Of a stretch of DNA of 59,062 bases, positions 1 through 59,062 are shown in pieces. The notes beneath the pieces were generated by a model. The model did not search any database, was not told the origin of the DNA, and saw only the letters and a program-made list of their open reading frames with translations. The DNA is taken from IMG/VR virus record IMGVR_UViG_3300025467_000019, positions 1-59,062 of that record; one strand, written 5' to 3'. The position numbers were made by a program, and so were the translations under genes. This DNA is from a virus. Taxonomy: Duplodnaviria; Caudoviricetes. Each line of letters begins with the position of its first letter. The first letter of the stretch is position 1.

Positions 1-53
1 CCATAATGTATAGATAATAAAGAAACAATCACGTTTCATTATTATAATGTTCT

Positions 54-347
54 ATGAAAATTCATATTCAATATGTGTATAGAGATGATTCATTAGTAGG
101 GGAACACGCTTCATTAGCTGGTTCTAATACATGTGAGGTACAAATACCTTCGTGGAGTAGATCTAATATCATTAAAGCTTGTTGTAAATTGGCTCTTTGG
201 GATAAGAGTGATTTAAAAGAAGCATTAGATGAAGATAGTGAAAAGTACTTCTACACTGAATTGGATTTGGGTGATAGCGATAGAAATAATGCAATCTTTG
301 CTGATTCTTATTTTGTAGCTAACTTCAATATTGTTCAAGTAGATTAA
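54..347 (+). CDS. hypothetical phage protein (97 aa)
   Basis: ATG ORF directly after TATAAT and followed by an intrinsic terminator; no recognised motif. Confidence 0.75.
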   Translation: MKIHIQYVYRDDSLVGEHASLAGSNTCEVQIPSWSRSNIIKACCKLALWDKSDLKEALDEDSEKYFYTELDLGDSDRNNAIFADSYFVANFNIVQVD

Positions 348-353
348 CATTTC

Positions 354-387
354 AAAGGGATATATCTTACCGGTATATCCCTTTTTT
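354..387 (+). terminator. intrinsic terminator
   Basis: aaagggatatatc-ttacc-ggtatatcccttt stem followed by a T-run. Confidence 0.8.
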
Positions 388-388
388 A

Positions 389-417
389 TTGCCTTTCTTC
401 AATAAAGTAACCATTAT
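389..417 (+). promoter_or_regulatory. sigma70-like early promoter
   Basis: TTGCCT-17 nt-CATTAT, 9 nt before the ATG at 427; same layout at 631-659. Confidence 0.6.
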
Positions 418-426
418 ATCTAAACA

Positions 427-627
427 ATGAATAAAGAAATATATTATACCATTCAAATTAAAACACGTGATTCTAATGATTGGAATACGTTTAACATAAA
501 CACTTCAAGTGATATTACTCCTAAGCAAGTAAAAGAGGCTACTCTTGAAGGAGCTACTAAGCTAATGAATAAGCTTGAAAAGGAGTTTAACTCATTCGGT
601 TGTTTATTTAAAATACAAAAGATTTAA
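427..627 (+). CDS. small hypothetical early protein (66 aa)
   Basis: ATG ORF with its own promoter-like element. Confidence 0.7.
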   Translation: MNKEIYYTIQIKTRDSNDWNTFNINTSSDITPKQVKEATLEGATKLMNKLEKEFNSFGCLFKIQKI

Positions 628-630
628 GGC

Positions 631-659
631 TTGCCGTTTAACGTAGCTTAAGACATTAT
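631..659 (+). promoter_or_regulatory. sigma70-like early promoter
   Basis: TTGCCG-17 nt-CATTAT, 6 nt before the ATG at 666. Confidence 0.6.
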
Positions 660-665
660 ACTAAT

Positions 666-857
666 ATGAAAGAATTAAAACAAACCTATATTATCTTTTT
701 GCAAAATGATCAGGTATATTGTACAGCCGAAACATATGACCTGGCTAATGAGATTATTAAAGCTGATATGTTAAAGGGTGCTATCATTCAACAAGTTAAT
801 CATATCACAAGTATTGAAGAAGGTATTCCAGTTACATTATCATATGAAAGCAATTAA
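666..857 (+). CDS. small hypothetical early protein (63 aa)
   Basis: ATG ORF with an upstream promoter-like element. Confidence 0.7.
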   Translation: MKELKQTYIIFLQNDQVYCTAETYDLANEIIKADMLKGAIIQQVNHITSIEEGIPVTLSYESN

Positions 858-1041
858 CTATGCAAGGCTAGCCGGCCTATTAGAAGGCACTATGGTATCA
901 GTACCATACTTTGTTAACACTCCAGGTTTTAAAGTAACTGACCCTGCTGCTTTTCGTAACTTTATGCAACAGCTAATCAACGAAGCCGAAGCTAAAGTAA
1001 AGGCAGAGGCAGAAGCAGAGGCATTAAATCAATACGAATAA
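844..1041 (+). CDS. small hypothetical protein (MKAINYARLAG..., 65 aa)
   Basis: ORF 778..1041 restarted at the in-frame ATG 844, which overlaps the end of the previous gene. Confidence 0.65.
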   Translation: MKAINYARLAGLLEGTMVSVPYFVNTPGFKVTDPAAFRNFMQQLINEAEAKVKAEAEAEALNQYE

Positions 1042-1112
1042 AGCTTGCCGAATAGGAAACAGGCATTACTATTGGCATTAGATCAACAATTATAAGATGC
1101 CAATATAATACT

Positions 1113-2639
1113 ATGAAACTTAAAGCTTTATTACTACTAGCGTTAACGGGTACGGTGCCGGTGTATTCGTACCAAGCACGTACAGCACCTACTACTGTTG
1201 TTAATACCCAGGGTATTAACCTATTAGATGACTTTGGACGTAACATCAACACCCATGGCATTACGTTAGTGGATTGGGAAGGTGAAGTAGCCAACCCTGC
1301 TATACAGATATATGTAGTGCCGGTGAGACCTGGTCTGGTAACCATTACAGCTACAGAGCCTAGAATCTATTTTAACAACCCAAGTATGGTGACTGGTACT
1401 GGTCCGGTCAAGCAGTTAACGTTTACTGACACTAACCCAAAAACTTTTACGGTATCGATCTTTCCAGATAAGTCCGGTGTAGATCAGGACTACACATTAA
1501 CCATCACCACCAATAGTGGCAATACAATAACCACTCAATACGTTAATGTACATGTAATAAGCCAGGACCAACCATTTAGAACATTAGATTATCCTATCAC
1601 GGTGGACTTCAGTCAAGATCAATCAGGTTTTTTCAATGACCCGGTTAAACGAGCCATAGCGGTTCAATCGGCTCAGGACTGGATGTACTTCTTTGATGGT
1701 ACGGGATTGGACACAGTACCGGTAGGGGCGGAGACAACCAGCATATGGGATATGAACACCTACACTACCAGTCATAAGGTGACCAATTCAGTGGCCTACA
1801 AAGGGTACTTGTTGTATGCGTATGGGGTGGTGAACAGTACGGAGACATCTGGTGGGGAGGGGTCATATGCCGGTAGACCACAAACCATTAACGGCCAACA
1901 ACTACCACAAAGACGGTCAGGTGGGTACGAGGCGTACATCAACGGTAACTACAATCTACTAGGGTGGTCATTGGATACGAATGCTGAAGATTGGTGGAAG
2001 GCAACCAACCTAGGCAACACCATTAACGACTTAATGTCCATATCTCATCACGAAATCGGACACGCAATATGTTTTAGTACTGCTAACACAACATGGAACA
2101 AGTACCAGACCCAGGGGTATGTGGATGACCCACGCGTGGTGCAGTACCAAGGTAATAAGCCCACGGTAGATGTGCATAGTCATTTAGCAGGCAACGTAGA
2201 CCGTCAGTCAGGTAAAGGCGCCTTTGGTAATGAGTACAATGGCATAATGCCTAATTGTAGGTGGATAATGACCAAGCTAGACTTATTAGTAGCACAGGCA
2301 TGTGGGTACAAGTTAAGGGACACCTCAGCGTTTAAAAGCTTACAATTAACCACCACCAGTATACCTAATGCAAGTGCCAACGTGGCGTACAGTACAACAC
2401 TAGTAGCTACTGGAGGTATCCCGTTTTACAATTGGACCATCACACAAGGTACATTACCTACCGGACTAACAATAGATCCTTTTAGTGGTATTATATCTGG
2501 TACCCCTACCATACCAGGCACCTATACCTTCACTGTACAAGTAGAGGAGTACGATAGCAACACTTTACCAGTACACCAAACATATACGATCAACGTTAAT
2601 GGTACAGCAAAGACATTAAACCGTAGACAACTTCGTTGA
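1113..2639 (+). CDS. secreted zincin-type metallopeptidase with C-terminal putative Ig (He_PIG-like) domain
   Basis: Signal peptide MKLKALLLLALTG; HEIGH zinc motif; C-terminal YSTTLVATGG...GTLPTGLTIDPFSGIISGTPT...GTYTFTVQV typical of putative Ig domains. Confidence 0.75.
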   Translation: MKLKALLLLALTGTVPVYSYQARTAPTTVVNTQGINLLDDFGRNINTHGITLVDWEGEVANPAIQIYVVPVRPGLVTITATEPRIYFNNPSMVTGTGPVKQLTFTDTNPKTFTVSIFPDKSGVDQDYTLTITTNSGNTITTQYVNVHVISQDQPFRTLDYPITVDFSQDQSGFFNDPVKRAIAVQSAQDWMYFFDGTGLDTVPVGAETTSIWDMNTYTTSHKVTNSVAYKGYLLYAYGVVNSTETSGGEGSYAGRPQTINGQQLPQRRSGGYEAYINGNYNLLGWSLDTNAEDWWKATNLGNTINDLMSISHHEIGHAICFSTANTTWNKYQTQGYVDDPRVVQYQGNKPTVDVHSHLAGNVDRQSGKGAFGNEYNGIMPNCRWIMTKLDLLVAQACGYKLRDTSAFKSLQLTTTSIPNASANVAYSTTLVATGGIPFYNWTITQGTLPTGLTIDPFSGIISGTPTIPGTYTFTVQVEEYDSNTLPVHQTYTINVNGTAKTLNRRQLR

Positions 2640-2732
2640 ACATTTATGTTGACCTTTATTGGTGCCTGTACCAACATCTTCTATCTAGTCAGATAGACTA
2701 GACATACATAGGACAGACACAACACACACACA

Positions 2733-2790
2733 ACATAGACTGACCTACTAGATGGTTTAACTTTTTTCTGTCTAGTAGGTCTTTCTATGT
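2733..2790. other. long imperfect inverted repeat (hairpin)
   Basis: acatagactgacctactagatgg pairs with ctgtctagtaggtctttctatgt. Confidence 0.75.
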
Positions 2791-2965
2791 ACATTGGATT
2801 ATAGATCCGGTCTTGGAAATTTGAATTTCAAAATCCAGAAGTACAACCAAATTCGGAAGTGTGATACCATTTGAATGTACACTCATACCGGCACACCATA
2901 GCCCTTTTACACCACATCACCTTACGTGGTAGTTTATTACTTTAGATACATCCATAAATAATGGT

Positions 2966-3097
2966 ATGGATAACGATTACGATAAAGCACTTAATGACAT
3001 ACCTATGAGTGGTAAAGATAAACTAACGTTGTGGGTAGTATCCGTACTCACCTTCCTTTTCTTTATACTAGCCTTACTCGTTAACTTTTACTACTAG
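2966..3097 (+). CDS. 43-aa single-transmembrane protein (not in ORF track)
   Basis: MDNDYDKALNDIPMSGKDKLTLWVVSVLTFLFFILALLVNFYY; TAAATA at 2955-2960 just upstream, as for other late genes. Confidence 0.6.
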   Translation: MDNDYDKALNDIPMSGKDKLTLWVVSVLTFLFFILALLVNFYY

Positions 3098-3220
3098 TAC
3101 CTACACAGCACTGTGTAACGTACACACACATGCTTGTGTAAGATCGGTCTCTGTACCGGTACCATACCACGTACACGGGTATACTCTTCTATATAAAGAA
3201 GCACTCTGTGTACATATACC

Positions 3221-3284
3221 ATACGTTAAGGCCTTATACATTGTACCGTATCATATGTTAAGGCCATATACATTGTACCTTATC
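3221..3284. repeat. tandem direct repeat, 2 x 32 bp
   Basis: atacgttaaggccttatacattgtaccgtatc and atatgttaaggccatatacattgtaccttatc, 29/32 identical. Confidence 0.9.
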
Positions 3285-3769
3285 ACCATACACCTATACG
3301 CTCTCTTTCTCTCTTTGCTTATAGGCTTGCTAGGGCCGGCTCTTATAATTGGGCTCGCTATATAGTCAAGCTTTTTTTTTGGCCCGTAGCAAAATAGTAA
3401 CCAGTATCTATATAACCAATGTTTGTTTCCAACCAGGTATTTTTTTCAAACCATCTCAAAATCAATACATAAGGGCAAAAATTAGTATTATATATGTTGA
3501 AAAAAAAGTCAACTAAAAAGTTGCATGCCGACTTTTTAGTATATCCCAAAAGCCTATTTCCTATATTACCTTTCCTTCGGAAATCCGTATTCTTGGGGTA
3601 CTCAAAAATTTTTCGCGCGCATATTTTTTTGGTAAAAAACCTATATAGGGGGGAATTATGATATCCCATTTACATATACTGTTAGGTAGTTATGCGTTAC
3701 AGGGCTTTCGAAAAATAGTTATCTATTAGTTGATTTTCGTTTTAGGTAATTTATAATCTGTGTATTCTT

Positions 3770-4069
3770 ATGAAACATAACAACAACAATCACAGATACA
3801 ACACAAATGTAAACGTAACGCTCTTGCCCGCACCGGTAGGTAAGGTGTACAGGAAAGATATAAATGCTGAAGTGAAGCCCCGGGTATACAAGCCCCGTGC
3901 ACCATGGGCCATAAAGCTAGCCAAATTGCCGGTTGGGGGTTCTTTGCCAGTACCGGATAAGATCGTGCAACGTAGCATGTATTTATATGCTGAGAGAATG
4001 GGATATAAGGTAACTGTAAAGAACGACCATTTACAAGAGGCCCCATTACGTTGTTACAGATTAGCTTAA
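3770..4069 (+). CDS. small basic protein, possibly DNA-binding
   Basis: K/R-rich; LPVGGSLPVP...GYKVTVK...LRCYRLA pattern resembles small phage DNA-binding proteins; TTGATT-16-TATAAT upstream (3730-3757). Confidence 0.65.
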   Translation: MKHNNNNHRYNTNVNVTLLPAPVGKVYRKDINAEVKPRVYKPRAPWAIKLAKLPVGGSLPVPDKIVQRSMYLYAERMGYKVTVKNDHLQEAPLRCYRLA

Positions 4070-4094
4070 CATTATAACTATATACATACAAAAC

Positions 4095-4631
4095 ATGAAT
4101 CCGATACAGATTAACAGTAGTGTAGAAGAAGTAAGCAATATGCCATCTGCCTGTCCTTTCCATAGTCTTGGGACAGCGATGATCAACGAGATAGTGCCAC
4201 CGGTGTTAAACATAACACGTTATGGTATCCTAAAAATGAGTCGTATAGCGAATGTGGTACCGTGTGTACGGTCAGAATTTCCTAACCGTACCTGGGACAT
4301 TATTCTTATAGATAAGAATACAAGGGTGTTAGAGAACGCCAAAATTGGGTGGGTATATTTTATTGTAGTGGGATTGAGAATAATTAAGGTAGGTAGTGCA
4401 GAAAACATTAACAACCGTTTATATGGGTTTGAACAATCCAGGTCCTTAGCTGATAAGAAACACTCTACTGATACTAACGTGAAGCGGGAATTTGAGAGCG
4501 ATTTAGCAAGTGGTAAAGTGGTATCGGTATATGCCTTTCAGTCCGATAGTTATAGGGCGGTGGAGAGATCGGTACTAGCAGTTATGTCGGCAGCTGGGTA
4601 CTTGCCTGCTGGTAACCGTAATCGCAATTGA
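4095..4631 (+). CDS. GIY-YIG endonuclease, T4 endonuclease II (DenA)-like
   Basis: GWVYFI...IIKVGSAENINNRL...GKVVSVYA...VE...LPAGN follows the GIY-YIG/EndoII motif order. Confidence 0.7.
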   Translation: MNPIQINSSVEEVSNMPSACPFHSLGTAMINEIVPPVLNITRYGILKMSRIANVVPCVRSEFPNRTWDIILIDKNTRVLENAKIGWVYFIVVGLRIIKVGSAENINNRLYGFEQSRSLADKKHSTDTNVKREFESDLASGKVVSVYAFQSDSYRAVERSVLAVMSAAGYLPAGNRNRN

Positions 4632-4643
4632 TAACACGCACAT

Positions 4644-4841
4644 ATGAGTTATTACACAACAAACACAAACGACAAGGTGCAGTTAAGGGAGAGCAAGACC
4701 GGCAACATAGCACTCGAGATCCATACCTCCACCTACGGGGGCACTAAGGACAGTTATGTTAGTGGGGATGAGTTAATCATTCACACCAACAATGGGGTTA
4801 CGTGGGTGTATTCGGCTAGCAAACGCTACCGGATAAGGTAA
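4644..4841 (+). CDS. hypothetical protein (65 aa)
   Basis: ATG ORF tightly packed in a co-directional run. Confidence 0.65.
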   Translation: MSYYTTNTNDKVQLRESKTGNIALEIHTSTYGGTKDSYVSGDELIIHTNNGVTWVYSASKRYRIR

Positions 4842-4853
4842 GTGTTATTTGTA

Positions 4854-5399
4854 ATGAAAAAAAGACCTATACACGGGGATGTACTAGCGCATGTACGGTT
4901 GCAGTTAACATACGATACCGAACTGTTGTCTAAAAAAGAACTCAAGGCCTTAAGGTATGTGCGCTCTTTAACGCAAAACATTGACCACTACGGGGGTAAG
5001 TCCTTTGATAAACACCTCTACGGCACTCTGTCTTTGTTGAAACACTTTAACCAATCAGAGGATGTTTGCTTGGCTGGCCTGTACCACGCCATCTATGGCA
5101 CCGAGTACTTTAGCCACAACATTAAAGTCGATAGAACCACGGTCACAAAGTACATAGGCAAGTATGCAGAGGAGTTGGTGCACGTGTTCTGTTCCCCGGA
5201 AAGAGATCGAAACATCATAAACAATAGATTAAACAAACCACTCACCTGTTGGAAGGACCTACTCTATATACTATATGCAAATGCTATAGAGCAGATCCCA
5301 GAACCTGATCAACCAAATCAAAACGCCATGCTCGGGTTCTGCAAAACCGTACAGGAACGCATTATATGGTGTGAAAACACTCTAGATGGTAATGTGTGA
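4854..5399 (+). CDS. DUF6817-like (HD-fold-related) protein
   Basis: DHYGGKSFDKHLYGT...VCLAGLYHAIYGTEYF...IGKYAEELVHVFC signature; start moved to the first ATG. Confidence 0.7.
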   Translation: MKKRPIHGDVLAHVRLQLTYDTELLSKKELKALRYVRSLTQNIDHYGGKSFDKHLYGTLSLLKHFNQSEDVCLAGLYHAIYGTEYFSHNIKVDRTTVTKYIGKYAEELVHVFCSPERDRNIINNRLNKPLTCWKDLLYILYANAIEQIPEPDQPNQNAMLGFCKTVQERIIWCENTLDGNV

Positions 5400-5435
5400 G
5401 TGGAACTATTAACTATTTCAACTTAATATAATTAT

Positions 5436-5966
5436 ATGTCTCACCACACCACTACACAATCCCCCCTGTTCAAGGACCTGTACGTTAGTATCGTTAATAC
5501 GTTAGTAGCTAAGTGGCCCATTAATAACGAGGGGGACATAAAGCACATAGCTTCTATCGCCCTTAAGGTAGCAACCATTGCCCATGATACGCACTACACT
5601 ACCACTGTAAACGCACAACCTGAGAACCCCTTTGCTGGTAAATTTGATGATACCCTCACCAAAGAAATACTTTCAAACGTGACCTGGCAGTTCAATTCAT
5701 ATACCCCCAAACCTGGGGTACCTGCCTATAATGAATGGGTATCAAAAGTGGATAGCTTTGCTTCTAATGATAATGCAGTTAGAGAGGCTAAAGAGGAACA
5801 ACAACAGCAACAACTCCGGGGTAAGTCCAGACTCGAAGAGTTTAAAAAGAGGTGGGCGGGGATGGAACCTGCGGTTCCAGAAGTAAAGAAGGTTAAAAAG
5901 AAGTTTGTTGGTGGGGTTTGGGGTACAGCTGAAGGCGAAAGCAACTCAAGCCATTACCAGATTTAG
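5436..5966 (+). CDS. hypothetical protein (176 aa)
   Basis: ATG ORF with TATAAT immediately upstream. Confidence 0.7.
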   Translation: MSHHTTTQSPLFKDLYVSIVNTLVAKWPINNEGDIKHIASIALKVATIAHDTHYTTTVNAQPENPFAGKFDDTLTKEILSNVTWQFNSYTPKPGVPAYNEWVSKVDSFASNDNAVREAKEEQQQQQLRGKSRLEEFKKRWAGMEPAVPEVKKVKKKFVGGVWGTAEGESNSSHYQI

Positions 5967-6628
5967 GACTTAAATCGTAGCAAGTGGTTTTCCCCATCGA
6001 GGTGTTTTTCCTCTTTAATGAGTGCTTTCACGCGCTCTATACTCACGTACTCTTCATTAATGTACCAGTCTTCAAAACTACCCACATCCCCGCATATCAT
6101 TGTGTACCCGGCCTCCGTAAGTAGTTGTCTTGATTTATCTCTCCACCCATCCCCAAACCTATAGGCATCGTGTTCGTAGGTTATGACCGAAAAACTTACC
6201 CTATCCAAGGGCACGTTCTGGAGAGATTTAAAGGTAACACTCGCTGGCTCCAAATCAAAGCTAGCATAATCAATGTGGTTAGTACTTAATGTAGAACAAA
6301 TAGTATCCCAATTAAGAGCGGTTGCATCAGCAGTCCACATCAAGTTTTTACGTGTTGATACCTTCCACATTGGTTCAAACTGTCTATCGAAATCCACCGA
6401 TAACCCTTTCCATTGAAAGCTTTGTTCTAATAAAAGTGTGTTGTTAATATAATATGGTTTGTTGCAACCTAATTCTACATACGTACCATTGGTCAACCCG
6501 TTCAGACAACTCATTACAAATAGGTCTTGGCCTGCTTGAGAGTGATACTGTGGGGTTTTGTCTGCACCGTTAAACGGCACCGTTAACCAACCACTTTTTA
6601 GTTCTTTAGCAGACGTGTTCAATTTCAT
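5963..6628 (-). CDS. FkbM-family SAM-dependent methyltransferase
   Basis: YHSQAGQDLFV...GTYVELG...NNTLLLE...WKGLSVD...IDYASFDLE...FSVITYEHD...EDWY. Confidence 0.8.
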   Translation of the reverse strand: MKLNTSAKELKSGWLTVPFNGADKTPQYHSQAGQDLFVMSCLNGLTNGTYVELGCNKPYYINNTLLLEQSFQWKGLSVDFDRQFEPMWKVSTRKNLMWTADATALNWDTICSTLSTNHIDYASFDLEPASVTFKSLQNVPLDRVSFSVITYEHDAYRFGDGWRDKSRQLLTEAGYTMICGDVGSFEDWYINEEYVSIERVKALIKEEKHLDGENHLLRFKS

Positions 6629-6661
6629 ACATTTAATTAGAAATAAAACAATATAATCAAT

Positions 6662-6692
6662 AAAAAACCCTTACCGTTTAAGGCAAGGGTTT
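6662..6692 (-). terminator. intrinsic terminator
   Basis: aaacccttac/gcaagggttt stem with an A-run on + (U-run on -), downstream of the 6705 gene. Confidence 0.7.
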
Positions 6693-6704
6693 AAAGAGAT
6701 TGTT

Positions 6705-6932
6705 TTACTTTGTAGGCGGGGCATCAGAAGGCGGGGCATCTGTTGCGGGTTTCTTTTTATGTTTCTTATGCTTTTTTGGAGCATCCACTGGTGCTATATT
6801 GCCTGTTGTTGCAGGTGTGGTTGTGGTTGTTGTAGGAGCCGGAGCGGGTTGAGTGGCTTGCGCAAACCCAACATTTACTACTTCGAGCGCTATAGCTCCT
6901 GCAAGTACTAATAATATATTTTTGTACTGCAT
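6705..6932 (-). CDS. small exported low-complexity protein
   Basis: Signal peptide ending GFA-QA, P/T-rich linker, KKHKKHKKK patch; TAAGTA on the minus strand at 6940-6949. Confidence 0.7.
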   Translation of the reverse strand: MQYKNILLVLAGAIALEVVNVGFAQATQPAPAPTTTTTTPATTGNIAPVDAPKKHKKHKKKPATDAPPSDAPPTK

Positions 6933-7008
6933 AGACAAATACTTACTTATTTTCTATTGATAATACAAATTATTGATTTATTTTTTTTATATATAAATAT
7001 ATCTATAT

Positions 7009-7677
7009 ATGATACGTAGAATGTTTAAAAATCAACCCACTGTTTATAACGATAAAGTTTGTATTTATAAATTTAAGGGTATGAAAAAATTTGGGCCAGG
7101 TACAGATTTTAATAAAAAAGTAAACCTCTATTTTAATAATCCTATTTTTAGTAATAGAACTAAACCTTCAGAACAGAACGGTAAAGGTAAAGCTATCACC
7201 TCTGTAGGGTTGAATGGGGTGTTGCCTTTTTTTAAAAGTATAGGGCTTGAGGGCACAGAGTTGAACGACTGGTTAAAGAAAACGTTCTATAAGGCTGCAA
7301 AAGATATGGAGTTGCCAGTTGATCCTAAGATACATAAACAGGTGTTTTTACGTTCGTGGGCCAATCGTATGTATAAAGAAGTATCTGGAAATGCACACAT
7401 TCACGGTAACGTCTGTCACCTTGTTGGTATTTTTTATTACGAAGTGCCAAAAAATAGCTCTAAGTTGATATTTGTTAATGAGCACATTTATGACGTACCA
7501 GTAGATAAATTAAATAAAGAAAAACTAGAATACCTCGATCCAGAGCCTGGTATGCTTGTTTGTCATGATCCATGGATTCCGCATGCAGTAAGTGAGCACG
7601 GTAATGAACTACCACGTACGTGTTTTGTTTTTGATATACAATTTCCCGGGGTACCGTTGCCTAAAAAACAGCAATAA
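7009..7677 (+). CDS. putative 2OG-Fe(II) oxygenase (TIGR02466-like)
   Basis: SWAN...HIH...LVGIFYYEVP...PEPGMLV...WIPHAVSEH...RTCFVFD. Confidence 0.8.
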   Translation: MIRRMFKNQPTVYNDKVCIYKFKGMKKFGPGTDFNKKVNLYFNNPIFSNRTKPSEQNGKGKAITSVGLNGVLPFFKSIGLEGTELNDWLKKTFYKAAKDMELPVDPKIHKQVFLRSWANRMYKEVSGNAHIHGNVCHLVGIFYYEVPKNSSKLIFVNEHIYDVPVDKLNKEKLEYLDPEPGMLVCHDPWIPHAVSEHGNELPRTCFVFDIQFPGVPLPKKQQ

Positions 7678-7732
7678 AACTTTTATAAGAAAGTTTATTA
7701 AAAAAACTAATAATAAATCACTAAATATTAAC

Positions 7733-8080
7733 ATGCCAAGAGATAATAGCTTTAATAAACTCGTTCAATTATTAGAAACCGTTGATACCAACTTAAACTC
7801 AAACCCACCTGTAGTGGATGAAGGTCATGGTGGTACACATATGGCTATTGCACAAGTAGCAGAAATACTACGCAATGCCCAACACCTAATGGATTTATTA
7901 GAGAGTTTACCAAAAGAAACTTGCTTAGAACCTTGGCAACAATCAAAGCTCACCCTAGCTAATGATTATCTCGAGAGTGTAAAAACTGCAATGTCATCTC
8001 CTGATGCAGATGATCAAGAAGGTCACGGCCACGATATAGAGGAAATCGATATCGAACCAACAGAACTAGAGCTTAAGTAA
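7733..8080 (+). CDS. hypothetical late protein
   Basis: Start at ATG 7733 after TAAATA (7722-7727); LEPWQQSKLTLANDYL resembles a motif I recall from large T4-like phage proteins. Confidence 0.7.
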   Translation: MPRDNSFNKLVQLLETVDTNLNSNPPVVDEGHGGTHMAIAQVAEILRNAQHLMDLLESLPKETCLEPWQQSKLTLANDYLESVKTAMSSPDADDQEGHGHDIEEIDIEPTELELK

Positions 8081-8082
8081 TT

Positions 8083-8364
8083 TTAATCGACAAAGTCGAT
8101 ATTATTAAATCTCTTTTCGTATTCTTTTGTAGTAGAATCTACTTTACCTGCATATTCAAACCCTGTGGTGCAGTTCTTAGCAGCCACATATAGTTCGTAA
8201 TTATTTGCAAATCTACCCTTTGCTAAGACTTCGCATACATGAGAAAAAGCTTCTTTTGTTTTAAACTTTAGCTTTTTGTTGTTCGGTAACTGTAATGTGA
8301 AATAATCGTTTTGTTTCATTAAATGTTTTACAATTGTATTTAACAAATTAGTGTAATAACTCAA
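8083..8364 (-). CDS. hypothetical protein (93 aa)
   Basis: ORF abutting the upstream fibre gene on the same strand. Confidence 0.6.
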   Translation of the reverse strand: MSYYTNLLNTIVKHLMKQNDYFTLQLPNNKKLKFKTKEAFSHVCEVLAKGRFANNYELYVAAKNCTTGFEYAGKVDSTTKEYEKRFNNIDFVD

Positions 8365-8367
8365 CTA

Positions 8368-11300
8368 TTATTTGAATGTAGCTATAGAAGCAAACACCGC
8401 ATATGTAGGTGTGGATGTTAGTTTGGTTACAGAGAAAGTATAGATATCGTTTGCGTTTGCGTTGCCTGAGGAAGGTGCCGAACCACCCTGCCACTTTGGT
8501 GTTACTGCAGTACCGTCAATTTGAGTAGCAGTTTGATACCAAGGTGTGGCACCATTAGTTACAATGAGTGCTAGTGTAACTGTTTGACCTACACCTAATG
8601 TACTGTTTAATGTAGTAGTACTATTACCACGTATATTAAGCACCCAATTGTTAGCATTGTTTGATGTGTAGAATTGTATACCTTGTGTTAATACATCAAA
8701 GTTTGTTGTAGCAGCAGGCGCCAAACCGGTATTAGAAGTAGTTTCTAATACTGTTTGTTCGGTTACTATACCACCGTTAATATTTAAATTGCCCCCGACA
8801 GTTACAGTCGTTCCGTTATCTTGTATTATACTATTAGTAGTAGCAAACGACCCGCTCCATTTAGTTATATAATTTGAGGTACCACTACCTATGATATTAA
8901 CTGTGGGGGTAATTTGAAGATAATTTCCAGTTGGTACGGCTATAGTAGAGCTATTCGTCCAGCTTGTTCCTGGTGTAACGTTAATACGATACCAGGAATT
9001 TTGAGAATATACACCAAATACAGCATATATAGTATAAGAAGAACTATTGTTTTGAACTATATAAAAATTGCTAGGAGATTGAGAATTAGCACCTAAACCA
9101 CCATTATATACAGCTACTCCATCCGCATAAAATGCTCCACTAACACCAGACTGAGAAGAACTGTTATTAGAAGTTTTAAAATATAAAGTGGTGTATTGAT
9201 CTTGAGAGGTGCTGGCATTATAACCCGCGTGAGAGGCTATTTCCATTACAAGTACACAACCACCTTGAGAAGTATTCCAGGTACCAATATTTACATAACC
9301 AGATGTACCATATGTTTCTGGTAGTGTGTATGTTGGTAACATACCAGAATAACCACTTACACCGGAAGTACCTGAAAAACCAGAATAACCGCTTATACCA
9401 GACGTGCCAGAATAACCTGATATACCAGAAGTACCACTGAAGCCGCTAAACCCGCTAAACCCAGACCAACCGCTTATACCAGAAGTACCAGAAAAACCAC
9501 TAATACCGCTTGGGCCGCTAGTACCGCTAGTACCACTGTAACCAGACACTCCAGAGTAACCGCTTATGCCACTGTAACCGCTTATACCAGATGTACCAGA
9601 CCATCCTGAGGTACCACTAAAACCTGAGAAACTTGAATACCCACTTATACCTGAAGTACCAGACCATCCTGAAATACCGCTATAGCCACTATAACCCGAA
9701 TTACCGTAAGCAATTAAATTAGCACTAAAGTATGTGCCTTGACCGGCACCACCGCCCTGTTGTATGGTTTGATTAGTTGGGTTACCAGAATAAACGGTAA
9801 AGTCCATATAATCAGTAGTACCATTTAAATAAACTATTTTTGATTCAGTTTGAGTATAGCCAATACCAGATAAAATCTGAGTCTGATTAATAGCTTGTGT
9901 CGCTCCGTTTTTTCTAAATTGAATATTTGTCTGGTTGGTTACTGTAGACCCTACAGACCACCATACTTGATATGTAACGTTATAGTAACCTGCTACAGTT
10001 GGAGTGAATCTAAAGTTTGATGGGTTATACCAACCGTTAGGATCAATTGAAGCAACAAATGGTACTATTCTGTCTAAACTAGAAGTAACAACTGTATCAC
10101 CACTTAATTGTGCAACTGTAAGGTAATTGCTTGCTGCAAATTGTCCTGGTAGACCAGAAAACCCACTAGTACCGCTATAACCAGACCAACCTGAAGTACC
10201 GCTAAAACCTGATACACCGGAATAACCTGATGTACCGCTCCATCCTGATGTACCGCTCCATCCTGATGTACCAGAAGTACCGCTGTAACCAGATATGCCT
10301 GAGTAGCCAGAAAAACTTGAATAACCGGACCAACCTGATATACCAGATGTACCTGAAGTACCACTGTAACCGGAAGTACCACTAACACCAGATGTACCTG
10401 AAGTACCACTGTAACCGGAAGTACCACTAACACCTGAATAACCGGACCAACCACTTGTACCAGAGTAACCTGATATACCAGAGTAACCACTTATACCGGA
10501 GTAGCCAGACCAACCAGATATACCGGAGTAACCACTTGCACCAGACCAGCCTGACGTACCACTAACGCCTGAATAACCAGACCAACCACTTGTACCTGAG
10601 TAGCCACTTACACCGCTATAGCCAGAGTAGCCTGACACTCCAGAATAACCAGATATACCGGAATAGCCGCTTATACCTGAGTAGCCAGAAAAACTTGAAT
10701 AACCGGACCAACCTGAAGTACCAGAATAACCGCTTATACCTGAATATCCACTTATTCCGCTATAACCACTATAACCGGAAATACCAGAAACACCAACAGC
10801 ACCTCTATATATACCTGTAGAAATGTTACTATAATGATCAGTTCCTAAATAGTAAAACTGTACAGCTACACCATTAACTGCAGTTGTTTTAGCAAATACT
10901 CTATATACTAAACGATCACTACCATCTGCAGTGAGTGTAATAGGTGTACCTATCGTATAACTTTGTTGTTGTTCTGCAGGGTTTGATGTATCTGTATTTG
11001 TTAAAGCATCTCCTTGAGCAGAAAACAATTGTACTTCAGTACCACCTGTGGTACGTCGGTATATAGAATGTATTAAGTTGGTAGTACTGGAACCTACTTG
11101 AGAACCTGTAATAGAGTAATAAGCTGTGAATACCCAAGTACCTTTACTTAAAAACGTTAATTCCGGATCTCCAACTTGCGTTATAAGTTGTCCTAAAGTA
11201 GTAACACCTTGACTTGCACTTATAGTGTAGTTAATGCTTGATTGAGAAGCTGATTCCGGTATTTGAGAAAGATACCCATATGTAATGCCTAAATCAGAAG

Positions 11301-11439
11301 CTGAATTAGTTGGGTAATACGTAACACCAACAGCAGGATTACCAGAATAACCTGAGTAACCTGATATACCAGAATATCCAGATTGACCTGAATAACCTAT
11401 TGGACCTTGAATTGCTTGATATACGAAAGTGTTACTCAT
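8368..11439 (-). CDS. (Gly-X-Ser)n collagen-like fibre protein with C1q-like domain (1023 aa)
   Basis: Several GXS blocks; RFTPTVAGYYNV...IVYLNGTTDYMDF...TYFSANLI is C1q-like; C-terminal KWQGGSAPS domain typical of phage fibre tips. Confidence 0.8.
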   Translation of the reverse strand: MSNTFVYQAIQGPIGYSGQSGYSGISGYSGYSGNPAVGVTYYPTNSASDLGITYGYLSQIPESASQSSINYTISASQGVTTLGQLITQVGDPELTFLSKGTWVFTAYYSITGSQVGSSTTNLIHSIYRRTTGGTEVQLFSAQGDALTNTDTSNPAEQQQSYTIGTPITLTADGSDRLVYRVFAKTTAVNGVAVQFYYLGTDHYSNISTGIYRGAVGVSGISGYSGYSGISGYSGISGYSGTSGWSGYSSFSGYSGISGYSGISGYSGVSGYSGYSGVSGYSGTSGWSGYSGVSGTSGWSGASGYSGISGWSGYSGISGYSGISGYSGTSGWSGYSGVSGTSGYSGTSGTSGVSGTSGYSGTSGTSGISGWSGYSSFSGYSGISGYSGTSGTSGWSGTSGWSGTSGYSGVSGFSGTSGWSGYSGTSGFSGLPGQFAASNYLTVAQLSGDTVVTSSLDRIVPFVASIDPNGWYNPSNFRFTPTVAGYYNVTYQVWWSVGSTVTNQTNIQFRKNGATQAINQTQILSGIGYTQTESKIVYLNGTTDYMDFTVYSGNPTNQTIQQGGGAGQGTYFSANLIAYGNSGYSGYSGISGWSGTSGISGYSSFSGFSGTSGWSGTSGISGYSGISGYSGVSGYSGTSGTSGPSGISGFSGTSGISGWSGFSGFSGFSGTSGISGYSGTSGISGYSGFSGTSGVSGYSGMLPTYTLPETYGTSGYVNIGTWNTSQGGCVLVMEIASHAGYNASTSQDQYTTLYFKTSNNSSSQSGVSGAFYADGVAVYNGGLGANSQSPSNFYIVQNNSSSYTIYAVFGVYSQNSWYRINVTPGTSWTNSSTIAVPTGNYLQITPTVNIIGSGTSNYITKWSGSFATTNSIIQDNGTTVTVGGNLNINGGIVTEQTVLETTSNTGLAPAATTNFDVLTQGIQFYTSNNANNWVLNIRGNSTTTLNSTLGVGQTVTLALIVTNGATPWYQTATQIDGTAVTPKWQGGSAPSSGNANANDIYTFSVTKLTSTPTYAVFASIATFK

Positions 11440-11448
11440 TGATTATAT

Positions 11449-12240
11449 TTATTGAGAGATGTACCTCAATGAACCGACCATTGAAGCAGGTGTAGAAAAG
11501 ATATTTGGTGTAAGATTTACAGTTGATCCAGGGCCTATATTGTACAGTATAAATCCTTGATTAGTACCTTCATTACCGCCTGTTATACCTTGACCCCCAC
11601 CGGTAAGCCCGGCATAACGATAAACACTTAAATCTCCAAACGGCATTAATAACGGGCCGTTTTCTACCGCGAACGGCAAATTAACTAAATAAAGATTAGC
11701 TGAATTTGATACACCTGTAAACGCAGATACTGATATATTAAAAGTGCAATACACATATCTACCAGTCTTTATATACGCCCCTACTGGTGTACCGCCACTA
11801 TAACCTACAGCAGACAAAGCATACCCGGCGGCTGATATTTGAGGTACCCAGGTACCGCTAATTTGTGCTGCATAAGTACCAGATGGTGGTGCTACATAAG
11901 CTGTTGTTTGACGGGTATTGTCTCCAAATGTGATCCCATAACTTGGGTTAATTTCTATTTCAGTAGTACTTAAAGCGCCTGTAAGTGTTACCTGCCCACC
12001 ACTTGTAACTAAAAAGATTGAAGTACCGAGCGTGGGGGAAACAACATTAAAGCCACCTCTACTAATTTGTACATTACCGGATGTATTTGATAATGCAACC
12101 CCTGTAATACCAGACACTTGATTAGCTAAATTGACTGAACCATACGACAACCAAATATCTTTAAATGGGTGTGTTGTAGTACCAACTGACCAGGCACTGG
12201 ATGAAGGCACTAAAGTATCTCTATAGTAATTATAACTCAT
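11449..12240 (-). CDS. tail-fibre-like protein (263 aa)
   Basis: GITFGDNTRQTTA and SGTWVP...GAYIKTGRYVYCTF...LVNLPF fibre motifs; lies between two GXS genes. Confidence 0.7.
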   Translation of the reverse strand: MSYNYYRDTLVPSSSAWSVGTTTHPFKDIWLSYGSVNLANQVSGITGVALSNTSGNVQISRGGFNVVSPTLGTSIFLVTSGGQVTLTGALSTTEIEINPSYGITFGDNTRQTTAYVAPPSGTYAAQISGTWVPQISAAGYALSAVGYSGGTPVGAYIKTGRYVYCTFNISVSAFTGVSNSANLYLVNLPFAVENGPLLMPFGDLSVYRYAGLTGGGQGITGGNEGTNQGFILYNIGPGSTVNLTPNIFSTPASMVGSLRYISQ

Positions 12241-12243
12241 GTA

Positions 12244-13527
12244 TTAAATAATGTTCCAGTTGTTGTTAAATATGATTTCTATTGCAGCATAATTACCTAC
12301 CATTACTGCTGTAGGTAAACCATCAATGGTGTTAGGTGTAGTGGCAGAAACTGTAATAGTATAATTGTTATTAGTTATTACTCCTGACTCGTCTTTAATA
12401 TAATACTTTGTACCGGTAATACCAACTGGTAATACAACCACTGCATTACCTGGGTAATTAACTCCAATATAATAATCGTTAGCTGTTGCTGTATAAGTTG
12501 ATAATGAATCTGAATAAGTTGTATATAGTTTACCAACCACAATACCAGAGTTCTGTATGCCGCGTTCATTTACTACTACTGCTGTAGATGAAGTAATAGC
12601 GCGCATAATTGGTTTAGAAACTGTGTTAGCTGCACTTGGAGAATACGTTACTGTAGCACCAGCTGTAACATCGCTTAAGTAATAGCACTCCCCAGGGGTT
12701 AAACCTATTAAACCATTTATTAAACCGTCATATACAATTGTAAATTGTGTTGCTGTAGCAGTTTGTACCACACCGGTTGCTTCAGCATGAGTTGCACTGT
12801 CAGCTTGTGCTAAATACCAACCACCAGAAGTGTTATCAAGTCTCACTACTTGACCAGCACTAAATGTGTTAGTGTATGTAATAGTTTGACTTGAAATGTT
12901 AACCGGGGAACCACTAAAGCCTGATACACCGCTAAAGCCGCTAAAACCTGATGTACCTGAATAACCAATGTAACCAGAAATACCGCTATAACCACTATAG
13001 CCTGAAGTACCCGAGTAACCGCTTATACCACTAAACCCGCTAGTACCGCTAAAACCTGAAATACCGGAATATCCAGAAAAACCTGATGTACCAGAATAAC
13101 CTGATGTACCACTAAAGCCTGACGTGCCTGAATAACCGCTATATCCAGACCAACCTGATGTACCAGAAGCGCCGCTAAAACCTGACGTACCTGAATAACC
13201 AGAAGTGCCACTAAACCCTGACACACCACTAGAACCTGAAATACCAGAATAACCACTAAAGCCTGATACACCTGAGTAACCACTTACACCTGAGTAACCG
13301 CTTATGCCGCTGTAGCCTGAAAAACCAGAAACACCTGAAGTACCGCTGAAACCGCTTGTACCAGACCAACCACTATAACCGCTGTAGCCAGATGTACCAC
13401 TAATACCTGACCAACCAGAGACGCCTGATGTACCAGAAACCCCTGAAGTGCCAATATATCCTCTGACACCACTATAACCAGAATATCCAGATACACCTAC
13501 AGGATTATAAATTTTATCAAAAGCCAT
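12244..13527 (-). CDS. (Gly-X-Ser)n collagen-like fibre protein (427 aa)
   Basis: About 195 aa of GXS, then the AQAD...ATGVV...YYLSD module and a fibre-type C-terminus (DYYIGV...LP...GTKYYIKDESG...TIDG...W). Confidence 0.8.
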   Translation of the reverse strand: MAFDKIYNPVGVSGYSGYSGVRGYIGTSGVSGTSGVSGWSGISGTSGYSGYSGWSGTSGFSGTSGVSGFSGYSGISGYSGVSGYSGVSGFSGYSGISGSSGVSGFSGTSGYSGTSGFSGASGTSGWSGYSGYSGTSGFSGTSGYSGTSGFSGYSGISGFSGTSGFSGISGYSGTSGYSGYSGISGYIGYSGTSGFSGFSGVSGFSGSPVNISSQTITYTNTFSAGQVVRLDNTSGGWYLAQADSATHAEATGVVQTATATQFTIVYDGLINGLIGLTPGECYYLSDVTAGATVTYSPSAANTVSKPIMRAITSSTAVVVNERGIQNSGIVVGKLYTTYSDSLSTYTATANDYYIGVNYPGNAVVVLPVGITGTKYYIKDESGVITNNNYTITVSATTPNTIDGLPTAVMVGNYAAIEIIFNNNWNII

Positions 13528-13631
13528 GGAAAGATTAATAAATATTTACACATACCAACCTAAACAATCTATGGGTTGATATAAAATACCTGGGTTGCAA
13601 TTTAAACACCAAGTACTCAATACATATAATA

Positions 13632-15401
13632 ATGCCAAAGCCCCCTAAAGAGACTTTTTACTTGGGTAACAAGAACTTACCTGTTCCTGATACTAATTTT
13701 AACTGGACACCAGAAATGGTAGAGGATTTGGAAAGAGCACGTAAATCCGTATTACATTTTTCTCGCTTTTTTTATATTGTTAATTTGGATGAAGGTAAGC
13801 AGCAAATAAAATTATATCCATATCAAAAGCGGATATTAAAAGCGCTTGTAGAGAACAGGTTTAACGTAGTGTTAGCAAGTCGACAAATAGGAAAAACGAC
13901 TATCTTAACTATATTCGCATTATGGATGGTTTGTTTTCAAGATGATTTTCGAGTACTGTTAATTGCTAACAAAGAAGGTACTGCAATTAACATATTTAAA
14001 CGTATTCGTTTAGCATATGAAATGTTACCTAATTATATGAAACCAGGGGTAATCAATTATGCTAAAACCGGGTTAGAACTAGCTAATGGTAGTTCAATTG
14101 GTATTAGTACAACAACATCTGATGCTGCTAGAGGTGAATCTATTAATTGTTTGCTGATTGATGAAGCAGCTTTTATTCCTGCTGAGTTTATGAACGATTT
14201 CTGGGAATCAGTATTTCCAGTTATTTCGTCTTCCAAAAAATCTAAAATTTTTATGTTATCAACACCTAATGGTGTAGGTAATTTATTTTATAACATATAT
14301 ACAGAATCTTTAGACAGTAGTAACGGGTGGCATAATGAAAGAGTAGATTGGTGGGAGGTACCCGGTAGAGATGAAGCATGGAAAGAAATGACATCTAAAG
14401 CGCTTGGTTCTGTAGAGGCTTTTAATCAAGAATACGGTAATGAGTTTAGAGCAGCGGGTGAAAATGCTTTAGATAATGACTTAATGTTGCAGTTTGAAAA
14501 AACATCTCCGTCACCGATACTGACAAGCGAGGATGAATGCTATAAAATATATATTGAAAGAAAACAAAGTCATTTTTACACTATAGGGGTTGACGTTGGA
14601 GATGGTATAGGAAGAGCTAACTCTACTATTCAAGTACTAGATATAACAGATTTAACTAACATAGAACAGGTAGCTGTGTATGCTAATAATAAGTTAGACC
14701 CGTATAATTTTGCTGCAAAGCTTGTAGAAATAGCCCATGAGTGGGGCAGACCACCATTATTAGTAGAACGTAATAATTGTGGCGCGCAGGTTATAGATGC
14801 TTTAGTACACACACACAATTATGACAGTTTAATAAAATACACTCCAAGTATGGGTACATTTACTGATAAAGCAGATAAAGACATGCGCAAGGGAGTGTAC
14901 TCTCATACAAATAGTAAATTCAATGCTATGGCTAATTTAAGATACTGGATGACTACTTTACGATGTCTTAAAATATACGATAAAGAAACTATAAATGAAT
15001 TTAAGACATATGTTAAACAAGCAAACGGTGTATGGAAAAAACAATCCGATCGTTATTTAGATGATAGAGTAGAAGCTTTAATATGGGCTTTATTTGTTTT
15101 AGATGCTAAAGTGGTTGAACAGCATTATGAATTATTAGAAAAAGACGGTAATGGTAAACCGTTAAAAATTATACCACTTGATTGGGATCCTTTTAATGTA
15201 CCGGAAATAGAACTACCAAGTCAAGAAGACCTTTATAGTAGATACACAAGAGGTAAACAGAATGATATATCAGTACGTAATCCAGCTTTCTTACAAGGTA
15301 AAACAGACAACAATAATGAAATAGATGAGTTATTATCACAAGGCTGGAAACCAGTTAATTTTAATTCAGCTTCTGGTAGGTTAAACGGCGGAATGTATTA
15401 G
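13632..15401 (+). CDS. terL: terminase large subunit (T4 gp17-like)
   Basis: LYPYQ adenine-binding motif, SRQIGKTT Walker A, LLIDEAAF Walker B, STPNG, FNQEY, nuclease domain IGVDVGDG...DDRV. Confidence 0.97.
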   Translation: MPKPPKETFYLGNKNLPVPDTNFNWTPEMVEDLERARKSVLHFSRFFYIVNLDEGKQQIKLYPYQKRILKALVENRFNVVLASRQIGKTTILTIFALWMVCFQDDFRVLLIANKEGTAINIFKRIRLAYEMLPNYMKPGVINYAKTGLELANGSSIGISTTTSDAARGESINCLLIDEAAFIPAEFMNDFWESVFPVISSSKKSKIFMLSTPNGVGNLFYNIYTESLDSSNGWHNERVDWWEVPGRDEAWKEMTSKALGSVEAFNQEYGNEFRAAGENALDNDLMLQFEKTSPSPILTSEDECYKIYIERKQSHFYTIGVDVGDGIGRANSTIQVLDITDLTNIEQVAVYANNKLDPYNFAAKLVEIAHEWGRPPLLVERNNCGAQVIDALVHTHNYDSLIKYTPSMGTFTDKADKDMRKGVYSHTNSKFNAMANLRYWMTTLRCLKIYDKETINEFKTYVKQANGVWKKQSDRYLDDRVEALIWALFVLDAKVVEQHYELLEKDGNGKPLKIIPLDWDPFNVPEIELPSQEDLYSRYTRGKQNDISVRNPAFLQGKTDNNNEIDELLSQGWKPVNFNSASGRLNGGMY

Positions 15402-15407
15402 AACAAT

Positions 15408-15436
15408 AAAAAAGCCCTTATTGCTAAGGGCTTTTT
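15408..15436. terminator. bidirectional intrinsic terminator
   Basis: aaaaaagccctta-ttgc-taagggcttttt between convergent genes. Confidence 0.9.
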
Positions 15437-15459
15437 AAATGTATGTCTTTTACTATGTC

Positions 15460-16533
15460 TTAACCTTCAAACATGTTCTTGTCACCCATTGGTTCTTTAG
15501 CGCCAGCTGTGAACTTTTTAATGTTTTGAAGCTTGTTCTTGTTACCATGAAGTGCAGATTCATCGCCTTCAATTTCTTTAGCTTCTGGTTCATTTCTAAT
15601 CTTACCTTTATCAGCTGTACCACCGACTTTCTTGATCTTTGGGCTATCTGTCATTGGCTTGTTTACTGGATCAGGATTACCTTTTTTTAAGGAACCGTTA
15701 ACTTTTGTTAAAACGTGACCGAGGTCTTCTGCTTCAACATCTTCAGCTACCATACCTTCTTCTTCCTCTTCTTCTTCATGACCAGCAATCTCTTGATCTT
15801 CATCACCTAAGTCACCATGTTCAGCATCAACTTCTTTATCCTTTTCGAGGAATGCAAGGAGCTTTCTAGCTGCTTCAATTGCTTCAGCATGTGTAAACAT
15901 TTCTTCTTCGCCGCCCATTTCTTCATCACCCATAGGTGTTTCACTATCAGCAGCAGCGTCAGTAGCAGAAGCAACGCCAGCTTCTTCTTCATCGTGCATC
16001 ATTGCTTCTTCGTTTTCGTTGAAAGGAATACCTTTTAGTGCTTCCTCGTATAGGTTATCGAATTTTGATTTTGACATAGTAAACTTTGGTTTGTAGTTAT
16101 ATTTATTGTTTTCTGCTACGGTTTCTTTAACTTTTTCCTTTGAGGTGGTGTTTTTTTCAGCTTTTGTATCTGTTTCATCAGTTACTTCAGGTTCTTTATC
16201 TTCTTCTTCATCTTTCATTAACTTATTATCTGAACCAGGATCTTCCATCTTATCTACTGGTTTAAAACCACTTTTCTTAGGAACCAATCCAGCTGGACCT
16301 GAATTCTTTAATACAGCGTTAACTTCTGCGCCGTCTACCTTTTTAACTGCTTCTTTTGGACCACCGCCTAACAGGCTACCAGCCTTGACCATTTCTTCAG
16401 TTAAATAAACACTCGTATCAGTTTGTACTACTTCCTTCTGTGCATTTTCATTTACAGTTTCAGGAATAATTTGTTTGGATGCAGCTATGTTGCTGTATAA
16501 GTCTCCAAGACCAGAAAAGGATTTAATCTTCAT
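15460..16533 (-). CDS. highly charged, probably disordered late protein (357 aa)
   Basis: E/D/K-rich; TAAATA on the minus strand at 16543-16548; possible head-internal or scaffold-like protein. Confidence 0.75.
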   Translation of the reverse strand: MKIKSFSGLGDLYSNIAASKQIIPETVNENAQKEVVQTDTSVYLTEEMVKAGSLLGGGPKEAVKKVDGAEVNAVLKNSGPAGLVPKKSGFKPVDKMEDPGSDNKLMKDEEEDKEPEVTDETDTKAEKNTTSKEKVKETVAENNKYNYKPKFTMSKSKFDNLYEEALKGIPFNENEEAMMHDEEEAGVASATDAAADSETPMGDEEMGGEEEMFTHAEAIEAARKLLAFLEKDKEVDAEHGDLGDEDQEIAGHEEEEEEEGMVAEDVEAEDLGHVLTKVNGSLKKGNPDPVNKPMTDSPKIKKVGGTADKGKIRNEPEAKEIEGDESALHGNKNKLQNIKKFTAGAKEPMGDKNMFEG

Positions 16534-16542
16534 TTACAACAA

Positions 16543-16585
16543 TATTTAGCATATCTAACGTTAAATCTATGTGGTATAGTAAATA
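16543..16585. promoter_or_regulatory. divergent pair of T4-late-like TAAATA boxes
   Basis: Minus-strand TAAATA at 16543-16548 before ATG 16533; plus-strand TAAATA at 16580-16585 before ATG 16592. Confidence 0.65.
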
Positions 16586-16591
16586 AATTTA

Positions 16592-17530
16592 ATGGGGTAC
16601 GTTTCTTATATATCTAAATATTGTATTGATACAGGAACTTACACACCACCCGGAGTTGATGACGTAGGTCCGCAATTAAGTGGTGGATTTAATTGTGCTT
16701 ACGGAACTAGCGGGATTAATTACCTTAATGTAAATGATAACCAATCCCAGATAGCATTGTTTGGTAGTTGGTGGCAAGAACAGATAAGTCAATTCGGTCA
16801 ACAAATTAACTATTATATTAATGGTTATAATTTATCTGCTCATGATTATCTTTACGGAGAAATGCCTTTAGTTCGTTTTGCTCCACCAATCCCGATGATC
16901 ATGGCTATTACATTAAGTAATGATAATGTTATATTACGCAAATTCGGGTTAGAAGGTCAAGCGGATATGACCGCTTTAGTGTCTATTGCTACATTTACTA
17001 GTACGGTTACTTCAGTTAGTGGGGCACTTTCAGCTTATAGATATGAACCTAAAGCAGGAGATCTCATTGAGTTAGCTCAATATGGTTCTACTCGTCCTAA
17101 CGGTAGAACTGGTAAAGTATTTGAAATAACTGAAAGATTAGATGAAGCAGATAACGAGCAGAACAATCAATTGTTAGGTCATTATGTTTGGACTATAAAA
17201 GCTAAACGTTACGAATTTGATTACGAACTCAGTGCTCCACGTGAAAAGAAAATGGATCAAGTATTTGATAACAAATACGATGGTCCAGTTAACAGTCTTC
17301 CAAAAGTATTGGAAACTAAAGAATACACTCAATTTGTTGATAAACCGTCAGCAGATGTATTTGATTACAGAGAAAATGCTCAATCCAACACAAGCGTTTA
17401 CGGGGATTATGAAGATACCAACGTACTTGTAAATCTAATTGGTGTAACTAATCGAGCTGGTACAGTAACAGGGGCGGTAGCAGTTTCTGGTGCTAATACA
17501 TATCTAGTTGCTAAGAGCCCTAATAACTAA
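16592..17530 (+). CDS. neck protein (T4 gp14-like)
   Basis: EQISQFGQQINYY...LYGE...LRKFGL...PKAGDLI...VFEIT...QLLGHYVWTIKAKRYEFDYE. Confidence 0.8.
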   Translation: MGYVSYISKYCIDTGTYTPPGVDDVGPQLSGGFNCAYGTSGINYLNVNDNQSQIALFGSWWQEQISQFGQQINYYINGYNLSAHDYLYGEMPLVRFAPPIPMIMAITLSNDNVILRKFGLEGQADMTALVSIATFTSTVTSVSGALSAYRYEPKAGDLIELAQYGSTRPNGRTGKVFEITERLDEADNEQNNQLLGHYVWTIKAKRYEFDYELSAPREKKMDQVFDNKYDGPVNSLPKVLETKEYTQFVDKPSADVFDYRENAQSNTSVYGDYEDTNVLVNLIGVTNRAGTVTGAVAVSGANTYLVAKSPNN

Positions 17531-17558
17531 CTGATATAATAATAAGTATTTAACTCAC

Positions 17559-18626
17559 ATGTCCGTAGATTACCCAAATTTAATATTTCCACACGAGTTA
17601 CCAACAGTACCAGGTCTATCCGGACAGGATCTAATTTACCTCGAACAACCAAACGGTGATGGTACATACACCTCATACGCGATTTCTTTATCTGCTTTAT
17701 TTGGATGGAGTGGTGCAAGTGGTGGGGGTGGTGGTGGCTCAGGTGTGTCGGGTTATTCTGGTGTATCAGGTTATTCAGGTGCATCTGGTGCACCTGGTGG
17801 TACGTCCGGTTGGTCCGGTATTTCAGGTTATTCTGGTGCGACTGGTATTGCAGGTACACCTGGCGCTTCAGGTATATCTGGTTACTCTGGTGCTACAGGC
17901 GCTACAGGTCTTGCCGGTATTTCAGGCTTCTCTGGTTATTCTGGTGCAGCTGGTTCAGATTATACTTTCCCGTCAAACTTAACGGTATCTTTAGCTGCAG
18001 GCTATACATTTGGTCAATACAAAAACGGAGATGTTATACCTGCTGCAGGTTTAACAGTACAAGAAGTTATCAATTTAGCTATAAGCGGTACAATACCTAC
18101 CCCTACTCCTACTCCAATACCTACTATTACCCCTACACCAACTGTTACCCCAACAGTTACTCCTACTCCTACTCCTGCAGCTACTCACACCCCTACACCG
18201 ACACCTACAATTACACCTACTCCAACAGTAACACCTACTCCTACACCTACCCCAACTCGTACTCCTACCCCGACCCCTACCCCTACTGTTTTAACTGGTG
18301 TAATTTATTTCGGTCCATCTGCAGCAGTACCAACAACTTCAAGCGACGTACAAGCTTTAAGTTCAACTTATACAAACGGTGCAAATCCATTTAATTTCTG
18401 GACTGGTACGGCATATAACAATTTTACAGTAGCTTTACCTACTACAAATAGTTTAGTAAGCATAATTGATGCGAATGCGTTCTTCGTTGATTTAACTGAT
18501 CACTTCAGCACTCAAAGCACAATAAGCATAACTGTAGGTGGAACTCCTACTAACTATAACCTATATACTATGACAAACGCTATACCATATAGCCCTTCAC
18601 ATAAACTATTAGTAACATTTTCATAA
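17559..18626 (+). CDS. virion-type protein with GXS/GAT collagen-like block and (Pro-Thr)n stalk (355 aa)
   Basis: GXS/GAT triplets at about aa 60-133; PTPTPT stretch of about 65 aa; TAAGTA at 17543-17548. Confidence 0.8.
18094..18290 (+). repeat. (Pro-Thr)n coding repeat
   Basis: Degenerate cctact/ccaact/cctaca hexamers. Confidence 0.85.
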
Positions 18627-18627
18627 T

Positions 18628-20526
18628 ATGCCATTAACTCCAGGTTTAGAAATTCCTTTTGGTATACAACCAGTCAACCCGGTACCGGTTGATACATGGT
18701 CAGGTCCTTATTACGGGCCTAATGAAACAGCGGCAAAGGCAGCAGCTAATGCATCAATACCTCAAGCAATAAGATTTCAGTCTTTACAGGTACGTCTTAT
18801 TATTGCGGGCGTGCCATATATATATTGGTATGATACAGGTACTACAGATACTGACCTGCATGTATTTTCTACAGGCGGTGGTGGAGGTAGTGGTGTATCT
18901 GGTTATTCTGGTTATTCTGGTTTTAATGCTAATAATCAGTCCGTAACTTATGCAAACTCTTTTAGTGCGGGGCAAGTAATTTATAAAACACCTGGTGGTT
19001 ACGATTTAGCATTAGCTAATGATATATATACGTCTGAAGTTATAGGTGTAGTACAGTCAGCAAATAGTAGTGAATTTACATACGTCATTAATGGCTATAT
19101 TTCAGGCTTAACCGGTATAGAAGATGCGACTTGTTATTATCTTTCTGATACAGTACCTGGTCAGTTAACAATGGACGCGCCTACCGTTAGCGGTAGTGTT
19201 ATCAGACCAGTGTTAATTGGTACCAGTACAACAACTGGTGTAGTTGTTGAATTCCCTAGCGTGGTAATTGGTAGTACAAATAACGGTACAAGTGGTTATT
19301 TAGCACGCTGGACCGGTCCACATTCTTTAGGAAATAGCAGTATAATTGATACAGGACCAGATGTTACTATAGCTGCTGACACAACAATTGTCGGTAATAT
19401 TAATATAGTTGGTCATTATCTTTTAAGTGGTGTACCTCTTAGTGATGGGTTTAGTGGTTTTAGTGGTACATCAGGTTATTCAAGTTATAGCGGTTTTAGC
19501 GGTTATTCTGGTACATCCGGACATTCAGGATGGTCTGGTTTAGGTTTATCAGGTTATTCTGGTATATCAGGTTTTTCGGGAAACAGTACATCAGGTTATT
19601 CTGGTATATCAGGTTTTTCTGGTGTTTCAGGTTATTCTGGATCAGGTATAAGCGGTTATTCTGGTGGTAGAGGTTACAGTGGTTGGTCTGGTATTTCTGG
19701 TTTTAGCGGTTATATAGGACAATCAGGCTATTCAGGTACTTCTGGTGTTAGCGGTTACCGTGGTTCAGGTATTAGTGGTTATTCTGGTTGGTCAGGTATA
19801 TCTGGTTTTAGTGGTTTAGGTTATTCTGGTTATAGTGGTTATTCTGGTGCAGCAGGTACTGGAAGTGGATCTATTAACTACTCTGATGTTATAGTTGTGA
19901 GCACAAAAGCTGATAGTTATTGGACTGCATATACATTAACTGGGAATGTTGAAGGATTATATAGCAATTCGCCCTTAACGTTAAGTTCGCAAACCGTATA
20001 CGGTAAACAGTTTAGTAGTGGTACTAAAACACTTATTGTAAATGATGGACCAATACACACTAATAATACATATGGTATATTAGTTGAATTCCCTTCTAGT
20101 CCAAATGTGGGGGATGTTATTAGCACCCCTTGTGTTACAATAAGTAATATAGTTAGCGCCGGTTATTTTGTTCCTGGTACTGTATATACAATTGTAACAC
20201 CTGGCGATACTAATTGGTCTTCTGTAGGTGCTTCGCAAAATTATTCAGGATTTACTTTTACAGCTACCAGTGCAGGCACATGGGATCCAGGAGCCGGTAC
20301 AGCTTCAACCCCGGCTGGAGTAACTTACTTAATATTTAAACCAGCCGCAGGGCAAGTAGCTATACTACAATTTCAAGGCGGTGGTCAAGTATATCCATTT
20401 GGTCAAGGTGCTTCTTATATAGCAGCTTATGTTCCGCTCGGTGGACAATTTGGTGCTCAACCTATTACTTGGGTATATGCAGGTGTAATTAGTGGGGTAC
20501 CGACTTGGTATCAAATGTACTTCTAA
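18628..20526 (+). CDS. (Gly-X-Ser)n collagen-like fibre protein (632 aa)
   Basis: GXS block at about aa 275-410; shares the ALAND...IGVV...YYLSD and [15 protein letters not shown] modules with the next gene. Confidence 0.8.
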   Translation: MPLTPGLEIPFGIQPVNPVPVDTWSGPYYGPNETAAKAAANASIPQAIRFQSLQVRLIIAGVPYIYWYDTGTTDTDLHVFSTGGGGGSGVSGYSGYSGFNANNQSVTYANSFSAGQVIYKTPGGYDLALANDIYTSEVIGVVQSANSSEFTYVINGYISGLTGIEDATCYYLSDTVPGQLTMDAPTVSGSVIRPVLIGTSTTTGVVVEFPSVVIGSTNNGTSGYLARWTGPHSLGNSSIIDTGPDVTIAADTTIVGNINIVGHYLLSGVPLSDGFSGFSGTSGYSSYSGFSGYSGTSGHSGWSGLGLSGYSGISGFSGNSTSGYSGISGFSGVSGYSGSGISGYSGGRGYSGWSGISGFSGYIGQSGYSGTSGVSGYRGSGISGYSGWSGISGFSGLGYSGYSGYSGAAGTGSGSINYSDVIVVSTKADSYWTAYTLTGNVEGLYSNSPLTLSSQTVYGKQFSSGTKTLIVNDGPIHTNNTYGILVEFPSSPNVGDVISTPCVTISNIVSAGYFVPGTVYTIVTPGDTNWSSVGASQNYSGFTFTATSAGTWDPGAGTASTPAGVTYLIFKPAAGQVAILQFQGGGQVYPFGQGASYIAAYVPLGGQFGAQPITWVYAGVISGVPTWYQMYF

Positions 20527-20610
20527 TTTATTCGGATATATTTAGTTTACATATTTAAAAATAAAAAAAACACTATTTTTGTGTAAAGATTAAAAAGTCC
20601 ACTTAAAAGA

Positions 20611-20618
20611 TATAAATA
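20611..20618 (+). promoter_or_regulatory. T4 late promoter consensus TATAAATA
   Basis: Exact match 23 nt upstream of the 2042-aa fibre gene. Confidence 0.7.
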
Positions 20619-20641
20619 TTTTGTAATAACCCAAAATAATT

Positions 20642-23600
20642 ATGTCAATAACACGTGGCGCTTTTTCTGCAGTTTACAATCCAATCGGTGTATCAGGTTA
20701 CTCTGGTTACTCTGGTTCAGGTGTATCAGGCTGGAGTGGTATCTCTGGCTTTTCTGGCTGGTCCGGTATTTCCGGCTTTTCTGGTGTATCAGGCTGGTCT
20801 GGTATATCTGGTTACTCTGGTTGGTCTGGTATTTCAGGCTACTCTGGTGTTTCTGGTTGGTCAGGCATTTCTGGCTGGAGTGGTATCAGTGGTTGGTCTG
20901 GCATAAGTGGTTATTCCGGTTGGTCTGGTATCAGTGGTTATTCTGGTACGTCTGGTTTTAGCGGCACGTCAGGCTTTAGCGGTTACTCTGGTGTATCAGG
21001 CTTTAGTGGTTATTCTGGCACCTCAGGCTTTAGCGGTTATTCTGGTTGGTCTGGTATTTCTGGTTATTCCGGTACTTCAGGCTGGAGTGGTTATTCTGGT
21101 TGGTCCGGCATTAGCGGCTTTAGTGGTGTATCAGGTTGGTCTGGTATATCTGGCTACTCTGGCTGGTCTGGTATTTCTGGTTTTAGTGGCGTTTCTGGTT
21201 GGTCTGGTATTTCAGGCTATTCCGGCGTTTCTGGTTGGTCAGGTATTTCAGGTTATTCCGGTTGGTCCGGCATTTCTGGCTACTCTGGCGTTTCTGGTTG
21301 GAGCGGTATTTCAGGTTGGTCAGGTATTTCTGGCTTCTCTGGCGTCTCTGGTTGGTCAGGTATTTCTGGCTTCTCCGGTGTATCTGGTTGGTCTGGCATA
21401 AGTGGTTACTCCGGTTGGTCAGGTATTAGCGGTTATTCTGGCTGGTCTGGTATTTCCGGTTGGTCTGGTATTTCAGGTTATTCTGGTACATCAGGCTTCT
21501 CTGGTGTCTCTGGTTGGTCTGGTATTTCCGGCTTCTCCGGTGTTTCAGGTTGGTCTGGTATTTCTGGCTACTCTGGCTACTCTGGTTGGTCTGGTATTAG
21601 CGGCTATTCCGGTTGGTCTGGTATTTCTGGTTATTCTGGCGTTTCTGGTTGGAGCGGTATTAGCGGCTTTAGTGGTGTATCAGGCTACTCTGGTTGGTCT
21701 GGTATTTCTGGTTATTCCGGCTGGTCTGGTATTTCAGGCTTTAGCGGTGTATCAGGTTGGAGCGGCATTTCAGGCTACTCTGGTTGGTCTGGTATTTCTG
21801 GTTACTCCGGCTATTCCGGTCAAGACGGTACATCAGTAAAGATTCTTACATATGTAGCAGATGCATATGTTAATCCACCAAACGATCCTCAATCAACATT
21901 AAATACTGCTGCACCATTTGCAGTTAATGGCGACGGTGTTATTGACGAAAAAACAGGTCATTTATGGGTATATACTAATGAAGTAATAACAGTATACCCA
22001 ACAGCAAAGTATTATGGTGGTACAAATCAAAGCAGTCCTACTTCATTAAGAGTATATGCTTCAACACCAGCAGTTGTTCCTGTAGCTGGTGAAAAAGTTA
22101 CAGATGGTATATCTCAAACAGGTATTGCAACAGTAACACCTGGTTCTGATGTTAACGGTACATATTATGACTTAACATTAGATACAGCACAAGATTTTTC
22201 AAATCCAACAACCATTCAAATTCATGCAGATGGTCACTGGACTGACGTTGGTCAAGTAAAAGGTGATTCTGGCTATTCTGGTTGGTCTGGTATTTCAGGT
22301 TGGTCAGGTATTTCTGGCTGGTCTGGTATTTCTGGTTATTCCGGTACATCAGGCTTCAGTGGTACATCAGGCTTTAGCGGTACAAGCGGCTTTAGTGGTA
22401 CTTCTGGTTATAGTGGTTATTCAGGTGTATCTGGCTGGTCTGGTATATCCGGTTTTAGTGGTGTATCAGGCTGGAGCGGTATTTCAGGCTGGTCTGGTAT
22501 TTCAGGTTGGTCCGGTATAAGTGGCTATTCCGGTACATCAGGCTTTAGCGGTGTATCTGGCTACTCTGGTTGGTCAGGCATTTCTGGTTACTCTGGCACA
22601 TCTGGCTGGTCTGGTATTTCAGGCTTCTCCGGTGTATCTGGCTGGAGTGGTATTTCTGGCTGGTCTGGTATTTCAGGTTGGTCAGGTATTTCAGGCTTTA
22701 GCGGTGTATCAGGCTGGAGCGGTATTTCAGGCTACTCCGGCTGGTCTGGTATTAGTGGCTTTAGTGGTGTATCAGGTTGGTCAGGTATATCTGGTTGGTC
22801 TGGTATAAGTGGCTTCAGCGGTGTATCAGGTTGGTCTGGTATTTCTGGTTGGAGCGGTATATCCGGTTATAGTGGTGTTTCAGGTTGGTCTGGTATTTCA
22901 GGCTATAGCGGCGTCTCTGGCTGGAGTGGTATATCTGGCTTCTCTGGTGTATCAGGTTGGTCTGGTATTTCTGGTTGGTCAGGTATTTCTGGTTATTCCG
23001 GTACTTCAGGCTTTAGCGGTTATTCCGGCTGGTCTGGTATTAGTGGTTATTCCGGTACATCTGGCTTTAGTGGCTACTCTGGTTGGTCTGGTATAAGTGG
23101 CTTTAGCGGTACTTCCGGTACGTCAGGCTTTAGCGGTTATTCAGGCGTATCTGGCTGGTCTGGTATTTCAGGTTGGTCTGGTATAAGTGGCTATTCTGGC
23201 TACTCTGGTTGGTCTGGTATTAGTGGTTATTCTGGTTGGTCTGGTATTTCAGGTTGGTCTGGTATATCTGGCTACTCCGGTTGGTCTGGCATTAGCGGCT
23301 TTAGTGGTGTTTCAGGTTGGTCTGGTATTTCAGGTTGGTCTGGTATTAGTGGTGCTGACGCAACATTACAATTAACAATACCATATGCTAACGACTTTAC
23401 ACCAGGTACTGTAATTTACAGAGCACAAGACGGTACATATCAACGCGCAAAAGCAGATGATATTACTACAGTAGATGCAATCGGTATCGTACAAGATGCT
23501 AATGGTAGTCAATTTACGATCGTTTATAACGGTCAAATTTCAAATCTAGCTGGTTTAACTGACGGATACGGTTATTACTTATCTGACACAACAGCTGGTA

Positions 23601-26600
23601 TGTTAACCGATACAGCTCCAACAGTGAGTGGCTCGTTCATTAAACCAATGTTAATTGCTACAGGTTCTACAACAGGTGTTGTAGTTGAATACCCTGCTAC
23701 ACAAATTGGTTCTACAAACAACGGTTCAAGCGGTTATCTAGCACGTTGGACAGGTTCACATACAATTGGTAACAGTAGTATATTTGATACAGGTCCAGAC
23801 GTTACAATTGATGCTAATACAGTAGTTACAGGTAACTTAGCTGTATCTGGTACTATTGTAATGAACGGTGCTGACTTAAAGGGTTATTCCGGTATATCTG
23901 GTTTCTCAGGTTATTCTGGTCTAAACGGCGCTGGTGCTGCTTCAGGTTATAGCGGTTTCTCTGGTACATCAGGCTTTAGCGGTTACTCAGGTTGGTCTGG
24001 TATTTCAGGCTTCTCTGGTACATCGGGCTTTAGCGGTACATCTGGTATTTCAGGCTTCTCTGGCGTATCTGGCTTCTCTGGTGTTTCTGGTTTCTCCGGT
24101 ACATCAGGCTTTAGCGGCTTTAGCGGCTTTAGCGGTACATCAGGCTTCTCAGGCTTCTCTGGTACATCAGGCTTCTCTGGTACATCAGGTCATAGCGGCA
24201 CAAGCGGCTTTAGCGGTTACTCAGGTTGGTCTGGTATAAGTGGCTTTAGCGGTATATCAGGCTTTAGTGGTACTTCAGGTACATCAGGCTTCTCTGGTAC
24301 ATCAGGCTTTAGCGGCACAAGCGGCTTTAGTGGTACAAGTGGCTTTAGCGGTTATAGTGGTACTTCCGGTATATCAGGCTTCAGTGGTACTAGTGGTATA
24401 TCAGGCTTTAGTGGTATATCAGGCTACTCTGGTACATCTGGTATAAGTGGCTTTAGCGGTGTATCAGGCTTCAGTGGTACGTCAGGCTTCAGTGGTACAT
24501 CAGGCTTCAGTGGTACATCAGGCTTCAGTGGTACATCAGGTACTAGTGGTATATCAGGCTACTCTGGTACAAGTGGTACTAGTGGTATATCAGGCTACTC
24601 TGGTACATCAGGTATAAGTGGCTTTAGCGGTATATCAGGTTATAGTGGCGTATCGGGTTATTCAGGTACATCAGGCTTCAGTGGTACATCAGGTACTTCT
24701 GGTATATCAGGCTTTAGTGGCACATCAGGTTGGTCAGGCTATTCCGGTACATCCGGCTACTCTGGTACATCAGGTGTGAGTGGTTATTCTGGTTCAGGTA
24801 TATCTGGTTTCTCCGGTTATCCTGCAGTTGGTATAACATATTACCCAACAACTTCAGCTTCTGAATTCAGCATACAATACGGTATATTAAGCGAAGTACC
24901 TCAATCTACAGCACAAACGTTTACAGCTTATACATTAAGTGCTTCAGAAGGTTTAATAACATTAGGTCAAGTTGTAACACCAATCAGTGATCCAGGTGAA
25001 ATTGAACTCGGTAAAGGTACATGGCAGTTCAATGCATACTATGCATTAACAGGTACTAACCCATCAACAACTACAACAACCTTAAAGCACTCTATATATA
25101 AGAGATCATACCCAGGTGGTACTGAAACATTATTATTTAATGTTATTAGTGATCCGCTTGTTAATACAGATACTGCTAACCCAGCGCTAAGCATTACACA
25201 GTACACAATTACTACACCGATAGCTCTTGATATAACTGATAGATTAGTTTATAGAGTACAAGCTCAAACAACCGATACAGACGGTGTAACAGTTGAATTC
25301 TATTATGGTGGTACAGACCACTATAGCTTTATTTCAACTGGTATATACCGTGGTGCTACTGGTACATCAGGCTACTCTGGTTATTCTGGTACGTCTGGTT
25401 ACTCTGGTACATCTGGTACGTCTGGTGTAAGTGGCTACTCCGGTACATCAGGCTTTAGTGGTTACTCTGGTACATCAGGTACATCTGGTATATCAGGTTA
25501 CTCCGGTACATCAGGCTTTAGCGGTACATCTGGTATATCTGGCTACTCTGGCACATCGGGTTATTCAGGCTACTCTGGCACATCTGGTATATCAGGTTAC
25601 TCTGGTACATCAGGTACATCTGGTATATCAGGTTACTCTGGTATATCTGGCTACTCTGGTACATCTGGTATATCTGGCTACTCTGGCACATCGGGTTATT
25701 CAGGCTACTCTGGCACATCTGGTATATCAGGTTACTCTGGTACATCAGGTACATCTGGTATATCAGGTTACTCTGGTATATCTGGCTACTCTGGTACATC
25801 TGGTATATCTGGCTACTCTGGTACATCTGGTATATCAGGTTACTCTGGTACATCAGGCTACTCTGGCACATCTGGTACATCAGGCACATCTGGTATATCA
25901 GGCACATCTGGTATATCAGGCTTCTCTGGTACATCAGGCTGGTCTGGTACGTCAGGCATTTCTGGTTATTCTGGTATATCAGGTTGGTCAGGCTACTCTG
26001 GTACATCAGGCTGGTCTGGTACGTCAGGCATTTCTGGTTATTCTGGTACATCTGGTACATCAGGCTGGTCTGGTACGTCTGGTATAAGTGGCTACTCCGG
26101 TACATCTGGTTGGTCTGGCTACTCTGGTACATCAGGCTGGTCTGGTACATCTGGTATATCTGGTTACTCTGGTATATCTGGCTGGAGCGGTACATCTGGT
26201 ATATCTGGTTACTCTGGCGTATCAGGCTTTAGTGGTACATCAGGTTGGTCTGGTACATCTGGTTACTCAGGCCCTGGCGCAAATCAAACCTTAAACACAA
26301 CTTCAAATGTAGTGTTTGCTTCATTAAGTGCTGCTACATTATCAGCATACAATGTAAGTGTTACAGGTATATTAGCAATAGGCGATGTAACTGAAACTAC
26401 AACCAATACGGGTTCAGCTCCTGCAGCTACTACAAACTACGATACATTAACACAAGGTATACAATACTATACATCAAGTAACGCAAATAATTGGACATTA
26501 AACCTTCGCGGTAATAGTACTACTACATTAAACAGTGTATTAGGCGTAGGTCAAACAGTTACAGTTGCTCTTGTTACTACTAACGGTGCTACTCCATACT

Positions 26601-26770
26601 ATCAAACAGCAATACAAATTGATGGTAGCGTGGTAACGCCAAAATGGCAAGGTGGTTCAGCTCCTTCGTCAGGCAACGCAAATGCACTCGATGTTTATAC
26701 AGTATCGGTGACTAAGACAGCCGCAACACCAACATACCTAGTATTAGCTTCCGTCGCGACATTCAAATAA
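20642..26770 (+). CDS. giant (Gly-X-Ser)n collagen-like fibre protein (2042 aa)
   Basis: Four GXS blocks of about 300-380 aa separated by three non-repeat modules, plus a KWQGGSAPS tip domain. Confidence 0.85.
25523..25821 (+). repeat. 135-bp tandem duplication inside a GXS block (about 2.2 copies)
   Basis: Marker gcacatcgggttattcagg occurs at 25551 and 25686 with matching flanks. Confidence 0.8.
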
Positions 26771-26788
26771 GATTAGTCGCTTAACAAT

Positions 26789-26823
26789 AAAAAAAGGCTA
26801 ACCGTAAAACGTTAGCCTTTTTT
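26789..26823. terminator. bidirectional intrinsic terminator
   Basis: aaaaaaaggctaac...gttagcctttttt between convergent genes. Confidence 0.9.
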
Positions 26824-26864
26824 GTGTTTAAACACTATTTAAAACAAATATATCCGTTTACACT

Positions 26865-27254
26865 TTAATCATCTAAACGCTTTAAACCAAACACTGACTT
26901 AGCTATATATTGAAATAGTTGTTCTCTTGAAACTGTATCAGTTGCACCAAGTTTAGTATACTTGTGTTGCCAAATTTCAATATCCTTTGTTATTTTATCT
27001 AAAACAGTTTTAAGTTCTTTTAATGCCTCATCTGTATGTTTTATTTCTTCTGGTGTTGCAGGATCAAACAAACCAACAAGCTGTGAACTTAATGCGGTTT
27101 TTGGTTGTTCAGGTTCAAGTATACTTTCTTTATCTTCTAGAGCTGTTTCACCACCGACACCACCATTATAACCTGTTTCATCTGTCCAGGTTTCTTTATA
27201 AACTTGATGGAAGTATTTTTCTACAAGTAATTTATTAAATTCTTCTTTAGCCAT
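26865..27254 (-). CDS. hypothetical late protein (129 aa)
   Basis: ATG ORF with minus-strand TAAATA at 27264-27269. Confidence 0.7.
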   Translation of the reverse strand: MAKEEFNKLLVEKYFHQVYKETWTDETGYNGGVGGETALEDKESILEPEQPKTALSSQLVGLFDPATPEEIKHTDEALKELKTVLDKITKDIEIWQHKYTKLGATDTVSREQLFQYIAKSVFGLKRLDD

Positions 27255-27303
27255 ATTTGTAAATATTTATGGATTATTAGCAAAAATACACTATAATAAT
27301 CAT

Positions 27304-27873
27304 ATGGGCATGTTCGACACAATTATAGTTAAAGATAAGCTACCCTGGACAGATGAAATGTGGGCAGAAGGGCTACCTAATAAATGTATAGAGTTTCAAA
27401 CCAAAGACTTAGATAATAGTCTTGCTAACTATAAAATCGAAAATAGTAGACTTTTAATGCAAAAGTTTAAGGAACAGAAATGGACTGACCCAAAATCAAA
27501 TAATGAGTTTAGTTTTGGTCGTTTAGAGCGGACTGGAGAATATTGGGAAGATCAAAACTATCACGGTAAGCTTAGCTTTTATGATTACTGTTCAAATGAC
27601 AAGCCTGGTAATAATGACTGTTGGGTAGAGTTTACTGCAACATTTACAAATGGTCAGGTTGATAAGATTGAAGTAATTAACTTTGAAAAAAACGATAACA
27701 CTGAACGTATTAAGAAGTTTAATGAGATAGCCGAAGAGATGCGACACAACAATAAACGTTGGATTAACAAGTACTTTTTTCGTACTAAACCAATACGCTG
27801 GATACGTGGATGTATACATAGAGCGTTATACAATACCGGTAATTTTTTTATAAGTTTAAGTTATAAGTTTTAA
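27304..27873 (+). CDS. conserved hypothetical phage protein
   Basis: MGMFD...FQTKDL...WVEFTATFTNG pattern familiar from phage hypothetical proteins; TATAAT just upstream. Confidence 0.75.
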   Translation: MGMFDTIIVKDKLPWTDEMWAEGLPNKCIEFQTKDLDNSLANYKIENSRLLMQKFKEQKWTDPKSNNEFSFGRLERTGEYWEDQNYHGKLSFYDYCSNDKPGNNDCWVEFTATFTNGQVDKIEVINFEKNDNTERIKKFNEIAEEMRHNNKRWINKYFFRTKPIRWIRGCIHRALYNTGNFFISLSYKF

Positions 27874-27889
27874 GTAAGTAATATCTTAC

Positions 27890-28942
27890 ATGGAGAACTT
27901 AACGTTTGAGTTTCATAATGAGCTTAACCCACAATTATGGGAAAGCGGCAAGCTAAAGCCAGAAATTAAAGATAAACTACTGGAAATAGCTCAAGCGTTT
28001 TTAGATACAATCGACATTGATATTGATGTTGAAGATATTACTTTAACTGGTTCATTAGCAAACTATAACTACACAAAGTATAGTGATTTTGACTTGCACA
28101 TTATTACTGATTTCAAAGAGTATGATGTAAAACCTGAGTTACTTAAAGACTATTTTAATGCAAAGAAAACAGTGTGGAATTCAACGCGTAATATTACTAT
28201 AAAAGGTTATGACGTAGAGGTTTACATACAAGATATAGAAGAACCTCACCATTCAACAGGAGTATACTCACTTAAAGATAGTGATTGGATAAAGAAACCA
28301 AACGCAACTAAAGAAAAGAAAGAAATAGACCTCTCATTAGTCAGCAAGAAAAAACAGTCAATGTTAGATATGATTAACTATGCATTGAGCGATGATTGTA
28401 ATGTGGAATGTGCTGAAAAAACAAAAGAAAAATTCATGGAATTACGTAAAGCTGGTCTCGAGAAAGGTGGAGAATTTGCACCGGAAAACTTGGCTTTTAA
28501 AGAATTACGTAGATCAGGAGATATTGAGAGACTAGTACAAGGAGTGCTTGCTAAGAAAGACAGGGTTCTATCTTTAGATAGTATACAAGAAATGAGTTTC
28601 AAGAACTTTATCAATCTTAACGATAAACGCGGTCCAAGACATCAACAGTTAGGTGCTGGTTTAAAGAAATTAGGCAATTTGGGTACTGGTGAAGTAAAAA
28701 ACATCGGTATGGTAGCACAAATGCACAAAAAGAAAAAAGAAGATACTACAGCGGTGCATATGTTAAAGAAAAAACACACGGGCGGGGCACCTATAACTAA
28801 CGACCAAGCACAAAATATTATTACAAGATATAATTTGGATATTAACAAAATTAAATCCGGCCACCCTCGTAAACTCAGCACTAGTAACATAGAGATAGGA
28901 TTTAATCCGCAGACAAACGCCTTTTATTTACGTAAATATTAA
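27890..28942 (+). CDS. Pol-beta superfamily nucleotidyltransferase-domain protein
   Basis: LTGSLANYNYTKYSDFDLHI (GS...DxD) and IKGYDVEVY. Confidence 0.8.
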   Translation: MENLTFEFHNELNPQLWESGKLKPEIKDKLLEIAQAFLDTIDIDIDVEDITLTGSLANYNYTKYSDFDLHIITDFKEYDVKPELLKDYFNAKKTVWNSTRNITIKGYDVEVYIQDIEEPHHSTGVYSLKDSDWIKKPNATKEKKEIDLSLVSKKKQSMLDMINYALSDDCNVECAEKTKEKFMELRKAGLEKGGEFAPENLAFKELRRSGDIERLVQGVLAKKDRVLSLDSIQEMSFKNFINLNDKRGPRHQQLGAGLKKLGNLGTGEVKNIGMVAQMHKKKKEDTTAVHMLKKKHTGGAPITNDQAQNIITRYNLDINKIKSGHPRKLSTSNIEIGFNPQTNAFYLRKY

Positions 28943-28950
28943 ATACCTAC

Positions 28951-30507
28951 ATGAAGAGCTTGAATACATTACAAACTAAGTATGAACTATCATACGTTAC
29001 AGAAGCTGTAAACGAATTATATTTTAAGAAGTTATTTGAAGCAATAGCTACTCCAACACCTGTTGCACAACCTGCACCAGCTGCTGCTCCTGCTGCAACT
29101 ACCCAGGCTCCTGTAGCTTCTGCAGCTCAACAAAAACCTGCAGCTGCACCTGCACAACAAGCACCTGCACCTGCACAACAAGCACCTGCACCTGCACAAC
29201 AAGCACCTGCACCTGCCCAACAAGCACCTGCACCTGCAACTGCACAACAAGCACCTGCACCTGCAACTGCACAACAAGCTGCTCCACAAACCCCTCAAGA
29301 TTTAGAAAAAGCAGTTGAAGCAGATCCAAAACAATTACCTGGTTTAATTCAAACTTTAGTTAATAACGTTAAACAAAACCCTCAAGCATTAGCAGCTTTA
29401 CAAGCAGCTGTTGCAAAAAACGATGTAAAAGCAGTACAACAACTAGCTGCGCAATATGCCCCTAAAGAAGAGGAAACGTTCGTTAGTGAACAAATTGATT
29501 ATATTCTAGAACATGTCGACACACTTTCTAATAAAGACGAAGTACGTAGAGGTTTACAAGAGTATGTAGAGTCTGGTGGGGACGTAAAAGTACTCAGACG
29601 GTATGATGAAAAGTATGATGAAAATGTACTAAGTGTTTATAAAGAATATTACCTACAAGAAGGTATATGGGACGCTATTAAATCTGTAGGTAAAGGTATT
29701 TGGCAGGGTATTAAAAATGTAGGTGCTGCAGCAGCACCTGTTATAGGTAAATACGGTCCATGGGCTGCATTAGGCGCTTTAGCTGGTGGCCCATTAGGGG
29801 CTATGGCTTTACCTTTGTTAGCAAAAGCTCTCGGTGGTAAGGGTGGAGAAACTACAGCAAATAAGCCAGAAGAACAAAAATTAAAACCTATCAGTAAAAT
29901 GACTGCAGTCGATCTTTCAGGTGTAAGTGATGAAAAATATAGTTCACTTCCATTAATGGCAGTAAAAAATAAATTTAAAGTACTCGATCTTACACCTGAG
30001 GAAGAACAAGATATTGAAAAGGGTGCTACACTTAACATAACAGACAAACAAGACAATACAGTACAGTTTACGTATAAAAACGGTTTATTATCGTTTATAA
30101 AAGTATCGGGTGGTTCTGATGCAGCTCCTGCTCCTGCACCATCTACTACACCTGCTCCAACACCTCCTTTACTCACTCCTACTCCTCCACCTGTTACTGC
30201 TACTCCACCTCCAGTTGCACCAAAACCACCTGTGGTTAGAAAGCGTAAAGCAAAACCTGCTACTATAAACGTTAAGGATAATTTATATACTCCTGCACAA
30301 GTAAAAAACGCAAAAAATAGAATAGCTAAAAAACAATATAACGGTAAAGAAGAGTTAATGAATCTTCAAAAAATTGCAAAAAACCCAAAGCGCGGAAAAA
30401 ATGAACTACCGGTAGGGGAAAAAGCGTTTATGTCTTTAGCAAATAAAATCATAAACGAAATGCACAATACTTCTGGTGCTATACCGATTGAAAAAGCTAA
30501 TGGCTAA
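28951..30507 (+). CDS. Pro/Ala/Gln-rich protein with a glycine-zipper-like segment (518 aa)
   Basis: QQAPAPA repeats, LQEGIWDAIKSVGKG, AALGALAGGPLGA, PPP/T stretch; TAAATA upstream. Confidence 0.75.
   Translation: MKSLNTLQTKYELSYVTEAVNELYFKKLFEAIATPTPVAQPAPAAAPAATTQAPVASAAQQKPAAAPAQQAPAPAQQAPAPAQQAPAPAQQAPAPATAQQAPAPATAQQAAPQTPQDLEKAVEADPKQLPGLIQTLVNNVKQNPQALAALQAAVAKNDVKAVQQLAAQYAPKEEETFVSEQIDYILEHVDTLSNKDEVRRGLQEYVESGGDVKVLRRYDEKYDENVLSVYKEYYLQEGIWDAIKSVGKGIWQGIKNVGAAAAPVIGKYGPWAALGALAGGPLGAMALPLLAKALGGKGGETTANKPEEQKLKPISKMTAVDLSGVSDEKYSSLPLMAVKNKFKVLDLTPEEEQDIEKGATLNITDKQDNTVQFTYKNGLLSFIKVSGGSDAAPAPAPSTTPAPTPPLLTPTPPPVTATPPPVAPKPPVVRKRKAKPATINVKDNLYTPAQVKNAKNRIAKKQYNGKEELMNLQKIAKNPKRGKNELPVGEKAFMSLANKIINEMHNTSGAIPIEKANG
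29143..29280 (+). repeat. 21/27-bp coding repeat (AQQAPAP)
   Basis: gcacaacaagcacctgcacct repeated about five times with variants. Confidence 0.85.
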
Positions 30508-30510
30508 TGA

Positions 30511-31095
30511 ATGAGTACTGTTGTACAGCAATCCATTCTTAATAAGAACAGAAAAGATAAGTTTTTACTTGTCTTAAACTTGCCACCTATTCTTAGATCT
30601 TCTAACAAACCCGATCAAGGAGATCGTTCAAATAAGTTTATAAATCAAGATTCATTACAGTATTCCATTTATGGTACTGTAGTACCTGAAACTACTGTTC
30701 CTGAAGTAGAATTGGCATTTTCAGGTCAAACTGCTAAAGTTACGAGTTATAACAGAAATTCATATAAATCCGTTACTGTAAACTTTACCGTAGATAACCA
30801 ATTTAATAATTGGTGGGTGTTGTGGTATTGGCTTAATGTTCTCAATGATTCTAAAGAAAGTTCTTATAATTTTAGCGAATTAGGAGATACAGATCCTTTT
30901 ATCAACCTTACCAATTATCAAACTAATATTACTATATTCGGATTAGATGAGTACAACAACAAAGTTATACAATGGGATTATATAAGAGCGTTTATAACAA
31001 ATTTAGGGGAAATTACCTACAATTATAGAGATGGAGATCAAATTGAATCTTCATTTACATTTGCGTTTGGCCAGCTTAACGCTCAATTACTTTAA
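30511..31095 (+). CDS. tail completion / tube-terminator-like protein (gp3/gp19 fold)
   Basis: VPETTVPEV...YKSVTVNFTVD...WL...AFITNLGEITYN...FTFAF; directly before the sheath gene. Confidence 0.65.
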   Translation: MSTVVQQSILNKNRKDKFLLVLNLPPILRSSNKPDQGDRSNKFINQDSLQYSIYGTVVPETTVPEVELAFSGQTAKVTSYNRNSYKSVTVNFTVDNQFNNWWVLWYWLNVLNDSKESSYNFSELGDTDPFINLTNYQTNITIFGLDEYNNKVIQWDYIRAFITNLGEITYNYRDGDQIESSFTFAFGQLNAQLL

Positions 31096-31154
31096 TAAAA
31101 TCAGTGTTTTGGCGCCGGAATCTCATAAATAATATTAAGTAACACTTAAATATT

Positions 31155-33527
31155 ATGGCACAACGTACTATACAATCTCCGGGCGTACAGATTAATGAAA
31201 TCGACCTATCCACAAGAGCAGTAACACCAGTCGGTACTAATGTTTTAGTAACTGGTTTTGCACCACAAGGTCCGACTTATGAAATAGTTGAATTAGCATC
31301 TCTTAGCGATTTCCAAACTGTTTTCGGTACACCTACAAATGCTGCAGAACGCTATTTTTATTATGCAGTAAATCAACTCTTTACAGCTGGTAATAATCCA
31401 ACTATTAAAGCAGTACGTATTCCATATGGCAGTGGTAGTGGTGAAGGTACAGCAAGTCAATACAGTGCATTAGCATTTCCAGTTGTTGCAATTCCGTCAA
31501 ATACAACTCAATACCCATTAAGTGCTGCAGCAAACGGTACTATTCCATTAAGTTCTGCACAAGGTTACTATTTCGGTGAACCAGCACTTGTTGCTTTAAC
31601 ACCTGATCAATACTCCACAATTTCTCAAGGCGGCCTCAATTGGTCTTCAACGACTGGTAATGTAGCGTTAAGCAGTTTCGTAGTTTCTGGTAGCAACGTA
31701 ATAACCGATCTTGGTAAAGCTGGTATGGTTGTAGTTAATGTTGCTAAGACAACAATTGATGATAACTTCCAAGGTTACTACCTTAACTTAGCTGACGCTT
31801 TCAGCAATAATCCAACATCTGATTACGATGATGCAGTATCTATTAGAACAATTGGTAGCACATATTTTATTGATGGTCAACAAGCTGTTGATACAAATTA
31901 TATAACAATACCACAAACACGTATTGGTTTTACATTAAGTGCAGCTTATTTACCAAGTGTTGATAGCCTTTCACACGATATCGAAAATATACCTACATTT
32001 AATATTGCTGCTTCAGGTTATAGTGACAATGTAGTTCTTTCGTTGTTTAGATTACGCCCTTCACCATTCTCACAAAATACAACAACATTACAGTATGTAT
32101 TACAAGAAGGTTATGCAGGTTCATTCTACGCAAACCGTACACAGCAAGATCCAAAAGGTGGTCAACCAACCTCACTATTCTTACAAACAGTTGCTAACAA
32201 CGCTTCAAACAACATTGAAGTATATATTAACCCATACATCTCATCCTATACAAATTGGTTAGATAATAACGGTAACTCAACAAAACGTGTAAGAGTATTT
32301 AAGACAAATACATTAACTACAATAGCAGCTACTTCAAATACAGATCCTGATTATACATTCTATACTCAAGCTTCTGCATATCTAGCACATGCTCCTACTT
32401 CATTCTTACCTGCTAACGAATTATATGCATTAGGTGTATATGCAGATAGCCTACCATCAAATAGCACAAAAGTTATTGGTGACTTAGGCTCAAAGCTTGA
32501 CTACGTTTTAAATCAAGCTGAAAACACCGATGTAGTTGACATTGACATTACACTTGATGCTGGTTTATCAACAATTGCAGCAATTCAAGCATACAATGCT
32601 TCACCAGAGTATGATGATACTTCAATACCATCAGGTCTTATGTCTGACCTTGAAGATCTGACCGACTCAAGCGGTAACCCAGTAAGCAATACAGCAACAC
32701 AAGCTTGGACATCTATAACAAATCAATTTGTAGATTTTGCAGCAAATCGTCGCAAAGATCACATCTTTATTTCTGACCCATTACGTCATATTTTTGTAAC
32801 TGGTAAGAACTACAAGACTCTTAATAATAAAGAAAACGACTTCTCACAAAACATTTACTGGCCTCTACGTAACCTTTACGGAGCATTCAACACAAGTTAT
32901 GCTACCGCATATGCTAACTGGGCACAGCAAGTAGATATTTTTACTTCTCAATCAGTCTGGTTACCATTCTCTGGTTATGCAGCAGCAATGATTACAGCAA
33001 GCGATTCAAATAATTACTTCTGGACACCACCAGCTGGTTTAAATAGAGGTATCATTAATGGTTTAACTGATATTGGTGTTAACCCACAACAAAAACAACG
33101 CGACTTACTTTACAAAGTATCTCTTAACCCTGTAGTATACTTCCCAAATGAAGGTTACTCAGTATTCGGTCAAAAGACACTATTAAAGACACCAAGTGCG
33201 TTTAGTCGTATTAATGTACGTCGGTTGTTCTTATATCTAGAAAAGACAGCTTTACAAACATTAAAGTATTTTGTATTTGAACCAAATACAACATTTACTC
33301 AAAGTAGAGTTGTTAACACATTAACACCTGTATTTGAATTAGCTAAGAACACACAAGGTTTATACGATTACTTAATTGTATGTAACAGTACGAACAACAC
33401 GCCGAGTGTAATTGATGACAATACATTAGTTGTCGACATTTACATTAAGCCGGTTCAAGCTGCAGAGTTTATATTAGTAAACTTCTATGCAACTAAGACT
33501 TCACAAAACTTTAACGAGCTTTTATAA
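31155..33527 (+). CDS. contractile tail sheath protein (T4 gp18-like)
   Basis: SPGVQINEIDLS, FGTPT, PAGLNRG, RDLLYK...NPV, GQKTL...SAFSRINVRRLF, FVFEPN, IYIKP...AEFI. Confidence 0.97.
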   Translation: MAQRTIQSPGVQINEIDLSTRAVTPVGTNVLVTGFAPQGPTYEIVELASLSDFQTVFGTPTNAAERYFYYAVNQLFTAGNNPTIKAVRIPYGSGSGEGTASQYSALAFPVVAIPSNTTQYPLSAAANGTIPLSSAQGYYFGEPALVALTPDQYSTISQGGLNWSSTTGNVALSSFVVSGSNVITDLGKAGMVVVNVAKTTIDDNFQGYYLNLADAFSNNPTSDYDDAVSIRTIGSTYFIDGQQAVDTNYITIPQTRIGFTLSAAYLPSVDSLSHDIENIPTFNIAASGYSDNVVLSLFRLRPSPFSQNTTTLQYVLQEGYAGSFYANRTQQDPKGGQPTSLFLQTVANNASNNIEVYINPYISSYTNWLDNNGNSTKRVRVFKTNTLTTIAATSNTDPDYTFYTQASAYLAHAPTSFLPANELYALGVYADSLPSNSTKVIGDLGSKLDYVLNQAENTDVVDIDITLDAGLSTIAAIQAYNASPEYDDTSIPSGLMSDLEDLTDSSGNPVSNTATQAWTSITNQFVDFAANRRKDHIFISDPLRHIFVTGKNYKTLNNKENDFSQNIYWPLRNLYGAFNTSYATAYANWAQQVDIFTSQSVWLPFSGYAAAMITASDSNNYFWTPPAGLNRGIINGLTDIGVNPQQKQRDLLYKVSLNPVVYFPNEGYSVFGQKTLLKTPSAFSRINVRRLFLYLEKTALQTLKYFVFEPNTTFTQSRVVNTLTPVFELAKNTQGLYDYLIVCNSTNNTPSVIDDNTLVVDIYIKPVQAAEFILVNFYATKTSQNFNELL

Positions 33528-33547
33528 CCTTAACATAAGTATTTAAT

Positions 33548-34105
33548 ATGTCACAAACTATACAAGATTTTTATAGAGTAGCACAAGCACGCGGATTTGC
33601 TCGTGATTTCATGATGAGAGTCCGCTCAATAGGTGATGCAGCATCACAATCAAGTGCATTCAACGAAGATGATTTTGTATATATTACTACAAAGTCGTTA
33701 CCTGACCGTCAAATCACTAATCAAAAAGTACCATACATGGGTTTAAACTTTAATGTACCAGGCACTGTTGATTATACAGGTTCAGATGGTTGGAACGTTA
33801 AGTTCTATAATGATCGTAACGGTATTATTCGTCAAAAGCTTGAAAATTGGCAAATCAATGGTGTATTTGATGATGCTACAAGTACTGGCGATCTTTCGTT
33901 ACGTGGTACAGATAAGGTTATACAATTAGACTTAATTGATGAAAGTCAAAAAGTACTTAACACATACAAATTATTTGGTGTGTATATTATAAACCTCGGT
34001 GCAGTAGATGGTTATGATAATGCTGGTGCTGGTAAACCTCTCGATTTTACAGCAAAGCTTGCTTATCAATACTGGAGACATACAGTTAGCCCTGCAACTG
34101 CTTAA
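33548..34105 (+). CDS. tail tube protein (T4 gp19-like)
   Basis: Follows the sheath; SLP...VPYMG...VPG...WNVKFYND...IRQKLENW...FTAKLAYQYW. Confidence 0.85.
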   Translation: MSQTIQDFYRVAQARGFARDFMMRVRSIGDAASQSSAFNEDDFVYITTKSLPDRQITNQKVPYMGLNFNVPGTVDYTGSDGWNVKFYNDRNGIIRQKLENWQINGVFDDATSTGDLSLRGTDKVIQLDLIDESQKVLNTYKLFGVYIINLGAVDGYDNAGAGKPLDFTAKLAYQYWRHTVSPATA

Positions 34106-34120
34106 TATTAAGTTTATTAC

Positions 34121-34150
34121 AAAGCCCTGGTTAAATCCAGGGCTTTTTTT
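34121..34150 (+). terminator. intrinsic terminator after the main tube gene
   Basis: aaagccctgg-ttaaat-ccagggctttttttt. Confidence 0.9.
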
Positions 34151-34174
34151 ATGTTCAACCATTAAGTATTAATA

Positions 34175-34786
34175 ATGGCGAGTACAACAGATTCAGGTAT
34201 AGCTTCATTTTATCAAACAGCAACTAGACGTGGGTTTGCACGTACCAATCTGTTTAGAATAAATTCAATATCAAGAAACTCTAGTACTAATCCAGGTAAT
34301 AATACAGACATATATACACCTATACAAAACACTGAAAACTTGTTTTTATATGCTCAAGATGGCATTATACCATCACGTAATATATCTGTTACATCTGTAG
34401 ATTTTAAAGCATTTAAATACAATATACCAATGGTTGCTAGTTACCCTGAAGCAGCAGGTTCTTGGTCAGTTACGTTTTTTTGTGACAGAGATTATATATT
34501 GAGAAACGTTTTTGAGCAATGGTCGGTTGATACGTTTGATGAGCATACTTCTTTATCAAATCAACCTAATTGGTGGGATTGTAATGTAGTGTTGGACTTA
34601 ATTAATAATTCAGGCCCTAACGATATAAACACGCATCCAGCTGTTCGTAGATATACGTTAGTTGGTGCTTTTCTACAAAATGTGGGCAGTATGAAATATG
34701 AAGTTAAATCTGGTGGTGATATAGCAACAATGCAAGCTAATCTAGGCTTTCAATATATAACATCAGAAGACTTATTAACACAGTAG
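34175..34786 (+). CDS. tail tube paralog 2
   Basis: FYQTATRRGFAR...WSVTFFCD...LRNVFEQW...LGFQY aligns with 33548..34105. Confidence 0.75.
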   Translation: MASTTDSGIASFYQTATRRGFARTNLFRINSISRNSSTNPGNNTDIYTPIQNTENLFLYAQDGIIPSRNISVTSVDFKAFKYNIPMVASYPEAAGSWSVTFFCDRDYILRNVFEQWSVDTFDEHTSLSNQPNWWDCNVVLDLINNSGPNDINTHPAVRRYTLVGAFLQNVGSMKYEVKSGGDIATMQANLGFQYITSEDLLTQ

Positions 34787-34805
34787 GTGTAAGTATTATA
34801 CATAT

Positions 34806-35456
34806 ATGGGCGTTGTTTATGGGCAATCAATTAGAGATTTTTATAGAACTGCAACCGAACGCGGGTTTGCAAGAGATTTTCAATTTAGAATAACAGCGTT
34901 TAGGGTAAATGGCTTAGAACTTGATACTAATAGTTTAGTATTTTTAAAAACTGCTAATTTACCTGGTAAAACTATATCAACAATATCTACTCCTTATATG
35001 GGACTAGATTTTCAAATACCTGGTAACGTAAAGTTTGATAATAACAATAACTGGACAGTAACTTTTTATTGTGATCAAAGTTACGATCTAAGAACGTTAT
35101 TGGAAGGTTCAATGTCAGATACTTTTGATGAATCTCAATCTTCTGGTGATATGGAGCCAAGAGATTTGACCGAAAACATTATACAAATCTCTTTAATAGA
35201 TGATCAATTAGAAGAAGTGAGAGTTTACAACTTGTTAGGTGCATTTATAACAAATATAGGTGAAATAAAATACAATTTAACCGGGGCAGGGGCTGTACAA
35301 GAAGTTACTGCTAGTATAGCTTATCAGTACTGGACTACGGAGCCTAGTTCTGGTATAGCATCAGGTTTTAGTTTACAGAGCTTAATTGTAGGACAAGCTA
35401 CAGCAGCAGTTAACAACGTTATTAATAGTTTAATAACCAATTTAGGAGGTAGGTAA
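34806..35456 (+). CDS. tail tube paralog 3
   Basis: QSIRDFYRTATERGFARDF...LPG...PYMGL...WTVTFY...IAYQYW. Confidence 0.8.
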   Translation: MGVVYGQSIRDFYRTATERGFARDFQFRITAFRVNGLELDTNSLVFLKTANLPGKTISTISTPYMGLDFQIPGNVKFDNNNNWTVTFYCDQSYDLRTLLEGSMSDTFDESQSSGDMEPRDLTENIIQISLIDDQLEEVRVYNLLGAFITNIGEIKYNLTGAGAVQEVTASIAYQYWTTEPSSGIASGFSLQSLIVGQATAAVNNVINSLITNLGGR

Positions 35457-36163
35457 TGGCTACTATAATAGGCTCTAACGCTAACGTAAATAATTCTGGT
35501 TCTGAGGTAGGTACATTTGTACAGTTTTTGAGTAACCCAGCAACTCAAATACCTCTAGATTCTAATTTTCTTATTAGTTTTGACCCAATACCACCCGCTT
35601 TAAATAGTGGTACTGACTTATGGAAAAATTTAGAATATAATTGGAATGTAGCACCTACCCTAAACTCTTTGATAGGTCAAACACAAAAACAAACAGTGTT
35701 TGGTAATTCAGTATGTTTATTTGCTCAAGCTATTGACATACCCGGGGAAGCTGTAGGAACTGAAAGAGCATCTACACCGTTGGGTGGAGCCGCTGGTGGC
35801 TTGATACCTGGTGTTGTTAGCACATCACGGGCGGCGTATAACGATTTAACTATAAGTTTTCTTGAAACAAACCAATCATTCATTGACTTTTTTATACGCC
35901 CGTGGATTACGTTAGTAGGGCATTATGGTTTAATAGTAAGAGATAGTGCTTCTCCGCAAAACGTAAAAACAGACATAACAGTAGTACATTTTGATAAAAA
36001 CGATAATCAAACTAATGGTGGAGTGAGAAGGGTTTTTACTTTTTATTCATGCGCTCCTGTTAATATAGGAGATTCTAAATATTCATACGGTAAAGCAGAA
36101 ATAAGAGTAGAGCCGGTAAAATTTGTATATAACAATTACAAGATATCTTACATGCAAAATTAA
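35456..36163 (+). CDS. baseplate tail-tube initiator-like protein (gp54-like)
   Basis: AQAIDIPGE...LTISFLET...W...FTFYSCAPVNI...VKFVY tube-fold pattern and position. Confidence 0.6.
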   Translation: MATIIGSNANVNNSGSEVGTFVQFLSNPATQIPLDSNFLISFDPIPPALNSGTDLWKNLEYNWNVAPTLNSLIGQTQKQTVFGNSVCLFAQAIDIPGEAVGTERASTPLGGAAGGLIPGVVSTSRAAYNDLTISFLETNQSFIDFFIRPWITLVGHYGLIVRDSASPQNVKTDITVVHFDKNDNQTNGGVRRVFTFYSCAPVNIGDSKYSYGKAEIRVEPVKFVYNNYKISYMQN

Positions 36164-36202
36164 GGTAACTGATTTTTCAGCATACCAACGTAAGTCAATA
36201 CA

Positions 36203-37162
36203 ATGTCGTTTACATACGGAGTTAAATTACCTGGATTTAATAATAAAAAAATATGGGTAAAAGAAGTTACAGCTAAAGATTACAAAGACCTGGTTAAATC
36301 CCTTTATAACAACGACCCTACAGAGTTCTTACATCATTTAAATCAAGTAATTGAACACGTTTCCCCTGGGATATTACAGGAAGGACTCAATGTTGTAGAT
36401 AAGATTATACTTTTATTACAAATACGTTCAATATGTATAAGTCCTGATCTTAAATTGAAAGCAAACTGCACAGATACGAAAAAAGAGTTTGAATATACAG
36501 TAAAAATAGAAGATTTAATATCTAAATTAGAAAATATAAGTTATAATCGAACAGTTACACATGAGGATACTATAGTAAACCATAGTATTATTAAAGCTAA
36601 AGATGAAATATACTTTGTAGGTCTAGAAACTGAACGGTATTTCAGTTATACACTAGCTTCCTGTATAGATTCCTTATCGATTAGTGATAAGACTGTAAAT
36701 TTTAAAGAACTAGAATTTAATGATAGAATTAAAATTGTCGATACATTGCCTTTTTTAATAACCACTAAAATATATAAATCGATTACTACTGTAGAGGAAA
36801 ATCTCAACAATATTAAACTGTTGGTAATACTATCTCCTTTTACAAGAAAATATGTAGTAAACCTACCAGTGTCAACAAATACAAACGTGTTGTTAGATTT
36901 TTGTAAACTGGTCTTTAATGATGATTTAATAAACCTATATAAATTAAACTTAAGTTTGGTAAGCAAAGCTAATTTTACCCCGGATTATGTTGATAGTATA
37001 ACTCCAGCTGAACAATTATTGTACTGGACTTTATTTGTGCAGCAAGTTGAAAAAGAAAACTCAGAATCAAACACAATGTTGCAAAACAAACAAGCAACTG
37101 CACCCGGTTTTGATGGTAAAGCAATAGATTTGAACTTAAGAACACCAAGTGAATTTACTTGA
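36203..37162 (+). CDS. baseplate hub assembly protein (gp26-like with a gp51-like C-terminus)
   Basis: LNVVDKIILLLQIRSICIS; C-terminal LYKLNLSL...FTPDYVDSITPAEQLLY. Confidence 0.6.
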   Translation: MSFTYGVKLPGFNNKKIWVKEVTAKDYKDLVKSLYNNDPTEFLHHLNQVIEHVSPGILQEGLNVVDKIILLLQIRSICISPDLKLKANCTDTKKEFEYTVKIEDLISKLENISYNRTVTHEDTIVNHSIIKAKDEIYFVGLETERYFSYTLASCIDSLSISDKTVNFKELEFNDRIKIVDTLPFLITTKIYKSITTVEENLNNIKLLVILSPFTRKYVVNLPVSTNTNVLLDFCKLVFNDDLINLYKLNLSLVSKANFTPDYVDSITPAEQLLYWTLFVQQVEKENSESNTMLQNKQATAPGFDGKAIDLNLRTPSEFT

Positions 37163-37192
37163 TATACACACTTGCAAACGTAAATTAGTATT

Positions 37193-38008
37193 ATGAGCAA
37201 TAACTTTAATGACATACTATCCGTACTAGATACAATTAATAGAGAAGTATCGGTACCGATCTATATACCAAGTCTCAAAAGAGATGTAAAGTTTAAAAGC
37301 ATAAGCACCGGTCAACAAAAGAGTATATTAAAAGCTGCGGTTGACAACCCTGTTTTTCAGACTAGATTTACTATAGCGTTTTATGCGTTAATTCAAGAAA
37401 ACTGTCTTGAAAAAGATGTAGTACCACTATTAACCACTCTTGATGCAGCATGTATTGCAATACAGTTTAGAGTTAGTACAGCAGGTACAGATTATACTAT
37501 TCAACAAAATAATCGTAAGTTTAACGTAAACCTACAAACCGTTATAGATAAAATTAAAAGCAACGACGTTACGCTAAACGCAGACACAGTAACAGAAACA
37601 CCTTTTACTGTACAAGTAGGTACACCTTTATATGTTGATCAATTTAATTTAGAAAAACAACTTCGTGAAAAAAACACAAACGATCAACAAGTAATAAACA
37701 CTCAACTTACAGATACGATAGGAGATGCGTTTGTTGGAGAAGTATCAAAGTTTGTAAAGAATGTAACTGTGTACTACAATAATGAAACACAGCAAATAGA
37801 TTTTACCACATTACCTTTTGCAAAAAGACATGCATTATTAGAAAAAATGCCAAGCACCGTTGTTAAAGGCGTATTAAAGTATATGGAAAAGTATGTAAAT
37901 ATACAGAAGGATATATTAACAGTTACAGGTACGGATATAGAGAACGGTGAAGTGGTTAGCGATCTAGTGTTATTAGTAGATAGTGCTTTGTTTGTTGTTA
38001 GCCAATAA
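37193..38008 (+). CDS. baseplate hub subunit (gp26-like)
   Basis: IYIPSLKRDVKFKSISTGQQKSIL...LIQENC...LTTLD...IQFRVS. Confidence 0.65.
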   Translation: MSNNFNDILSVLDTINREVSVPIYIPSLKRDVKFKSISTGQQKSILKAAVDNPVFQTRFTIAFYALIQENCLEKDVVPLLTTLDAACIAIQFRVSTAGTDYTIQQNNRKFNVNLQTVIDKIKSNDVTLNADTVTETPFTVQVGTPLYVDQFNLEKQLREKNTNDQQVINTQLTDTIGDAFVGEVSKFVKNVTVYYNNETQQIDFTTLPFAKRHALLEKMPSTVVKGVLKYMEKYVNIQKDILTVTGTDIENGEVVSDLVLLVDSALFVVSQ

Positions 38009-38044
38009 TGCTTAAGGTACATTCAGTACCTAAGTATTTAGTAT

Positions 38045-40912
38045 ATGGCAAACGAGGGAGATAAGAAAACCCCAGCTTCAGGCATACCACCTGATGTGGC
38101 TGCTGCTTTAAAAGCAAAGCCCACCCCAGTTATACCACAAAAGTGGTTAGACGAGATGCTAAAAAACACTAAGGATATCCCTACTCAGCTTAAAGCATTA
38201 GTACAAATAGTAAGCGATACACAATTAGCCAGCAATCAAGCAAGTTTAAGTACAATAAATCAACTAAACAAAACTCTAGGGCCTAGTTTGCAAAACGCTT
38301 TCGTAGAAGCATTAAGAAAATACGATAAAGACGAAAAAAATTCAGAAAGCGCTAAAGAAGAAGACAAGAAATATAAAGATAGAAAAAAAATAAAAGATAA
38401 AGAACAGGACGAAAAGCAAAAAAAAATAACAGATGATTTAAGTAATAAGCTTGGAGATAAAGTTAAATCGACTACTACTAAGACACCAGGTCCTGAAGAT
38501 TTGTCAGGTGCTGAAGCAGCGGAAGCATCTTTAGCGTCAGTACAGGTACAGCCAGTAACTATCGAATCTATAAGTGCACCTGCTTTAGAATCGTTAAAGT
38601 CTATTCTTTCCCCTTTAGCAAGTGAGGGGGTAGACAAGGAAGCAAAAAAGAACCAGGCTTTAGAACCAAAAGCCGGGGAAGGTATAATAGCTGCGTTAGG
38701 CAAAAGTTTGGGAGCAGGTATCAAAGCTCTTGCTGTTGGTGTTGGTGGTGGTATAGCTGCATTAGGGGAAGGTATTGGTGCGTTTTTAACAGGTTTAAGT
38801 GTTGGTCTTACAGCTTTAGCGCCAGCATTAATAATTTTAGCTGACCCGTTAGTGTTAGCAGGTATGGCTATATTAGTAGGTGCTATTATAGGGTTAGGGT
38901 ATGCTTTAAGAGTAGCAGCTCCTGCAATAGCCGCTACCATGCCGTTTTTTGAAAAATTAGCTGAAGTACTTGGTAAAGTATTAATGCATGCCCTAGACAA
39001 AATACCTGATATGATTAAAGCAGTAGGTGTCGCTATTGGTACAGTATTAACAATGGCGGGCCCGATTATTATAGAACTAGCAAAAATAATTGGCGGTACA
39101 TTAATAAATGCTATAAAAGTAATAGGTACAGAAATTGCTGCAGTTTCTGCAATAGTACTACCTTATATAACAACTATTGTTAAAGTCGTTAAAGAAGCTA
39201 TAGTACAACTCGCGCCGTTTGCAGTACAGCTCGTTAAAATTGTTAAAGATGCTATTGTACAGATAATGCCATCCATAGTACAACTTGCTACAATCATTAA
39301 AGATACTTTAGTAACTGTAATGCCTTATATTGTTGAACTCGGTAAAATAATAAAAGACGTATTAGTAACAGCATTTGAAACGTTAAAACCAATTATATTA
39401 GCTCTTATACCTGTAATTGAAGAAATAGCTACATATCTGGGAACAACACTTGTTGCGGCAGTCAAATACGTCGGGCCAGTGTTAATAAATCTTAGTGAAG
39501 CTATAAAAGAAGTAATATCTGGTATCAGTGCATTTTTGAATGGTATCGTAACGTATGCAACTAATTTAGTTAATAAGATTTCAGAAGTAATAGAGTCCGG
39601 TATAGACGGTATATCTCATATAGTAGATTCAATAGGAAACACTATACAAGGCACTATTCAAGCAATTGGTGATTCTATAATAGGTATTATAACAACTGTT
39701 ACTAACAGTATAGAACAACTTAGTAATATAAGTGGTGATAAGTTAAAAGACACAGCTTCCGGTATTACTGCAGTGGCTTTAGCAATGGCTGGTTTTGGTG
39801 CTAGTGCAGTAGCGGGCGGTGTTGGTAATTTAGTTGGCGGTTTACTATCTAAAGTTGGCGGTCAAAAACCACCACTTGAGCAGTTATTAGCTATAGGCGA
39901 ACAAGCAAGCAATTTTGATAAAATTGCAATCGGTCTCGGCGCATTAAAAGTAACATTAAATGAATTTGGTTCTATAAAAGTTGATTTAGACCCTGTAAAA
40001 AAGTTTATTGGTGCTATAGGAGAACTTAAAAACGTACTTTCCCCTACAGCAGGTGGTATTATAAGTGGGTTAGTATCTAGCAAACCTGAAGAAAACCCAA
40101 TTCAACAATTAATAGCTGCAGGTAAACAATCAGAACACATTTCATTACTAGCGCTTGGTGTAGATACTCTTAAAGATAGTTTACAGTCAATAAGTGAATT
40201 AAAAGTAAATTTAGACCCAGTTACCAGTTTTATAAACACAGTAAACGGAACAGATTTAGCTAAAATGGTTGCTCTGTCTACTGCTTTATCTGTTTTACCA
40301 CCAGCGGCTGTTGGATCCACTAATACCGGTACAAATACAAGACCAGCGGCTGTTGGATCCACTAATACCGGTACAAATACAAGACCAGCAGCTACACTAT
40401 CTTCTAAACAAACACAATTTTTTATTGCTAATGAACCTGTAGTGTCAGGTACTCCGTTATCTGATAAACAGATAACAACAATGGACCAAGCAATTAGTTT
40501 TGGTAATGTTTATCCGCCATATGTAATGGCTCAATATAATAAACAAAAAGCGGAAAAAAATCAACCAGCAGCAAGTGTAGCAACAACTGAATCAGCTAAA
40601 TTAAATAAAATAACAAATAAACCGGAATCTGAAGGGGTAAAAATTACTCCTTCTTTAAGGTTGCAAGAGTTGCAGTTAAAATCTTCAGAAAAAGTAATTC
40701 AAAAACTAGAAGAACTAATTAAAACAGTAGGCCCTGCTTTAGCTGCTAACAAATCTACCCCTGCAAGTAGCAATACAACCACTTCTATAATTAACAATAG
40801 TAATACCAATAATGTACAAAATGGTGGAGATGGTAATACTAATAGAGATATACCTTATATAGAACGTAATAAATATAGACAAGATATGATATATTCGAGA
40901 GGTTTACTATAA
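38045..40912 (+). CDS. tape measure protein-like (955 aa)
   Basis: Long amphipathic A/I/G/V helical repeats with roughly 11/22-residue period; central position in the tail/baseplate block. Confidence 0.75.
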   Translation: MANEGDKKTPASGIPPDVAAALKAKPTPVIPQKWLDEMLKNTKDIPTQLKALVQIVSDTQLASNQASLSTINQLNKTLGPSLQNAFVEALRKYDKDEKNSESAKEEDKKYKDRKKIKDKEQDEKQKKITDDLSNKLGDKVKSTTTKTPGPEDLSGAEAAEASLASVQVQPVTIESISAPALESLKSILSPLASEGVDKEAKKNQALEPKAGEGIIAALGKSLGAGIKALAVGVGGGIAALGEGIGAFLTGLSVGLTALAPALIILADPLVLAGMAILVGAIIGLGYALRVAAPAIAATMPFFEKLAEVLGKVLMHALDKIPDMIKAVGVAIGTVLTMAGPIIIELAKIIGGTLINAIKVIGTEIAAVSAIVLPYITTIVKVVKEAIVQLAPFAVQLVKIVKDAIVQIMPSIVQLATIIKDTLVTVMPYIVELGKIIKDVLVTAFETLKPIILALIPVIEEIATYLGTTLVAAVKYVGPVLINLSEAIKEVISGISAFLNGIVTYATNLVNKISEVIESGIDGISHIVDSIGNTIQGTIQAIGDSIIGIITTVTNSIEQLSNISGDKLKDTASGITAVALAMAGFGASAVAGGVGNLVGGLLSKVGGQKPPLEQLLAIGEQASNFDKIAIGLGALKVTLNEFGSIKVDLDPVKKFIGAIGELKNVLSPTAGGIISGLVSSKPEENPIQQLIAAGKQSEHISLLALGVDTLKDSLQSISELKVNLDPVTSFINTVNGTDLAKMVALSTALSVLPPAAVGSTNTGTNTRPAAVGSTNTGTNTRPAATLSSKQTQFFIANEPVVSGTPLSDKQITTMDQAISFGNVYPPYVMAQYNKQKAEKNQPAASVATTESAKLNKITNKPESEGVKITPSLRLQELQLKSSEKVIQKLEELIKTVGPALAANKSTPASSNTTTSIINNSNTNNVQNGGDGNTNRDIPYIERNKYRQDMIYSRGLL
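40301..40384 (+). repeat. exact 2 x 42-bp in-frame duplication
   Basis: ccagcggctgttggatccactaataccggtacaaatacaaga twice (PAAVGSTNTGTNTR). Confidence 0.95.
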
Positions 40913-40916
40913 TACA

Positions 40917-42239
40917 ATGGCAACAGCAGCTACTAACAATTCAAGCACCTATTCTCCTAATTCAACAGGATATAGCTTTAGCCCGCCCGGTTATCAAGGA
41001 TTGTTATTTAATTGGAGTGCACCGCCAGATAAGTTAGGCGCGCCTATACTAACACCTAATGTAGGTGTAATTGACGTGTTTAATGAGTTTGATTGGACTG
41101 TATCCCCTAGAGCAGCTCGACAAATAGTACCACGCGCTATTCTTACTGAATACAGACAGACACAATCTAGTGAATTAAGGGGCTTTTTATATAGTATTAG
41201 AGGTGCAGCAAGTAATTTAGCTATAGCCGGTGCTATAGGTGCGCAGCCTTTAAACGGGTTTACACAAAGTGTAGGTCAAGAAGTTAAAACTGCAGGTACC
41301 GTTGTAGGACAAAATAGCATAGGTAGTACTATAGTTACTGCATTAAATTCAACGGTTGATAAAGCAACAACCCTATCCACTCAAGCTTTAGAGCAAGTAC
41401 AGAACGCAAATTTCGTACCACAGAGCCCTTCTGATGCTGCAGACGCTTTAAACCCATATAACGGTTTGTATTCTGTAGAGGAAACCGGTTTCACATATAT
41501 ATTACCGTATTACAGCTCAACAAACATGGTAGATGTTAACAATAGTTGGGGTAATGCAGGCGGTTCAATACCAGGATTAAGTAAAATGGCTAGCGGTGTA
41601 AGCAAAATTGCTAAATCTCTAGTAGGGGCTGGTGGTAGTACTTCTACTAGTACTGCTGGTACCGGAGAAGGTGGTATAGGAGAAGCTATTGGTGGTATTA
41701 GTGATATAGCTGGTGGTGGTATGGATATGTTATATGGAGCAGCTGCAGGTTTACACGGTAATAGTGCAAAAGAAGATCTTAGAATGTTTAATGGTACTAG
41801 TGCTGAAGAAGGTGCAAAGTTTACATTCTTTTTATACAATACTATAGGTAGCGATATAACAACACTACAATGTAATTGGGATTTTTGCTACATAATAACA
41901 TATCAAAATTTACCTAATAGAAAAGGTATAAACTTTTTAGACGCTCCTTGCTTGTATAGAATAGACATACCGGGGTTTAAACAAATACCTTTAGCATATT
42001 TAAACAGTATTAGTATTGAAAATGTTGGTAATACTAGACTGGTTAATTTAACTGACGGTACGGTTGTAACTGTAGACCAGGCAGCTTCTGGAGATCCCAA
42101 TATTAAGTTAATGCCAGAAGCTTATAGAGTAACACTCGAATTTAAAGGTGTATTAAAGAACACTCGCAACACGTTCTTATTTAATGCTGATCCTAGTCAA
42201 AAAATAACCATAACTACCAAATCTACATCTGCTTATTAA
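40917..42239 (+). CDS. baseplate tail-tube cap-like protein (gp48-like)
   Basis: G-rich middle, FTFFL...PCLYRIDI...YLNSISIE...MPEAYRVTLEF; position before the gp53-like gene. Confidence 0.6.
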   Translation: MATAATNNSSTYSPNSTGYSFSPPGYQGLLFNWSAPPDKLGAPILTPNVGVIDVFNEFDWTVSPRAARQIVPRAILTEYRQTQSSELRGFLYSIRGAASNLAIAGAIGAQPLNGFTQSVGQEVKTAGTVVGQNSIGSTIVTALNSTVDKATTLSTQALEQVQNANFVPQSPSDAADALNPYNGLYSVEETGFTYILPYYSSTNMVDVNNSWGNAGGSIPGLSKMASGVSKIAKSLVGAGGSTSTSTAGTGEGGIGEAIGGISDIAGGGMDMLYGAAAGLHGNSAKEDLRMFNGTSAEEGAKFTFFLYNTIGSDITTLQCNWDFCYIITYQNLPNRKGINFLDAPCLYRIDIPGFKQIPLAYLNSISIENVGNTRLVNLTDGTVVTVDQAASGDPNIKLMPEAYRVTLEFKGVLKNTRNTFLFNADPSQKITITTKSTSAY

Positions 42240-42241
42240 AC

Positions 42242-42616
42242 ATGAATCAGACCCCTTTAAATCAAAATGATATAGGTAATTTACCTTCTCTTGAGAGTTT
42301 TAGGTACGAAAATATTTTTAACGTTTATCAAAACGACAATAATAATTATTTTTACAATATTTTATCTAAAACCAATTTTCCTTCTAATATAGAGGAGGCG
42401 TATTATAGTGTTTATGTAGTTCCTTCAAATTATATGCCATACACACTTATTTCTTATAACTTGTATGGTACAACACTACTTTGGTGGTTAATATGCTCAG
42501 TTAATCAGATACAAAACCCTGTACATTTTCCAGCAGCAGGTACTCATTTAAAATATTTAACCCCTGCGTATGTAAGGTCTATTATCGCTCAGCTCAGTAA
42601 TACTACCAACTCTTAA
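42242..42616 (+). CDS. baseplate wedge protein (gp53-like, LysM-like)
   Basis: ISYNLYGTTLLWWLICSVNQIQNP. Confidence 0.85.
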   Translation: MNQTPLNQNDIGNLPSLESFRYENIFNVYQNDNNNYFYNILSKTNFPSNIEEAYYSVYVVPSNYMPYTLISYNLYGTTLLWWLICSVNQIQNPVHFPAAGTHLKYLTPAYVRSIIAQLSNTTNS

Positions 42617-44148
42617 TGGCTCAAGCACCATCAACAACAAGAATACGTCTTAACGACCAAACATACGAGTTTGGTCTGATGTTGTTTAATTCAAAAGACA
42701 CTTTTTTTGGCATTAATACAGCAGCATTAGTGAAACTCTCTATACAAGAAGATTCTAGAGACTGGTTTAAACGGGGTTATGTTATTATTAATAATAATGA
42801 AAACATAATTGAACGTAGACCTAATGAACGCATATCTGCCGCAGCAAATTATAAATTTCGTAATGATGGAAGAGACTTACTATTAGTTAATATAAAACCC
42901 GTATATGATAACCCATCTAAAAGTCTTGAAATGGATGCTTTTCCTTCTCAAGGTTGGGAGTTAAAATATATATTTTCTGTATATGACGTAGAAGATATAC
43001 CAGGTAAACTACCAAACGAAAAAAACATTAAGCTATATTTTTGGGAATTAGACTATCAGTTATTTGCAGAATCAACATCAGTAGGTTGGAATAGTAATAT
43101 AGCTTTATACAACCTTAACCCGTCGTTAAACGGTAAATCTAGTGTTCTTTCTGATAATGACCGTAAAGTACCGACTGGTTTAATTTTAAAAAGTTTAATA
43201 GAAAACACTTTAAATGCTAGAAGTGGTATACAAACATTCAGTCAGTTTTGGGATCCTGGTGCAAGTAAATTATTTTATAACCCCCCCACCAATAATAGTG
43301 CTATAGATGATTTAGATTATGTATTTAACAGACATGTAGCTAGCAAAAAATTCGGCTCTGTCGACGGTGATGTACCTCTATTATATAGAGATCGTTTTAC
43401 GAAAGAATGGACGCTAACATCTTTATCAACAGAACTATCCTTAGCAGTAGCTAGTAAAGCAGCAGGGCCGTGGCAGTTGGAACAATTATTTTTAACATCG
43501 TCAACCCCTACCGGTGTTACTATACCATCTTTATTAAAAACACCTCAATCTAGAGCATCATATCTTAACTTGAATTTAGGTGGTACTAGTACCGTAACTA
43601 ATTATCAGTTTGTTGATATGGCTGCAATAGATAATGCTTTTATGCTTATTAATATGCCGTGCGCAAGCAATAACATAAAAAACAAACAATTTAGTGTAGA
43701 CTATGCTGACAATACGGTAGATAGTATAAAAAGTTATTTTCAAAACAATTATGTACAAAAGTTTTCAAATTACGACGCACCTACTGCTTTGTTATCTTTA
43801 AATAAAACTAAAACTGAAAACATATCGTATAAGGAAACATACTCATACGGGGCTACTAAACTTGAGAGATACCCAGAATCAAGAAATGCTATACTTAAAA
43901 CAGGTTTCTTCTTGAATCAGTGCTTACACTTTACTGCACCTGGCACCACTTTACGTAAATGTAACAGGTTTATCGGATTGGACAGACAAATAGGTGCAGT
44001 AGATGCCGATTTTGATGAGAAATTTCTCGGTCAATGGTATGTTATTAAAGTAGAACACGTTTTTACAGCAAATTCATACACAAACAACGTAACCGCGGTA
44101 AAACCACATGCGGATAAAAACACTCGTATACCTGACGACGTGCTGTAA
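42616..44148 (+). CDS. baseplate hub protein (gp27-like)
   Basis: LSIQED...GYVII at the N-terminus, PG...LGQWYVIKVEHVF...YTN at the C-terminus; upstream of gp5. Confidence 0.7.
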   Translation: MAQAPSTTRIRLNDQTYEFGLMLFNSKDTFFGINTAALVKLSIQEDSRDWFKRGYVIINNNENIIERRPNERISAAANYKFRNDGRDLLLVNIKPVYDNPSKSLEMDAFPSQGWELKYIFSVYDVEDIPGKLPNEKNIKLYFWELDYQLFAESTSVGWNSNIALYNLNPSLNGKSSVLSDNDRKVPTGLILKSLIENTLNARSGIQTFSQFWDPGASKLFYNPPTNNSAIDDLDYVFNRHVASKKFGSVDGDVPLLYRDRFTKEWTLTSLSTELSLAVASKAAGPWQLEQLFLTSSTPTGVTIPSLLKTPQSRASYLNLNLGGTSTVTNYQFVDMAAIDNAFMLINMPCASNNIKNKQFSVDYADNTVDSIKSYFQNNYVQKFSNYDAPTALLSLNKTKTENISYKETYSYGATKLERYPESRNAILKTGFFLNQCLHFTAPGTTLRKCNRFIGLDRQIGAVDADFDEKFLGQWYVIKVEHVFTANSYTNNVTAVKPHADKNTRIPDDVL

Positions 44149-44177
44149 CAACGATGATATAGGGGTAAGTATAATAA

Positions 44178-44990
44178 ATGGCTACAACAGTTGTAAGAAC
44201 ATTTAATCTTTATAACACTACATTCTATTGGAATGGATACAGTGTAGCTAGTCACGATACAGAGGTAGGTATTGCTGAGGCATATTATATAACTCAGTTT
44301 TCATCTAACCCTATAGGTTCACAAATAGACTTTTTTACAGAGTTTGCAGGTGGTTCTAGTGTAAATCTATCGTTTAGCTTAAGTGGCAATACCATATATA
44401 GTTTAAGCTATTTATGGAGCAAGTATTGGTGGGATGAAGCTATATATTATTCTAATAGCTTAGTGTTAAGCGCTATTTCTATAAGCAAACCTTCATACTA
44501 TCAACCGTTTTCAGAGTCGGTAGGTAGTTTATACTATATTTCTTATTATAACAATTTAAACAACACTCAAACTGTTCCTTATAATACTTTGCTAGAATGT
44601 CTGTTATCGCCAGGAATATCCAGCGCAATAAAGGGTTTCTATACAACAGCTAATAAGCTATTTACAACAAATATATCTAATATAGGGCCTAAAGGTACGG
44701 ATACGGCACCTAATAACGGTAACTTAATTATGGCGGATACTGATTTAAATAGAAGAATTGTATCCAACTCTCAACTTTACAACACGGTTAATAGTACGTA
44801 TCCAGATTTAAGCGCATTTTTACCGTTTAATAATATAACAATAGGTAACCTTATAGCACCGTATGGATGGTATGCAGAATTACAGTATGAAGATTCTAGT
44901 TTGAGTAATAATAATACTATATTTGTTGATATGTCCAATAGAACTTTAGCTTCTCAAACTCAACTTACAACTATAACATTAAGCGCATAA
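44178..44990 (+). CDS. hypothetical S/T/N/Y-rich late protein
   Basis: ORF between hub and spike genes; TAAGTA at 44166-44171. Confidence 0.7.
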   Translation: MATTVVRTFNLYNTTFYWNGYSVASHDTEVGIAEAYYITQFSSNPIGSQIDFFTEFAGGSSVNLSFSLSGNTIYSLSYLWSKYWWDEAIYYSNSLVLSAISISKPSYYQPFSESVGSLYYISYYNNLNNTQTVPYNTLLECLLSPGISSAIKGFYTTANKLFTTNISNIGPKGTDTAPNNGNLIMADTDLNRRIVSNSQLYNTVNSTYPDLSAFLPFNNITIGNLIAPYGWYAELQYEDSSLSNNNTIFVDMSNRTLASQTQLTTITLSA

Positions 44991-44991
44991 T

Positions 44992-46935
44992 ATGAAAACA
45001 TTTCCATCAATATATTTGGGTGTTGTAGTACAAAATAATGATCCAGAGTATCGTGGTAGAGTAAAAGTTTGGGTACCACATGCTAATTCAGGGGTTTATA
45101 ATAAATGGGCTGCTCTTAAACAAGACCGCACATTTAAGTTTCCAGGTATTAATATAGACTCTGATTTGAGTTTAATTATAAACGATCTAAAGGATAGTTT
45201 ACCTTGGGCTGAGCAGTGTAGTCCGTTAATGGGTGAAAATGCTTCCGGTACATATAATGCTTATACGGACAAGTCTACTGTTTCTGACGCAGAATACCCT
45301 TATAGTTTATCAGGTACAAATTTTTCAAATTCTTATGCTCAATTTAACTTAAACCAGGAGCGTATGGGAGAGAAACCTGGCTTTGTGTATGAAAAGTATA
45401 ACATGAGGCCGGTAGATGCGTTTACTGATACTACTGCAAATAAAACTAATAACGTAAACCCTACAGGTACACAGTATCGTCCATCAACATATTCAAATGC
45501 CGCTAAAGGTGTATTTTCTATACCAAAAGTAGGCGCTCATGTATGGGTGTTTTTTAGAGACGGAATACCGACGTATCCGGTTTATATGGGTACTTCTTTA
45601 GGTGGAGATGATTTTGCTAGTATATTTAATACTACAGATGGTGACTATCAAGATTACCCACAAACATTTGAAAGTTTAGGTAAAAATACAAGAAACAATG
45701 AAGATCTAAATACTGAAACATACCGCAACAAAATGGTTATTAATCAGCGTGGTGCTGCTTTAGAAATTGTTAACACAACAGATAGAGAATCATTTAAAGT
45801 TACACACTTTGCGGGCGGGTTTTTAGAATTCAACAACAAATATAATTCTTTATTTAGCCCTAAAAACCTACAACTTTTAACATTAAGAGATAAGTTTGAA
45901 ACAGTAAAAGGTCACAATAACCTTTGGGTAGGTAGAGATTTTGATAATATAATACAAGGTGATTATTTTGTTAAAACCGGCAACCTAAATCAAGCTGCTA
46001 TGGCTAACTGGGTTACAGCTTACACCGCTATAGCTAATATATTAGCTTTACCGGAAAGTGATGGTTCAAAAAACACTCTAGCTGCAACAGTAGCCGCCCA
46101 AGCACAAGCTTTAGCTGCTGCTGAAGCAGAGTTAGGTTTTGGTGGTAATTATATTGAAACTGTAACCAAACATAAACTCGTTAACATAGGTTTAGTGTTT
46201 AATCAATTTGCAAGCACAAGATATAACGGTACAGCTAAAACAATTACGCAATATTATAATAATACAGGTACAGCTACTACAACTATACCCGCTATAGAAT
46301 ATACACACATAGATGATATGCCTGGTGGTAATTACACTGTAACCGCTGGTAATAGATATAATTTACTAGTGGGTTCTGGTGGTATAGATATTAAAACAAC
46401 AGGACCAGTTAATTTGGGTGGTACTATACTAGCAGTTGCAGGTAAACAAGTTAATATTGCGTCTTCAGATGATACTAACATTGATGGTGGTACTAATTTA
46501 TCGGTTATAGCTAATATAATGACTTTGAGAACACGTAATCGGCAGCAAGTATTAATTGATGACAATTTGGGAGTAAGTCAAAATGTAGTAATCGGTGGTG
46601 GTCAATATCTTAAAGGAGAAACATATTTACAGCATGTTACTGCACCGGTAGAATTTCAAGTTACAGAGTCTACCAAAATTACAGATACTGGAGCACAAAT
46701 TAGTAAACCAGGTGGTGGCATAATATATAGCGGGGATACTGTCACGTTAGTAATTAATCAATCCCATACCCATTACTTTAAAAATTTACCGTTACAATTA
46801 GTTGCTGATCCTTCTACATTAAACACTCAAGCCGCTGCGGTTAACGGACCAAATACAGCAGTTGCGGCAAGCAGCCCAACTACCCATCATAATTCAGCTG
46901 GTTCAATATCAACACCTATCAACGGACCTGCTTAA
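44992..46935 (+). CDS. baseplate central spike (gp5/VgrG-like)
   Basis: OB-fold YLGVVVQNNDPEYRGRVKV...LPWA...IPKVGAHVWVFFRDG...PVYMG; beta-helical C-terminus; SHTH motif. Confidence 0.9.
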   Translation: MKTFPSIYLGVVVQNNDPEYRGRVKVWVPHANSGVYNKWAALKQDRTFKFPGINIDSDLSLIINDLKDSLPWAEQCSPLMGENASGTYNAYTDKSTVSDAEYPYSLSGTNFSNSYAQFNLNQERMGEKPGFVYEKYNMRPVDAFTDTTANKTNNVNPTGTQYRPSTYSNAAKGVFSIPKVGAHVWVFFRDGIPTYPVYMGTSLGGDDFASIFNTTDGDYQDYPQTFESLGKNTRNNEDLNTETYRNKMVINQRGAALEIVNTTDRESFKVTHFAGGFLEFNNKYNSLFSPKNLQLLTLRDKFETVKGHNNLWVGRDFDNIIQGDYFVKTGNLNQAAMANWVTAYTAIANILALPESDGSKNTLAATVAAQAQALAAAEAELGFGGNYIETVTKHKLVNIGLVFNQFASTRYNGTAKTITQYYNNTGTATTTIPAIEYTHIDDMPGGNYTVTAGNRYNLLVGSGGIDIKTTGPVNLGGTILAVAGKQVNIASSDDTNIDGGTNLSVIANIMTLRTRNRQQVLIDDNLGVSQNVVIGGGQYLKGETYLQHVTAPVEFQVTESTKITDTGAQISKPGGGIIYSGDTVTLVINQSHTHYFKNLPLQLVADPSTLNTQAAAVNGPNTAVAASSPTTHHNSAGSISTPINGPA

Positions 46936-46971
46936 GTTGAAAACTATATAAAATAACGTATTTAATACGTT

Positions 46972-48084
46972 ATGTACGATTATTTAATAGTAGGTTCAGG
47001 ATTATACGGTTCTGTATTTGCCCACGAAGCTAAAAAAGCAGGTAAAACATGTCTAGTGCTTGAAATGAAAAAACACATAGGTGGTAACATATACACTAAA
47101 GACTATAATGGTATACACATACATGAATACGGCCCTCATATATTTCACACCTCTAGTAAAAAAATATGGGATTACGTGAATCAGTTTGCAACGTTTAATA
47201 ACTTTGTTAATAGGCCTAAAGTAAACTATAAGGATAATTTGTATTCGTTCCCAATAAACCTATTAACACTTTATCAGTTATGGGGAGTTAAAACACCACA
47301 AGAAGCTATTGAAAAGCTTAATAAAAGTAAAATAAAAATAGATAACCCTAAAAATCTTGAAGAATGGTGCTTAAATGAAGTAGGTACGGAATTATACGAA
47401 ACGTTTATTAAAGGATACACACAAAAACAATGGAAAACTAACCCTAAAAACTTACCATCGTTCATTATTAAAAGAATACCTATAAGAACAAATTTTGACG
47501 ACAATTATTATTTTGATACTTATCAAGGTATACCTATAGGGGGTTATACTCAAATAATTGAGAAAATGCTTGACGGTATTGAAGTTAAGCTCAATGTTGA
47601 CTATCTAGCAAATAAAGACGAGTGGGATAAAAAAGCTAAAAAAGTTCTATACACCGGCCCAATAGACGCGTATTTTAATTATTGCTTTGGAGATCTTGAT
47701 TACAGGACTACAAGTTTTGAGCATATATACAAAGAAGTAAAAGATTATCAGGGTAATGCATTAATTAATTATACTGATGCAAATGTACCGTACACTCGTA
47801 TTATTGAACACAAACATTTTGACTGGGTAGATAAAAACTTTACAGTTATAACAAGAGAGTATCCAGAAAATTGGAAACGTGGTTTGACACCGTATTATCC
47901 AATCAATGACGATAGAAACACTAAAGTTTACAAAAAATACAAAGAAAAATCTCAAACTTTAAAAAACGTGCTATTCGGTGGTAGGCTTGCAGAATACAAA
48001 TACTATGATATGCATCAAGTTATAGCAGCTGCTTTGCACGATTTTGAAAAAGAAAACAGTGGTATTATTAATAACAGTTTATAA
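46972..48084 (+). CDS. glf: UDP-galactopyranose mutase
   Basis: YDYLIVGSGLYG, HIGGN, HEYGPHIFHT, YTQKQW, YQGIP, YTRIIEHKHF, PYYP, GRLAEYKYYDMH. Confidence 0.97.
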   Translation: MYDYLIVGSGLYGSVFAHEAKKAGKTCLVLEMKKHIGGNIYTKDYNGIHIHEYGPHIFHTSSKKIWDYVNQFATFNNFVNRPKVNYKDNLYSFPINLLTLYQLWGVKTPQEAIEKLNKSKIKIDNPKNLEEWCLNEVGTELYETFIKGYTQKQWKTNPKNLPSFIIKRIPIRTNFDDNYYFDTYQGIPIGGYTQIIEKMLDGIEVKLNVDYLANKDEWDKKAKKVLYTGPIDAYFNYCFGDLDYRTTSFEHIYKEVKDYQGNALINYTDANVPYTRIIEHKHFDWVDKNFTVITREYPENWKRGLTPYYPINDDRNTKVYKKYKEKSQTLKNVLFGGRLAEYKYYDMHQVIAAALHDFEKENSGIINNSL

Positions 48085-48094
48085 TTACTTGAAT

Positions 48095-49384
48095 ATGGCA
48101 AAGAAAACTAAACCTCGCATTTTTGTACAACTTGCTTCGTATAGAGACCCGCAATTAGTACCCACGATTAATGATATGTTAGCAAAAGCTGCTAACCCTG
48201 ATCAATTTTCATTTGGTATTTGCTGGCAATATGGAGACGATGAAGATCCAAATATCTATGATAAAAAGAAAAACTTTAGAGTGGTTAAAAAGAAATGGAC
48301 AGAAAGTCAAGGCTTAGGGTGGGCACGTAATATTACCAATTCTCTTTATAAGGGAGAAGAATTCACTCTACAATTAGATTCTCATCACCGTTTCGCCCAA
48401 GACTGGGATAAAATGTTGCTTGAAGATTATGAGCAAGCATTAACAATGTCTCCAAAGCCAGTTATTACAACTTACTGTACACCATTTGACCCTGAAAAAG
48501 AAATTACAGATTTTGGCCCTTGCTTAATGTCTCAATACGAGTTTAGTGCAGATAAGTTACTAATGAGTATGCCATGGTATATTCAAGACTACAAAACACG
48601 TAATAGAGTTATACGTGCACGCACTATAAGTGGTCATTTTATGTTTGCAGCAGGTAAGTTTATTGAAGAAGTACCCTACGATCCAGACATTTATTTTGGT
48701 GGCTACACAGAAGAAACAACAATGAGTGTAAGAGCGTGGACGACCGGTTATGATTTTTTTAGTCCTTACCGTCAATACATTTGGCACGAATATACACGTA
48801 GTTATCGCGTTAAACACTGGGATGATCATGGTACAGAAAAACATACCGGTAAAACTTCAGGTGAAAGAGATGTCTATGCTCGTAACAAAACACGTCAAAT
48901 ATTTGGTCAAGAAGACCATGGTATTGACTTAGGTATATACGGTTTAGGTACAGCCCGTACTTTACAGGAATATGAAAAGTTCGGCGGTTTTGACTTTAAA
49001 AATTGTAGAATACAAGACTATACATTAAAAGTAAATGAACCACCGAACCCTACAGATTATAATACGCAATTTATTAGTAAAGGACGTAAAATACACATCG
49101 ACTGGGATATAGGGTTTTTCTTGAAAGAAAAACAAGAAGGAGATGAGGTGCAATTTTTAACTTTCGGTGTATTGACTCAAAGTGACGTGGAACTATACAG
49201 ACAAGACTTTACTAGAGAAAAGAACCCTAATCATGTTGATTTTAAAGTCAACGAGCACGGAGCAGCATTTCGTAGTATAGATAAGCCTTATAAGATTGTT
49301 ATGTATGCAAACTGGAAAAATAAAGGCTGGGGTAATAGATACGAAAGAGTAATACCTACACTTGCAATGCAAGAAGGACCATGA
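48095..49384 (+). CDS. GT60-like polypeptide GlcNAc transferase (Skp1-Hyp GlcNAcT family)
   Basis: IFVQLASYRD...A.NP...GICWQ...S.G..WAR...LY.GE.F.LQLDSH.RF...WD...VPYDP.IYF..EE...RAWT.GYD...WH.Y.R; start moved to ATG 48095. Confidence 0.85.
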   Translation: MAKKTKPRIFVQLASYRDPQLVPTINDMLAKAANPDQFSFGICWQYGDDEDPNIYDKKKNFRVVKKKWTESQGLGWARNITNSLYKGEEFTLQLDSHHRFAQDWDKMLLEDYEQALTMSPKPVITTYCTPFDPEKEITDFGPCLMSQYEFSADKLLMSMPWYIQDYKTRNRVIRARTISGHFMFAAGKFIEEVPYDPDIYFGGYTEETTMSVRAWTTGYDFFSPYRQYIWHEYTRSYRVKHWDDHGTEKHTGKTSGERDVYARNKTRQIFGQEDHGIDLGIYGLGTARTLQEYEKFGGFDFKNCRIQDYTLKVNEPPNPTDYNTQFISKGRKIHIDWDIGFFLKEKQEGDEVQFLTFGVLTQSDVELYRQDFTREKNPNHVDFKVNEHGAAFRSIDKPYKIVMYANWKNKGWGNRYERVIPTLAMQEGP

Positions 49385-50559
49385 GAATTGTCTTTATATT
49401 AATAGGTAATAGTAGAAGAAGTAACTATTTAGACGGTGACACCCTTCGCTACGGCAATGGAGGGGGGTCTGGAACTGATTCTAGTACTATTGTGGTTGCC
49501 GAGCAATTAGCTTTACATGGCCACGAAGTAGTAGTTACTTCTGATAAACTCGAACCATTACTTGAAGAAGAGTATGCAAAACAGGGTGTACATTTCAATG
49601 CAGGTAAAAAGGTAAGAGGTGTATACTATACCGACATTAACTTTACAAACATTGAAAGTAAAGCTTTTGATGTTATTATAAGCAGTCTATGGTTTCATGA
49701 CTACTCTAAACTGCCTATAACTGTTAGTAAAGCTATAATTTATTGGTGCCACATGCAATGGATATACGGTATAGGCGAAATTACAGATTATGCAAAAGCT
49801 AATAATTTAAGAATAGGCTTTGTTAACATTTCTAGTTGGGAAAAAAGCATGAATCAAGATGTAATTGATAATACAGTCACTCAATTACCAAACACTATAA
49901 GCAAAACTATTCCTAACCCGATAATGGATGACATTATTAATGAAGTACTTGCTACCAATCCAGTAAAAAAGAAACATAAATTTGTTTTTCATGCTTCTTG
50001 GGCAAGAGGTGGTAACGTAGCTATACAGTCTATAAGAGATTTAAACTGGCCAGATGCAGAATTACATGCATTTGACTATTTAATGACTATACATAATCAT
50101 GAAGATTCGTTTTTTCATAAACATGCCGGGGTTGATAAACAAACGCTTTTTACCCATATAGCAGAAAGCGAATATTTTGTATACCCTCTTTATACACCTT
50201 ATAAAGATGTACATAAGGACACATTTTCATGCGTGGTAGCAGAAGCAATAGCACTTGGTGCAGTACCTGTAACTTATCCGCTCGGCGCTTTACCTGAAAA
50301 CTTCGAAGGCTACTGTGCATGGCTAGACTTTCCAGCAAGAGCAGATCCGGAAGTTATGCAAAAAGAATCTTTATCTAAAGATGAGACTGGTCTGTTTACT
50401 TGTACTGATAATATCGTTAAAAAGTTAAACTACTTAGACAATAACCCGGAGTTAAAACAGAAAGTTCAAACTGAAGGTAAAAAATTTATATTAGATAAAC
50501 TCAACGCAAATAAGGTAGGTAATATGTGGGTTGAGTTTATAACTGAACTCACTACATAA
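49381..50559 (+). CDS. GT-B fold glycosyltransferase (GT4-like)
   Basis: GGSGTD...VAEQLA..GHEV; FVYP...DTFSCVVAEAIALGAVPVT...GALPE. Confidence 0.85.
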   Translation: MRIVFILIGNSRRSNYLDGDTLRYGNGGGSGTDSSTIVVAEQLALHGHEVVVTSDKLEPLLEEEYAKQGVHFNAGKKVRGVYYTDINFTNIESKAFDVIISSLWFHDYSKLPITVSKAIIYWCHMQWIYGIGEITDYAKANNLRIGFVNISSWEKSMNQDVIDNTVTQLPNTISKTIPNPIMDDIINEVLATNPVKKKHKFVFHASWARGGNVAIQSIRDLNWPDAELHAFDYLMTIHNHEDSFFHKHAGVDKQTLFTHIAESEYFVYPLYTPYKDVHKDTFSCVVAEAIALGAVPVTYPLGALPENFEGYCAWLDFPARADPEVMQKESLSKDETGLFTCTDNIVKKLNYLDNNPELKQKVQTEGKKFILDKLNANKVGNMWVEFITELTT

Positions 50560-50563
50560 CCAT

Positions 50564-51268
50564 ATGCATAGAATTGTAAGTTTTTATCAAGAGGATCTAC
50601 CTGAGGAACTTGTAGTTTTACAAAAAAGAGTATTTGATCATTTTAGTATACCTCTTGAGCAAGTAAAATTTCCTGTAGATAATAATGGCCATGCTTATGC
50701 TATAGAAGATTACTTAAGAAGTACTCATGATTGGAGTAGTATAACTATATTTGATGTTGACTGTGTACCGTTTGAAAGAGTAGCTATTGATAGAGCATTA
50801 GATCTTATTAAAGACGGCAACACTGTATACGGTAACATACAAGCTTCCAATACCGGAGAGCACTCACCGTACAAATCGCCGCCTTTTGCTGCACCAAGTT
50901 TTTTAAATTTTACACGTAACATATGGGATGATTATATAAAAATATGGGACAATAAAAAAACTACAAACGGGGTATTTCAATTTCAACATTATCCTAATCC
51001 TGACGGTATAGAAGTAGAAGCAGATGTAGCTGAGGTTTTTACTAGAGAAAATGAAAAACGAGGTGTAAGGATAATGCTAGCATATCCTACTAAAAGCCCG
51101 TATGATGATACATGGAAGTATAAAGCGTATTTTGGTTATCCTTATTTCTCATACGGCAATTGTACTGAGTTTGCTAGTGGGACTTGTCATAATTTTCAAA
51201 TTAGAATACCCGACAAACAGAGATACTTTATTAAATATTGCAACAACATATTAAATGAAAATAAATGA
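50564..51268 (+). CDS. putative GT-A glycosyltransferase
   Basis: IFDVDCVP DxD motif, FAAPSFL, DVAE; inside the GT cluster. Confidence 0.6.
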   Translation: MHRIVSFYQEDLPEELVVLQKRVFDHFSIPLEQVKFPVDNNGHAYAIEDYLRSTHDWSSITIFDVDCVPFERVAIDRALDLIKDGNTVYGNIQASNTGEHSPYKSPPFAAPSFLNFTRNIWDDYIKIWDNKKTTNGVFQFQHYPNPDGIEVEADVAEVFTRENEKRGVRIMLAYPTKSPYDDTWKYKAYFGYPYFSYGNCTEFASGTCHNFQIRIPDKQRYFIKYCNNILNENK

Positions 51269-51932
51269 GTTTTTTCAAAAAGGGTATTATATTAATTTGG
51301 ACCGACGTACTGATAGAAGAGCTGAGTTCGAACAAGAAGTCAAAAGAATTGGTCTAGAGGGTTTTTTTGAAAGAGTACCTGGCGTAGATGGTAGTAATGA
51401 ACCGTCTGAACTAAAGAAACATAACTATTGTGGTGCTTCATATGCAAAGATATTTAAAGATGCAAATGAGAAGGGGTACGAGCGGTTTTTAATATTTGAA
51501 GATGATGTACAGTTTTTTGATCGTGATGGTGTGAGTGGTTTAGAATTGATTGAAAAAGCTTTAGATCAATTACAGAAATTCCCTGACTGGGATATGATAT
51601 ATTTCGGGTGCTACACTTTTGATAAAACTATTTATCATGTTTCGGAGAATTTAATTTCAGCTAATCAAATATTAACTACACATGCAATTGGTTATAATAA
51701 GAAAGGAATGCATATGTATCTACAATATAATCCTTTCTTTCACTGCCCTATTGATGGGTGGTTAGGTGAACGTAAAGAACTTACAAAATATATAGTGTAC
51801 CCTTTAGCAGTAATACAAAGAGAGAGTAGAAGTGACCTAGATGCATGGGGTTGGGCACCTAATGCTTTCCATTGGGATGAAAACTTTATTAAAAAGCATA
51901 GTAAATTAATACAAACATTTGAAATAGAATGA
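51255..51932 (+). CDS. glycosyltransferase family 25
   Basis: YINLDRRTDRR, FERVPGVDG, LIFEDDV, DWDMIYFG, TTHA, ID.W. Confidence 0.9.
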   Translation: MKINEFFQKGYYINLDRRTDRRAEFEQEVKRIGLEGFFERVPGVDGSNEPSELKKHNYCGASYAKIFKDANEKGYERFLIFEDDVQFFDRDGVSGLELIEKALDQLQKFPDWDMIYFGCYTFDKTIYHVSENLISANQILTTHAIGYNKKGMHMYLQYNPFFHCPIDGWLGERKELTKYIVYPLAVIQRESRSDLDAWGWAPNAFHWDENFIKKHSKLIQTFEIE

Positions 51933-52765
51933 GTGTAGATATAACATCTAATTATGTTACCTGTCACATGATAGGTAGATTAGGCAATCAAATGTTTCAA
52001 ATTGCTAATGCTTATGCACAATCATTAAGACACAATAGACAATTATTATTACCAAAAAGTGACACCTCTGTAAGTGATTATTTTGATACTGTACACCGTA
52101 AACTACAGTTCATATTGGATAAATCCCCTGTAGATCAACCAAATGTACATACTATACATGCTACATATCATTATACAGAATACAAACCACATGACATAAT
52201 GCCTACTGTATTTAAAGGATATTTTGAGAGTGAAAAGTACTTTATAGATTATAAAGATAAAATAAAGGAACTATTTGGTCCGACAGAAGAATTCATCAAT
52301 GAAGCTTATAGAGAATACCCGCAATTGATTAATGGTACAACAGCAGCTATTAACGTAAGACGTGGAGATTTCTTAACTTTTCCTAAGAGTCATCCTGTAA
52401 TAAGCTTGGATTATATATATAAAGCTGTAGATTTATTACCCAAAGTCGACACTATATTTGTATTGAGTGATGATATATATTGGTGTAAAGATAATATTGA
52501 AATACCAAATGCTATATTTGTACCTTATTCCACGTACAAAGCACTATGGTTTCTTTCTTTATGTAAACACTTTGTAATATCTAATTCAACGTTTTCTTGG
52601 TGGGGGGCTTACTTATCTAAACACCCTACCAAAACAGTTATTGCACCGGAAGTGTGGTTCGGACCTGATATATTATCTCATACCGACCCGAAAGACATTT
52701 ACTGTGACGGTTGGATTAAAGCACCTGCCGTATATGACCCGTCTGGTTTTATTTTACCAGGCTGA
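51929..52765 (+). CDS. alpha-1,2-fucosyltransferase-like (GT11)
   Basis: GRLGNQMFQ, GYFESEKYF, NVRRGDF, SDDI.WC, SNSTFSWWGAYL. Confidence 0.92.
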   Translation: MSVDITSNYVTCHMIGRLGNQMFQIANAYAQSLRHNRQLLLPKSDTSVSDYFDTVHRKLQFILDKSPVDQPNVHTIHATYHYTEYKPHDIMPTVFKGYFESEKYFIDYKDKIKELFGPTEEFINEAYREYPQLINGTTAAINVRRGDFLTFPKSHPVISLDYIYKAVDLLPKVDTIFVLSDDIYWCKDNIEIPNAIFVPYSTYKALWFLSLCKHFVISNSTFSWWGAYLSKHPTKTVIAPEVWFGPDILSHTDPKDIYCDGWIKAPAVYDPSGFILPG

Positions 52766-52869
52766 GTCTTTTTACTTTTCTTATCTTTTTTAAATATATT
52801 GTCCCAATTGTTTCCGTATTCTTCTTGAGTTACGGAAAAGGGACGTGATTTACTGCCTTTACCAGCCAT
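52699..52869 (-). CDS. small basic phage protein, 56 aa (not in ORF track)
   Basis: MAGKGSKSRPFSVTQEEYGNNWDNIFKK...; GKGS..RP...NWD.IF is a motif I recognise from tiny phage ORFs; ATG directly follows the upstream stop. Confidence 0.7.
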   Translation of the reverse strand: MAGKGSKSRPFSVTQEEYGNNWDNIFKKDKKSKKTQPGKIKPDGSYTAGALIQPSQ

Positions 52870-52870
52870 A

Positions 52871-53365
52871 TTAACTTCTTGGTAAAATATTATCAGTTGT
52901 TAGTACGTAAACCGGTTCTTTAGTTTTAACTTTAAGATTTTCCGGTTTAAAGAACTTATTAGGTACATTTGCAATTGCTTGCCCAATAGACGTTACAGGG
53001 TATTTTTGACCTTTCTTAGATGCATTAAAGTTATATGAACTCTTTTTAATAGAATCAACAACCGTAGCTACATCTTGATCTTCAGGAATCTGTAATACCC
53101 ATCCAACTAGATCTTTATTAATAATTTTATTAGTATCAGATACAAGAATAACAAACTGTTGCTTAGGCTTAGGTTCACCCTCTTCATCATTACCAGTTTC
53201 TTCAGATGCAGCTACTCCTTCTTCAACAGTAGTAGCTGTTTCATCAACAGCTACAGTATTGTTGCTTAAAAGATCAATAATTTCATTGATCTTGTTTTCA
53301 TCCTCTACGGTTTGTTGTAAAGCTGCAACTACAGCTTGTAATTTAACGTACTCTTCTTTTGGCAT
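52871..53365 (-). CDS. hypothetical protein (164 aa)
   Basis: ATG ORF in a tightly packed minus-strand run. Confidence 0.75.
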   Translation of the reverse strand: MPKEEYVKLQAVVAALQQTVEDENKINEIIDLLSNNTVAVDETATTVEEGVAASEETGNDEEGEPKPKQQFVILVSDTNKIINKDLVGWVLQIPEDQDVATVVDSIKKSSYNFNASKKGQKYPVTSIGQAIANVPNKFFKPENLKVKTKEPVYVLTTDNILPRS

Positions 53366-53370
53366 TTTTA

Positions 53371-53937
53371 TTAGTCGTTGTTTTCAGCGACTTCTTCTTG
53401 TTTTTTTGTTTTTTTTCTAGAACGCTTAGGTTTTACTTCTTCTTGTGTTGTTTCTAATTCAGCATCTTCACTGACAACAGGGTCAGTATCTGAAGGTTCA
53501 ACTTCATCTACAATTCCATTTATTTTCTTAGTATGTTCTAACCAACATTCTACTAAATTGTTGTGGTCTGCTCTTCTGCATGGGATGCCATAACTCTTTA
53601 CATCATTTAAATTGTCTTGTGTAAAAAAGCTAACTACAGTATGTTCTTCAGGTCTATCTACGTTTACCCGTATAATAGAAAAAATGTTTAAGTTTGGATT
53701 TGTATAATCAAATACAAAGTTTAAATCCAAGTTAGTAATACGTACAGGTGGTGGTGGTACTTCTTGTGTAGGATCATGTCTAGGCATCTCTCTTTTAGGT
53801 TCTGTTGATGCTTCGGTTCTACCTCTTAAATATTCGTTACGCAACTGGTGTTGCATTTTTTGAGAAGCTTCATTACTACCTCTATTATAAGCCTCGTCTA
53901 TTAAATGTTGAAGTTTTTGATCTGTTACTATTTTCAT
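53371..53937 (-). CDS. hypothetical protein
   Basis: Start moved to ATG 53937 (MKIVTDQ), which follows minus-strand TAAATA at 53946-53951. Confidence 0.7.
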   Translation of the reverse strand: MKIVTDQKLQHLIDEAYNRGSNEASQKMQHQLRNEYLRGRTEASTEPKREMPRHDPTQEVPPPPVRITNLDLNFVFDYTNPNLNIFSIIRVNVDRPEEHTVVSFFTQDNLNDVKSYGIPCRRADHNNLVECWLEHTKKINGIVDEVEPSDTDPVVSEDAELETTQEEVKPKRSRKKTKKQEEVAENND

Positions 53938-54041
53938 GTTATAGTTATTTACATATAATATATGTAAAACATAAAATAAATCAAGCACAACTTTTGAATT
54001 TTACTGTAACATATGTGTTTATTGTGTAAATATAATTAACA

Positions 54042-54263
54042 ATGAAATTTCAAGAATTAATGGAAAGTTATGGTATGATAAAACAAGAAAAGCGTTTGTT
54101 TTATCCGAGAGATTTTAATCTTTCAAAATCATTTTTAAAAGCTCTTAAAGAAGAGCTAATATTACAAGAAAAATCAGGCATCTCGCCAGATAAATTTCAG
54201 CACAAGCTTAATAGAGCGCTTCAATTTCATATTTCTGAACATAAAAAAACCTCTCAAAAATGA
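54042..54263 (+). CDS. hypothetical late protein (73 aa)
   Basis: MKFQELMESY start; TAAATA at 54027-54032. Confidence 0.7.
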   Translation: MKFQELMESYGMIKQEKRLFYPRDFNLSKSFLKALKEELILQEKSGISPDKFQHKLNRALQFHISEHKKTSQK

Positions 54264-54270
54264 GAGGTTT
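54243..54270. terminator. intrinsic terminator between convergent genes
   Basis: aaaaaaacctctca-aaaa-tgagaggttt. Confidence 0.7.
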
Positions 54271-54292
54271 AATTTTTTATATATAAGTTAAC

Positions 54293-55051
54293 TTAGAACT
54301 TATAAGAATAACCAACATTGTAGCCTGTTACTTGACCAGCCGTGTTTGTAACGTCAGCGCGGTGTGCAAATACATTTGCTGTAAAGCCGTAAGCTGCTAA
54401 ACCAATACCAGCTGTAGCATACTTTTTATTGTTTTTGAATGCTGCAATAGTTGCTGCACCTGGGTCATTAAAGCCAACACCAATAGCAGGTACAACTTTA
54501 AGACCTTTAACACCAGAACTTACTGGTAAGCGAAGGTTGAATTCGTAATTGTTGCTACGGTTTTTTAAGTCATCAAGAGCTGTACCATCCCATACAACTG
54601 TTTTACCGAATAGATCACCACTCAATTTTACAAATGGTAGAGTGTCGCTAGTTAAACCACCAGCAATAAGTTCACCATTTTGAGCTGTACGTAGTTGTGC
54701 ACCAAGCGTTAAATTAGCAAGAGGTGATGTGAATACATAACCTGCTGTGTAATAGATACGCTTAAGACCAGCTTCGTCTGCAGTTGATACTGATTTACCA
54801 GCTACTGTAGTAGTTATTGTTAAGCTGTTATAACGGCTGAAAGTATCGATAGCAAAATCAACGCTATATACATCAAGACCGACTCTAGCAGTAACATAAT
54901 CAGTACCTGCTACATTACCACGATCAATAAGTTTAGAAGTAAAACCAACATTTGCGCTAACACCAGTAATAGGTGTTGGTACTGCAGGAGTTTGTGCAAC
55001 TGCTGCTGTTGTTAATACTGCCAATGTGAGGATAGTTAATAATTTCTTCAT
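54293..55051 (-). CDS. outer-membrane beta-barrel protein
   Basis: Signal peptide MKKLLTILTLAVLTTAAVA-Q; amphipathic beta strands; C-terminal YNVGYSYKF beta-signal; TATAAATA on minus at 55058-55065. Confidence 0.8.
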   Translation of the reverse strand: MKKLLTILTLAVLTTAAVAQTPAVPTPITGVSANVGFTSKLIDRGNVAGTDYVTARVGLDVYSVDFAIDTFSRYNSLTITTTVAGKSVSTADEAGLKRIYYTAGYVFTSPLANLTLGAQLRTAQNGELIAGGLTSDTLPFVKLSGDLFGKTVVWDGTALDDLKNRSNNYEFNLRLPVSSGVKGLKVVPAIGVGFNDPGAATIAAFKNNKKYATAGIGLAAYGFTANVFAHRADVTNTAGQVTGYNVGYSYKF

Positions 55052-55117
55052 ACTATATATTTATACGCTGCTTATAAAAAACCCTGGTTTTGCACGGTTT
55101 TTTTTGTTATAGGATTT

Positions 55118-55756
55118 TTAGAGCCAGCTAGGTCCTTTAGTTCCTACTGGTATTCTTAATATAGTGCGTGCTAATAGTTTAATATAAAAATACACAGTTA
55201 ACTGTATAGATGGCCATAAAAGTTTATTACAATTACCTATAACTTTACTTGAACCAATACGATACACAACGTTAAGTTTTCTACCTGTTTCGTGAACTGC
55301 ATTTGTAATGTCTACAGTACTTGCTCCGTAGTCTTGATCGGACCAATTATCTACAAGAATATCTGCATTTAACCTATTACCAGAACCTCTCAATGTACCT
55401 ATAATAGTAACATTACTACCACCTTTTACACTAAAAATTTGATTTCCTGTATTAGGAACACTATTACCAAACTGTCCGGAAATAGTAGCTACAACTTTAT
55501 TGTTAACATCTACAGAACATTCTCTACCCTGTTCAACTGCAAAGCAGTGAAGTGTAATAACAGCACTATCTGCAAGTTTTAATATACTCGCAAAATTGGT
55601 GGGGTTAGATGGTAAAAAGGCATTATCATCATTATATGCAGGTGTTGGTACTTGTACGATGTCAGGGCTACCAGCACTTAAAGACCATGCACATGTACCT
55701 TGAGAGTCACATGCATATGAAAGGTAATTTATATCTATAGATGTTGATTGACTCAT
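55118..55756 (-). CDS. hypothetical protein
   Basis: Start moved to ATG 55756 (MSQSTS) after minus-strand TAAATA at 55765-55770, which removes the overlap with the tRNA. Confidence 0.7.
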   Translation of the reverse strand: MSQSTSIDINYLSYACDSQGTCAWSLSAGSPDIVQVPTPAYNDDNAFLPSNPTNFASILKLADSAVITLHCFAVEQGRECSVDVNNKVVATISGQFGNSVPNTGNQIFSVKGGSNVTIIGTLRGSGNRLNADILVDNWSDQDYGASTVDITNAVHETGRKLNVVYRIGSSKVIGNCNKLLWPSIQLTVYFYIKLLARTILRIPVGTKGPSWL

Positions 55757-55795
55757 ATGTTTTTTATTTACACATAAAAAACGAAAGGTCAAATT

Positions 55796-55870
55796 TGGTA
55801 CCACCAAGGGGAATCGAACCCCTATTATCGAGATGAAAACCCGGTGTCCTAACCGTTAGACGATGGCGGC
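55796..55870 (-). tRNA. tRNA-Glu (anticodon TTC), CCA encoded
   Basis: Minus strand reads GCCGCCATCGTCTAACGGTTAGGACACCGGGTTTTCATCTCGATAATAGGGGTTCGATTCCCCTTGGTGGTACCA; 75-nt cloverleaf with GTTCGA T-loop. Confidence 0.93.
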
Positions 55871-55873
55871 AAA

Positions 55874-56530
55874 TTAATTTCTAACAAAATTATACATCAT
55901 AGCTACTTTCATGCCATTGTATTTTTCGTCATATTCTGGCGACCAAACATGAAAATTTGTAGATGGTGTGAAACCCATAGAAGTAATATACTGCTTAAGT
56001 CTGTCAGCTTCGTCTCCTCTAGTTTCAGGATGAAAATTATGAGCTTCCATCATTATTGTGTGAAATCTTCTAAACACATCAGGTGGTGTGTTGTAGAAAA
56101 TATCATATTCAGAACCTTCAATATCAATTTTTAAGACGAGCTTATCATTAGGGTCAAATATAGATATCAACGATTCAATAGTAATAGAGGCAACTAACTG
56201 ATCCCCTTTACCTACTATAGAACTACCCTGTTCATCACTAATAGTTAAAACGGTATTTTGCTTAGTTGATACAGCAGCATTTATGCATTTAACGTTAGGT
56301 ATGTCTTTCGTGTTATTAAGGTATTTTATAAAGTTATTAATATTAGCTTCTACACTGACTATCCTTTTAGGATTAAATGTACTACAGTACGATGCAAACA
56401 ATCCGAAGTGACCGCCAAGATCTAACACGCTATAACCTTCAATGTTTTCTCTGGACATTAAATATACGTTTAATTCAAATATTTCATTAAATTCAAACGG
56501 TGCTTGTTCTTTTAAGAATGCTAAATCCAT
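55874..56530 (-). CDS. FkbM-family SAM-dependent methyltransferase
   Basis: VLDLGGHFGLF, IVSVEA, CINAAV, LKIDIEGSEY, MEAH. Confidence 0.9.
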   Translation of the reverse strand: MDLAFLKEQAPFEFNEIFELNVYLMSRENIEGYSVLDLGGHFGLFASYCSTFNPKRIVSVEANINNFIKYLNNTKDIPNVKCINAAVSTKQNTVLTISDEQGSSIVGKGDQLVASITIESLISIFDPNDKLVLKIDIEGSEYDIFYNTPPDVFRRFHTIMMEAHNFHPETRGDEADRLKQYITSMGFTPSTNFHVWSPEYDEKYNGMKVAMMYNFVRN

Positions 56531-56537
56531 ATTACTA

Positions 56538-57809
56538 TTAAGCTAACAATTCATTTAAATCAACTTGAAACCCTTTTATAATGTTTGTTATATAGTCTGG
56601 TTCATGCTTCCAGTATCGATTATATACTTGTTCAGCTTTATTAATATCTATTGTAAAATTGTGAGATTTTATCCATTTTTGAAAAAATTCAGAATTCTTT
56701 AATTTGTTATGTGCTTCTTTTTTAGTTTTTTTCCAGTACACACTGTTAATATTATTTTTACCAGCATAATTTAATGCAATTAAATCTTGCATTATAAGCA
56801 TATGATTTAAATGAAGTTTATTAACTTGCTCGGCAATGTTAAAAGAAGTTTGATTGTGTGGTGAAAAAAGCGCAGTTAAAAAATGTGTGGTTATTTCAAA
56901 CACATAATGCATCGGTAATGCCCCTGTAGGGTCTAATAAAAATAATCTGTTACCCAGGTATAATATTCTATTATCAACAATACGTTTTCTATAATATTGA
57001 GTCCAAGAAAATGTTCTTAATAGTTCAGGGTTTATGTTTTTATTGATATTTAAAAAATTTTTAATTGCTTTTTCTTTTGTTGTAATTTTGTTATTATATA
57101 AATACCCCCACGTCTTTTTATGTTTTAATGGTATACCAAACATCCAACCATTATTATGTACATGTATAGAAGTGTACTGCTCATTATAAAAATTAGGATC
57201 AGGAAAGGCAATAATTGAATTTACACCTTGAAAGTCGGGGAATAAATAATCACCATTATTTAAGTCTTCCGGGGATGGTGTGCCGCGACAGTCAAATACA
57301 TAGTCAAAAGTGTATAATTTTTTACTACAATGTATATTTACGTTGACATTGTTTTGATTTACACTTAAAACTTTATCTTGTACTTCTATAACGTTTTTAT
57401 ATATTTTTTTTAACGTTTTTAATATATGTGTACTGAAAAGCTCACTGTCTATATGTAGACTAGGTGAGTTGGTTTCAATATAAAAATTTTCCCCACTAGC
57501 TTTTTTCCATAAACCTACTACTCCCCACTTAACAGTTGCGTTTATATAATCCATATCTTTTAAGATATTAAATTCTATACTATTACGTAACAGTGGTAAC
57601 AAGCTAGCAGAACTACCTTCCCCTATTTTCATATGTGGTATACTGGGATCATGTATACAATATACTTCTATGTACTCAGAATTTAAAGACTTAATTAAAC
57701 TACCTATATTTAATAATGCAACTGCCCCCATGGTTCCATTACCAATTACACATAATTTTATTTTTTTATCTATAACTGGATACGACCAAAATGCTCCTGT
57801 TTTATTCAT
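56538..57809 (-). CDS. flavin-dependent halogenase-like protein (tryptophan halogenase family)
   Basis: VIGNGTMG FAD motif, IGEGS, ATVK, DYVFDCRG, GWMFGIPL, GYLYN, LGNR. Confidence 0.8.
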   Translation of the reverse strand: MNKTGAFWSYPVIDKKIKLCVIGNGTMGAVALLNIGSLIKSLNSEYIEVYCIHDPSIPHMKIGEGSSASLLPLLRNSIEFNILKDMDYINATVKWGVVGLWKKASGENFYIETNSPSLHIDSELFSTHILKTLKKIYKNVIEVQDKVLSVNQNNVNVNIHCSKKLYTFDYVFDCRGTPSPEDLNNGDYLFPDFQGVNSIIAFPDPNFYNEQYTSIHVHNNGWMFGIPLKHKKTWGYLYNNKITTKEKAIKNFLNINKNINPELLRTFSWTQYYRKRIVDNRILYLGNRLFLLDPTGALPMHYVFEITTHFLTALFSPHNQTSFNIAEQVNKLHLNHMLIMQDLIALNYAGKNNINSVYWKKTKKEAHNKLKNSEFFQKWIKSHNFTIDINKAEQVYNRYWKHEPDYITNIIKGFQVDLNELLA

Positions 57810-57869
57810 GTAATGTGTAAAGATAATTACTACTAGTTACTTATATTAACATTATAATTAATCAAATAG

Positions 57870-57899
57870 AACCCGGCTCGGTATTACTCCGAGCCGGGC
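57870..57899 (-). terminator. GC-rich hairpin, probable terminator
   Basis: cccggctcgg-tattact-ccgagccggg downstream of the 57922 gene; weak U-tract. Confidence 0.6.
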
Positions 57900-57921
57900 A
57901 TTGTTTTTCTAACTAATAGTA

Positions 57922-58107
57922 TTAAAATAAATAATGGTATGGAGCAGCAACAGCTTTTTTAAAAGCTACTACTACCTTATCCCAAAACTTTTTAATACTT
58001 TCAACGAACTCTAACTTTACCTTACTGTTATCTATCTTATAGTCCTCGTATGCGAGTCTAACAAGACCACCAACAGCAAGGTATGATACAATAATCACTG
58101 CTTGCAT
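57922..58107 (-). CDS. small protein with a hydrophobic N-terminus (61 aa)
   Basis: ATG ORF bracketed by a structured leader and a downstream hairpin. Confidence 0.6.
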   Translation of the reverse strand: MQAVIIVSYLAVGGLVRLAYEDYKIDNSKVKLEFVESIKKFWDKVVVAFKKAVAAPYHYLF

Positions 58108-58277
58108 ATGTGTTGTTTGTTAAGAACCGCCGCCCGGGGGCTTTGGTTGTTGTACTGGATGTTAACACCAGTACAAATATTTACTTAAATTTTTTATATA
58201 ATAATAAATTTATTTATAGGTAATACCTATTACTTTTATTTGAATTCCAAATAGAAATAATGCATTATATCATATTT

Positions 58278-58920
58278 TTACACATTTTTTAATTTAAAAT
58301 TACCTGACACGGATATTCTAAAACCATTTGATGAGTAAAACGGGTAAACAGTGTGAAACATTCTAGAAGGAAATATTAACATTTTGTTTTCAAATGTTTT
58401 ATCAGCTGGTATAATTGAGTAACTGATTTGACCGAGACTGTTCGTGTATACAAAATAGAAATTACCACTACGTAGTCTTTCAACAGGTATTTGTTGTTTA
58501 ACTTTTATCTCGTCTTTGTTTGTGAACGGTATGTTTACCCATATAACATAACTAAACACGCCATTATGATCATGTAATGGATTGAATTCGTGTTTTTTTT
58601 GAAAATTGACCCATGTTTGGTCTAAATACAAATTAAATAATTGCCTGTTATGTGTATAATAATTAAAAATTTGCTCGTATTGGTATATTAATGGTAATAT
58701 TAACTCTTCTTGATATTTTAAGCTTTTTTCTAATGCATACTCTTTTTCTATATTGCCTGAAAGCTTACTATTAAAAGGTGTTCCTTTAGTAAAGTTTTTT
58801 TTGTATTTTTTTAATTTCATCTTTTATTGGTTTTAATTGTTCAGACGTTAAGTCAACTATTAAATAGCCAGGACTTGAAAATGATACTGGTTTAACTTGA
58901 TCAGGTTGTATATTGGTCAT
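58278..58920 (-). CDS. putative 2OG-Fe(II) oxygenase, apparently frameshifted near the 5' end
   Basis: WVNFQKKHEFNPLHDH.GVFSYVIW...IFPS...H.VYPF...RISVSGN; the upstream ATG at 58920 is one base out of frame across A7/A8 runs. Confidence 0.75.
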
Positions 58921-59062
58921 AAAATAATTTATATAAAATAAAATATTTCTTAAATTAATCAAGTGGTAATTATAAAAAAATAAGCACAGAAAAAGTTACA
59001 CTCCTGTGTAATGTAATGTTTTTAAATGCTGTTAAGTATCTGTTCTATAAACACTTTATTAT

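Follow-up and report, generated by a model that had tools for sequence, protein, structure and literature searches.

What kind of fibre can be built from a chain that consists mostly of Gly-X-Ser triplets and is almost free of proline? The question is raised by an open reading frame in a 59,062-nucleotide stretch of viral DNA (IMG/VR record IMGVR_UViG_3300025467_000019; hereafter the window). A sequence-only reading had placed a frame of 2042 residues at 20642-26770 on the plus strand, where it indeed lies, and had offered two folds for it, an unusual triple helix or a polyglycine-II bundle of the snow-flea antifreeze type. The ORF is a real gene for a structural protein of an uncultured freshwater phage with a contractile tail. 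The unusual triple helix, which we infer from features of the sequence, is the best available reading: the product is probably a very long segmented fibre, putatively homotrimeric, in which collagen-type rods, presumably triple-helical, are separated by globular nodes and followed by a C-terminal tip. The parts of the ORF are as follows.

20642..26770, plus strand: whole ORF, 2042 aa, [26]-C124-[142]-C122-[174]-C6-[3]-C95-[184]-C103-[163], where C gives the number of Gly-x-y triplets and brackets the other residues
20642..20719, plus strand: N-terminal segment, 26 aa, with a 21-letter motif read from the sequence
20720..21835, plus strand: block 1, aa 27-398, 124 triplets, rich in GWS and GIS
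21836..22261, plus strand: node D1, 142 aa, an expanded form of a module of about 54 aa (VTIIG...WVY...VGQVKGDSG)
22262..23359, plus strand: block 2, aa 541-906, 122 triplets, rich in GWS and GIS
23360..23881, plus strand: node D2, 174 aa, with paralogous copies in genes 18628-20526 and 12244-13527
23882..24799, plus strand: block 3 with its short lead run, namely 6 triplets (23882-23935), a 3-residue break, then block 3
23945..24799, plus strand: block 3, aa 1102-1386, 95 triplets, rich in GFS and GTS
24800..25351, plus strand: node D3, 184 aa, paralogous to the N-terminal domain of gene 8368-11439
25352..26278, plus strand: block 4, aa 1571-1879, 103 triplets, rich in GYS, GTS and GIS
26279..26767, plus strand: C-terminal tip domain D4, 163 aa

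The four uninterrupted Gly-X-Y blocks described earlier are real, with coordinates corrected by at most a few dozen bases, and together they hold about 444 triplets of Gly, a bulky residue and Ser. Ser occupies position Y in 445 of the 453 triplets, and X is nearly always W, F or Y, or else I, T or V (I 97, Y 89, T 84, W 75, F 64, V 34, others 10). One Pro, three Asp and no Lys, Glu or Arg occur in 450 triplets, in support of the view that the pattern is maintained without imino acids or charge pairs. The usage of X is specific to each block, as had been described: W32, I31, Y25, F14, V14 and T6 in block 1; W32, I32, Y19, F15, V12 and T10 in block 2; F30, T30, I13 and Y12 in block 3; T38, Y29, I20 and W8 in block 4. 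The final two triplets of block 1, GQD and GTS, run into node D1.

Alternation between aromatic and beta-branched residues at X, another feature pointed out before, is also real: the class switches at 353 of 442 neighbouring positions, compared with 228 ± 10 (maximum 261) in 2000 shuffles, and 65 of the 75 Trp are followed by Ile. The pattern is confined to short range, and periods of 3.5, 7 or 10 triplets did not rise above the shuffles. A six-residue unit of G-aromatic-S-G-branched-S might be taken for the repeat of a beta fold, whether a beta-solenoid, a triple beta-helix or a silk-like fibre of cross-beta type. Both classes of X residue have a strong propensity for beta structure, triple beta-helices and beta-spirals make up the shafts of many phage fibres, and cyanophage homologues of the tip domain are called 'sericin 1 precursor-like' (by annotation only). 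Gly at every third residue through 444 triplets is, however, the signature of a three-residue helix and not of the two-residue periodicity of beta structure, no coherent longer period defines a solenoid coil, and block lengths in orthologues change by single triplets (124 versus 125, 95 versus 96), all of which makes a beta-rich fold very unlikely.

Beneath this protein pattern the DNA is varied. The synonymous variation noted earlier between triplets is confirmed by the 65 GWSGIS units, which are written in 34 distinct 18-nt encodings; Ser is coded by TCN 345 times and AGY 95 times, and Gly by GGT 285 times and GGC 153 times. Exact repeats of at least 50 nt cover just 405 of the 6129 nt of the ORF. 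Only one of them is long: in block 4, 164 nt are copied in tandem at an offset of 135 nt (positions 25523 and 25658). This codon variation, together with block lengths that are conserved while the X strings diverge, supports the proposal that the protein pattern rather than a DNA repeat is the target of selection.

Mis-assembly of short reads could have produced the repeat copy numbers, or even the whole ORF. The exact tandem copy in block 4 fits this suspicion, as do the 7 of 13 related contigs that end inside block 3 or 4, one more that starts inside block 2, and a difference of 16 triplets, in block 3 only, between relatives G003 and G004; moreover, four public runs yield no contig spanning the ORF, and repeat-induced joints are common there. 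Yet exact repeats are scarce, the reading frame is uninterrupted for 2042 codons at a genomic G+C content of 37%, and pieces of contigs from four freshwater runs agree with the ORF region without a single difference over several stretches (e.g., 20498-21070, 21306-21709, 23350-24001, 24668-25461). Orthologues from separately assembled viral contigs have the same architecture and nearly equal block lengths, which are therefore not assembly noise, and an artefact of this sort is extremely unlikely.

Blocks 1, 2 and 3 count 124, 122 and 95 triplets here, 125, 123 and 96 in the orthologue G007, and 111, 109 and 93 in G003; all nine G003-type contigs that cover blocks 1 and 2 give 111 and 109. The X strings of orthologues are only about 57% alike, in an alignment with many gaps. 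Lengths that are kept while the order of X turns over point to a rod of defined length, unlike a disordered linker, and the repeat lengths appear to be selected.

In each of three lineages block 1 is two triplets longer than block 2 (124/122, 125/123, 111/109), and the X strings of these blocks are closer to each other within a genome (identity 0.71, 0.65 and 0.62) than between orthologues (0.50-0.64). Such matching could reflect polyproline-II (PPII) strands lying side by side without a supercoil, as in polyglycine-II bundles or the untwisted C1q stem, with blocks 1 and 2 perhaps folded back on each other at D1. This non-collagen packing is quite unlikely, since turn-forming breaks are absent across 95-124 triplets, Gly fills one position in three and the bulky X allows no tight Gly-lined contacts, and sequence matches in the PDB are limited to collagens and Gly-rich chains. 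In L005, a more distant relative, runs of 10+73 and 17 triplets lie on the two sides of the same node, so that the match around D1 holds in three of the four lineages examined and is not general. Matched half-fibres would also suit a hinged rod: the long tail fibre of phage T4 is hinged and segmented, with two rods of similar length beside its knee and a distal receptor-binding tip, and resembles the present protein in this respect. It differs in that several proteins with beta-structured shafts make up the T4 fibre, whereas here there is one collagen-like chain, and no homology between the two was found.

Polyglycine-II or PPII bundles are small domains of short, turn-joined helices, rich in Gly and small residues; in the snow-flea type, short PPII segments are joined by turns and Gly or small residues occupy two of three faces. 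A snow-flea-type bundle, one of the two folds offered earlier, is not supported for the present blocks, which run for 95-124 triplets without a break or turn and in which every X is bulky; an antifreeze role likewise finds no support. A PDB sequence search gave no match to chains of such bundles. The snow-flea and springtail antifreeze proteins and the adhesin gp38 of phage S16 do share with the blocks a three-residue Gly periodicity and a PPII backbone; gp38 is likewise a phage fibre part, and untwisted PPII is described for the snow-flea protein, gp38 and the C1q stem (PMC11869133).

The gene lies within the structural module of a myovirus whose sequence words are found in freshwater metagenomes. 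On one side are a terminase (13632-15401) and a head-closure-like gene (16592-17530), and on the other the tail tube, sheath, baseplate hub and tape-measure genes; given the head-closure-like neighbour, the fibre may be attached at the tail, the neck or the head. Four smaller Gly-X-Ser fibre genes nearby share nodes or domains with the 2042-aa protein.

8368..11439, minus strand: fibre paralogue, 1023 aa, 120 triplets (114 with Ser at Y), D3-like N-terminal domain, D4-like tip
12244..13527, minus strand: fibre paralogue, 427 aa, same N-terminal motif, 66 triplets, D2-like C-terminal domain
17559..18626, plus strand: 355-aa protein combining short runs of Gly-X-Ser/Thr with a (Thr-Pro)n linker (about 65 aa)
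18628..20526, plus strand: 632-aa protein whose Gly-X-Ser runs are interrupted, with a D2-like domain

The ORF matches Pfam Collagen PF01391 in 17 stretches (E 2.8e-179) and the PHROG tail-fibre families 6320 (E 4.5e-194) and 5073 (E 1.5e-187), although the PHROG matches, like those in the PDB, where nothing beyond collagens and Gly-rich chains was found, reflect Gly periodicity alone. Together with the kinship of D4, these matches favour the fibre-type virion protein that had been proposed. D4 is a very widespread C-terminal module of fibre and structural proteins of aquatic phages, with 3850 relatives at E<=1e-3; all 23 matching phage records align to residues about 1884-2042 only, and the matches include the C-terminal ends of annotated tail-fibre or structural proteins of cyanophages and roseophages. 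D4-type tips also terminate Pro- and Gln-containing collagen runs (e.g., 63 triplets in P0216), which indicates that the Gly-X-Ser blocks fill the slot of ordinary phage collagen shafts. The N-terminal motif, which contains a Gly-Ser-Gly step one residue short, is common to the 427-aa fibre gene and several fibre genes of relatives, and is likely a common attachment end. The D1-type module breaks collagen-like runs in related phage fibres, including one of Gly-Ala/Ser-Thr type (L006), and its end holds the sole KGD triplet in 2042 residues. D2 is 77% and 68% identical to its counterparts in G003 and G007, respectively, and has no match in Pfam or the PDB. D3 is near-identical in G007, and an unrelated domain stands at the same place in G003.

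Phage collagen shafts such as those of P-SSM2 orf23 and orf28, phi24B gp61 and E. coli prophage proteins similarly consist of Gly-X-Y runs in virion fibre genes. They are described as interrupted by non-collagen modules and ended by a small C-terminal globular domain, in lateral fibres as a long collagen-like shaft with a small C-terminal receptor domain (PMC1079782; bioRxiv 10.64898/2026.04.10.717836), and are thought to be trimeric (also PMC3368898). Published examples contain Pro and/or charged residues, and in the P-SSM2 runs scanned most triplets carry Pro at X (GPT, GPS, GPA, GPP); here, by contrast, 450 triplets contain one Pro and three charged residues, an aromatic or beta-branched residue fills X, Y is Ser, and the triplets are far more numerous (444, in four blocks). 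Collagen-like repeats of the Gly-X-Ser type occur commonly in viral metagenomes, and no description of them in print was found.

In the proposed fibre, three parallel chains would form from each of the four blocks one collagen-type triple-helical rod. At 0.286 nm per residue, the rise found in collagen, these rods would measure about 106, 105, 82 and 88 nm, or about 380 nm in total if extended. Nodes D1-D3 may keep the chains in register and serve as hinges, while the conserved N-terminal motif would anchor the fibre to the virion and the D4 tip would touch the host, possibly as a receptor-binding domain. Since Pro, Hyp and Lys-Glu/Asp clamps are lacking, rod stability needs another source. 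Aromatic and beta-branched X may favour an extended PPII-like backbone, big and smaller hydrophobic side chains could alternate on the surface and pack together, and the Ser hydroxyl at each Y and trimeric nodes clasping the chains may contribute, with O-glycosylation of Ser as a possible extra stabilizer. The composition contradicts known stabilizing rules, and aromatic residues are reportedly the least favourable guests in triple-helical peptides (Persikov and colleagues, 2000); an X position made up of W, F, Y, I, V and T would also give a very hydrophobic rod surface. A 2025 survey describes Lys-Glu/Asp salt bridges as guiding collagen folding in all domains and viruses, with KGD making up 13% of viral triplets, compared with the single KGD here, and Ac-(Gly-Pro-Thr)10-NH2 as a random coil when its Thr carries no galactose (PMC11923368). 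By this precedent, a Gly-X-Ser chain may need help to fold.

Such help could come from a sugar gene cluster in the window, whose connection with the fibre is hypothetical.

46972..52765, plus strand: sugar cluster, with a UDP-galactopyranose mutase (E 5e-79), a PF11397 'GlcNAc' glycosyltransferase (E 9e-59), a PHROG glycosyltransferase, a GT25-like gene and a GT11-like gene

PF11397 we take to be CAZy family GT60. GT60 enzymes are described as beginning mucin-type O-glycosylation of Ser/Thr-rich domains in protists (PMC8724618), and the nearby cluster suggests Ser O-glycosylation, at which the checks put forward with the earlier reading had already hinted, although the co-occurrence test was not significant. 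Glycosyl-Thr is treated as an alternative collagen stabilizer (PMC11923368). In Riftia cuticle collagen, Bacillus BclA and (Gly-Pro-Thr)10, a hydroxy amino acid at Y likewise takes the place of hydroxyproline; there, however, the residue is Thr, X is usually Pro and glycosylation is demonstrated, whereas here Y is Ser, X is never Pro, and glycosylation is a hypothesis that co-occurrence does not support.

Carried further, the same cluster could make the blocks a mucin-like tether, flexible extended chains with about 440 Ser O-glycosylated by phage enzymes and no self-standing triple helix, an interpretation that seems unlikely. It would fit the GT60 activity in protists, the conversion of coiled (Gly-Pro-Thr)10 to a triple helix by galactosyl-Thr and the finding that 15 of 48 viral records with a PF11397 relative have collagen-like ORFs, all nearly Pro-free (Y mostly Ser in 9, mostly Gln in 6). 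Among records of at least 20 kb with GYSGISGY-coding DNA, however, PF11397 was found in 4 of 42, and among the Gly-Pro-Gln controls in 1 of 38 (p = 0.36 in a two-sided Fisher test). The 8 GYSGISGY records with a completeness rating of 90% or more all lack a PF11397 match, as do L005 and L006 (0/2). A collagen-like run lies within 10 kb at only 5 of 52 glycosyltransferase loci, all of Gln type, DNA or host glycans can be the targets of phage glycosyltransferases instead, and the conserved block lengths suit a rod better than a loose tether. Glycans on a tether would give stiffness and solubility, or be required for any helix, and the Thr-Pro linker of the neighbouring gene would be likewise glycosylated.

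The large open reading frame at 20642-26770 (+) comprises 2042 codons, the length that the sequence-only reading had given it. It encodes a fibre in which four blocks of Gly-X-Y triplets (X and Y being the second and third positions) alternate with three globular nodes, D1, D2 and D3, ahead of a C-terminal tip domain, D4 (residues ~1884-2042):

Block 1, residues 27-398: 124 uninterrupted triplets
Block 2, residues 541-906: 122 uninterrupted triplets
Block 3, residues 1102-1386: 95 triplets, with a 6-triplet run and a 3-residue break ahead of them
Block 4, residues 1571-1879: 103 uninterrupted triplets

Serine occupies Y in 445 of the 453 triplets and threonine in one. Six residues account for 443 of the 453 X positions (I 97, Y 89, T 84, W 75, F 64, V 34), the other 10 being of different kinds, and 450 triplets hold a single Pro, three Asp and no Lys, Glu or Arg. 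It had been noticed earlier that each block has its own X usage and that aromatic and beta-branched residues tend to alternate. Both observations stand: the X counts per block agree with the description, and the class switches at 353 of 442 neighbouring X positions, against 228 +/- 10 in 2000 shuffles. Of the 75 tryptophans at X, 65 have isoleucine as the next X residue. The alternation holds only locally, its phase slipping often, and no 3.5-, 7- or 10-triplet period rose consistently above the shuffles when tryptophan or all aromatics at X were tested. The sole KGD of the protein lies at the junction of D1 and block 2 (22241-22261, VGQVKGDSG), where block 2 resumes; a junction of this type after D1 is kept in L005, a more distant viral locus, in L089 (the orthologue on contig G003) and in locus L091. 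Its position agrees with the enrichment of KGD beside interruptions reported in the available text of PMC11923368.

Orthologues on separately assembled viral contigs (G003, G004 and G007) were reached through searches with the neighbouring glycosyltransferase and with an alignment of D2; as search seeds, D1 returned only two loci and the D2 alignment 13. Their architectures, with C for triplets and brackets for other residues, are:

Window: [26]-C124-[142]-C122-[174]-C6-[3]-C95-[184]-C103-[163]
G007: [27]-C125-[142]-C123-[167]-C5-[3]-C96-[184]-C57-[152]
G003: [31]-C111-[54]-C109-[168]-C5-[3]-C93-[172]-C5-[2]-C69-[152]
G004: as G003, except for a block 3 of 109 triplets

In each of blocks 1-3, G007 has one triplet more than the window, and the nine G003-type contigs that cover blocks 1-2 all give 111 and 109 triplets. 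The strings of X residues in orthologous blocks are only ~57% alike and align with many gaps. Retention of block length during such sequence turnover points to selection for rods of defined length. Block 1 exceeds block 2 by two triplets in all three lineages (window, G007 and G003), and the two blocks are closer to each other within a genome than across genomes, which suggests either that they are half-fibres matched about a knee or that they have been partly homogenised. The length match is not general, since the D1 node of L005 is flanked by 10+73 and 17 triplets. D3 is near-identical in G007 and has an unrelated domain in its place in G003, and D1 measures 142 aa in the window and 54 aa in G003; the nodes are exchangeable.

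The proposal that selection acts on the protein pattern was upheld by codon usage, the repeat being kept at the protein level while synonymous codons vary: 65 GWSGIS units are spelled in 34 distinct 18-nt encodings, serine is coded by 345 TCN and 95 AGY codons, and glycine by 285 GGT and 153 GGC. Exact repeats of at least 50 nt cover 405 of the 6129 nt of the open reading frame, with a single long one, a 164-nt stretch of block 4 that is copied in tandem (25523 and 25658). Words from the gene were found in 24 listed public runs, at least half of the sampled words in 11 of them; 23 of the 24 are labelled freshwater metagenome and date from one year, so that they may represent one campaign and may include the source. 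Contigs from four of the runs contain pieces of 200-800 nt that are identical to the gene. None of the contigs from these four runs spans the gene, long pieces are missing from block 2 and from the core of block 4, and repeat-induced joints are abundant. These contigs confirm the local sequence and speak neither for nor against the triplet copy numbers, for which the independent assembly of relatives is the better control. Seven related contigs break off within block 3 or block 4, and another starts within block 2, which indicates that assemblers have trouble there. The otherwise identical orthologues L089 and L090 (on G003 and G004) differ by a 16-triplet indel in block 3 (93 versus 109 triplets), reflecting either natural copy-number variation or assembly collapse.

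The aromatic Gly-X-Ser class was defined by Ser at Y of at least 0.75, aromatic residues at X of at least 0.3 and Pro of at most 2%. Among the 120 long metagenomic relatives of the protein that were listed, 24 belong to this class (the largest with 154 triplets), 55 are Gly-X-Ser repeats without aromatics, 25 belong to other types and 16 fall short of 50 triplets. DNA coding for GYSGISGY occurs in at least 120 IMG/VR stretches, often many per contig. In prokaryote genomes (596 Gb), this pattern turned up in 86 stretches; among the 80 stretches listed, seven hold at least two matches, all seven being in metagenome-assembled genomes. A protein search of the cultured-phage collection returned 23 records, in every case limited to the tip (residues ~1884-2042). 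The class is abundant in viral metagenomes and absent from the cultured phages searched. The sole blastn record for block 1, Bacteroides phage BT03 (PV788058.1), is spurious, the match being to the reverse strand of a Pro-Glu-Thr repeat; this phage carries four tandem paralogous genes of ~175 aa with (Pro-Glu-Thr)n tails, whose reverse strand mimics Gly-X-Ser coding DNA. The published collagen-like example of cyanophage P-SSM2 has Pro at X in most triplets, whereas the window protein is nearly Pro-free. In L005, Glu takes 10-15% of X positions and Thr stands at Y in some triplets; its Glu usage places the charge-free window protein at the extreme of a range. A second Pro-poor collagen-like type, Gly-X-Gln (e.g., GVQGFQGTQ), has Gln at 67-76% of Y in records G038-G043, and such runs occur at loci L044-L049 and L059-L064. 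Aromatic Gly-X-Ser collagen-like repeats were not described in the literature searched; the supplementary tables of PMC11923368 may list such triplets.

By profile, the protein belongs to the collagen repeat family and probably works like the collagen-like shafts of phage fibres. The Pfam collagen triple-helix repeat PF01391 is matched in 17 stretches at 581.5 bits against a cut-off of 27.2, glycine recurs at every third residue in long uninterrupted runs (124, 122, 95 and 103 triplets), and the gene sits within the virion structural module. D4 has 3850 relatives; among the proteins whose C-termini it matches are the S-SCSM1 'tail fiber protein (virion protein)' and a structural protein of CRP-3. 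D1-type modules also break up the Gly-Ala/Ser-Thr fibre of locus L006, and D4-type tips also follow Pro/Gln-type collagen runs. A tip after a collagen run is the layout of phage fibres described in the available text of two reports (PMC1079782; bioRxiv 10.64898/2026.04.10.717836). We infer that the Gly-X-Ser blocks form a collagen-type triple helix, which is favoured by the strict Gly periodicity over hundreds of residues, the PF01391 match, the conserved block lengths and the architectural slot that the blocks share with other phage collagen-like shafts.

Aromatic residues are the least favourable guests in triple-helix host-guest peptides, so that the richness of X in such residues speaks against this fold. 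The protein does not have the stabilising residues of collagen (Pro/Hyp at X or Y, Lys-Glu/Asp pairs, (glycosyl-)Thr at Y), and it thus lacks the compositional traits by which the stability of all characterised members of the repeat family is explained. According to the available text of PMC11923368, Lys-Glu/Asp clamps have been proposed as a common folding code of collagens and KGD makes up 13% of viral triplets; the single KGD of the window protein counts against a triple helix, as does the dependence of (Gly-Pro-Thr)10 folding on galactosyl-Thr reported there.

The polyglycine-II bundle resembling the snow-flea antifreeze protein, which had been put forward as an alternative, does not fit. 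Bundles of this kind (snow-flea antifreeze protein, S16 gp38) consist of short PPII segments joined by turns and pack through faces of Gly and small residues, whereas no block of the window protein contains turns, its breaks fall only at nodes of 142-184 aa, and X is bulky nearly throughout. A further alternative is that long PPII strands pack untwisted, without the collagen supercoil; untwisted PPII assemblies are documented in the available text of PMC11869133, and for the blocks such packing has a low probability. PDB sequence searches returned only collagens and other Gly-rich chains, through glycine alone. Profile searches of the PDB found no solved relatives of the nodes or tip: the D4 family gave no match, and the single D2 match (E 0.62) was disregarded. 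In the ESM Atlas, D2 and D3 fall only in viral clusters without names, some of them with Collagen.

A sugar cluster at 46972-52765, directly downstream of the baseplate genes, offers a lead toward glycosylation:

46972-52765 (within): UDP-galactopyranose mutase (PF03275, E 5e-79)
48044-49384: 'GlcNAc' glycosyltransferase (PF11397, E 8.7e-59, 200 bits against a cut-off of 21)
46972-52765 (within): further glycosyltransferase (PHROG)
46972-52765 (within): a GT25-like gene and a GT11-like gene

PF11397 presumably corresponds to CAZy GT60. Enzymes of GT60 initiate mucin-type O-glycosylation of Ser/Thr-rich domains in protists, according to the available text of PMC8724618, and the phage enzymes might similarly O-glycosylate serines of the fibre. 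Relatives of the PF11397 gene were found at 52 IMG/VR loci (53-78% identity); a PDB search with it gave no matches. Fifteen of the 48 records counted (48 of the 52 loci, L042 and L053 being among those left out) have collagen-like open reading frames, all nearly Pro-free, with Y mostly Ser in nine and mostly Gln in six. A collagen-like run lies within 10 kb of the PF11397 gene at five of the 52 loci, all of the Gly-X-Gln type. PF11397 occurred in four of 42 Gly-X-Ser-bearing records (from 80 listed GYSGISGY loci, contigs of at least 20 kb, one locus per contig) versus one of 38 Gly-Pro-Gln controls (from the first 42 listed loci chosen by the same rule), p = 0.36, and in none of eight near-complete Gly-X-Ser-bearing records. 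The PF11397 enzyme is not the general agent of fibre glycosylation, if glycosylation occurs.

Current explanations of collagen stability invoke proline and hydroxyproline, charge pairs and, for a few collagens, glycosylated threonine. Here a natural Gly-X-Y sequence of 444 triplets is without these features and rich in aromatic residues, and the conservation of rod lengths between phages despite sequence drift argues for a fold of defined length. It is conceivable, and at this stage tentative, that aromatic/beta-branched Gly-X-Ser blocks represent a third natural solution to the triple helix, one without imino acids or salt bridges. Such a helix would rely on a ladder of alternating large and small hydrophobic side chains together with Ser hydroxyls, possibly forming after phage-encoded Ser O-glycosylation, and phages would thereby build rods with a length set to within one triplet. 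If true, the salt-bridge 'folding code' proposed as universal for collagens would have an exception, and synthetic collagens would gain a new design rule. At stake are the existence of a proline-free, charge-free triple helix, Ser glycosylation as the missing stabiliser, and the use of such rods as simple, hydroxylase-independent collagen materials.

The window is a linear IMG/VR record with an estimated completeness of 37% and 36.8% G+C. Its terminase shares no more than 35% identity with those of T4-superfamily phages; in the cultured-phage collection a megablast of 27000-47000 gave no DNA match, and no cultured relative of close similarity was found there. The terminase (13632-15401) and a head-closure-like gene (16592-17530) lie upstream of the large fibre gene. 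On the downstream side, at 30511-36163, a gp19-like tube gene precedes the sheath and four tandem tube-family paralogues (phrog_45) follow it, an unusual number of tube-like genes. Genes for a baseplate hub, a tape-measure protein and a gp5-like spike also lie downstream. Four further Gly-X-Ser genes are present:

8368-11439 (-): 1023 aa, carrying node D3 and tip D4
12244-13527 (-): 427 aa, with the N-terminal motif of the 2042-aa protein
17559-18626 (+): with a (Thr-Pro)n linker
18628-20526 (+): with runs of Gly-X-Ser

The modules that these genes have in common with the large one are the N-terminal motif, D2 (in two) and D3 with D4 (in the 1023-aa protein), which indicates a family of modular fibres that probably dock through a shared N-terminus. 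Five or six consecutive Gly-X-Ser/Thr fibre genes recur in relatives (L005, 4517-20443; window, 8368-26770). Three fibre genes of L005 begin with nearly the N-terminal motif (FSYTYNPVGFSGYSG...) of the 2042-aa and 427-aa proteins, suggesting interchangeable fibres on a single docking site. The architecture points to freshwater myoviruses with very long, hinged fibres of multiple types. In dilute fresh water, a three-hinged fibre of ~380 nm that ends in a widespread tip would give the phage a larger capture radius, and several fibre types on one anchor would widen the choice of receptors; this functional reading follows, by inference, from the architecture. A course of block 1 along the tail was considered and dropped because the tape-measure proteins (955, 897 and 649 aa) are not proportional to block 1 (124, 125 and 111 triplets).

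The (Thr-Pro)n linker of ~65 aa (18096-18287; TRF period 6, 32 copies) stands between a Gly-X-Ser/Thr run and the C-terminal domain and is a typical O-glycosylation-type linker. The phage also encodes a 2OG-Fe(II) oxygenase at 7009-7677 (+) (PF13759, E 2e-10) and a tryptophan-halogenase-family flavoprotein at 56538-57809 (-) (PF04820, E 2e-21); the 2042-aa gene alone places 75 tryptophans at X.
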